In this document: piece after piece, positions 1 through 64,000 of the stretch
How the letters are laid out: each line of letters begins with the position of its first letter
Numbering within the stretch: position 1 is the stretch's first letter
DNA from: Yuukianura sp. NJ FZ-2021
Lineage: Eukaryota
DNA length: 64,000 bases
Direction: 5' to 3'
NCBI GenBank assembly: GCA_046563655.1
Contig: CM102288.1
Coordinates: 5,766,001 to 5,830,000 of the forward strand
Program-made: the position numbers and the translations under genes
Notes under the pieces: generated by a model
What the model was told of the DNA's origin: nothing
Databases searched by the model: none
Seen by the model: the letters and a program-made list of their open reading frames with translations, nothing else

Positions 1-996
1 TTGGGTGGAGTGATTGATGTTAAATTGTTATGCTAACCTTGGATTTAAACTCTTTTCGATTAATAACTAATCACTTGTCATGAATCGGTCTGATTTTAAA
101 AATATAAAATATATTATAGTTAAAAATCATAATTATATTAATAATACAAACGATCAATCTGTTCAACAGTCAAGGTTGTTCTGATTTCCCTCTACAATTT
201 TTGTCGTTTCAAGGTTCTCATAAACAGGATCTGAATACGAAAATTGCAAAAATTCCATTTGGAAACAACTCTAATTTGAGAATAATGGAACATCAAAATA
301 ATTGAATTTCAAAAATTTTAAACTTTCAAAATTTAAATGAATACGTGATAATAATAAGCAAACTTCTAAATTTCCAAAAATTCAAAATCTAGAAATCTGT
401 ACAACTGCTTTAAGTATTGTCAGTACAGTATAAGATGTAAAGTAAATAATAATTAAATTTCAAAAGAATGTTGACACAATTTCATTAAAATGCTACCAAT
501 TTCGGTTTGCCCCAAAAAAAAAATCTTACCTTTTAGTATCATTTCTGCAAAAATTCTGGTGGAATATTTTATTGATCAGGCTGGGAAAAAAAATCACAAA
601 ATTTGGAAACTTCTAATTTTGACAGCTCACAAAGGAAATACTTTCACAAATTCTTTCTGTTTCAAAAAGAACACTTTAGTTTGTAAATTTTGTAAATAGA
701 TAGAGAGGGCTTTTTCGCCTAACAGATATTGTGCCAGATTTGATGCTAATTTTACAATTGACGTTACTCTGCAGACGGTAACAATTGAACAAAGAACCAA
801 AGCAAACGAATTGAGTCTGTCTTTTCAAAATTGAATCTGAAGTGAGCGAAACAGATTCATTCCCCTGTGATTCTCAATTCATTGCAGCCGTGAAGCATAA
901 GATCATTTTTCACACCTCTACCGACACTTAAAACTTCAATGATACTAAGCAAATAACTCAATACTAACATTGTCTACACAAAGCGTAGAGCAGTTC

Positions 997-1362
997 GGGT
1001 AGCACGCTATTGCTCCGAATAAAACGCTCCGAAAGCAATTTTTTCGAATGAAATGCTCCGAACGCAATTGTTTCGAATGAAATGCTCCGAAGCCAGTTGT
1101 TCCGAATGAATTGCCATGAAGCCAAAGCATGAAGGTAAATTGTTCCGAAAGATCGGCTCCGAAATTAAATAAACCTACTCTAATGTGTTTAGCGTTGTGT
1201 ATTCAGGTTATAAATAAAGTTGTTTTGTTAGACTAGCAATAAGGAAATTACGCTTGGTTGAGTTAGTCCATTTAGTCAGAGCAATTTGCGTTTCGGAACA
1301 ATTTACCTTTCCGAGCAATTGGATTCGTGGCAATTCATTCGGAAGAATGGCTATAGAATCCC
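997..1362. repeat. Degenerate MITE-like element with GCTCCGAA-type subrepeats
   Basis: Tandem (G)CTCCGAA/TTCGAA units at ~1010-1160, and inverted TTCGGA/TCCGAG units at ~1290-1345. Ends are GGG...CCC; no clear TSD. Confidence 0.4.
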
Positions 1363-1568
1363 ATATTTATATGGAAAAGTTCTAAACTCAAAAAGTGAAG
1401 TTTTTGTGTATAAAACTTTCATTACCTTAACCTTAGATAACAAATTTGAGCGGCATTTGATTTGTTTTAATGTCAACTATAACGTGAATACTAATATATG
1501 TAATATGAACAGCAAACTGTGTTATAATTGTATAACTTTGCGCAGGAGTTGAGGTATTCCAATGTGTT

Positions 1569-1760
1569 TTAGTACCAGCGGTCCAAGCACATGCGCCGGC
1601 AGTCCCTCGGAGCTTCCACTTGTTCTCCGTAGTCTCGCATGCACTCTCTGTAGCAACCTTTGTACGGCAAACTGCTCTCTGTGAATCCAAACACCAACGT
1701 TTCGCAAAAAATGCACACGAGCAGTGTCCAAACCAAAAACTTCCAAAAATTTGGCGCCAT
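1569..1760 (-). CDS. Small secreted cysteine peptide (CxxxC-x13-CxxxC helical-hairpin type)
   Basis: ATG at 1760 gives 63 aa: MAPNFWKFLVWTLLVCIFCETLVFG (signal-peptide-like), then FTESSLPYKGCYRECMRDYGEQVEAPRDCRRMCLDRWY*. A 5'UTR intron is plausible (donor G|GTAAGT near 1905, acceptor TTTCAG near 1806). Confidence 0.7.
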   Translation of the reverse strand: MAPNFWKFLVWTLLVCIFCETLVFGFTESSLPYKGCYRECMRDYGEQVEAPRDCRRMCLDRWY

Positions 1761-2203
1761 TTTCCGGTAAAAACGAAAATTCCAAAGTTCTTGTATCAGG
1801 AAAGTCTGAAAGTTTTTGGGAAATCGGTTGATTTCAAATAAGGTAACAACATTCAAACTATTTTTTTTTGAAATTTCCAATTTTTTAAGTCGGTTATTTA
1901 CTTACCGTCGTGGTGTGTTGTTTCACTGCGACCAAAGCAGTAATGATACTAGACGTAGTCAACAGCCTTCAATTTCTAATGCTTGAAATAACCACTTCCT
2001 CAATTGGCATTAATCAAAATTAAACCATACGATTTTTTGTTTTCGAAAAAGACTAAATTTGGATAAAGAACCACGCAAAACACTTTCTATGGTAAAGGCA
2101 AAAAAGTACACCTTCAAGAATTTGAATAACATTTTTTTTAAACATATACCCAACCAGAAATAAAAACAATTCAAAATACTTTTTTGAAAATTTTTCCAAG
2201 CAG

Positions 2204-2341
2204 GGTTCATGACCTCTAGAAACATCAAAGGTCAATGACCTCTAACAAGCAGAGTTCATTGACCTCTAGAAACACCAGAGGTCAATGACCTCTAACAAGC
2301 AGGGTTCATTGACCTCTAAAAACAGCGAAGTTCAATGACCT
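2204..2341. promoter_or_regulatory. Array of six nuclear-receptor inverted repeats (EcRE-like IR1), ~25-bp period
   Basis: GGTTCA-TGACCT 2204-2215; AGGTCA-A-TGACCT 2229-2241 and 2279-2291; AGTTCA-T-TGACCT 2253-2265; GGTTCA-T-TGACCT 2303-2315; AGTTCA-A-TGACCT 2329-2341. Confidence 0.55.
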
Positions 2342-4438
2342 CTACAAGTATTCTACAAGTGTTTGGCGTTTGTCTTGACTGAACACGAAAGCCGTAACTT
2401 CTTGAACGACGAAAACGATTGAGACCAGGACAGTTCCGACGTACAGCACAAACGCCGAAACTGTAAAATCATGATGAAGCGCCAGCGATTGGCTGGCAAT
2501 TGGTTTGTAATGACTTCTGGGCGTAACTGGTATTGAAAAAGTCTGACTAAAAATCCCGCTCTCCAGTAAAATTCGAAATCTCTTCAAAATTACTTCTCCA
2601 CGATCCCATTCACTGCGACTGAAAATCCATGCCTTGGGATGCGATATGAATTCGTCTTTTCCAAAATACAGTTTTTGAATTCGTGCAGCGCCATATTTGA
2701 ATCTCAAGGTCTCCCGCTCTTTTTTCAAATCTTCATTTTCTCCCACTAATATAGTTGAGTTGCATTCCAACAGTTTCGTCTCAGAAACGTTCAGTAAACT
2801 TGTTCTCACGTCTATCGCAGCTTTGATGTTGCGCCATTTCCCGCCTCTCTGATTTGAATTATTGTCGCCAATATTTGAATCATTCCCGCCATGATTTGAA
2901 TTCTCGTTGGCGCCGTTTTGAGCCGACCGAATGTATTTGAAAAAGTCGTTTCTCATGCTGAGTAAAATTTCGTACATTATTTTATCATTGTGTTTGAGTT
3001 CGGTTTCTTCGGGAATGGACCCGGGAAATTCAAATTTCGATTTGTCTTTTTGGTGTAAAATAATTTTGTAGCCCATTTCCACTGCTTGTTTAATTTTTGA
3101 AATTTGAGACACTGGAAGTGGGGCGGTCAAGTCTAGAGTAATGTACGCTTTGTACAAATTTGTGAGACAAAAAGTGATGACCAAAGTTAAAACAAGGAAA
3201 AATTTGAAATTGGTGGGAAATCGATTCAAAAATGAAGAACAAATGGGCTGCTCCAATATTAATTTCCATGTAAAGTAGAATCCGTCAAATAGATTTTCAA
3301 AAACTAAAAATCTTGCTGTCATGGCAACCAAAAAACTGACTGCCAATACTGCCACCCAAACATTCCGTTTTAGCGGTTTCAAAAAAGCTTGAAACGACAA
3401 AAACTTATTTGCGCCATCGCATGTTAAAAAATTGTAAGCTGCTTCAGCCGTGTAGATTCGGTAACTGCCGAGGTGAGGCGACATTCCGGAGATGTCGCCG
3501 CTGGGATACGCGTCCGTCAGTACCGTAAGTTTCCGACATTTCGATGGCTGTTCTGTAACGTATCGGCCGAAACCAATAGGAGTAACGTTATAACCGGTTA
3601 TACTAGAATTCCCGGGTTTCAAACCGGTAAAAATAGTTGACAAAATTTTTTCAGTTTTTGCATCGTGCAACGACTGCTCAACTGTGATTGGTCCGCGTCG
3701 TGCTTCGGGATTGGTTGTCCAAGTTATGGAGTCGGCGCATGACGCAATGAGCAGTCGGTAACTGAATTCCAAAAACTGACGAAGAGTCGTCGGTTTTGAA
3801 AAATGGCGCCAAATGGTTTTGAGAATTTCAAACCTACTATTGGTTGTATTCGACAGCTCAAACGTTAATGACGTGCTACAAGGGTAGGAAGCGCGGACTT
3901 TCAAAATTTTTAGTTCACCAGCTACGTCAATGTTAATTTCAAATGTCGGATTATTTTGAGAAAAAGTTGTAGTTGCATGAAATATTTGTGATAAAAACTT
4001 CGAGTTTCTTAGAACAACCAAGAAAACGTTTTTTCCGTAACACTTTGGAACTGATTGTTTGTCGTTCGCCGAGCATTCTGTCAGCCAAGTAAGCGAAAAC
4101 TCCACCTCAACAATTTGAAGTGATTTGGGCGGGAAAATTACGAAAATGACTACACAGTTGCACCTCGACGTGATCCAGAAACGTTTGATTTTGAAAATTG
4201 TCAAAAAATAGGGTGATTTCGATGAAGAGTTAACACTTTCTAAGTAAAGCAGAGTTGTAACTGGGTAATTTTGGAAGGAAAAAGTCATTGACCTTTGACC
4301 TTGAAAATCAATTGTTATGACACAACACTGGTGATCCTCCATTTCAAATGCTAACAAGTCAGATACATTCCAAGTTTGTGTAATTACTAAACCCATTGAT
4401 AACATAACCAAAACAAAATTTGTATTTTTAACTTCCAT
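2342..4438 (-). CDS. Divergent ionotropic receptor (IR/iGluR-like chemoreceptor), intronless
   Basis: 698-aa ORF with an N-terminal hydrophobic segment, YNFLTC and FLKPLxxxVW before TM1, a pore-like segment (FTWKLILEQ), TM2 followed by LTNLYKAYITLDLTAP, an S2 lobe ending ILLESGIF, and a final TM. Confidence 0.8.
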   Translation of the reverse strand: MEVKNTNFVLVMLSMGLVITQTWNVSDLLAFEMEDHQCCVITIDFQGQRSMTFSFQNYPVTTLLYLESVNSSSKSPYFLTIFKIKRFWITSRCNCVVIFVIFPPKSLQIVEVEFSLTWLTECSANDKQSVPKCYGKNVFLVVLRNSKFLSQIFHATTTFSQNNPTFEINIDVAGELKILKVRASYPCSTSLTFELSNTTNSRFEILKTIWRHFSKPTTLRQFLEFSYRLLIASCADSITWTTNPEARRGPITVEQSLHDAKTEKILSTIFTGLKPGNSSITGYNVTPIGFGRYVTEQPSKCRKLTVLTDAYPSGDISGMSPHLGSYRIYTAEAAYNFLTCDGANKFLSFQAFLKPLKRNVWVAVLAVSFLVAMTARFLVFENLFDGFYFTWKLILEQPICSSFLNRFPTNFKFFLVLTLVITFCLTNLYKAYITLDLTAPLPVSQISKIKQAVEMGYKIILHQKDKSKFEFPGSIPEETELKHNDKIMYEILLSMRNDFFKYIRSAQNGANENSNHGGNDSNIGDNNSNQRGGKWRNIKAAIDVRTSLLNVSETKLLECNSTILVGENEDLKKERETLRFKYGAARIQKLYFGKDEFISHPKAWIFSRSEWDRGEVILKRFRILLESGIFSQTFSIPVTPRSHYKPIASQSLALHHDFTVSAFVLYVGTVLVSIVFVVQEVTAFVFSQDKRQTLVEYL

Positions 4439-5708
4439 TTTTTTTTAATTTTTGATGTCTTAGGCGTCAGAAAGTATGCAAGTTCAAACTTAAACTGCAA
4501 TTTAGTCTTTCTAGGTATTATGTAATTTCTCGATTTAGAAAAAAAAAATTTAGAGTCGCGCTGAGGTCAAAAAAGTTCCAACTCTCCGGGGAAATTAAAC
4601 AAATTCTTAGAACTATTGAAAACTAACAGCTAATCTAAATTCGCTACACAAGTTTCGAAACGAAGGGGTCACCTTTGTCATTGCATGCTGCGAGGAACTA
4701 GGTTTTAATAAGGATGGGAAAGAAATCATTACTCTTTTGAACTAATTCCCCAACTTTGGGAAAAATATACGCTAGTAAAATAAGTTAATACGGACTTACT
4801 AAAATTTTTTAGTTGTTGTTATGATAATCAGCTAGGTAAAAATCCACCAGTATTCTTTCTAGCAGTTATGCTCTTGCCTAACGTATATTATGAGAGCTTA
4901 GCATATGTGCTTGGCAAAGTGAAATTGCGAAAAAGTTCTTGTTTACAAAAAAAACTATACCAACGTAATTATTTTAAGCCGTATTTTATGTTAAATAAAA
5001 TAATTCAAGTCATTTTTTTTGGAGTCAAATCGAAACTTCCACCATCAAGTCAATCCCACCCATTTCCTGAGAGCGCAAATTTTAAAAGCAATTTTGTTAT
5101 GAACAGAGTGCCTTCAGGGTAATATATAAGTTAAGATCCATCTTCCTGCCTGCGCTGTTATGAATTCAGGTCTCAAGGTAAAAAGAAATTGAATTGAACT
5201 AAGACAAAATTAAATGAAATTTAGCTTTTAGCTTTTAGAACTTTAATTTAAGGCTCGAAATAATTTAATTCTTTTTCAGCAGAGGTTGTCCGGCCATGCC
5301 ATTTTCTTTAAACTTTCTGTCCATGAATTTTTTAAAACCGCTTTCTTATTGGCCCATGCCAGTCGATGCTGAGGAGACAAAGTAATTTTCCTAGTGAGCA
5401 TCAACACTTCAATTTTTCTGCTAGTCGTCCATAATACAAATTCAAAACCTAAACGCATCAGTTTTTTTAATTCTTAAATTAATTTCCTGATTGAAAAGTC
5501 GGTGAATATTGATGACCATTTTAGACAGCAAATAATTAAATTCATTTGGTCAATTTTTGCAAAAGGTGAGTCCATTATATCCAGAAAAAAAACAGTCTGA
5601 AATCGGATCTCCTTGGACCATCATTGACAGAAAACGTATTATCCTCAGATTGCTTCTTTTTGAACTCATGAGTAAACTGCACTTTGGTCAATTGCAATCC
5701 AAATAACA

Positions 5709-6946
5709 ATGTCTGCTTACACTGAATTCAACCAGTATTTGAAACTTGGACAATATTTTAACATTTGCCCATACAATTTGGTCTGTATGAAATCAAAGCA
5801 GTGGGCAATGGAACTTGTTCCACTCAAGATACCAAAAAAAGTAAAACTAATATATCCAATACTTCGCATAACTGTGTACATTCTGGCTCAATCCATTCCG
5901 TTACAAGCCATAGCAGAACGTAGTCAGCCTATAAACTTTGCCGCTGAACTCGCACTTGGCGTCATCGCATTCTTTGCATTCTACGCGGAACTACTTTGGA
6001 ATACAGACCACATGGCAGCCATTACGTTTTTCAACAGATTCCTCAAACTTGAGCACGACATACGTTAGTTATAGACTACTCATTTATTTCAGATTAGCAT
6101 ATTTCACACTGAATCGGACAACACTAATTTCTTTGTTTAACAGGTAAAACGTTTGGTGAAAAAATTTGCCGTGAACGGGTTGACAACGTTGTGTACTCCT
6201 ATGTACATATTTTCAAACTAAATATTTACCCGTTCTTTCTGTACATACCAGTAGCCGCTCCTTTAGCCGCCATCGGTGACTTGTTCTTTGTGGGGTTAAT
6301 TGTGCGTGTGATTTCAAGTTTAATCGGAACCAATATTAGCGCAGTAGTTCTCACAAGCGTTGGGGTAACTATTATAGCGAATTTCTTTGTGTTCTGGGGA
6401 ACATTAAGTTTATTTTACATGCTTCTGATTACTACATCCGCTAAGCAGTGGCTCAGAACACTGGCAACACTTCAAGCATCTTGTACAAGTGACATGCAGC
6501 GGAACAAATTCCGTCAGTTGTACAGAGCCATACAAGTATTTAGTGCAATTTTCAATGACAATCAGAAGTGGTGGATTCAAATTGCTTACTGTGGAAACAT
6601 ACTTGTAGTTATTGCAATTTCATTTGCAGTTTTCAAAACTAATTGGCAAGCAAACCCTATCATACCACTCGTATTGACAATGGTGGATATCTTAGTATTT
6701 AGCAGTGGGTTTGTTATTTGTCAACATGTTGTGCATCTGAGAGTATATTCTGAGCGTTACTACACTTTAAAAAACAGTAGCAATTTACCACATACAAAGT
6801 ATGAGAGTAGCTTTAGAAAGTCGTGCCAACCAATTACAGGAAGCGTGGGTGATTTTTTTACAATTTCAAATAGAGACTTTTGTGTTGAAACCTACGGAAA
6901 TGTTGTTCTCAACACTACTCTTAGTCTTTTGTTAACATTTCGCTGA
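5709..6946 (+). CDS. Gustatory-receptor-like 7TM chemoreceptor (2 exons: 5709-6063, 6144-6946)
   Basis: The GTTAGT...TTAACAG intron joins the two ORFs in frame (~385 aa). Multiple hydrophobic helices; C-terminal GDFFTI...ETYGNVVLNTTLSLLLTF resembles the GR/OR TM7 region. Confidence 0.65.
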
Positions 6947-7125
6947 GAGAAAGTTCTTGAACAAATGACTAAAAACTTTTACAATCTGTTCCGGTCATAC
7001 CAAGCACTACAAATTTTCTCTTTTCGTCAGCATAAATTTCGTCCAAACTTCAATAATGTTAGTATTAGTATTAGCCTTTATCGTACTGGTATTAAAAAAA
7101 ATGTTAATCTGTTCAAGCAAGTGAA

Positions 7126-8891
7126 TTACTGAATAATTTTTGTTATTTGGTTCACCGAATATTTTCTGATCGTTCCATCTCTGCACGCAGTATAAATGTA
7201 GTTCCCATCGTGTTTCATTACATAAATCGGATCGTAGTCTGATCCCGTTAATTGAACAATTGATTTACTCTGAGTCTCTAGATTGGGATCAATCAAGGCC
7301 ACAGTGCCATCAGCCTTAGCCACCCAGAATAGTTTGTTGCTCTCATCAGTGATTGGATTGGACGCAGGAGATCGAGGATGTGTGAGGAGATTCAACACAG
7401 GGGACTTTGTAGCATACTGAATCAGTTTCGGTGGAACGATCTTCCGTAAGTCAAAAGTTGCAATTTCTCCACCCTGGCATCCAACTGCAAAAGTGTTGAG
7501 TCCAGTTGCAACTACTGTGTTGGCTGCAGATGGAAGAGAAGCACTGAAAACGTTTTTTCTTGATCCAACTCCGATTCCCTCAACTACCGAATCTTCTCGG
7601 CCAATCACAACCAGTTTCCCAACGGTTCCAATTTCACGAGGCGCTGAAAACGAAAAACAAAACTGAAATTGAAATTGGAAGGAATTTTTATAAATTTTTT
7701 TTTAAAGATTTGTTAGATTGCTGTTTTAAAATTTTATGTTCTTACACATGTGAGATTTTGGTTCACCAAGGTTGATCGATGAAGAAGGCGATAGCAGAGC
7801 ACAACTGTTGATTTGTGATCCACAGTCTGCGAGAACTTCTAGTGTTTTTGATTCGCCACAATCCCATAACCGAGCAGTGCCGTCTCTGTTCAAACATAAA
7901 AAAAAAGTTTTTAAAACGTTTTGCTTTTTTTTTCAAAACGCAGTGAACAAAATTCCAAATTCACAGGTTGTTTTTTCTTACTTTGATACTGAAATAATGT
8001 TTCTGCCACGGTCAACGATACAAGTGTCCTGAATGGCTGCTGTGTGTCCAGTAAGTGTGACAGGACAGTCTCCAGTTTCAACTGACCAAATCTTAAGGCG
8101 CATGTCAGCTCCAGCAGTCAACGCAACTATTCCAGACGGAAACAGTTTGCAGCTATACACATCTGCCACGTGACCTTCGAATGTTCTCTGTAAATACAAC
8201 AGTGGCATTATCACAACTTAAGAAAATTAGAAATGAAGAGGTACGTTACGTAACTTTTTTTTCCTTACACGAATGTTCCCAGTGTCTGTTTCCCAAACTT
8301 TGAGCTGGTTGTTCTGGCACACGGAAATACCGAGTCCGCCTTCGCTGATATCCATCGAAATCACCTTCAAATCACAATAAAAAGTTTTAGGTTTAACTTT
8401 AGAGAAAGCAGAATTACCTACCCCCTTCTTATGAATTCGGCTAAAAGTGGACGAAGGTGCAACGAAAGTGCAATCGAAGTTTGACAGTTGATCCTTCACG
8501 TTGAGTATGTTTCGTGAACTACCTCTTTTGGCACTGAACGGCTCTCCAACCGACAAATTGTCGCCGCCTTCCGATTTCAGTGTTCCGTGAACCGAAATTT
8601 CTGGAAATACCAAATCCAAGACGGTTAGATTACCATGAAATATTACAAATGTAAGAATATGTTAAGTTAGTTAACTTATGAAAAACTTACTAACCTTCTC
8701 CAATCCGTCTAACTGTAACCCATGATGTTCCGCCCTTTGTACTGCAAAAAGTAACACGAACTAACTTCATATGCATAGAATGAAATTTAGTGAGAGAGAA
8801 TTCAATTTGAAAACTACCGCAGAGCATCTTCCCAATCACATTGGATTCCAAAGTGCGGAAACTGTAGTGGCACGGCTTCGTTTTCTTCCAT
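7126..8891 (-). CDS. PAAF1: Proteasomal ATPase-associated factor 1 (WD40, Rpn14 homolog), about 7 exons
   Basis: Starts MEENEAVPLQFPHFGIQCDWEDALR; WD40 core GHVADVYSCKLFPSGIVALTAGADMRLKIWS...GHTAAIQDTCIVDRGRNIISVSKDGTARLWDCG; ends LTGSDYDPIY...IYTACRDGTIRKY. Confidence 0.9.
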
Positions 8892-9468
8892 GTCCGTGCG
8901 TCTGTCGATCTTCCAAATCCTAAAGAAATTGACGGTAATAAATTAATCAGGTAAATCAAATAAGATTATTCTCATAAGGGGGTACTTACTATGGGGTTGA
9001 GTTATTTCTGAACTATAATAAGTGACAGTATATAGACAATCTTATCAGCAACTACTCACAATTAAATCAGAACACTACGCATAACTACACTAACTACGAA
9101 TTAATCAAAAAGAATTAAGATTTATTCCTTGACAAACTCACTTTCATTGCAGGGTTGAAGTAATGTTTAACCATAGTCGTTATAATCAACAACGTTAGCT
9201 ACTCATTGTGTGAGAGAACTCAAGTTGCCACATGTGTGAGTCCGTTTCATGCTACCCAAATAAAAGCGGCTACGTTGGTTGCCACTCTTGGGTAGCCACC
9301 TATAATTTGCACACGTGACAATCGTAGTGGCAACGCTACTGTTTTGGTTGCACAGTGTCGTTAAAATTTCTTTCATCCTTTTGTTGACATACTCATTCTA
9401 TTCTTTGAATTTACTTGCTGAATTTTTTTCCCGCTTCAAATTAACATGTGGTTACATTATCTCACTAC

Positions 9469-10371
9469 CATAGATGGGCATCCTCAAAGAGGACGTCCTC
9501 AAATCCTCTATCCTCAATCGATTCCCGATCCTCAAGTACTCTTCTCCTCTATCCTCACTCGATTTCTAGTCCTCAAATCTTCAAAACCTCATCCTCATTG
9601 GTATCCCAATCCTTAAAACCTCAAATCCTCTATCCTCACTCCTAATAATGTCCTCAAATCCTTAAACCTCTATCCTCAATTAAGTGAAAATAACTATATA
9701 TAAAGTTTGGTTCACCAAGTCAATTTTATTTCAGACTAATATTCAATTTAATTAACCTAACCTAACAGCGTCAGGAACACCACCAGTAACTTTCTTGTAA
9801 CGTAGACGGTTGATAACTTTTGCAGACGACGAAGATTCGATTTCTTGTATTTCCTCGTCATTAATCACGACAGGACCAAACTCGAGTGTTGCCTGTTTTA
9901 AGTTCGCCGACATGTTGTTCACTAACTAATTTAAATTAGATACACACCACTTCGGACTATACTATTGGCAGTGGCAGCTGATGATACAAAAGAATAATAG
10001 TGAAGAGAAGAAATAGGATCAAAGCTCATGCTCAACTTTGAAACAACCGCGGTTGTTAGCGGGATGTCTGGGGATGTCTCATTTGACTCAATTTGCTAGG
10101 AATTGCGAAATTGAGGAGTGCTCAAATACTCAATCCTCAAGTAAATTTGAATCCTCAACTACTCTAATCCTCTTTCCTCACTTCATACTGTATCCTTAAA
10201 TACTCAAAACCTCTATCCTCATTCAAAGTCCATCCTCAAAACTTCAATCCTCTATACTCTTCCCGGCCATCGGTCCTCAAATCCTCTATACTCAATCCTC
10301 ATCCAAAATCGTGTCCTCTTTGAGGATTTCGTCCTCTTTGAGGATTTTTTGAGTGAGGACGCCCATCTATG
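9469..10371. mobile_element. Non-autonomous hAT-type DNA transposon
   Basis: TIRs CATAGATGGGC(A/G)TCCTCA at both ends; 8-bp TSD CTCACTAC (9461-9468 and 10372-10379); dense subterminal TCCTC/GAGGA repeats. Confidence 0.9.
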
Positions 10372-10744
10372 CTCACTACAAGTGAGCATAGATAGATGAC
10401 CTGTAATTCGATGTAACTTCGGAAAAATCCGCTTGGAAAACTTGTTTTGCAATTTTTTTAAAACGTGTATGCAATTTTTTGTCACATTTTTTGCCTCTTT
10501 CACATCATCATGCTTGTCAGAAAATTACAAAAAGGTGTCAAAAGATAATCTTTTTCCTCCTGCATTCTTCGATATACTATGTAGATATAACGTATTGTGT
10601 CTTGTTAGCGTAGCTCATAGTTGAAATATTCTCAACAACTTTGTTATTTTTGGTAAAAAGGTAATAGGTGTTCGTTTCATCGTGACTGTAAAATTTTAGC
10701 ATAAAACTTTCCATATTCATTTTGTAGTTTTTTGGAAAATTAAC

Positions 10745-11697
10745 ATGGGAGCTCGCGTGTACTTGAATTGGTTGTTTACAAGTGCAGGGAAGTTGGGTCA
10801 ACCTCTGACATTTGACGTCACTGGAAGAGAAATCAAAGACGTTGTCACGGAAACCGTCACGCAAAACAAAGTCGTCATCTTCTCAAAGTCCATCAGTCCA
10901 CACTGTCACAGAGCCAAAAAGGTTTTCGAAAAATAAATTTTAAACATACGCATTTGTAATTTACAAATTTAATTTAATTTAAATTGCCATTTACAAATCC
11001 TAATTGGCAATTTAAAATTTAAAATTTGCAAAATGTATCATATGTATAATATACTAGCAGATTAAATATTTTTTTTTAGTTTTTTAGTTATACAGTGAGG
11101 CCCAGCTAAAAGAGTACACCAAAAAATCAGTAATTTGTTTGATTTCGCAACCATGGAGGGAAAACGAGTGAAATAACGCGATTTGCGAAGCGTCCATCAT
11201 AATGGTGAACTAAAGTTTCAAAATTTGAGTTAGTTTTCCCCTCGTGTTTACCTAAGTTTCAACTCGTTTCTATGGAAACGAAATAGGGGTGTACTCTTTT
11301 AGCTGGGCCTCACTGTACATATACTTTGATATAGTCTTTTGTATATTATTATAGTCTTATTATTATAGTCTACTAATTACTAATAAATTATTAAATTATT
11401 CATTTATATGCTGTTTTTAGATATTTGATGATTTGAATCAGAGTTATTCAGTGATTGAACTGAACAAACTTCCACAGATGAGTCCGATACAAGACGCGTT
11501 GAACGAAATGACCGGAGCTCGAACTGTAATTATATTTATTTAAATTTAAGTTTATCAATATATTAGTTTAAGATGACGTCACTACTTTTGCTTCTACGCA
11601 GGTTCCGAGAGTTTTCATCAACGGAAACTGTATCGGGGGAGGAGCAGAAACTGCGCAACTGCTCGCAAGCGGACAACTCCAAAAACTTTTGGAGTGA
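10745..11697 (+). CDS. Glutaredoxin-like protein with SPHC active site (exons 10745-10921, 11421-11525, 11603-11697 approx.)
   Basis: Spliced product ...QNKVVIFSKSISPHCHRAKK|IFDDLNQSYSVIELN...IQDALNEMTGART|VPRVFINGNCIGGGAET...LQKLLE* contains the class I Grx motifs VVIFSK, TVP and GG. Confidence 0.85.
11093..11315. mobile_element. Tc1/mariner-type MITE in glutaredoxin intron 1
   Basis: 28-bp TIRs CAGTGAGGCCCAGCTAAAAGAGTACACC, flanked by TA on both sides. Confidence 0.9.
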
Positions 11698-12467
11698 AAT
11701 TTTGAAACAAAATTATCACAATGGATCGACATTTTTGTGAAAACTTTAAAATGCAATTTACAAGAGAAATGCAATTACTAAAATTACAAAAACCGCCGTT
11801 CCATTTTGCAAAAACACTTTGTGCTACTTTTTAAAAATGCAGTTTAAACTTTTTTTTTTGCAAATAAAGTTCGAGAACCATACACTTCTTTTTTAATAAA
11901 ATACGCTTTTTTTGTTTACAAGGTCAATTTTATTATTTATTTTCATGATATATTTCTAGAACTAGGTTTAGTAAAAACCTTACCAATCCGAACCATTTAA
12001 ATATGACTTCAAATTGGTAGAGTTTGAGCTTCCGATTTTAAAGAATTTGAGAAGTTCGAGCTAAACAACCCGACGCATCCAACGTGTACGTGACTGTATG
12101 ATGAACCCTCATACAAATACGAGAATCCGAACTTTAGCCGGACCCCTTTATTTCGATTGAAATCAGTTGAAATCGGCGGGAATGCAATGCTTTTGTTCTG
12201 AAAAATCAACAAGTCCGTCTTTTGTGTCTTCTCTTGTTTGCTCTTGTTTGTTACACAACTTGGAACTTGGCTAAGATCGGGTCGTTCGGTGTGGTAAGCG
12301 GTAGTGTTAATTGAAGAGTCACTTCTTGCCGGGTGAGATGAAACGAACAAAGACGGAAGCTGGAATGGCAGGTAAAAGTAAAGCAGCAGCCACATGTGGT
12401 TTAGTGAATTAATTTGACCGACCTAATGTTACGTAATTGATTTCTCTTTCCCATTTTAGGACTGTCA

Positions 12468-15400
12468 ATGGCGGTAGAAGACGAAGTACCCTCTACTTCT
12501 GAAGACGAAGACGAGGAAGAGCAGAAGAAGGATCCCTTTGATCGGGAACGAGAACCGGAAGTAGAACAGTTTCGACAAGATGTCTCCTCCATTCTTCAGT
12601 CTGTTGTAGACAAGTCTACGACAACTTTTGCGACAGGCGGAGAACTGCAAGGAGCTCCGCTGGTTCCAATTCAATTGTTAAAAGTAAGTAACATCCGTTT
12701 CAAGTCTAAGTCTGCCAATTGAAGCTTCATACCAGTACAATCAATGCGTGTTCGTTCTTATTTCTAGACGGGCGACATTGTTTATTTCCCAATCTATGAC
12801 AAAAATGCGCCTGGAATCATCAAGCAATTACAGCAAGCCCCGTTTGGGAAGGGAAAGAAGACGATACTGGACAAGACGGTTCGGAACTCATGGCAGATCA
12901 GGGTTGGCAAAATGACCATGACGTCGGTCAAAAACGTCTGTCATAAACGTTTATGACAAGACCCCTTGTCAGAAACGTCATTTTTGTCAAATTCATTTTT
13001 TATAAAACCGTGCATTCGCGCTCAAATTTAAAGAAAAACCAGTAACAATATGTCTTTATGGTTGGTCCAACGTCCACAACGAACCAATTGTCGGCTTATC
13101 AATCGCTGATTCTGAAGGAAATCAAGCTTTAACAAACAGTATTGACACATCAGGGCATGCGCAGGCGCACACAGCCGAATATTTGAGAACTCTTGCGGAA
13201 AAAGAAATCGACAGATGTGAAACGGAATGGGGCGTCTGCGTCAGAGCATTACTGATTACTGATTACACAGGGAACGTTGCAAAAATGCGTCGTGAGCTTG
13301 AAAAAAATGAAGACATCTCAATTATTCAATATGGCTGCCTTCGAACTTTTTAGAAAAATCGGAGAGCTCTGATACAAGTCTGTGAAGACCATCGAAATGA
13401 GATCGATTCTGCAATTACCAGACTCGTGAATGACGTCAATTTAGCGAATACTAGCAGTGAGAACTGACAGCGGTTATACGTTTTAATCTAATAGCAAGTT
13501 TACAATGTAGGTTAACCGGCAATTTAGAATTAAAGATTTTAATTTTTTGAGGAAAGGTTTCTGACGTTTCTGACGTTTTTGACGCGTTTTTAACGTTTTA
13601 AACGTTTTTGACGTCATTTTCGTGAAAATGACGTCATTTTGCCAACCCTGTGGCAGATTGATTCCAAAGAGTTCAAGGTACGTTAAATTACGTGAGTTCA
13701 AAACGCGGTATGAAAAAAAGTGTCTAATCCTCAGAATTACGATCATCAGAAAACCTAAACCAAGTATGATGAATAGTCACTCCAAACTATACCGCCCAAT
13801 TCACGCTCTTTGCTTTAAATTAAGAACAGATTTATAAACATTAATTACAACAACATTTTATGTCTCCAGATTTTGAATCCAAAATGGGATTCGTATGTTG
13901 CTGAAACAGTCGTGCCGCGGATTGGAGCTGCACTCGGATTAACGTCGCCTTTCACTGCCTCAATCTACAAGTTTCTCCTGTATGAAACTGGTAGTTTCTT
14001 CAAGCCCCATCGTGACTCAGAAAAAGAAGACGGAATGTTTGGCACACTCGTGATTCAACTTCCATCCAAATACTCCGGTGGAGCTCTCCAGGTTCGTCAC
14101 GATGGAAAGACTCAGACTTTCACCTTTGACAATCCAGAAGGCGAGTTCAAAATGTTCATGGCTGCTTTCTATGCCGATTGTGAACATGAAATCGTTCCAT
14201 TGACGTCTGGCTATCGATCGTGTTTGGTCTACAACTTGGTCGTTCCTGTTGACAGCCCTCGTCCAGCTCCACCTCTGGGAGAATCTGAATCGGTAAAGGC
14301 ATTGGTGTCTTTCCTCAGTAACTGGCCTTCAGAACCTGCTCTCATGGGGTACTACTTACAACATAAGTATTCTGCCTCCTCTCTTTCTTCAAAGAATCTC
14401 AGTCTGAAGACAACTGACGGCCAGGTTGCCAGTGTTCTGCAATCCGTCGCATCGCAACTCCCGCTCAACGTCTACGTTTGCCTCATCTCTATCCATATGA
14501 GTGGATCCGCCGAAAGTGCATTCGATGACGAGGGAAACTACGATGGTATTCCATATCGTGGTTGGAACCGAGGGAAACGAGCTCGTACTGTACCAGTCAA
14601 TGTTGGTTTTCACGAAGATGTTGATGTCGAAGACATGGAGCTCGAACTCGAAAACATAATTGGACTCTTCGACCGGAAGAAGTTTCCATATTTTCCTGAA
14701 AACCAGAATTCCCTCACCGTTGATGACACTTCGATTGAAATTCTGCCAGTCGGAATCTTCCGCACTGCAAAACCGGACAACTTATCACTTCAGCCCACTG
14801 GAAACGAAGGAACTGAGCTTCGGAAATGGTACAAAGGGGCCATGATCCTATTTTGGCCATCAGATCGTCATCTTGACGTTCTCCAAGAACTTGGAATCTC
14901 CACTGCCGTCATTAACAAAGACATTTACCTCCAGAGTATCGCAAAGGCCAAGAATAACAAGGCTCAACTCCTGGCCGCTGCTAAGCAACTGCTTCTGCCT
15001 CAGAAAGTAGAAAAGGAACCTCCTAAACCTCGGAACTACTGGATGTCGTACGGTCGTTGTACAAATGCTGCCAAGTCTGAAGGTCCCCTTTTCTACAAAG
15101 ATTTAGGATCATCTGGAGAGACCATTTTCAACTCAATTTGTGATCTCAAGGATCCTAGTCTGATTGTCCAGTTTCTTCAAAAGTTCACCCAGGCTGATGC
15201 AATTGTTGGTCTTTTGCGGAAACAAGTCACAGCTGGAGGATGGTGGGAACAATGCTATGATGAAATTGAGAAGATCCTGAAGAACACCAAAGCTGTCGCT
15301 ACATTTGTGATTAATCTCACTCAAACTCCTGTTGGACAAAACGAAAAACCGTATATTCTGCGTCTCCTCAAGACTTCAGTAGAAACAGTCTTAGCAAATC

Positions 15401-15948
15401 CGAATTCCGAGTCTCGACCCCGGTTTCTCTCTACATTTTGCCTGCAAGCTGATGCAGCTGAGCTAGATGTGACGGAGCTCTTGGCTGAACTAGTATTCGA
15501 ATCAAAACTGCTCAAACCAACGGAGGTTTCCATGGCAATTATGACTTTGATCAAACCAGGCACTCCACTGAAGCCTCTTTGGCATACTCTGGCATCGCGT
15601 CTGGCTGGAGATTTCCAAAGTACGGTGGAAAAGTCATCAAAGGCGGCTTTGGACTGGAAGAGAACTGTATCTCTCGCAGCTCCTTGCAATTGTCAAGACT
15701 GTCAGGACTTTGGTGCCTTTCTGCGTTCGGATGAAGTTAAATTTGAGATTAAGGGGCCAGAGAAACGTCGCAAGCACGTGATTAAGCAGGCAGCAAAGAC
15801 TGGCAACCTTCAAAATGAGACTGTGCGTGGAACTGTACCGTTGCGTCTCGTCTTCACCAAGCTACAAATTCCAGAACTTGAACAGGAAAAGAGAGATGCA
15901 ACTAGACTGATGAACCAACTGTCCCAAGCCATTGGATCTTCGCAGTAA
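12468..15948 (+). CDS. 2OG-Fe(II) oxygenase family protein; exon 2 interrupted by a hAT insertion
   Basis: Exon 12468-12683; exon 12768-12898 continuing at 13659-13677 (QAPFGKGKKTILDKTVRNSWQI/DSKEFK); exon 13870-15948 with YKFLLYETGSFFKPHRDSEK (HxD), ADCEHEI (distal His) and GYRSCLVYNL (2OG-binding Arg); C-terminal CNCQDC. Confidence 0.8.
12899..13650 (+). mobile_element. Internally deleted hAT transposon with transposase remnant
   Basis: TIRs CAGGGTTGGCAAAATGAC / GTCATTTTGCCAACCCTG; 8-bp TSD TGGCAGAT (12891-12898, 13651-13658); internal decayed frame GWSNVHNEPIVGLSI...HTAEYL...NVAKMRREL...YGC resembles a hAT catalytic core. Confidence 0.92.
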
Positions 15949-18526
15949 TCGTTTTACGAATTATGTACATTCTCTTTTACGTCGCTGAGCGATGACAAGT
16001 CAATTTTTGAGTTCCTTTTTTTTTTGCATTTTGTTCACACTTCTTTTTTTGCAACTTAAGTAAATTTTTCAGTTCAGTTCAAAATTCAGATTTCGTTAAA
16101 CTAAATGGCAGTGAACGCAACACCAATAAATGAATTTACAACTATAAACCGAATAATCAGCTTTCAATTTGATTTACTACCTATACTTCAAGTAGTTCAA
16201 GTGCAAAAATTAGCGAGAGCTACGTCATGCACGTCGCGCTTCTGTCGGTCTGTCTGTTTGTAAGACCGCCGGTTGTATCATCTCTCGCAGCAAGAGGCTC
16301 ATCATTCCCGGATCGCTATAACTATTAACCACAAAAACCCGGGACTATTGACAATTGAATAGGCCACTCATTTCGCCAGCCCCTTCTGGGTCAAAGGTCA
16401 ACGTCGACCGGTTGAATGCCGATGTGGTAACTTCGAAAACATCTTCGGAGGCTCCGTAATGTCAAAGGTCAAAATACGCGTTCGCTACTTTCATACACTG
16501 GTTTATTTTGGATTGCCTCCTTCATCCAATTCGAAGGGCGAGTTTTAGGGCTCTCAGGAGGACTTTGGAGGGATTGAAGGGACGACGCGAAAGGGGAACA
16601 GGAAACACGCAGGAGGGAGCGGAGGGTTGCCTGGTGATACCTCCAGTGTAGTCTCAAAATCAAAACAAAGACAAACGGTCGACAGATATCTAAAGAGTGA
16701 GAGCGAAAGTAAGTGATTAATCAGAACAAAAACAATTGTTATCATAGTAAGAACAATGAATTATTGCCGATTTATATTGTGTACTTCTTGTCCTTACCAT
16801 TGGGCAATAATATCAGTCGCAAAAAGTGTACGACCTCGAGTAACCGACGAACTTAGCTAATCAATCACACTGGCTGAGTTAAAGCGGAGTTACTAAGGTA
16901 AGGGGAACAAAATCGGTTGAGTACGGTGTTGTACATTATTCGTAATTTTTGGAAGTCCTTTTTCAGATTTTCGGGAGAGACTCTCGATTTTCCATTTTTT
17001 TTTTGGTCTTGTTGCCATTTTCAAATTTTATGATGTTTCAAACGTTTTCGGCCGTTTCGGTTTTTTTTTGGGATCCTGCCTTTCTTCCGCTATTGTTGAA
17101 TAACGGAAGCAAAATTTAAACTTCTTATTTTGTTTACTTACAATTAGCGTCAATAATGTAATTTCTGTGCTAGTTTAACGAGGCATTATTAACATACGTT
17201 TTGATGTTAATAATTCTTCGGTAGTAGATTGTTGTGGTTACGCCACGTTTGTAATCCTTACTTCAACGCAATTAACTTTTGGAATCCGGATGTGAAAAAT
17301 TTGGTTGACGTAAGGTTTGCATTGTGTTTTCTGTACTAGTATCAGTAGTATGCGAGCGTCCCCTCTTCTTCTATCATTTTTCCGCCAAATTAAAAAAATT
17401 AAAATATTTTACGGCGGAGTTACGATTAGTTAGGCATGAACATGGCAAAACCTATTCCTGAACGTACATTACAATTATTAATTCACAATACAACGGGAAC
17501 TGTGGATACAACGATAGGCTTTGAACTTGACGTCAACGCACGACAGGTGCGTAGCGAGGAATAGGTACTCTAATACTCTGATTCCGTGACGGAACTGGGC
17601 TGAAACACACCTAAGATTTTGGAAATGTAACTGATAATTTTGCACTCAAATATTTCAAAATTATTGGAACTCTGACAGCAACATTTGAGATGAGAGTGAG
17701 TAGAACTGTGAAAAATCGACGTTTTCGTTGGTTTTACTTAAATTCCGGACGAAATAAGTTTCCAGTCAATGAGTCAGAGAAATCAGCTGAGTCTGAGGAT
17801 TAGTTTTTCCCTCAATGAAAACCTTTTAACAAACAAACAGAAAACATCAAAGTGTCAAGTCCTTGTATCTGAGTCACTTTTTAAGAACATACATAAGTGA
17901 CTAATGATACGTAACAATCATAATAATCTCATTCTCATTCCCAGTATCACGAGTAATTATTTTGTCGTTTTATACAGGTTTCTTCCCAATCCTCGACTCA
18001 ACAAAGAAAAGTGCGATCATCATTTTCATTACCTAAGAATTGGAATTGGACAGAGTTAGAGTATGACCTTCCATCATCAAGGAGACACAGGAACTGGAGA
18101 CTGACAAACAACATTCGCTAGAGTATCGATTCGCAGTTGGACTAATTGTTAATTTGGAAACGAAGCGAAGATAAGAACCGAGATCCAGTAAACCGCCTAC
18201 CTCACCTAACTCAATCAAGTTAGTTACGCCTCCCACCGTTCTTTGTTCTGAACTCAACGGACTAATCGTCATCGATGGCCATCGTTGTTGTCGTTTGCAG
18301 AGTTGTGCGAAAAGATGAAAAACTAAACACGAAACGTTTGGATAGAACGTAATGTTGGACGATTTTAATCGCGATCTCAACTTAATTGTTTCATAGCATT
18401 CCACGCGTCCTAAGTACTGTGCAAGTGAACTGTGAAGTTAGTAGTGATTTCTTTTAAGGCAACACTTAGTATTACAACTATTGAGTGCTGCAACTGGACT
18501 AAAACTGAACTTAATACAGTGACTGA

Positions 18527-28977
<10,451 letters not shown>

Positions 28978-29583
28978 AAGTACTATAAAAAGTATAAAAT
29001 TGAATTCAATATTCCTACATTCTGTAAACAAAACTTTCCCTGCAACTACAAGCCAATTCCAGAAGTAATCTCATTTTTTTACTGTTTTAGTAAGATCACA
29101 GTTGAAAGCCATTTCTTTTTACCTTTTTAACTTTGTGTAATGCAATTTTAAGTGACGGACGTAATAAAAACGTGCCTTTTGAACTCAGTTTCCCGCCACT
29201 TTTGGAATTTTTGAATTTTCAGTTTAAGCCAAGCGAATACGAGTTATTGCAATTTATTGAGCTGTGATAGCCTTCGTACGTGATGATGTCAGAGTCATGA
29301 TAAAACTAATTTTTTAAACAAATTTTTCTGAAAAATGCACATTTGATAATAAATTTTAGTTTTCTTAACCTTACGGGCCCAGCAATACTTTTTAGGTGGA
29401 ATGCTCCCACAACCCCCACTAAATTTAATACAAAGTTTGGACCAAATTGAGCTCTAAAGGTACCACTGTTAAATCTAAAGTTAATCAACTTAGTTGTATA
29501 TTTAATAAATAATTAAGTAGAATAATACCGTTTCTATAGCAGCCAACGTTTTAGCCAAAATTTCAATTTGTCAAAATTTATGC

Positions 29584-30594
29584 TTAGCTGTCACAAAATT
29601 CAGCCATGTAGTCAACCCCATCCTCTTCCGATTTAGCTGCATGTTGCACCGCAAAGTGAGCCTAGACAATTCCAAAATTTCAAAATTCTAGTTCAAAAAA
29701 CTTAATTTTCAAAATTCTAATTCGAAAGAAAATCTAAATTCCAAAAATATTGAAACCATTATGCCCTAAACTCACCCGCATGTTGGCGACCTTGCTGAAA
29801 CTCTTTCCGCAAGCTGGACACCGTGTTAGTCCACGGTGAGCCTAAATTAAAAAAACGAAGGTTTTAGTTTTTCGGAGATTCAAAAAATTTCCAATTTCAA
29901 AATTTGGAATTTACCTTCATGTGATCTTTTAGCGACCTGAGATGGACGTACGCCTTTGAGCAGAGTGGGCAGATGAACGGAGAATTTGGATCTCCGGGGT
30001 CGTTGAGATTCGACGTCGAAATGTTATTATTTTTGTTGATTCTGTGTGGATATGGAATTGTTGTGCCCGAAGGACTCACCGCCGCGACCACCGCGGCGGC
30101 GTCCTTATTCCGCTTTTTCTTAGTTTTAGTTACACCCTCTTCCGCGATCTCTTCCTTTGGGGAAGCAGTGTCCCCTTCCAGAAACTGCCGCGTGAGGCTG
30201 AAACAAGGCACTTGAACGTGGAATGGATTCGAGAGAAGTGGTCTCGCCTTGACAAGCTTCGGCAACGGTCGTTTTGAAGCCGGTTGGAGCTTGGGTGGCG
30301 GCGGAGTTGTGGCGGGAGTGCCATGTTGTGGATTGATCTTCAAAACGGCCCGCTGATGTCGAAATGGCGGGCAGTGATTGTACGAATCGAAAGTGGCGGG
30401 CAGCAGTTTCGGTGGTTGAGGGGAGGAGCTACATTTGATTGGTTGAATTGGCCCTATCACGTGGGTGTTGTCAAAACCGTGGCGGGAAATTTCTAGCAAG
30501 TTGTTGGAACCGTAGCCATCCTCACCCTCACTGTCCTCACAACACTCCTCCTCCAGCTCCAAGTCATCTGGAATTACGAACCCACTTCCACTGT
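29584..30594 (-). CDS. BTB gene alternative 3' module F: two C2H2 fingers (exons 29915-30594, 29776-29841, 29584-29661)
   Basis: Phase-1 acceptor; FICPLCSKAYVHLRSLKDHMK|AHRGLTRCPACGKSFSKVANMR|AHFAVQH...FCDS*. Confidence 0.85.
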
Positions 30595-31927
30595 CTACGA
30601 GGGAAACAACAGTCAACCACAATCCTACGGTACTAAAACTGATACGGTACCGAATACCGTACCGGAATACGGTACCAGTAAAAGTACCGAAACGGTACGG
30701 TGCCGTACCAGGAGATGAACAAGCCTCAAGGAAGCAGAAACTATTCGATACGAACCAGCCCTTAAAGTTTTTAGTCTACTCACCTCATCTACAAGTTTTA
30801 AAAATTTAAATAACTTTTAGAGTTTAACGTTAACTTTTTTTTCAAGGTAAGAAATTGAAACTTTTTTTTTCAAGGTAGGAAATTTTTTGAAACCGGAAAC
30901 AATATTTTACTGCGCGTTACACGCTAGTGCGTGTTATACGCGGATGAATAGGGTAATGTCAATCTAAAATTTATGTTAATTAAAATGAAAAAAAAAAGAC
31001 TTTGACCTTGAACATTGTAAAAAAATTTTTTTTTTTATAAAGGCAATTGATTTCGAACAGTTGCTGCTTGTACCGACATTGAAAAAGATGAAAAATGAAG
31101 TCACCTTAAAAGTCAACTTGTAGTTGAGGTTTGAGAGAAGGAAGATGAAGTGATCGTAAGATTGTAGCAGCATCTACGTTCCAGCAAAGGTTACCACCAC
31201 CACCAACAGCCTACACTAAGATATGAAAAGAGGCAAAAATTGAAATAGGAAGAACCAAACCATGACCTCTTGACCTCTCATCCCACTTCCCCCTGCACTA
31301 TTCGCATTTTGAAAATAACATAGCCTTACTATCCCAAAACTAGAACGTGTATTCCAACAGGAGGCCCTTTTACACTTCCTCAAAAATCTCCAACTTTTTC
31401 GAAGCTTCTACAGAAAATGAAACAGAAATTGATAGTTTTTTTTGTTTCTTTACAAAAGTACAAGTTTATTTCTTCAGCGGACTCGAAAAATTTTTTTTTT
31501 CAAAAACTGCAGAGTAATCCGAACATGAAACCAAAGTTACCATAAAACGTCCAAGAAACAACGAAATCTCCTGAACAAACTCCTTGAAAGTTATAAACTT
31601 TGCGATTTGTGAATTATATGACCAGTGGAAAATACTTGTTGATGAAGAGAGATTCTCAAATAATATCCTTAGATAAATAATCCTTGACACTTTGAGTAAA
31701 AACGTAATACCGTGAATAAGTCTTGTGTCCACTCTTATCCTAATGACTCTCAATCCTAAACCTAAACGTTCTGACTCCGATTTACACAAAAACTACTTCC
31801 GAAATTTCCTAAGTTCTGCTAACTACCGTAATACCCCAAATATTTGCACTTTCTTTTCCTAAATTCCTCGGTGGAACAAAAAAATTAAAAGATCCTAAAA
31901 CAGTTTCAAAACTTTTGAGTAGAATAA

Positions 31928-32511
31928 TCATTTTGAAGGAGGGCTGTTGGTGTGAGGTTGCGGTTTTGCATCTGGGTGGTGCATCTTGACATGAGCATTG
32001 CGATTACCCACATTGGAGAAGACTCGATTGCAATATTGGCATTTCGTTTTACCTAAAGACAACCAATCACAAGACAGAAACCAATCGTCAGAACCAATCA
32101 GAGAGCCAGGAAGTTCCAGAACACAAAATCAGCTGTTTTTACCGGCATGTTGAGCAGAGTGTGCCTGAAGTGTCTGGATGTGCTGGAAAGAGCGATTGCA
32201 GTCCTTGCACTTGTAGAACAAGCGCTCTTCGGCCTTTGTTGGTGGAACCAGAAACTGTTGAGAGGAGCGGTTTCTGCCTAGGAGACTTTTAGTCCCTCCG
32301 TTCCCCAGGGATCGTACCCCCGTCCCATTCCTACCGCCCAAACTGTTTTGGCGATGGCGCAGAAGGATTTGTCTGCGTCGAATCTGCTGTTGGCGTTGAA
32401 AGTGGTTCTCACCCGAGGTGGGGCAGAGTTGGTTTGCTTGTGGTAGAGGCGGAGACAGCCCCCCTTCGATACTGAGAATGGCCGTGGGAATGGTGAAGTG
32501 GGCTTTGCTGC
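31928..32511 (-). CDS. BTB gene alternative 3' module E: two C2H2 fingers (exons 32143-32511, 31928-32052)
   Basis: Phase-1 acceptor TTCAG|GC, open frame to YKCKDCNRSFQHIQTLQAHSAQHA-G|KTKCQYCNRVFSNVGNRNAHVKMHH...SK*. Confidence 0.85.
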
Positions 32512-33351
32512 CTGAACAACAAGGGGGAGTGACTTAACCGTAGCGGAAACGGAATGAGATCGGCAGCAATCAAACCAAAAGTCAAAGGTCATGCGGAGAG
32601 CAAAAAAACTAGAGCAAATCAAAATCAAAAAGTCAAAGTCACAACAGGCAAAACTCAAACAAAACGGATCAACTGACTCCCTTTTCCTACTTGAAACCCG
32701 ACGACAAACTACGAAAACCTATAATTACAATGTCTGATTTACTCAACCTAACGATTTTGCAAAAAAAAAAGTGTCCAATCCTAAAACCTACGAACAAACG
32801 ACATAAGTTCTCCAAGGAATAGTCACTGAAAAAAAAAAAACGGTGAGATTCCGAATTTCTGAGGATTAGTCGCTCATTTCTCCGCTAAAATTGGATTTCA
32901 CGCTAACTATTCACGTCTAGCCAAATTCAACGCAATATTTCACGTCTAATGAACTTCCACTAGTGGATGTGGAATTCAAAATTTCGAAAATTTCACGTTC
33001 ACATTCGAAATTCCACCCAAATATTTTCCCTCTAACGAAACTCATCACTCAAATATCCGACGTCAAAATTCCATACGAATATTTCGCGCCTAGCTGAATT
33101 CAAATTTCCCGCCTACTCCAAAACTTAGTCACTAACTGGATAACTGCTTTATTGAAACGTTTTATTTGTGTCTAGAAAGATAAGTAGATTGTTGCAAGTA
33201 TAGTCAAGAATTGGTGTTAGACACAAGTGTGAAGACAGTTTAAGTGCAGAAGGTGTGAATTAGTCAAATTAAGATTTGTTGAAACTCCTGTTACTAAAAT
33301 TAACATTTGTGTTAATGGATGTCCAGTCTCTCGTTCACTTTTGATCGACTT

Positions 33352-34050
33352 TTAGCTTAACCTTGACCGTGTCACTGCCGAAGAGGTGCCTTTGTTCCCT
33401 TTAATTTGAAAGACAAACTTCCCCTGGACTTCTGCGTTGCTGTAGCCATGCACCGTCTGATAATGGGCTCTCAAATTGGACACATTGGACAGGATCTGGC
33501 TACAGAGGCGACAGCGGGTTTGCCCTAGGTCAAACGTCACATTAATTCCCAAGGTTAATTAGGCTAAATCCTAAGTTGAGCCATAAGATGTGTACCTTCA
33601 TGCAACTTCCTATGTTGAACCAGAGTGCAAGAGTGGACGTAGCCCTTTCCACAAATCTCACAGACATAGCTAGACAAACATTCGGATTAGGCAAAAACCG
33701 CAAAGGTCAAAGGTCAAAGTTCATTTTTTTTAGGTTTTTACGGTGCATCAAGGTTCCTGGACATGGCGACTGAGGATATGGTTCTCGTAGGAGTTGGTCC
33801 TACAGTTGTGACTCCAGAATAGGCCAGGTCAAGGTCATCCTGTCCATCTTCTTCGTCATCCTCGTACATAACTTCTTCCTCTTCATCTTCTTCAAAGAAT
33901 TCCTCTTCATCTAGTGTTTGGCCAGGTTCGATGCCCATGATCTCCAGCTCCTCCAGCAGCGTCGATCCAGCGAGTATTCCAGGCCCTATGCCCTCCCCCA
34001 AATGCGACAACTTGAGGAGAGATCGGCGATGACGCATTGGTTGACCTCCG
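33352..34050 (-). CDS. BTB gene alternative 3' module D: acidic tract plus two C2H2 fingers (exons ~34050-33742, 33596-33669, 33352-33524)
   Basis: EEEFFEEDEEEE...LDAP|YVCEICGKGYVHSCTLVQHRKLHE-G|QTRCRLCSQILSNVSNLRAHYQTVH. The position of the first acceptor is uncertain. Confidence 0.8.
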
Positions 34051-34619
34051 TGACCTGAGTCCACATCCACCAATGACCTCTCGAGTATGGATTTATAGTG
34101 AAACGACTTTTTTAGGAGAAGGAGTGCGTAGGACACCAAAAAAGGCTCATCAAAAGTCCTAACCAACAGCTAAGTCTTCCTGAACAACTCCGAGTCAACC
34201 TAATCCATGTTAATCTAACGGCAGAATAGCCTAACCGAAGTTCAGAAAAAGAAAAGAAACCTTGCTAAAACGCAGCTTTCCACAAAAATTGAAATTGAAC
34301 CCTGCCAACACATTCATACAACCCAAACACACAAATTACAATACACGTTCTGGAAAAAAAAATTAATGTAATTAATGTAACATTTGTGTAATTATGTAAT
34401 TGAATCTCAATAGGTTTTGTGTGGAGTGAGCATGTTGACAATATCAAATGCGCATGGGTAGTACGAGTTATGTAACCGCAACTTATGTACTAATTGAACT
34501 TATGTAATCACGCGACCCTATCGCGTCACCAAAGTTATAAAAATCCTGCACGTAATTTAAAATATATGTTATCAAAAGCGGACTAGTTAGCATGTATTAT
34601 TGTCTCTCGAATGATGCAA

Positions 34620-34695
34620 GGCCTCCAGTTATGTAATGATGTAAGGCTTCCAGTTATGTAATGATGTAAGGCTTCCAGTTATGTAATGATGTAAG
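34620..34695. repeat. 25-bp minisatellite, 3 copies
   Basis: GGC(C/T)TCCAGTTATGTAATGATGTAA repeated three times, just downstream of the module C stop codon. Confidence 0.85.
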
Positions 34696-34707
34696 TAGCC
34701 TGTGTTA

Positions 34708-35392
34708 TCAACAAGTGGACGGGGATCTTTTGTCTCCAGCTACAGAAGTGTACTGCTTGGCCTGCTCGTACGTTTGCATGTGAACAGCTATGTAATGGTT
34801 CTTGAGGTTGGCCACGGTGGACAGGAGCTTGTGGCAGAGGTGACACTGAGTCGCACCTATTGAACAACAACATGGACACTAGCTCTGGGCTCACTGACCA
34901 TAAGTGGAGTCAAGGTTCGTTAACAAGAAAATAGTTTTTCTTCAACAGGTTAGGCAATAACTTCAACTTTTTAAATTTTGTTCAGTAATTGTAACAAACC
35001 TTGGTTCACGGTTATTTTCTTTGGCAATGATTTGTAATCAAATGGAATTGGAGAAAATAAGTGTTGTCAGCGACATTTTTAGAAAAACGTACTTAGAGCC
35101 TAACCTGTTAAAGAAAAACTATTTCGTTGCTAGAGGAATCTTGAGTGGAATAGAGTTATACCGTAATGGGACTTCTTGTGGTCTCTCAAGGAAGAGAGTC
35201 TGAGGAATGTTTTGAAACAGAGGGGGCACTTGTGCTGACCCCCCTCCCCTCTCCGCCGCTTCATCTTCTCTTTTTCAAGGTCACCAAAGGAATTATCTCC
35301 CTCAAGGCACACTAAATCATCAGAGTCATCTTCCAGCAGAGCACTCCAGGCAGCCAACGACTGATACCCACTCCGTACAGCTTCGTTTGACC
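34708..35392 (-). CDS. BTB gene alternative 3' module C: two C2H2 fingers (exons 35162-35392, 34708-34856)
   Basis: Phase-1 acceptor; HKCPLCFKTFLRLSSLRDHKKSHY-G|ATQCHLCHKLLSTVANLKNHYIAVH...STC*. Confidence 0.85.
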
Positions 35393-35832
35393 CTGAACAA
35401 CATTCCGATTCTCAGTCAACAATACAAACCTGACCTTTCCTAACACAACTTCTGACATCTTAGTTTAGTTTTTAGTTTTAGCTTTTTAGTTTTTGAAACC
35501 TGTCCAACGACCACATCTACCTCAAAGCACACCAGAAAGTCAATTCTACACCTAGCCTAACAAATTTCCCAATTTCACTACAACAAACAGACGGGGAATT
35601 CAGAGAAAGTGGAGTGTAGTTTCATAAAGAAAGGACAAATAGCACGGTGAGTATTAAAAAGCTAAAGATCCGGAATTCCGGAAAAATCCGGAAAATTCCG
35701 GAATTCCCGGAAAAATCAATCACTCCCTTTCACGCTTCCACTAGCAACGTCATAACGTAAGTTCAATTGCATAAGGTGCAAAGACATAACATTACAAAAG
35801 CACGTAAGTTGGCAAGTACATAATGTAAAATG

Positions 35833-35983
35833 CAGTGTTGCGGGATGGATAAAATATTTCTTCCACCTACATCAAACTAGGTGGAAGTATCCACTTATAT
35901 CCATTTTATCCAGCCATTTGTTCCGGATGAAATATATTATCTACTGGACGAAACATCAAAAAAGTGGATATCCAGCAACACTG
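35833..35983. mobile_element. hAT-type MITE (151 bp)
   Basis: TIRs CAGTGTTGC / GCAACACTG; 8-bp TSD GTAAAATG (35825-35832, 35984-35991). Confidence 0.88.
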
Positions 35984-36095
35984 GTAAAATGACTCCGACC
36001 AAAACATTATTACGTCAAAATTTAGTCCATCGAAGGTAAAAATTAGTCAATATAGGAGGAACATGCTTTAAAATTTTAGCGCTTTAACGCATTCC

Positions 36096-36816
36096 CTACT
36101 TAATGGAACTCGGCGCCCTCCTGCTTAGCTCCACTTCGTCCATGGAAATTCCTTCCAGGAACGTGATTGGATCCACTCCTGCGTCGTCTACGTCATCAGC
36201 GCCACCTAGGCTCCGCCTCCTTGTCAATGTCCTCTGTGTATACTGCCTCCTCGGTGGATGCGGAGCCTCCGAATGGACATACTGAATATGGCACCTACGA
36301 TGGCAACAAACAGCCCTCTCAAACATTCGTTTTCTCTCAAAATAGCGTATATCACATAACCTAACCATGAAAAAGTTAACAACCTTAGATTTCCAATTGT
36401 GGAAAGTGTTTTAGAGCACCATTTGCACGTCGTCGCTCCGCGAACATGAAGTTTTTTGTGAGCAGTTAGATTCGTTCTGAGCGTAAAGCCTTTGCCGCAA
36501 ATGTCACATTTGTTTCTGGTGGAACCGGATTCGTCACCGGCCGAAGTTAAGCCAGAACTAGAACCGTCTTTTTGGAGTAAAGCTAATAGGCGGCGGTGAG
36601 ACGAAGTTGCAGACGTTCCAAGGCTGAACACACTTTGAATCTCGGGTACCGTTTCACTCTTAGCTTTTACCGACAAGTCATGCGCTGGATCCGTACCGAA
36701 CGAACCAAAACCGGTACCGGGAGATAACGGTCCGTCGACATTGAGCAGAATAGTCGGCGGAAGTTGAAAATGACTTGGGTGGAGGGGTCGCAACAAATCC
36801 TCAGAGGAATCATCAC
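36096..36816 (-). CDS. BTB gene alternative 3' module B: two C2H2 fingers (exons 36384-36816, 36096-36294)
   Basis: Phase-1 acceptor GACAG|GT; NKCDICGKGFTLRTNLTAHKKLHVRGATTCKWCSKTLSTIGNLR|CHIQYVH...SSIK*. Confidence 0.85.
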
Positions 36817-37617
36817 CTGTCAGAGGAATAGCCTCATTCAATTCCAAAACAATCAAAGGTCAAAGGTCACGTTCACACCTCCGATTGACCTGGCTAAACT
36901 ACCCGCTCAAAAACTTGTGCCTGGATGGGTCAACATAACATATAACAATCTAGCGTTGGTTTGTACACAATTTTGAAGCAATATAAGCAACAGGAGCTGT
37001 TTTTGTGAGTAACAAAGCCAACCAATCACAGTCGACAATTCCTTAGCGACATAGTGATTGGACAAGGAGTGAGGTCAAAGGTCAAGTGAGGTCAAGTGGA
37101 AGTCCTAGCTAACCCTACTCCAGACGTCAGCTATCCTCCTATACGCACTTTCTCCTTCATCGCTTAAAACTGAATCTGACATCAAGATAAGAGGCAAAGA
37201 GGCACTTAACAGCTAAAAGTAAATGGGCTTCACACCTACTCTCAACAATCAGGTTTACACAACTCATCAAAAAACACGATTACATGATGTGGTTACATGA
37301 TTACATGATGCGACTACATGATTACATAACCATGGTTACGTGTGTCTACATAGTTCCTACTGACTCTTATTCCCGTTTCGAGATTTAAAAAAAATCCTCA
37401 TCTCGGGAAAAATTTGTTTTACCCCGGAAGCGTAAACGGGCCAAACTGAATTTCTGAAAATAGAATTTTTTTTATTGAGTTTCAAAAATAAACAGGTACT
37501 TAGTGCTTTGGCTTTGGATTAAAAATTGTCAAATGTCACTTTTCAGTGACTTTGGGCCCAAAAATGAAAGTTTTTTTTTTTTTGAAATTTGTAATTAAAT
37601 TTCAAAATAAATTTTTC

Positions 37618-37826
37618 TTAGCAAAAAGTGTTGTGCGGCACTGCTTCAATGACCGTTCCGTTTTTGATTTCGTGGACTCTGCCTCTGCAGCCTAGTTTAG
37701 AGCATCTCCACACCGATTTCGATTCATTCGTCCGGTGGATGTAGTACGTCTTGCCCTGCCATGCCAAGAGACGCGCTCCACGCGAGCTCAAATGATACGT
37801 TACTCCCTGATTCCCTACGTTATTCC
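37618..37826 (-). CDS. BTB gene alternative 3' module A: FLYWCH-type zinc finger
   Basis: Phase-1 acceptor GCTAG|GG; YHLSSRGARLLAWQGKTYYIHRTNESKSVWRCSKLGCRGRVHEIKNGTVIEAVPHNTFC*. Confidence 0.8.
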
Positions 37827-38480
37827 CTAGCAACAGCAAGCAACCAAAGGTCAAAGTCAAACTCCAAATTTCACCTAACTTGACCTTAACCCCTCCAAAA
37901 CCTTCCTTCGTTAACTTCTTTTGGCATTTTTGAAGAAAAATCCGGAACCCTATACGATTGATTACATTTATGTTTTGGAAAAAAAAACGCGTGAGGACAT
38001 ATTAAATTTGTTACCGTAATCTAGTCCGAATTGCGAAATATTTCTGAATTTCCGTTTACCGCCCACAATTTGATCAAAAACAGAGCAGAATTTGTACGAA
38101 CTGCATAAGGTTTTCAATTTCAGCGCAACTTTAAAAAAATCAATTAGCACAGTTTCGTCAAAAACGATAACAATTTCTCTAAACAACCACTGTGTACTGT
38201 ATGCCATACTTGTCACCTAAAAATAAGCGTAAATTTCGTTTACACTGATTGAATTTTCTGAGTTTCTAAGTTTTCCGATCTTCTTAGTTTGTTTCTAAAA
38301 TTTTGGAGTATTTTTTTTAGCTTTTTCAGTTTTTATAAAGAGGCGTCGTTGTGTAAACCTGAGTGAGAGTGGATGGTGGGCCCATTTTGATAAAAACAGA
38401 AAGAAAAAGTAGCAAACACCAAAAAAAGAAGGAAGGTTAAGAAGTGAGCAAGGAGACAAGTGAAAAGAGCGTTTACGTAC

Positions 38481-41301
38481 CGTGAGATGAATCAGTTCCG
38501 CTCGTCACTGTTCCCGCTCCGCCGGATCCGCTCAGGAACGAACCTACAACCCATAACCAATCTCATTAACTTCCAATTCATCTAAATAAATGAACCAAAC
38601 ACCACATAGTTGACGACTGAGTAATACTGCTTTTTATTTGAACTTTTCAAAAATTTCAGTCTACAAATTCCAAATTTTGAAACGAGAACATTTTCAATTG
38701 TGAGGTATTAAAATGATGAAAATTCAACGCCTGTCAAGTATATTTTGTCTCGACGTTGCGACACATTTGCATCAATTTCCATAACTCTTGACCTTCTTCC
38801 ATCTCTGGCTTTGTGTCATTTGTCATAACTTGCCGGTTAGTACCTGTCAGTCACAAAGTTAATTTCAAGTGCGTAATTTTATAACTTTTAAAACTTTAAA
38901 TAAAAAAAAGTATAAAAAACGAGAGACAATTTCCGTTTTTGATTCAGTAAGTTAGTATATTGAGCTACCGACGTAACTCAGTCAATTTACGCGAAATTTT
39001 AAAAAAGGTATCGCGAAAAATTAAGTTTGTAGGAAGAAAAAAACTATTCAAAAAAATTTCCGTGTGCAACAGGCTTAAAAAAAATTTCCGTGTGCACTAT
39101 GCTTAACATTTCAATTTTTTGCCCGTCTCGGCGTAGGGGGATATTCAAATTCACTTTTCACAAATCAGGTTTGACAGTCACTCCTGAAACCTGATTAGTG
39201 AATAGTGAGTTAAATATTAATATAAATAATATATAATTAACAAAATATAATATAAATTAAGCATAACCGCAGATGGAAAAAGTGCGTCAACTTGTCAACC
39301 CGGTTGATAGGAAATCGCGGGACCAAAGCGGTGTATTGCTAGCGCGCCGAAGGCGCGCTAGGAAATTTTTGAAGTTGTTTAGGAAATTTTCTGGAGATTT
39401 TCCTGAATGAGGAAATTTTCTGGAGATTTTCCTAAATGAGGAAATTTTCTGGAGATTTTCCTAAATGCGGAAATTTTCTCGAGATTTTCCTAAATGAGAT
39501 TTTATGAATAAGGAAATTTTCATAAGAGATTTCCTAAATGAGGAAATTTCCTATAGAATTTTCTGTTTTCTCAGTCGAATTAGGAATTTTCCATTAAATT
39601 TCCTATTTTTATTCGAAAACGATATAGGAAATTTCCTAAAAATGACAAAATTTTTCTATAAAGATAAATTGGATAGGAAATCCCCCCTCCTTTCCAGCCC
39701 CTCAAAAAAAGAAAATTTTCTCAAACAATTTTCTTCGAAATTTCCTATGCAAACTTTCTTCGAAATTTCCTATGCAAACTTTCTTCGAAATTTCCTATGC
39801 AAATTTTCTTCGAAATTTCCTATTTTTTTTTTATTTGAAACAGAAAATTTCCTGAAATTTTTTTTGCCGAAGTAGGAAATTTTCTAAAATTTAATGTTCA
39901 ATTTCCTGTCATGCTTTATAAGTTTTAATAAGAACCGCTCTCCCGCACCCCGTGCGCCCCACACCACGCACGTATGATGTTGAGTTTGGTTGACAAAGAG
40001 AATTGCACTTTTTCCCTCTGCGACCATAACCAGTTAAAAATTAGTGCGAACTAACCCATAGTTCCTGGCTCGACGTTGCACAACAAGTCCTGCATGGAAC
40101 TGTCATTGTCCTCGGAAGACAAGTTTCCTTTGTCATCAAAGTCCTCCTCCTCCTGCTCATCCTCGTACTTGATGGCCACTTTGGGCTGAAAGCTCTCATC
40201 GGCGTCTGCGCACGAATTAAGGCCAGTGTGCGAACCTCCGTTGCTCCCAGCAAGAGTCCCTATACTATTTACTCCACTAAATGCACCAACTGAAGACAAG
40301 TCATCGTTCCCAACATCTCCCGCAACACGTTTCCGCTTTGGCGACGGAGGCCTACAAAAAAAAAACAATATCAGTTTCTAACCTCAACAAAGTTAAAAAT
40401 TCAAAAAAGCTCATCATCATAATTTTTCAAGTTTCCTCACCTTTGTACCAGATCAGGAGTTCCACTTCTGGAAGAATGTGAGAGCGAGTTATTGTGATTC
40501 TGCAAGTTCCCCGACGGCTGACTGGGAGCTCGTTTCTGTCCACACATAAATTTGATTCAATTCAATTCAACTAAATCAGGGCACAAAGCTAACCTAGCAT
40601 TTGGAAATTCCAACTTGGAATCCAAATTTCGAAAAAAAAGAAAAAAAAAGTTTCTAATTTTTCAATTTGTAGAGTTTTCATTGCATTAACCGTTCCTGGT
40701 TCGAATTGCTCTAAAAATGAAACGACTTGCTCCATCAAATCGTTTTGATTTCGTTCCAATCGCAAGATGAATGTTGTATCACATGAGAAATGAGATTTAG
40801 TTAGTTTCAATTAATTAGTTAATTCAATTGTCTAAATTGTACCTTGGCCGTTTCCTCTTTTTCGTTCACATCAGTCAGTCCTTTTATTTGCAAGAGTTCT
40901 GCTGCGGCCAGAAACGTTTGTAGTCTGTCTTGAGAGACGTTGACCTGCCCATTGTACATGAAGGTAACCACGGCTTCTAGGTCACGGAAGCTCACTCCTT
41001 TTATTATTATTATGGGATGCTTGCACGGATTTTCCTGCAATCAAAACAACAAAAATCAGCACAAAAGTTCAAACTATTTAGCAATCAGCTGACACTAAAT
41101 TTAGTCCAGTCTAACCTTAAAAGTATCACGGAAGAAGCTGGAACACGCTGCGAGCAGGATTTTGTGAGCCTTGAGTCTTTGACCATCACAGCTGAGTGTG
41201 ACATCCGTAAGCTCGTCGTCTGATCGCAAATCGTCCAAAGCAGTGACGATGTGCTGCGAGTAGTTATTCCAGCGGAGCGAAAACTGCTGCGGAGCAGCCA
41301 T
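38481..41301 (-). CDS. Common exons of a TTK-type BTB/POZ transcription factor (lola/broad/mod(mdg4) family)
   Basis: Exons 41116-41301, 40843-41034, 40441-40535, 40056-40351, 38481-38543 join in frame: MAAPQQFSLRWNNY...TDVTLSCDGQRLKAHKILLAACSSFF...NPCKHPIIII...FMYNGQVNV...AELLQIKGLT; NLS-like PSPKRKR; last common donor is phase 1. Non-coding 5' exons probably reach ~43.9 kb. Confidence 0.93.
39268..40022. mobile_element. Non-autonomous TIR element with internal satellite, in a BTB intron
   Basis: Inverted ends CGCAGATGGAAAAAGTGC / GCACTTTTTCCCTCTGCG; GC hairpin TAGCGCGCCGAAGGCGCGCTA at ~39340; tandem GAGGAAATTTTCTGGAGATTTTCCTAAAT and TTTCTTCGAAATTTCCTATGCAAAC units. TSD not resolved. Confidence 0.65.
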
Positions 41302-44300
41302 ACTTTTTGGAACTTCTGAATCCACTGGCCCAATTGAATCTGAAATATCCTGCAAGAAGTAAAAAGAAATCAATACACGAGGTTGGAATTGGCAGTCGCA
41401 AGGCGCAGTCACAATCTTCCGGTGGAGTTTGTTTTTTCTACTACTAGTATTGGCAGTAGAGCCAAAAAGAGAGAGGGGGAATTTGTGAGCAAAAGCATTT
41501 GATGAAAGTTTTGCTCCAAACCTAACCTTTATACTGTCCAATTCTCTCTTTTTGCTTAGAAGCGGGTAGAAGTTGGAGTGGAGTGGAGGGAATTGGATTT
41601 TGGGGATTGAAAAAAAGTTTTTCCAAGCAGCACAGTCAGCAGCAGCAGCAGCGTTTTACACTCAAATTCAGCCTCTTTCTTTTTTCTTATGAAAAAACTT
41701 GGCTCCAAACTCCCCTTGGCTGCTGCAAATGCTCTCAAGTTTTTACAACTTTTCTGTTCCATAGGCACTCGTTTTTTGTATAGATTTTAGATTGGCTCGT
41801 CGGAAACTGTGACTGCTTGGAACTTTTTCCTACACTTCCAAAGTTTAGAAGCGGAACGCTGCTCCAACTTGCTATAACACTCCCCAGCATATCACAACTC
41901 TCCCCAGCATATCTTATAATACACTGCCAACTTGGCAGCGCCAATAGCAATAGAAACGGGAAATTGTGATTTTACACCACCCAGCGACAGCACACAAGCA
42001 GCAATGCTATGCTCCAACCCAGCCCACTTGTAATCTTATCCACCAGGATACTGCCAATATTTCGTTTGTCAATATAACTATTACTATACTTTCACAATAC
42101 TTTTGATGCTGAAGTTACGCTGAATGCTGGAGCTTACTACGTACTTTCTACTTACGTTAGAAGCTTCTAGACTTTCAAACAATACAAAAGTGAAGTGTCA
42201 AATGCATATTTTTGGATTCAAAAATCATAAAAACAATTGTTCTGTTTAGAAAAGAAAAAGCTACAAAAAAAAGAACTAGTTGAATTGTCGTTTTTGATGT
42301 CCCAATTCAACTTTTTCGAAAGAAAACTCATACAGAAAAAAAAACTTCGAATGGAAATGGGGGGAGTAACTATTTCAGAAACTTCACTTTCAATTTACAA
42401 ATTTATATAACTAAACGCAACATAAGTTAAAAAGTTACCCCTTCCGCTTTATGCGACTTTGAATTGCGCCAAAATGTATTTCACCACATAACGTTTGTAT
42501 TTCGACCAACTTGCCTCTGTTTTAAAAACCGTAAATTCAGAAACGAAACTAACTTAAATAAAATCAAACTCTTTGAACTTGACAATTTGAAGCATAGGCA
42601 AATCAAAAACCAAAACAGCACAATGGGATTTGGTTTCCACACATACGTTTGAAGTTACTACTTCAGGCCAAGATAAATTGCTGCTGGCAGGCAACGGGAC
42701 GGAATCTATTTTGGTCTAATCCTACCCAAAACACAACGGACACTTACTAAAATTTACTCAATTTGACCCTTTGAAATTGAAAAGCTTATTTGAAAATTGT
42801 CGTTTCTACGCTTGCACGAAAGGGTCGGACGTCTGATTCCTCTCCCTTATTGCATAGTACTTATTGTAAATTACAAAATGTAAGTTGGAAATTCTACTAT
42901 AATGTATCCGGATGACGAAGTCACACTCAAAGTAGTGATAATGAACTCTTTCACTGCCGTGCCGTGTGCATAAGAAAGCCCCATATCAACGTCGCTATTC
43001 AATTGTCCACGGCACAGCCATGTCCACTTAACGATCACGCGTAATGAACGATACTTCATGTTCAATGTACCACTCAATTCCTAAAACTAATTAAAATCAA
43101 GGTTAAAAATTGCCCACAAATCCCGGTTTTTCCGTCGTTTCCCAAGTTGCAAAAATTTGAATTCTTCGCTTAGCCGAAATCACTTGCCTTTAAATACCCT
43201 AGCAGTGATTGATAACGAAATGTAAACGTACCGGAAACAGCACTATGTATTGCAAACTAATTACTACAGTAGTACAGTACAGTAGTTAGATACTATAAGC
43301 AGCGTTATAAAAACGACACACCAATTACCGATTATGGACTGACTTTATGGCGGGAGATAAGCATGCAGCATGATCGTATTTTGATGGGGTGGATCGGGGG
43401 CGGGGAGAATTAAAACTAAACCCAGCTGATTCAATTCCTTACCCAGATGATTGTAACTGATGATTGCACGGAGTGGGATTAACTCACATTTGAAGAATCA
43501 ATTAGCAATTGATTTGAACTGTGAATTTGGGATGCACGGTGTTAAAATGGCGCCTGGTGGGATACTCTGTTGAAATTGTGTAGTTGAGTGGACTATTGCT
43601 GCGAGAGGAGTGACTGTCCGAGTGGCTCCGAGTGGTTTAGCACTGCAGTGTTCCTTTGATAATTCGGAGAGACCGTGGGTGTTGGACAAGTTGTACTGGG
43701 AGCAATATGCAATGGGATCCAATACAACTTCTCCTCCTCTCCTTCCTTCCCAATTCCAAAATTATACAAAGAACTTGGGCTGCTACAAGCGAAAAATACC
43801 AAAGGCGCTTTCAGTTCAGCCCCAACAGTCTCACCAAGTCTATAGCAAGTAGCAACTGAGCAACCATCAACTATCAATCAAGGCGATCCACTACTCTAAA
43901 CCACTCCAACCGCGCAGCACGCAGCAGCACAAATTCCACCAATACTTCTTAAAAGTAATAATGCTTTTTAGTACTAGTGATTTGTTGTTCAACGAATCAC
44001 AATCTTTTCTTCCCAAATTCAAAAATAGCATCAACTCTTAAACTCTTTACACCAAACCAATGCAAAAATTGTAATTCATGAAATTCATCGAACTATCTTA
44101 TAGTGGGCTTCCATTAATCATCAATAAATGACGAATGACACAAATTATAACATTAAATTCAAACCATTGATAATTGCATTGCAATTAAGACAATAACTTT
44201 TAAATTTCTACGTGCGCAGCGTTGTCTGAGATTAATGATCATAAACGGCCGCTCAAACTTCCGGATCTTTCGTAAAGCAATGCGTTGCGTAGTTGCTAAA

Positions 44301-44957
44301 ACGTACTAATTAACGGTATTGTTTATTACTGATTATGTGCGATGCGATTCGCAGCATCAATTTATCTGACTTATCTGTAGAATAGTCGCACCCCATTGTT
44401 ATTTACCTGTTGAAGTAAGGTTTAATACAAGGAATTGTACTTTCCACTCATTTGCGTTGCACATCTCTGCCACTGCAAAGGATGGCTACACTGTGTAGAA
44501 ACTTAAGTTACCACTTTTGATTAGCCTAAGTTAAAGTGGCTACAAGAGTGACCACCACGGTGTTGCCGCCTATTGCAGCTACAAAAATGGCTGTAGTAGC
44601 TACGCTAGTAGGGTACAAAGGAACAATGAATTCTGCCGTCAACCTTGTTTTGATTGTAATTCAAAGATATTAATTAGTTAAAGTAAGGACTGAAGACTAT
44701 CATGGAACCAAGCAGTAGCCTCCCCGATCGTCATGTCTGCCTACAATTCCGGCTACACCAGATGGCAACAGTTATAGCCATTCCAACTTAGAAAACGTAC
44801 CTTAAAGTGGCAACACAAGTAGCCCTACATTATAGGCACTTATCTTACAATGATTCAACTTACAATGGTTACAATAACAGGCGTTAAGCCTTACGCCAAG
44901 CTTTTAAATGAATCATAACAAAAATTTTAGGAGAGAGAGAGAGCAATAAAATAAGTA

Positions 44958-45101
44958 CCGTAGGGTCATTTGCTAACAAGAAAAACTAGTGTCTGACTAT
45001 TCCACTGACACGTGTTTTTTCTCATTGAGCCAAAGGAGAAAAAACACGTGTCCGTGGAATAGTCCAACCCTAGTTTTTCTTGTTAGCAAATGACCCTACG
45101 G
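44958..45101. mobile_element. Fold-back MITE (near-perfect 144-bp palindrome) with TA TSD
   Basis: CCGTAGGGTCATTTGCTAACAAGAAAAACTAG...CTAGTTTTTCTTGTTAGCAAATGACCCTACGG; arms pair almost to the centre; TA on both sides. Confidence 0.92.
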
Positions 45102-45157
45102 TAAGTATACCGCTAATTTAATCGTGCAATTAATTGCTTCCGATCTGTGTCTACAGG

Positions 45158-46015
45158 ATGGTGGCTACGGAAGACCTGAGAATTGCAGTGGTTTGTTCAA
45201 GTAACATGAACAGAAGTATGGAAGCACATGCCTTTTTGGCCAAAAAGGGTTACAAAGTGGAGTCTTACGGTACGGGAGACAAGGTCAAGTTACCGGGACC
45301 AACACCAGACAAACCAAACATCTACGAATTTGGAGTTCATCTGTACGATGAAATATACCAGGATCTGGCAGCCAAGGATAAGCATATGTAAGAGATAATA
45401 TCGATACGTAGGATAAATTTTCGTTATCATAACGTTTTTTGCATTTATCTCAGGTATACGCAAAACGGCCTTCTCCATATGTTGGACAGGAACAGAAGAA
45501 TCAAACCTAAGCCAGAACGATTCCAAAATACAAATAAACAGTTCGACCTCATCATCACCTGTGAAGAACGCGTCTATGATCAATTAATAGATCGTAAGTG
45601 AAACGAAAAAGGAAAAAAAACGAAACCTAAGCCTCAATTACGATTTTGAAACGATTAATATTTCAGATTTTATATATCCTTAGATCTGGATAGCAAAATT
45701 CCAGAAGAAAACAATTCAGTTCATATTGTCAATCTAGACATTCAGGACAATCATGAGGAAGCGACCATTGGGGCCTTTATGATCTGTGACTTGGTCAATA
45801 TCGTAAGTTCAGTGCTCAAATTTAAAAGTTTATAGTAAAATACAACTTTTGTAAAGTTTCACAAGAACCTTAAGATTGTCTTAAAAGCTAAGTTGTGTGA
45901 AAATGTATTTCAGCTGTCACGAGCCGAAGACTTGGACAACGAAATTGACGAACTGTTGCTTGAGTTTGAAGCCAAAGTGAACCGCAACATCCTCCACTGC
46001 ATCCTCTTCTACTGA
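45158..46015 (+). CDS. Ssu72: RNA polymerase II CTD phosphatase Ssu72 (4 coding exons)
   Basis: [13 protein letters not shown] catalytic motif; [51 protein letters not shown]; ends LHCILFY*. Confidence 0.97.
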
Positions 46016-46062
46016 TACCGGAAACAGCAGAATCTGCTGAAATCGAGACTTTTTTTTTCACT

Positions 46063-49000
46063 TCAGTCGACGACGTCCAAGTGACGATATACACGACGGA
46101 GTTTCTCCTTTTTATTTCGATTGTTATGTTTTCTCCAAGGCTTCTCACCCGAAGTCGAACTGTAAAGATTTTACATAATATAAACATTAAAATAATAATA
46201 ACACTTTATGCAACAACCTACCCGGTGGTAGAAGATGAAGCACTGGAAATAAGGTACTGCCGCCCTTTGACATGTGATGACGAAGTTTGCACGGAAAAGA
46301 AGGCCGAATCCAAGTTGTCCTCCACATTCACTTTGCGCAGAGTCGGTGCCTATGAGAAATGAGATTTTTACGATACTTGTGAGATTTACTGAAAGAGATT
46401 TTGTAGATGCTGGCAGCGATGCAGCATCATGCTGCTTCACATGATAGAACTAAGCTATTTTTTTCTAAATAGGTTGGTAAGTAATAATACCTTGAGATTA
46501 TTAGCCGCGACTGAGGTGTTCACCGCCTGATTTTGTTCTAACTTGGTATCCCGCTGTTCCAGACAGTCGAATTGAGACGGAGGAGCAAACACATTTTGCT
46601 CAACCGTCGGTGGTGCGTGACAGTAAAGAAGTTTCCCATTGACGTAGTCTTTTAGCATAATGCGACACGCCCTAGATTCATCCGGTATTCCTCTAACCGT
46701 CATGAATCCACGAATAGCTGCAATCACAAGTTATAGACCATTAATGGATTAATCGATGACATTTTTATGTTCTGCATACCTGCATAAGAGCTGAGAAGAT
46801 CGTGGTGAGTGAACAGTTCTGGCAGGATGATTCCATACTTGCGTTCTAACACTCTTTTGCTAATACGCTTAGCAAGGAGAGCCATTCCTGGATTGTAATT
46901 GGTCAAAGTGTCAATTGGCAGTATTCCACCAAGCACCATTTCGCCTTGACTTCCTCCGAATGATGGCATCACCAATCCTGGACAGTCGCACAACATCATG
47001 TCATCTTCCACAAACAATGTCTAGAAAAAAAGTTCAGTTGAGTTAGATTTTAACGTTTTCATTTGTTCAATGTGTGTTCTGAATCTTGAATACTGATCAG
47101 TTATCAGAATTTGATCAGTCATTAGATTCTGATCACACATCAGGTCTCATCGAATGAGAGTATTAGTGAGTACCTGGAAATGCTTAGTTTTTCCTGGAGT
47201 GGCTGAAACGGACGTTTTCTTGGATGCCATGAGTGAGTTGATTGTTGAACTCTTTCCGACATTCGGGTGACCACAAAATCCAACGATAAATAATTCATCT
47301 GCCTCTGAACTGTCACCTCTCTCCTTCTGACTTGATTTTTTCTGGTTTTGGCTTGGCTTGAAAGTTTTGAGGAATTCGATCAAACCAAGTCTGTTTAGAA
47401 TTGGTTTTGGCTTAACTCCTGCTTCCCTTGTATCAATTGGCTCATCATCGATTGATTTATGTTCATGCTCTGGTTCTTCATCTTCATCTTCACCGGATTC
47501 GCTGCTCCCGTCATCGCTTCCGCTCAATTCATTCTCTTCCTCAACAGTCTCTTTCTTACTGAAGTTCTCGTTTTCAGTTGCAGCAGAATAGAAAGCATGA
47601 GGTAAGCCGATAGAATCGAAGTAACAACTCCAGTGAAGTCGCTGAGCTTCTGTAAGGAAATCGGCTTTGTTGATGAGCAGTACATTCCGTTTTCCCATTT
47701 CTCTAACGTAGGCCTCCAGATCTTCACATCTGTAGAAAAACAGAGAATTATCAAAAAGTTAATATAACTTCAATAGTCAATGTCGGCTTACCGATAGAGT
47801 AAAGGATTCCGGGCATCCACGATTTGGACGATGATTTCAGACTTCTCAATTACTCTCCACAGTTGACGCCACACTTCAATGTTTCTTTCGAAAGGAGTGA
47901 TACCGTCTCGTTCCTGGAGCTGGGCCATATGTCTCCTCCAGTTCAAAAAAGCTTCTTTCTCCGCCTCATCCAGTTCTTCCGCTGTCATTTCCTTTGACCA
48001 CTGTGGCCTCCTGGGAACAACAACCAACTTCCGTTCAGCTTCTGAAAGCAGGTTTTCAACATCTCCCAGTGGATCGGCAACAGTCAAAGCTACGAATTTA
48101 ACATTGAGCTTCTCAGCTGTGAATTCCTTGTCAGCCAAAGCCGCTGTAGCGATGAACTCCTCGTAAGAACTTTCTTGTGTCACGGATTGGAGCCCAACAG
48201 AAGACTCTGCTTGAGAATGTCGATCCTGCAAGGAAGTAATCGGAAACCAATCAATTACATCAGATTTACCACTAAGAATCACACTTTGGAGTAGGGCATC
48301 CAAGTCCGGACTTTAAGTCCGGACTAGTCCGGACTTTTTTTTAAAACTTTGGGTCCGAGTCCGCGGACTTAATGGCGAAAGTCCGGACTCAGATTGAAAA
48401 TATGGAACAAATTCGGAATCGGAGAAAATGACTCAAAAAATAATTTTTATTGCGCGTAAATTTTAAATCGTATCATTTTTGAAAAGGCTTATTGTGCCAC
48501 TCGTTGCAAAGTTTCGAAAAAGCGGCAGAATGTACAAAAGATCTCTAGAGAGGACACACGTCCCTCTAAAGAACAAGGACTTCGGCCCAGCATTCTCATT
48601 GGCAATTTCCCAGGCTACGAATTCAAGGGCGACGAACAATTATTCTGGAATTATCTGCATCCTGGAAAAGTGGACAATGATTTTGGCGACATTTTTGCTA
48701 CTCCAACAAAAAACAAGAATTGCAATTGCAACCGAGGATTCCATCTTAGCTTGTGCCATCGTCACATTCAATGTATCTCCCCACCGATAAGTGTAGAATA
48801 GGGGGTCGCAATCCGGATTTTTGACGGATTGGGATAATCTTAAATGCGGATTTCAAAACTTTAAATTCGGATTTAACGTTGTATTTGAGGGCATTGGTGG
48901 CAGTTTCAAGAAGGAAAAGGATTTTCACAAAAAAAAGTTTCTTTTGGTTTTCTTGAAAAATTTTTAGCATCATGAATACCCAAAAATTAAGATTTTTGGA

Positions 49001-49542
49001 TACTCGTGTATGCCACATACTTTTTTTGTGCTTCTAAAGGTATCGAAAATTTTCTTCCATGTTACGGAAAATCGCTAGAAATTCGGAAAAATTCGGAATT
49101 TTTTGAGACACCTCCGGATTTGCGAACCCTAGTGTAGAATCGGAAAGAGTATTTTCTGCCTTGGGATATCTTTGAGACAATGTTAGGGCCAGTTGAAACG
49201 ATGACACATTGGAAATTTTCTCTTTCTTACACACACATTTCCAGATAAATGATTGTTAAAAAAACCGGCGAACAAAATTTACGCAGTTTGGTTCAGATAT
49301 ATGCGGTTTTAGATTTGAAGTTCGAAGTCCGAAAAGTCCGGACTTTTGTCAGGCTGAGTCCGCTAAGTCCGAAGTCCGGACTTTTCTGAAAAGCTCCGAA
49401 CTTGGGTGCCCTACTTTGGAGTAGTTAGATTCTTGTTTAGTCTTACCGTGTACTGTTTTGTGCCCCACTTCGGTTGTCCACTTCCCTTCTTCGCCAAAGA
49501 TTTGCCTAAACTCGTATGCTGTGATTTACGAGTTCGCCCCAT
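46063..49542 (-). CDS. LSG1: Large subunit GTPase 1 (circularly permuted GTPase), multi-exon
   Basis: TPFERNIEVWRQLWRVIEKS...QIVDARNPL; INKADFL (G4); GHPNVGKSSTIN (G1); VSATPGKTKHFQ (G2); LCDCPGLV (G3); LKDYVNGKLLYCHAPP; C-terminal KPWRKHNNRNKKEKLRRVYRHLD. Confidence 0.95.
48292..49413. mobile_element. Non-autonomous hAT element in LSG1 intron 1
   Basis: TIRs TAGGGCA(T/C)CCAAGT; 8-bp TSD CTTTGGAG (48284-48291, 49414-49421); subterminal AGTCCGGACT palindromes. Confidence 0.9.
48799..49131. mobile_element. hAT-type MITE nested in the previous element
   Basis: Ends TAGGGGGTCGCAATCCGGA / TCCGGATTTGCGAACCCTA; 8-bp TSD GTGTAGAA (48791-48798, 49132-49139). Confidence 0.88.
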
Positions 49543-50479
49543 TGGAATGACTCTGATGATGTCAAGGTCGGAGAGGATGAAGAGATTCCAACACTACACA
49601 AACAGTAGAGGCAAAAACAAGTTAGTCTTTATCTGTCAACCGTCAGCGAGTCAGTAACGTAGCTTAAGTGTAGTTACCTGGTTATATGAGAGTTACACCT
49701 GTACGAACTAGGAACGATTTGACTTTAAAAGCTTAACTGATTGGATTAGGATACGTTGGTTGGACGATCAAATGCACACACACAAGCATGAACAAGCAGC
49801 ACGAAAACAACCCAATGAAAAGAAAGAATTTAAACAAATGTTTCCCGCCGTCTACGCTCCACACTAATCCACTGAAACGTCTCAAATATCTCGGAATTAC
49901 GAATTATGTGTAATTCGCAGACGACTGCGTTCGTTGCCAATATTGTACGATATGTCGTGCTACCCCAACCGTTGAACATTGTACTAAAATGTGTGGAACA
50001 ATATGTAGCATAGCTCGGCCGTGCAACAATTAATCCATTTATAATTCTAGACTGATCGCTTGCAGATGTACAGACAGACTGGATGAAGGTAAAACCATGA
50101 AGTAGCTCTTTCATTTTAAAAAAAATAAAAATAGTCAAAAATCTGGTAATTCATTCATCACCGTAAATAGCATTCAAAATAAATTTCGTTAACTTATCAC
50201 GATACGGTAAGAAAGGCCAAATTTCAAATTTTCATAATTCACTTGCATAATAAATGTATATATATTCAATTCAATTCAATTCAATTTATTCTCCCACTCA
50301 GTGCGCAGGTTTTTCAGAATAAAATCTTTACAAAATCATCAAATTATTACGCTGCTAAATTAACTGTTATCAGTGATGGTTATGGCTATATACATAATAA
50401 TTACTTTAATTATAATTTAATTTAAATAATAATATATATAACAACACATGCAAAAAATCGAACAGCGAAAGTGTTCAAG

Positions 50480-51077
50480 TCAGCGATTTGCAATGGGACT
50501 TTGGATCACATATAATCTGTAGTCATCGCCTGTAAAAACCCAAAAAAAAAGTGTAAAATGAAATTTTGGAAAATTTGAAAGTTGGCGTGCAAAAACGGAA
50601 AAAGTGAAGAAATTACCCGTTTTGAGCATGATTTCGAACTGTTTTGACTTAATTCTGACGTAGTGGACGTCATTGGTGGGATCCACGTCTCTTACGACAG
50701 AGGAACAACTTTGTTCCAAAGGACGCATGCCATTGACATACATCTGAGTCGACGCAGTGTCCAGTGTCGTCCGGATCACCGTACCTAAAACAACATTTCA
50801 AAATTCAAAATTCAAAAAAGTTTTAAACAACAAGTTTTTAAACCGAAATTTTAATTTTTTGGGGTTCAACCATCGATGGACGTCACTATGAACCCCAAAA
50901 CTCCCGGGAACCCGGACATGCGTCGTAGCGTTCCTTCGGCGGTCGAAATTTCCTAAATTACACACAAAACTGGTTAGTTTATTAGCACTTTTGGATTAAT
51001 TAACAATAGTTAATACATAATTACTCTTTTTAGACATGTTTTAAGTTAAGTAAAAGAAAGATTAATTCACTTACCAT
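50480..51077 (-). CDS. Dynein light chain roadblock/LC7 family protein (divergent; 4 exons, first is ATG only)
   Basis: M|EISTAEGTLRRMSGFPGVLGFIVTSIDG|TVIRTTLD...VVRDVDPTNDVHYVRIKSKQFEIMLKTG|DDYRLYVIQSP matches the roadblock pattern (GV.G.IV...G..I.TT.D; VRD.DP.ND....RI.SK..EIM). Confidence 0.85.
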
Positions 51078-51799
51078 ATCTAGTTTTCCTGAAAACTCTG
51101 AAAATTTTTGAAACCAACAAAAGGAATTTTTAAGTTGCCCAGTCAATCAGGACGTTCCTTGTCACTAAAAATCGGAAAAGTAAAAACCGGTTAAGTATTA
51201 GAGCGATTTACCTAATTCGCCTAACTTAGCCAAAACTCAACTAAGAATTAAGAGCGTTGAAATAGATTAGTGCTTAGTGTTAGTTCCGTATCCGTGTCAT
51301 AATTTTCCGTCCGTAAGTTACGTGAGTCCAAGGACCTTCGTCATGTCTATCATGTACTGTGTATATCATATTTTGTCAATCGCCGTCACTAAAATTATTG
51401 ACAAAATATGTTTCTCATTTTTTTCATTTCTATGGATCAATACCGGTGTCACGACGAGACTACGATTTCCTTTTGTTTTTATTAACATATTTTCAATAAA
51501 GTATTATAACTTATTAAAAAAAATAAACTCATAAAGAAAAAAATTTATATAACTTATTAAAAAGAAGTAAACTTTTGACAAATGGAATATTTTTTTTACA
51601 CATCTACGAATTTCGATACTTTCGTGTTAGTGTTCAGCGTTTATTAAAGCCATAAAATTCTAAATTTCCAGGACAAAAAGTGACGATGACATGACAATGA
51701 CGCAGGAATAAGTAAAAGTCCATGCACAAAATGAAGTGATGGAAAGCGGTAACCATGGTAACCTCAATTGAGCGTTACTTAAGTAACGCCTAGCAACAT

Positions 51800-52429
51800 T
51801 CAAAGTCTTCTGGAAATGAGTGCAAGGGAGGCCGGTGGGGCTTGCCCATCTACATCGATTAGCCCCACCATCTCCTGAGCCATAACCGATCCTTCGTCTA
51901 GAATCGCTGTACATGGACGACACATGCAGTCCACTGGAGCTTTCGTCACAACCTACAACACACCAAAAAAAAAAAAACTTGAAATTTGAATTCAAATTAT
52001 TTTTCAAAAAAAAAATTTCCACTAAAATCTGAAAGCAAGCGGTGACCTTTTGTTGCCTTTGTTCGTAAGATCCACTTTCACAAGTGAGCATCACAGTGGC
52101 TTCTCTCTCTCCGCTTTCTTGACAGCACATGCATGACCTCTCTGTCTGCCACATCTTGGATCCACTCACCTAAAGTTAACGTTAATTAGTTAAAAAAGTT
52201 AATTAAAATTTCTAAAATTTGTCCAAAATTAACCAAAGTTAAAGATTTTTAGAAAATTTGTGACCTGGACGTAGGAAGTGCATTTTCCGACGCAGGCAAA
52301 CGACGGAATTTTCTTTGGAACGCAACCTGGCGACTGCAGAACGTGGACGACTGGGGTAAGGCGACAATCCTCAGCAGCAGCCAATCCCGAAACAGCAATC
52401 ACCAGCGGCAGCAGGAGTAGTCGCGCCAT
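51800..52429 (-). CDS. burs: Bursicon alpha subunit (cystine-knot neurohormone; 3 exons)
   Basis: Signal peptide; DCRLTPVVHVLQSPGCVPKKIPSFACVGKCTSYVQ|VSGSKMWQTERSCMCCQESGEREATVMLTC...|VVTKAPVDCMCRPCT; 11 Cys. Confidence 0.96.
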
Positions 52430-53036
52430 CGTCCAAATTGCGTCTGCCGAGCTAAATTCAAAATTTTCACTTCCTCTCTCAAAAACCTAAGATCTACGTC
52501 CAAAAGCAGGCACTTGAACATTCAACTTTCTCCAAAAACTGATTTTCTTTTATTAAAAAAAAACAGAAATGCATGAGGACGCGACCTTTAGAACGAACAC
52601 CGAAGTTGCATTAGCCCCTGCGGTGACTTTAGTCATTGCTTTTTAGTCTCTTCCTGGTAAATGTTATGTAACTCAAGGCTGCCCTGCATCAAACGAGGTT
52701 CTAACATGTTAAATTTACCCATCGAAATTTTTACTTCGGGTTTTGATTTAATTTCAAAAACTGAAATTTTTAATAGGTCACAGCAGTTCTTGAATTTCAA
52801 AATCTAGAGCTCAACCTGGATGACTCTGGCTTCCTTGTGCTAAATTTTGCTGCAATTCCAACTTTGTGAGGTCCTTATAAATACACCAACACTCCTCATC
52901 CTCTGCCTTTTCAAGTCCGCAGTGTAATTCTTCTTAACTTCCTCTTTAAATTGCCTTTGATCTGCTTCTGCTCAATACAAATCTAAGTTAGTTAAAAAGG
53001 AACAGGCGTGAAAATTTTGGAGCAAAAAGCTCAAAG

Positions 53037-53968
53037 ATGCTGCAAGTTCAAATACTTTTAACTAAAACTACTTTAAATGAAAATAAAAGAACCTATTTGT
53101 AGACAATGGTTTTAAAAACTTTTAAATTTAGAACCGAACGATACCTACTATTGGCAATACTTCTTGTTGGGGCGATGTTTCACCTGGGAACAGAAACCGC
53201 TAAACCAAAAACCGTGAGGTCCTCTTATACTAGCAAAAAAAAGTATATAAAAAAAAAGGTTGGCAATTGACACGACCTTTCTTTTCATTTCTACAAGAAC
53301 GTTAGTGTAAAACAAGTTTAAAAAAAATCCAAGATGCTTTGACAATACAACTATTGTCACAGGAAAAAACGAGAGACAAAATTTTATAAATTTTTTAAAC
53401 AAATCTCAAAACATTTAGTTACTGGACAACCTGGTGTAGAAAAAACAAATTGTTTGTTGAACCTTGAAAATTTCAACAGTTTTTTTTCATATTTTTGGAA
53501 AACGGTTTAAATTAGTGCCGGAAGTTTGAGGACTGTGAGGATTGCAGTCCTCCCGGGTACAAACGTCCTTGTTACCGTTCCTGTCGAACTGTCAACGGTA
53601 CGAACCATTGTTTGTGCGATTGCTTGGTGCCGTGTAGAAAGAAGCCAGAGGAGTGCCCGAACTCTACAATCTCCGAGAAACCAACTTTGTGCGTGAAGGG
53701 CAAATGCATTGTCGCAAGTCTATTCGACATAGGCGAGCAAGTGGAGTGTCCCGAGAAGAATGAGTACGTATGCAACAGACTTATTTTTAGAGATCGTTGG
53801 GTCGGCTACCAAATCTTCCGCTACAAGAAGTGCACCAGTGACAAAGATTGTGATGTGATCAAGCGTAACTGCGCCAGGGTCGGTCCAACTAGTACTGCGA
53901 AGTGTTTCGTCCAGGAAAAGGGCAGACGTTTCTGTACTTGCGTTTCCCCTGGAAAAATCAAAAAATAG
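53037..53968 (+). CDS. Secreted cysteine-rich protein of unknown family
   Basis: TATAAATA near 52877; exon ~53132-53213 encodes signal-like TERYLLLAILLVGAMFHLG; exon ~53516-53968 reads CRKFEDCEDCSPPGYKRPCYRSC...CTSDKDCDVIKRNC...CTC. The start exon is uncertain. Confidence 0.7.
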
Positions 53969-54309
53969 TTCCTTGCAATTGTAAAACAAATGTCAAAATT
54001 AATGTCAGAATTCAGAATTTTTTTTTTAAAAATACTACAGTGTACCATAACAGTCGTGTTGCGACTTCTAAGCCCTAATCTTTAATTGGAATCATCAAAT
54101 CACCGCTTGTCAATTTTATCTAAACTCTCCGCCAGTTTTTTTTTAACCAAAATTCAAACTAATTTATCTCCATGTCCAAGGGAACACACAAAATTTAAAT
54201 TTGGTTAAGTTCAAAATTCAGAAAAAATTGGAAAATATATTTTGAATTGGCTTCACCTAATTAGGTAAATGTTTAATGAAAATGATATTCAAATTTTTAA
54301 ACTTCGATG

Positions 54310-54523
54310 CAGAGCGGCCAAATTAAAAATTTTCACCTTTTTTTATCGAGATTGCGCCGCTCGGGCATACAAAATGCCATTTGCTCTCACTTCAAAAACC
54401 AGCTTTGTTTTGTTAAAAACTACAAAAAAAAAAAAACAGAAATGGATCAAGCTACTGTTGTACATCGTAGTTTCATTAGCTCCCGTGATTACTTTAGTCA
54501 TTGCTTGTAGTCTCTTCCTTGTA
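54310..54523 (-). repeat. Decayed third copy of the bursicon upstream/5'UTR region (no coding sequence)
   Basis: Colinear matches to 52445-52660: AAATT.AAAATTTTCAC; A9CAGAAATG.AT; CATTAGC.CC.G.G.T.ACTTTAGTCATTGCTT.TAGTCTCTTCCT.GTAA. Confidence 0.7.
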
Positions 54524-54527
54524 AGAG

Positions 54528-54665
54528 GAGGGCTGTGCACGTTCCGTTTCGTTTCCACATGGAAACGGAAACGAAACAAAACGGAAGAGGAAACGGAATC
54601 GATCGTTTCGTTTCCAAACTACGGGGACACGGAAATGATGCCGTTTTCGTTTCGTTTCTTTTTCT
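54528..54665. repeat. Truncated transposon-end-like sequence with GAAAC/GTTTC repeats
   Basis: Starts AGGGCTGTGCAC, followed by repeated GTTTC(C)G/CGGAAAC units; begins where the bursicon-promoter copy ends; no partner end found. Confidence 0.45.
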
Positions 54666-55089
54666 GAAAATGCAAAGTGAACATCCCTACGTAAGAGTTA
54701 TTCAACTAGTTTCTGCATCAGACGAAGCACTAAATCCACTAATAGACAAAAATAAATCACAAATTGGGGCAGGGTTCCTGTTGCTTCAAATGTTAAACTT
54801 ATAAAATCACAATCTTGCAGCTAAAATGAGGCTATATTGAAAAGGAAAGATCTATAATGCAATCCTCTAACATTTATATTACATAGCAGCTTTGCTTATG
54901 TTTTTTCATTTAACAAAAAATCTTAGCACTTTGCCTAATGGAAACTCCAGTCATGCCTTCCTGAGTCACTCCAACTGGTATTTCATTTCTGCAAATGACA
55001 AGAAAAGAGTGGACCAGAAAATTGGGAGTTCACATAATTTTCAGTTCAAATTCAGCATAAATTTTGATTTCCAAATTGAAGCTACCGGA

Positions 55090-58000
55090 ATGGCTTCTAC
55101 AGGCAAACAATCATTGGTAAGAAGCTAATCCTAAATTATACAACATGCCTTGTGTAATTCCAAAGATAACTTATTTAGTTTGTAGAAAATTGAAAAATTT
55201 AGAATCGCACCAGTTACAGCTTTGATAGGGTTTTGGCCCACGTCCTTTAGGTTGGAACTAATCTTTTAAACTATTTTCAGGAAATGAACTCAACAGAATA
55301 CATGAAAACAGCACTGAATACAATATTTGAAGAGGAGTACTGCTCAAAACGGCTGGAACTTCAACAGCAGCATCATCTTCATATCCGACTGGAAGCGACG
55401 CAGGCGCCGTCTAGTTGTGGTTCGAAGACGTGTGACTTGGAACAGAAAATTCTGGAGAATATTCCAAACGAAAATGGACCATTATCAACAATTGTCCTTG
55501 GAGATTCTGGATCTGGGAAATCTTGGTTAGCCTTCAAATTAACTTCTGAATTGTACAACTCTAAACTACTCCAATTTGAAAACAAGATCCCAGTATACAT
55601 TCCGTTGGGGCGAGTTGAGAAAATGATTAATCAGCTCAAGACTCAAGAGTTGGGTAAATTCAAGTCAGATATTTTGTTTAGTTACATAATGTATCATAGG
55701 AATTACTTTCCAACTAAGATTCATGATGGAGAGTTGATCAATTTATATTTGGATTTGTGCAAATCCGAATTAGTTCTGATTTTGGATGGATACGATGAAC
55801 TGCGCATTAAGTCCAATTTGTGGGAACAAAACCAATGGAACACCAAAGACTTTAATGTTCGAACAATTGTGTTTTGTCGACCAAATGCATTGGTTGATGT
55901 TGAAATTTCGGACATATTTGGACTATCTAAAAAACAGCAATGTAGTTATGAGATAATGCCATTAGACAGAAACATTATAGAGAAATATATTAGCCAAGTA
56001 CCACTGTTTCTACACTCGATTGAGTACGATTCGAAAGTTAATGACTCTTGGATGATGACCAAATGTGTTACGAAAGATTGTCCAAAATGGGAATCGGCGG
56101 AAGAGGATTCAGAGTACAAGTATTGGTTTCTCGATAGACTTCCAGAATTGCAAGGCTTGGCAAAAAATGTATTCATTTTGACTACAATTTGTCAACTACT
56201 GCCAAAATTAGTAGAAATTGAGAGAGAAGCTACTGAGAAAAGCTATATAAGCGACGACTTTGCGCAAAAGTTAGATGAAATTTGTAGAACGGAAGTTCTT
56301 TTGTATGATAAGTTTACGCAAGCGTGGTTCAAATATCAAATAGACAGAATGGAACCAACTGGACATTCGCATGTTCTTTATGAGAAACGACATCTTTTGC
56401 GTCATTACATGGCTGGTTATGCACAAAATTTGGCCTTACGATATGCCTACTTGAACGCAGGAAAAGTTTTGAATGGTGAAATTTCACAAGGTGAAACTCT
56501 ATTTTGGAATTTATGGACTCCGTGGAGTCCAAACTCAAAGAAATTTAGTAGAGAAAAGAATTATGAATTGGAAAAAGTACTTTTTCCACAAAATGAAGAA
56601 GACACGGACGAAGAGCGGCTGGAAAATCTAAAATTTTTGAGAAATTCGAGTTTGTTGATGTACAATTCTAGCGTCGGAGTATTTAGTTTTTTGCATTTGT
56701 CTCTCTTGGAATATTTCGTCTTTGTTAATCTCCGTGGTGCACTAAATTACTATTCGAATTGGAATAGGAAAAGAGAAGGAGTCTACTTTCTAATTAATCA
56801 AAAGGATATTAATGATCCAGGATTTAGCGAAATTTTGTTTATGCTTGTTGGGAGAGCCAAAACGGACGTAAAATTTCAAAACGCTTTACTAAAAACTATT
56901 AAAAAGTCAGCCACACTTCCTGGAATTGAGCAAATGGCGTCCAATGCTTTGACAATTTTAAATTTGAGCGGTTACAGTTTTTCAGGAAGAAACAAAGAGG
57001 ATGACAATTTTCAAAATATTCAAGTCCCTGGTGCAAATTTGAGAAATTCCATTTGCGGCAATAGTGACTTTAGCGGAGCAAATTTTCAAAATGCGAAGTT
57101 GAATCAGGGGTGGTTTCAAAAGTGTAAATTCCAAGGTGTAAATTTTTCAAACTGTTCCTTTGGACAAATACCGCCAATAAGTCTTGGTTCAAATGAATGC
57201 GTTGTGCACTCCATTTTGACTTATTACGTTGAGGATTTCTGTTATATAGTTGTTTGCTGCCAACAACAAAGTGAAACTTTGAGAGTATTTGGTATACTGA
57301 ATGTAAAAATTTACAAGATGAGGCTAAATTTGGAATTAATAGATTCTAAATCAACTGATTTATTAAGACTAACTGGTGAAAGCGACGATTATTCGTTTTT
57401 CTTGATAGAAAACGCAGGCAGCATAATTTTGTTAGTTTTTGTATCGACTTTTAAAAGAGCAGATTCAAAGGAAACAACGTTCCCTGATTATGTTCTGCAA
57501 TATTGGTACGAATTGAATGCCAACTTGTTCATTGTAAGTTCTGACGAATTTGCTGAAAATACGTTGACTTGGGACTTTTTATTAGACTATGCCAACCAAT
57601 TCGATTATGTGCAAAAATATATTGTGTTTTCTCGAAACGATGAGATTATGCCATTTTTTTGCGACAAGGAAATGATCAGCGCTACTTCAAAGTTGATTTG
57701 TTTAAAATTTTTCTGGTTGTCGTTTGGACGATTCAAAATGCTAGTGTCTATCCGGTACCAAGATGTAGACGTAGGAGCTGTTGTTTCGAAAGTCGCTTTT
57801 GCCGTTTCAATGTTGCACGGTGAGAAGAAACCCGTTTTATGGAAGGAGGAAAGTGAATCTTTCGAATTGTTTATTAGTGGTGATCATACTAAGAGGACAA
57901 GTCAATCGGTTCTGGACACCGAATACTTTTTTGGGATACTTTATGATGGAAGGTGGCGTCTAAGTCTGTTAAGCAGAAGTGATATTTACCTATTTGATTT

Positions 58001-60179
58001 ACGAAACAATACGTTTCTGGATGTTTTGAAGAACAACACAGATTTGAGCTCGACTATCAAGTTCCTAGAACAGTCTAACACCAATCAAATTATAGATTCT
58101 GCGCAAATGATCTACGGATCTCCAGAGTGCAAGCTTATATGGGAAGCGCCATTCATAGTCGGTGAGAAAGACGTGAAGTGTTTTATTTCTGACAACCTTA
58201 ATTTCATCGGAAGACATTCAATACCTCACAACTCAATTGAAGTGTTCGACTGTAGCACCGGCCAATTACAACACACTCTATTCGTGGAAGATAAAACCTC
58301 AGCTACATTCGTTTACGCTAACAATAAAGAGATAGAAGATTCTGACCGTCGTCGCACAACGTATTTGTTGTACGTTTTTGAAAAATGTTTGCATTTTGAA
58401 GAGTTGAAGGGTGGTACAAGTTATGCAAAAGCTTCGACGGTGCGAGAACACGAATTTCAAAACTACCATTCAGACGACGGGCTATTATGTGTATGTGTAG
58501 AGTTTAATCTTGGCAATGAAAGCTGCCGTTGCTCGTATTTTGCGAATCCATACTTGGTCGAAAGTAGTAATACGTTAAACGGCAATTGTCGCAGTTATGT
58601 TCGTCTTCCAGATGAAAATAGCCAAATGGTTAGTGCTCGTGTTAAGAATGTCCTCATAACTCCGAATAAGTTTCTCATTCTGCACTGCTATATTACAAAG
58701 ACGCTTGCCCGCAATGAACATAGACTAGTTGGGTATGATACCACTGGTACAAAATTTGTTCGCATTAAAAATCAGCTAAATTGCACAAATGTGGATGAAG
58801 ACGTCTACATTTGTTTTTTCTTGTGTCAACATTCCCAAAGACTTGTTTTTCAAAAGAACGCAAATATTTGTTGTTGTACCATCACTGAAGCCGGTTCTCA
58901 TGAAGAAACTTACCTAGAGTTGACTTTGAACTTATCATTTGAATCAAAGTTAGCGGCAACGACGTTTGTATATGACCCGAACTTTGAGGACATTTCGTAC
59001 ATTTCTTACTTCGGTACGAACATAATTGGCGTTTGGAATCTTAGCGAAAATACATATAAAAAACTTACCGTTATGTACGATAAACAAATTCCCCTGCGTA
59101 AATCCCATCTTTGCACTGTTCTCTTACAGAACACAACACTAATGCGAGGTTACTACGATTCTGATGTTTTTTACGCATTGCCTGTCAAAAAATATAGCGA
59201 ATCACATAGCGACATTCCGGTACACATTTCATCTTCCAAAAAACTAAAATGGATTGTAGCTCAGTTTGAAAACGGTGACATTTGTATTTTAGATTCCTTA
59301 CAATTGGACACACTCTTTGTCTTTCTTGGGTTCTATTCTGCGTTCAAATTTCAAATTTTTGATACCGTTTCGACGCAGGTTCGTGTTTTACTGTATTCTA
59401 AAACGGGAGATTTAAGTTGGCTTACAATCAATTCAGAGTCTCTGAGGAAATGTTTTGAAACCGGGAAATTAAAAAAATTTGATGACTGGAAATTAGATAA
59501 AGGTCAAAGTCCAAGTTCAAAACTTTTGTTGAAGGAAGTTGACATATCCTACTCCCGGTGCATGACTCCGAAGGATTTGTCACTGCTAAAATATCTTGGT
59601 TCAGTCGGTTCACCGTCACAGGGTGAAGAATATCGTCGATTTTGTGATTTGTTTCTACCAGTAACAGACTGCAAGTATTCTATTTTAACAACTTGTGACA
59701 ATGCACAACCAGTGGACTTGACCAAAAAATGGACAGTGACAGTTATTGCTAAAAAGAGCAAGTTTAAGCTACTGCGTAAAACAGTGTATACTGCAACGGA
59801 CCCACATGCAGCTTTATTAATTGAAGGAGTTTTACATGGGGGACACTTCGTTGTTAAAGCAGACTTAACTCGAGATAGTGATAACAATGTAAAAATCCGA
59901 TGTGAGCAGTATACAGGAAAGAAGAAGTATGAAGGAATCGCTAAAAAATATTTTGGAAAACAAATTGAACTTGTAAAGAACAATGGGATCAAACTCTTAA
60001 AAAATATCTGGGTAGATACGTATAACCCACAGTGGAAATATAATTTACTCTTTCACAATTGTAATAGTTGGTGTAGAAAAAAGCTGAAAGTGTTGGGACT
60101 TGAACATAAGTTTCGACCTAAATTGTACCGAGTTTTTGCCAGTCTTCCGCAAGATTTCGAGTTACAGAGACTAATCTAA
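55090..60179 (+). CDS. NACHT (STAND) NTPase with pentapeptide repeats, beta-rich repeat region and C-terminal permuted papain-like domain
   Basis: Probable short exon 55090-55116 (MASTGKQSL|GTAAGA) spliced to a single ~4.9-kb exon from 55281. Walker A GDSGSGKS; Walker B LVLILDGYDE; FSFLHLSLLEYF; ASNALTIL followed by pentapeptide repeats (GANLRNS, SDFSGANFQNAKL); C-terminal HAALLIEG...YNLLFHNCNSWC. Confidence 0.85.
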
Positions 60180-60574
60180 AATTGTTAACAAATAATAATA
60201 AAAATAGTGGTAATATTCAAGGGTACTTTAATTTATATCTTACCGGTTAATTTGACCGGCAAATTAAATCGCCGTAGTTATTTCTTTGGTTCCATGCCAT
60301 TGCTCCGAAAGTCGTCACTATTGCAGCAATTTACCATCGAACTTTCCTGTATTTTAGTTGTATTAGTAAATATTTTTGTAAATAGTTGGCCGTTGTTAGT
60401 AAATTTGTAAAAAAAAAAAAAGTAAATAGATTTTGTTTTTAATAAATATTTTTACCAAGTCTGCTTATTAAAATGGATTTTTTTACCAATTCAAATCAAT
60501 TAAAATTAATATATTGGAAAATATTAAAATTCACATTTCAATCGGCTTTTGTTCCCGTCAAAATCAGGACGCTT

Positions 60575-60971
60575 GCAGCGAGCATTTGTTGCCTTGGTTC
60601 GAAATGCCCACTTTCATAAGTGAGCATCACCGTGGCTTCTCTGCTCTCTCCGCTCTCTTGACAGCACATGCATGACCTCTCTGTCTGCCACATCTTGGAT
60701 CAACACACCTAAAGTTGAAGCTAATTAGTTAAAGTTTGGAATGCTAATTGGAATTACTCAAAACAGCTTAAAGTTAACTAAAAAAGTTCAGCATTTTTCG
60801 GAAATTTCTGACATGGACGTAGGAAGTGCAGTTCCTGACGCAGCCCTAGGAAGGAATTTTCTTCGGAACGCAACCAGGTGACTGCAGAACGTTGACGACG
60901 GGGGTGAGGCGCCAATCCTCTGCAGCAGTCAACCCGGAAACAGCAATCACCAGGAGCAGTAGTCGCGCCAT
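60575..60971 (-). pseudogene. burs: Bursicon alpha pseudogene (partial duplicate; upstream region also duplicated to ~61240)
   Basis: Exons 1-2 are recognisable, but Cys1 is changed to Trp, there is a TAG at 60846-60848 and a TGA early in exon 2, another Cys is changed to Tyr, the donor after exon 2 is lost and exon 3 is absent. Confidence 0.9.
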
Positions 60972-62001
60972 CGTCCAAACTGTGTCTGAGAAGCCAAATT
61001 CAAAAATTCTATTTCCTTTCTCAAAAAACTGCGCTGTACTACTTCTAAAAACAGGACTCTGAATAATGAACTTTCTCCAAAAACTATTTTTATTTTGATA
61101 AAAAAAAACACCAGGAAAACATGCATGACTTTTAGAACACCGAAGTGGCATTAGCCCATGCGGTGACCTTAGTCATTAATTTGACTCTTTTCCTGTTAAA
61201 TGTTATGCAACTCAATACTCAACGCTGCATCAAACGAGGTACTTAAATCCACAAATAGTCAAATGACAAAAAGTCATAAATGGTGTTAGGGATTGACTTT
61301 CCATTATGTGTGTGTGGAATTCAGCGGAACTACGCGAACACACACCAAAATTAAATTTAAGAGACATACTGTACATAGGTCATTGTTCAGTGGTCATCGG
61401 AATTACCAGCATTAGTAAAATTAACAGTAAAAAAAAGTTAAAAGTTGAAAAGTCAAAGTTAAAAGTTAACTTGCACAGAAACTTTTTACTTTAAAATTAA
61501 GTTATTCAAAGACTTTCGTTTCAGAAGGGAAAAAAATTTCAGAAAAACTACTCAAGATTTTGGAATTTCACATTAATTGCACAAGAACCGCGTCCCACCC
61601 AGAGCCACCACAACGTGGTCCCACCGACACGTTGGACAGAGTTTGAAAAAAAAAGCCCTTGAATGAAAGGTGACGACACAGAGGAATGCTAACAAAACTG
61701 TTTGCTATAATTACTAATCGCCGGGACTAACCCACTGGAGGTACTCAAGTCCTCTGAACCCAAGCATTGTCGAATGTGCCAATTAGTTTTTGCGGTAAAT
61801 TTTGAATTTACAAATTTAAGTACAAAGACGCATTCGAAGTTATCAAATATTGACTCACCTTGGCACTCTTCACTTTCCTTTTCTTTCCTCCCATCTTACA
61901 TCCTATTCATTCACAATTTTTGCAAGTTTGCAAACAAGGATTGTCGATTGTTTGTGATATAAATACGACGCCCTCAACTTCCGCCGCAGTTAGTTGCCCA
62001 A

Positions 62002-63420
62002 ATGAAGCTCATCTTCGTCGTCTGCGCTCTGCGCATGTTCGTACTTGTCCAAGCAGTTACGCATCAACTCAACTCTGACGAAGATGAAGATACTTTGGTT
62101 ATTCAGGGGATTAGGCACCCCCTGGAACAGCCTAAACAGCACCAATCCCCGGAAAAAGCGGAAGTGACTGGACAGGAAGGAATAAAGCAGGAAAGAGGAG
62201 TTGAGCCTGAAATTGATGCCACAATCCCCAGAAACGTCAGATACTCTTCAGGCGGATATGGTGATGGTGGCTACAGTAACCACCAAGGTGGCTACGATAA
62301 CCACCACACCGGGCATGGCTGGAGCCCACCTACTTATCAACATGGACACTCTGCTGGAGGTGTAGTGTGCACTGTTTGTTCCAACTACGAGGCTCAACAA
62401 TGCTGTGCTTTCGGTTTTCGCCAATGTTGTAACGTTAGAGTCTACCACAACAATCATCATTCTGTCGGAGGAGCCGGATACACTCACATCAGTAAGAAAA
62501 TTAACTAAAATGTTACTTTTTTTTACTTAACTTATTATATTATTAATATTTAATTATTATTATTACTATTATTTTATATTATATTATTCCAAGGTCCTCC
62601 AAGTGTCTACAGCAGTACACATCTAGAGAAGCCTGGAAGTTGCAGAAGCCACTCCAACTTCGGTTACAGTAACCATGGCTACGTTAATCAAAACGCTGGT
62701 TACTACGCGACTCGGAGGGAAGATAGAGTGAAACGAGATGCCCCACTTGTTGGGACCCACCAAACATACGGCCCACCTTACCACAGTATGTTAGGAAAAA
62801 ATAAGGTAGCTAGTGTTACCACTAGACCATGGTGCCTCCTGTACCAAATGAAGGCTCTACAGCTTATGTTATCCCACACGACCCCGCCGCCTAAGCTTCG
62901 GCCCCCGAAGCTAAAGCCTCAACCAACAAGACAGAAATACACACTGAGTTGACACTAACCTAGGGGAACAGGGAACCGAACTATGCGGCAAAGGGACAAA
63001 CAAACACCAATTAACCTAATCAACTCAGATATGCAATTCAGCTTGCAGGGAAGCCCTCGTCAGCAAAGGTGGAGTTCTCATTGAAGGTGGGAATGACCTC
63101 CGAGAAAAAATCCACCTCGCTGGTTCGCGAACGGTCGTCCACCACTCTGTTAGGAAAAAATAAGGTAGCTAGTGTTACCACTAGACCATGGTGCCTCCTG
63201 TACCAAATGAAGGCTCTACAGCTTATGTTATCCCACAAGTACCACTGGTGGCTACGGTTACTCCAGTGGACATAATGGTGGCTACGGAGTGCCTTCAGGT
63301 GGCTACGGATCTCCTTCTGGTGGCTACGGATCAAACCACTGTCGTAGAGACTACGATTGCCCGGGAAACGAAAAATGCTGCAGCGGACACTGTTCGAATC
63401 CTGTAGCTGTTATTGGATAA
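62002..63420 (+). CDS. Secreted Gly/Tyr/His-rich WAP-domain protein; exon 2 interrupted by an LTR mini-element
   Basis: TATAAATA near 61958; signal peptide; exon 62002-62491 with CTVC...CC...CC; exon 2 from 62594 (KPGSC...RVKR...GPPYHS) continues in frame after removing 62789-63241 into TTGGYG...CRRDYDCPGNEKCCSGHCSNP...IG*. Confidence 0.8.
62789..63237 (-). mobile_element. TRIM-like miniature LTR retrotransposon (449 bp)
   Basis: Two identical 90-bp TG...CA direct repeats (62789-62878, 63148-63237); 4-bp TSD AGTA; on the minus strand a PBS-like TGGTGGAC 3 nt after one LTR and a G-rich tract AGGCGGCGGGG before the other; no recognisable retroelement coding sequence. Confidence 0.9.
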
Positions 63421-64000
63421 TAAAAAAACGTGCAAATCTTGAAACTGCCAATCAAAACATAATTTTATTTGATTTTCTGCAATGAATAACAACACAATAT
63501 GTAAAAACGACTTTGATCGTATTTCCCGCCAGTTCATACGTACTTTAAAAAATCGTTAATAGTGTTTATGCTTACAATTACTCTTAATTGCAAATTAATT
63601 TTTTTGTAAAATCGAAAACAAACTTGAGTTTAATAGTTCAGCAGTTCAGGAAAAGTATTATAGGTATCAACAAACCTTGAACTTAAACTTTGTTTAAAAA
63701 AAAACAATTTTTGGTCTGGCTATTGTGACAATTAAAATTTCCTCATGAGTTTTCCTGAATAAATTCCCGCAAGTGTTTTATCCTCTACGGGAAACCGAGT
63801 TTCCGGTATGAAAATACTGAAATTTAGTCAATTCTAAAAAAAAACGTAGAGGCTGAAAACCGCAAGAGCCTGCTCAAAAGTTATAAATATTCGAGAGCTT
63901 CGTGTTTGCACCTGAAACAATATTTAGAAAAACCTAATCATTTGAACACAAAACCAATAAGCTTTTTTCATTTTTTTTCAAAAACTTTTGAAAATGGGTG

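Follow-up and report, generated by a model that had tools for sequence, protein, structure and literature searches.

The 64,000-nt window analysed here (the whole stretch of DNA examined, from a probable springtail) very probably carries a young insertion allele, in which a 2OG-Fe(II) oxygenase gene has its exon 3 interrupted by a non-autonomous hAT transposon, and this gene copy is most likely null. An ordinary segregating null allele is the most likely reading of the locus. An earlier note on this DNA had proposed that the element is a newborn intron, or else a recent knockout allele with leaky in-frame rescue. The knockout option fits the perfect ends and duplication of the element and the exact empty-site contigs from two studies, while neither the newborn intron nor the in-frame rescue found support (see below).

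The element and the structures at its two ends are as follows.

Positions 12891 to 12898, plus strand: left target-site duplication TGGCAGAT, read directly.
Positions 12899 to 13650, plus strand: the transposon, 752 nt, 39% G+C, non-autonomous and internally deleted, hAT superfamily.
Positions 12899 to 12916, plus strand: left terminal inverted repeat CAGGGTTGGCAAAATGAC, 18 nt, 100%, holding the candidate donor GT (12903-12904).
Positions 12927 to 12978, minus strand: left subterminal repeats ACGTTTNTGAC, with minus-strand copies at 12927-12937, 12940-12950 and 12968-12978.
Positions 12947 to 12957, plus strand: a further left subterminal repeat ACGTTTNTGAC, overlapping the others, the fourth copy of the left array.
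Positions 13006 to 13353, plus strand: hAT transposase remnant, open, 115 codons, corresponding to residues 156-256 of a 548-aa relative.
Positions 13548 to 13623, plus strand: right subterminal repeats, GACGTTTTT-like units with a 9-11-nt period in a 6-copy family, with three exact ACGTTTNTGAC copies on the plus strand.
Positions 13633 to 13650, minus strand: right terminal inverted repeat, the reverse complement of CAGGGTTGGCAAAATGAC, 18 nt, 100% complementary.
Positions 13651 to 13658, plus strand: right target-site duplication TGGCAGAT, holding the candidate acceptor AG (13655-13656).

The target duplication is exactly 8 nt long, as the bases adjoining the two TGGCAGAT copies differ, and its left copy consists of host exon letters, namely the end of a Trp codon, a whole Gln codon and the opening two letters of an Ile codon. 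Compared to the hAT target consensus nTnnnnAn, the A at position 7 fits and position 2 is G instead of T, a comparison that covers one site only. Both inverted ends start with CAGGG, and typical hAT ends are short inverted repeats of about 10-25 nt whose first bases are CAG or TAG; the 3′ end of the element reads ...CCCTG and has no AG of its own. When the 64 kb were searched for CAGGGTTGGCAAAATGAC at up to three mismatches, two matches were found, both of them the element ends, compared to a mean of 0.06 in shuffled controls (0 of 100 shuffles gave two). The unit ACGTTTNTGAC was present seven times in the window versus 0.17 expected, all seven copies lying inside the element ends and in opposite orientation at the two ends; in Ac/Ds, subterminal repeats in opposite orientation are the transposase-binding sites. 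Together with the transposase remnant, the 18-nt perfect ends, the 8-nt duplication and the subterminal repeats confirm the hAT transposon recognized in the earlier note.

The remnant is 52% identical to the 548-aa relative over 104 residues (E 5e-33) and reads YGWSN where the relative has DGWSN. It also matched 43 longer proteins at E <= 0.001 (best E 2.4e-25, 39-54% identity), among them many of 520-600 aa with PF04937 (DUF659) and PF05699 (hAT dimerisation) and some with PF02892 (zf-BED), and the named relatives of this transposase branch come mostly from frogs, turtles and squamates. Pfam searches gave a weak DUF659 match for the remnant alone (E 0.013, 15.6 bits vs a cut-off of 34.7) and a sub-threshold DUF1450 match for the inner frame alone (E 0.0053); the search that matched the 43 longer proteins supersedes these weak results. 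By its ends and its remnant, the element belongs to the hAT superfamily, and since it keeps only a transposase fragment it is taken as a non-autonomous member. The BED finger and the C-terminal dimerisation domain are missing and only the segment of residues 156-256 is left, and judging from this sequence the window copy cannot encode an active transposase.

The inner part varies within the family, as seen in the DNA runs, where other copies have loose ends at 13029, at 13448/13453 and at 13492 and skip 190 nt from 13148 to 13339. Summed word depth in run X1, which is not a copy number, was about 13,000 at the element ends compared to 185-884 over the gene; many contigs of the runs carry the element ends, which are present in many more copies than the host gene. 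A metagenome scan with the 18-nt end returned 23 loci, none of which matched the element beyond 29 nt or the transposase remnant by tblastn, and all 23 were dismissed as chance or unrelated. At one of them (L010), the inverted second 18-mer (<=3 mismatches) extended outward in a longer inverted repeat and was rejected as an element terminus.

The host gene was read as four exons on the same strand, with one stop codon inside the element relevant to its fate.

Positions 12338 to 12371, plus strand: putative exon 1, placed by eye, with the ATG at 12338 and donor CAG/GTAAAA; the joined frame is open.
Positions 12460 to 12683, plus strand: exon 2, donor AAA/GTAAGT.
Positions 12768 to 13677, plus strand: exon 3, 910 nt with the insertion and 150 nt when empty (12768-12898 plus 13659-13677).
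Positions 12954 to 12956, plus strand: TGA, the first in-frame stop of the unspliced reading, 19 codons beyond the Gln codon of the interrupted motif.
Positions 13870 to 15948, plus strand: last exon (exon 4), 692 codons plus stop, encoding the 2OG-Fe(II) oxygenase domain as well as a long C-terminal region.

In run X5, one contig reaches from exon 2 to exon 3 across an intron of divergent sequence. The last exon, which the earlier note had described as a stop-free exon of 691 codons, is indeed stop-free, and its count was corrected to 692 codons plus the stop. Its residues 34-120 form the 2OG-Fe(II) oxygenase domain (PF13640, 29.4 bits vs a cut-off of 27, E 1.6e-6), and 294 homologs were found, the best with 31% identity. 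Across 37 aligned rows, including exon 4 of the window, columns H135, D137, H193 and R203 (numbered after the first row) are invariant, and we take these to be the metal- and cosubstrate-binding residues of the fold. By domain match and alignment, the host gene is thus assigned to the 2OG-Fe(II) oxygenase superfamily. A profile search of solved structures found no match covering the insertion segment; its matches were two designed helical-repeat chains in the C-terminal region (E 7.7e-4 and 2.6e-3). The same window also holds an LSG1-like gene, whose closest relatives are from Folsomia candida (51%) and Orchesella cincta (47%), pointing to a springtail or a near relative as the probable source.

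Read in frame, exon 3 gives ...VRNSWQ; the element begins two bases into the Ile codon that follows and thereby splits the motif VRNSWQID. The earlier claim that this is a conserved coding motif was borne out by the homolog alignment, which spans the insertion site in 102 distant homologs out of 120. Of the 103 rows including the host, 93 have V, 102 have R, 94 have W and 79 have Q at the respective positions (a further 22 have E in place of Q), and I or L is found in 95. None of the 102 homologs has an insertion within host residues 118-137, the 20-residue segment spanning the site. Read unspliced, the element contributes 20 in-frame stops.

DNA of the empty site was recovered when contigs of four of the five runs listed (type guessed as DNA) were compared to the window, with joints called at a likeness threshold of 85. 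The empty-site joint runs from 12890 to 13651 and skips exactly 760 nt, with 8 ambiguous letters. It was supported at depth 272 with a side of 32 letters in X1, depth 31 with a side of 32 in X2 and depth 4.3 with a side of 37 in X5, and joints with sides this short (32-37 letters) can stem from repeats or other organisms. The contigs come from two studies; X5 carries a different organism label and X1 is the sample in which the locus is best represented. As the exact empty site occurs both in X1 and in another organism that is further removed, the insertion is apparently not fixed, and its perfect ends, perfect duplication and exact empty-site contigs mark it as young. Immediately left of the site, X1 is represented by a single contig, which departs from the window at positions 12845 and 12857, and the empty site therefore seems to represent another haplotype and not an excision product. 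Somatic excision was rejected as its origin: the joint is exact, one copy of the duplication is left without a footprint and the neighbouring contig differs at the two positions just given, while hAT excisions usually leave footprints. X1 contigs over the locus fell into likeness classes of 178/140/93/43, which shows that the sample contains several haplotypes or copies, and the empty site could come from a close paralog rather than an allele. Filled-site junctions were absent from the contigs listed (longest pieces only), which carries no weight because contig pieces break at repeats. Further joints, such as those from 12379 to 12458, from 12696 to 12760 (with 68 other letters between), from 13685 to 13858 and from 13687 to 13867 were rejected as splicing since they lie off the exon borders; these joints near the native introns are read as divergent intron sequence of other haplotypes or species.

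For the young insertion allele, the course of events would be simple. An internal-deletion derivative of a hAT element, related to its parent as Ds is to Ac, would have been cut and pasted into exon 3, duplicating 8 nt of target, and its identical 18-nt ends and subterminal arrays suggest that a transposase supplied in trans from another locus could mobilise it. Transcripts of the inserted allele would probably retain the element and end prematurely. Because the frame stops so soon after the motif, the inserted copy is most likely null and at best weak; we infer this loss of function from the stop codon, and transcript fate and mobilisation in trans likewise from the DNA, while the anatomy of the element, its family, its place in the conserved motif and the empty-site DNA were observed directly. 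The intact frame downstream reflects the youth of the insertion, not rescue, and as empty-site DNA exists, nothing requires the inserted copy to function. Some rescue is possible since a frame-restoring GT-AG pair exists.

One alternative, in our view unlikely, is aberrant processing, in which exon 3 is skipped (12683^13870) or another weak GT is used with the AG at 13656, 13671 or 13869, giving an in-frame altered protein that is probably inactive. With an empty exon 3 of 150 nt, the joining of exon 2 to exon 4 keeps the frame, and this reading contains the terminal stop only. Five GTs could be joined in frame to the native acceptor at 13869, in-frame GT-AG pairs lacking stops number 11, and the insertion enlarges exon 3 from 150 to 910 nt. 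With introns as short as those of this gene, retention of the insert is nevertheless more usual than exon skipping, as is generally known for intron-defined splicing, and the skipped product would lack a segment with nearly invariant T, D, R and W residues.

We regard as very doubtful the newborn intron, in which GT 12903 of the left inverted end and AG 13655-13656 of the right duplication are spliced, 754 nt are removed and a protein longer by two residues still works. Several parts of this claim were verified. Both dinucleotides are present, the TGAC branch-like motifs named just 5′ of the AG were found at 13609-13612 and 13629-13632 (about 45 and 25 nt upstream, both within the subterminal repeats of the element), and the arithmetic is correct: removal of 12903-13656 leaves +6 nt, that is two added residues, keeps the frame without a stop and creates a 21-nt micro-exon (13657-13677, IDSKEFK) followed by the native donor at 13678. 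The acceptor looks usable, with 13 pyrimidines in the 20 nt upstream (native acceptors: 17, 15 and 12) and C at -3. The donor AGG/GTTGGC, in contrast, is weak: it agrees with the consensus at 5 of 9 positions, where the native donors of this gene reach 7, 8 and 8, and its +3 base is T instead of the A present in 7/7 native donors (three of this gene and four of the LSG1-like gene). Exon 3 and the left end of the element contain nine GTs, each with a pyrimidine at +3. Of 352 GT-AG pairs, 11 keep the frame without a stop, the proposed pair among them, so its existence is unremarkable, and by our arithmetic about 1/8 of random 8-nt duplications would put an AG in frame with GT 12903. RNA fold prediction pairs the element ends (z -5.6, 0/20 shuffles equally stable), which would place the donor GT inside a stem. 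The 754 nt to be removed are 4-12 times the length of the seven native introns (about 60-190 nt), and the two added residues would fall in the 20-residue segment in which none of the 102 homologs has an insertion.

Known systems lend the newborn intron some plausibility. Ds elements are reportedly spliced out of maize gene transcripts, as demonstrated experimentally in the literature of about 1987-1991. The window element resembles Ds of the Ac/Ds system in its cut-and-paste mode, short inverted ends starting with CAG, 8-nt duplication, short subterminal repeats at both ends and an inner part that is a deletion remnant of the transposase gene, and it resembles Ds insertions in maize exons in its position within a coding exon, with donor-like GTs possible in the element end. 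Unlike Ds, it resides in an animal host (a probable springtail), has an end sequence and repeat unit ACGTTTNTGAC of its own, derives from the DUF659-bearing transposase branch and is known from DNA alone, while the splicing of Ds was observed in maize by experiment. With the DUF659 hAT transposases (PF04937, PF05699, sometimes PF02892) it shares the 115-codon remnant at the identity given above, and it differs from them in keeping only the segment of residues 156-256 and in having Y for D in DGWSN.

The second comparison is with introners (Micromonas, Aureococcus, dinoflagellates and others); the window element shares with them its nature as a non-autonomous DNA transposon, its inverted ends and its target duplication. 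Inverted-end transposons are described as turning into introns where the element or the neighbourhood of its insertion provides splice-like signals, and target duplications then mark the junctions (PMC11282704), and non-autonomous inverted-end DNA transposons make up most of the classified intron-generating elements (PMC12130899). In the introner layout described there, the element supplies one splice dinucleotide and the target duplication the other (PMC11282704; PMC12130899), and the candidate GT and AG of the window would be divided in the same way. The intron-generating cases named in section 6 of PMC12130899 are from a diatom, two dinoflagellates, a grass and a fungus; the cases described in these papers are mostly protists, algae and fungi, not arthropods, and the word hAT has 0 occurrences in the main text of that paper. 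Introners differ from the present element in that many near-identical copies are annotated, spliced introns of unrelated genes, whereas here one exonic copy with a weak donor was found and the empty site is present in the same sample.

It is highly improbable that the family as a whole is an animal 'introner' in the making, with an intron caught at birth in a hexapod and still polymorphic. Under this proposal, the identical ends would give each copy, whichever way round it lies, a GT four bases in, about 1/8 of target duplications would provide an AG in frame, the two splice sites would be drawn together by end pairing in the pre-mRNA, and exonic insertions of the family would be partly spliced out and tolerated.

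Scarcely credible is an insertion outside the germ line, either as an assembly chimera or as a somatic insertion in few reads: the contigs listed for the best sample show the empty site (depth 272) and no filled junctions, and the element family far outnumbers the gene in copies, but a chimera would not give an exact 8-nt target duplication around complete, perfect ends.

As it stands, the locus is an ordinary segregating transposon insertion that breaks a gene, and through it one non-autonomous hAT family of a probable springtail is described for the first time. It is also a clean test case, as empty and filled versions coexist and the possible products differ by +760, +6 or -150 nt. If the in-frame junction were true in the RNA of carriers, the locus would represent a polymorphic, datable and already-spliced insertion, the missing first step of transposon-driven intron gain.

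The interruption in exon 3 of the 2OG-Fe(II) oxygenase gene is a 752-nt element with the following parts.

Features of the element (window coordinates)
12899-13650: hAT element, 752 nt
12899-12916: left terminal inverted repeat CAGGGTTGGCAAAATGAC, 18 nt, perfect
13633-13650: right terminal inverted repeat, the reverse complement of CAGGGTTGGCAAAATGAC, 18 nt, perfect
12891-12898 and 13651-13658: target-site duplication TGGCAGAT, 8 nt, directly flanking both ends
Near the left end: subterminal word ACGTTTNTGAC, three minus-strand copies and one overlapping plus-strand copy
Near the right end: ACGTTTNTGAC, three plus-strand copies
13006-13353: longest inner frame, 115 codons

The earlier note had described a transposon with inverted ends and a target duplication inside a coding exon, and the perfect 18-nt ends and perfect 8-nt TGGCAGAT duplication bear this out. 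Matches to CAGGGTTGGCAAAATGAC in the 64-kb window were the two element ends only, even with up to three mismatches (mean of 0.06 matches in the shuffle control; two reached in 0 of 100 shuffles), and because the bases adjoining both TGGCAGAT copies are unlike, the duplication is exactly 8 nt long. The word ACGTTTNTGAC occurs seven times in the window compared to 0.17 expected (seven reached in 0 of 100 shuffles), with all seven copies inside the element in arrays just within each end.

Searched alone against Pfam, the longest inner frame gave a below-threshold match to DUF659 (E 0.013), while 43 relatives were found among longer proteins at E <= 0.001 (best E 2.4e-25; identity 39-54%). Many of these are 520-600 aa long and carry PF04937 (DUF659) and PF05699 (hAT dimerisation domain), with PF02892 (zf-BED) also present in a few. 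Compared to one 548-aa relative, the frame covers residues 156-256 only (52% identity over 104 residues, E 5e-33), and the DGWSN of this relative reads YGWSN in the window copy (codons 13027-13041). If the D of this motif is the first catalytic aspartate, the transposase fragment is mutated besides being truncated. An 8-nt duplication, short inverted ends that begin with CAG, repeats just inside those ends and a remnant of the transposase together justify the assignment to hAT made in the earlier note and, to judge from its sequence, the element is a non-autonomous, internally deleted member of that superfamily. The Ds-del derivative of Ac has the same build, Ds being described as an internally deleted derivative of Ac (PMC12235515; PMC3260210).

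Coding features of the window (host exon borders read by eye)
12338-12371, plus strand: host exon 1
12460-12683, plus strand: host exon 2
12768-13677, plus strand: host exon 3, interrupted, 150 nt if empty
13870-15948, plus strand: host exon 4 (last), 692 codons
~48226-46072, minus strand: LSG1-like GTPase gene
55251-60179, plus strand: unbroken frame of 1642 codons, encoding a NACHT domain (E 2.1e-5) as well as pentapeptide repeats (E 7.2e-7)

Every exon border of the host gene is GT-AG and the frame is open across the joined exons, the last of which encodes a 2OG-Fe(II) oxygenase domain (PF13640, E 1.6e-6, exceeding the curated cut-off). A search of 5.8 billion clustered proteins returned 294 relatives at E <= 0.001, the closest 31% identical; the named ones are mostly bacterial, and the few eukaryotes are two Bradysia flies and a green alga. 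Despite these mostly bacterial relatives the gene has three spliceosomal introns, and may have been acquired horizontally long ago or be a eukaryotic gene kept patchily.

The BLASTP match spans the insertion point in 102 of the 120 homologs listed, in agreement with the claim that the element splits a conserved VRNSWQID motif in a coding exon. In the alignment it sits just past the Q of V-R-x-x-W-Q-[IL], within a strongly conserved segment (103 rows, host included: V in 93, R in 102, W in 94, Q in 79 and E in 22, I or L in 95). Since this segment is conserved across the insertion point, the element was inserted in coding sequence and not in an unrecognised intron. Read unspliced, the frame meets its first stop at 12954-12956 and then 20 in-frame stops across the element. 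The simplest reading of this hAT insertion in a conserved coding motif is a null allele, which we consider likely.

Of the interpretation proposed previously, the recent hAT insertion that breaks a conserved motif is supported, whereas the newborn intron, with a candidate donor GT at 12903 and a candidate acceptor AG at 13655-13656, is not, given its poor donor and the number of comparable pairs; we regard it as very unlikely. Its arithmetic is correct: removal of 12903-13656 would take out 754 of the 760 added bases, preserve the frame with a gain of two residues and leave a 21-nt micro-exon ahead of the native donor at 13678. The candidate acceptor is also acceptable (13 of 20 pyrimidines, compared to 17, 15 and 12 in native acceptors). 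However, the candidate donor AGG/GTTGGC matches MAG/GTRAGT at 5 of 9 positions, compared to 7, 8 and 8 for the host gene's own donors, and has T at +3, where the seven native donors that were read all have A (three from the host gene and four from the LSG1-like gene, the latter read by eye with the aid of protein alignment). Each of the nine GTs in exon 3 and in the element's left part is followed by a pyrimidine (C or T) at +3. Of 352 possible GT-AG pairs, 11 are in frame and free of stops, the candidate pair being one of them. The native acceptor at 13869 could also pair in frame with five GTs, a skip of the whole of exon 3 is likewise in frame, and simple arithmetic predicts an AG at positions 2-3 or 5-6 of the duplication for ~1/8 of insertions. 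The would-be intron measures 754 nt, compared to about 60-190 nt for the seven native introns read. Host residues 118-137 show an insertion in none of 102 homologs and a deletion in one, so a two-residue insertion in this length-invariant stretch would be without precedent among them. In the RNA fold predicted for 12860-13700, both ends pair with each other (-233 kcal/mol, z -5.6; equal stability in 0 of 20 shuffles), which would place the donor GT inside a stem, a mild point only, as co-transcriptional binding could escape the stem. On these signals, in-frame splicing would be possible on paper, but the donor is poor and the pair is not striking as a coincidence.

Inverted-end transposons flanked by target duplications have been described as turning into introns where the element or its immediate surroundings supply splice-like signals (PMC11282704), and among the intron-generating families that have been classified, the majority are non-autonomous DNA transposons bearing inverted ends (PMC12130899). 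These families are defined by many spliced copies, consistent sites and transcript evidence; the quality of the candidate sites in the window element is equivocal at best. Among the papers listed, judged by title and the opening of the abstract, none reported an intron gain from hAT in a hexapod; the supplementary datasets of PMC12130899, where the classified families are given, may bear on this point.

Elsewhere in the window, the LSG1-like GTPase has its closest named proteins in two springtails, Folsomia candida (51%) and Orchesella cincta (47%), so that a springtail or a different hexapod of early-branching lineage is the most likely source of the window. A 10-nt palindrome, AGTCCGGACT, has six copies compared to 0.03 expected (six reached in 0 of 100 shuffles), in two clusters ~1 kb apart (48303-48389 and 49335-49382) at the 5' end of this gene; each cluster may mark one end of a further small mobile element, or the copies may form a binding-site set. 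The NACHT and pentapeptide-repeat frame combines an unusual pairing with an intron-free length unusual for the window. At E <= 0.001, Pfam families were absent from a 700-codon open frame (2342-4444, minus strand) and likewise from the open frames at 6128-6946, 26885-27634 and 29897-30775.

Five public sequencing runs, none of them recorded as RNA, cover the locus in part, and contigs of four (X1, X2, X4 and X5, guessed to be DNA) were compared with window 12000-16200 at a likeness threshold of 85; a joint is a place where a contig skips a stretch of the window. X1 and X2 are a single sample, while X5 is from another study with another organism label. Summed word depth in X1, which is not equal to copy number, was ~13,000 at the element ends compared to 185-884 over the gene, and the ends are clearly present in far more sequence than the host gene. 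Loose contig ends at 13029, 13448/13453 and 13492, together with a 190-nt skip, indicate that other copies of the family differ internally. The left end of the element in X5 differs from window 12899-13107 by 11 letters and one gap in 209 nt, compared to 15 of 150 and 16 of 131 letters in host exons 2 and 3 (window 12547-12890). The transposon is more similar than the host gene between the two organisms, which could reflect recent activity in both, horizontal transfer or a paralogous host contig.

One joint links 12890 directly to 13651 (depth 272 in X1, 31 in X2 and 4.3 in X5), though with short sides of 32-37 letters. The stretch left out is exactly 760 nt, equal to the element and a single copy of the duplication, and 8 letters can be placed on either side, which is the mark of an empty target site. 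The filled junctions do not appear among the contigs listed. One 642-nt contig of X5 extends from exon 2 across a different intron to an uninterrupted exon 3; as it is divergent from the window (15 differences in 150 nt, 16 in 131 nt), a related organism carries the gene without the element. Just left of the insertion site, X1 has a sole contig, whose letters at 12845 and 12857 are not those of the window. This suggests that the empty site in X1 lies on a haplotype of its own and did not arise by excision. Contigs of X1 fell into likeness classes of 99+, 95-99, 90-95 and under 90% in numbers of 178, 140, 93 and 43, respectively. Several versions of the locus, with many sites of partial depth for another letter, were present in X1, X2 and X4; in the sample that covers the locus best, this indicates that individuals were pooled, that heterozygosity is high or that there are close paralogs. 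The hAT insertion in this oxygenase gene is young and probably still segregating.
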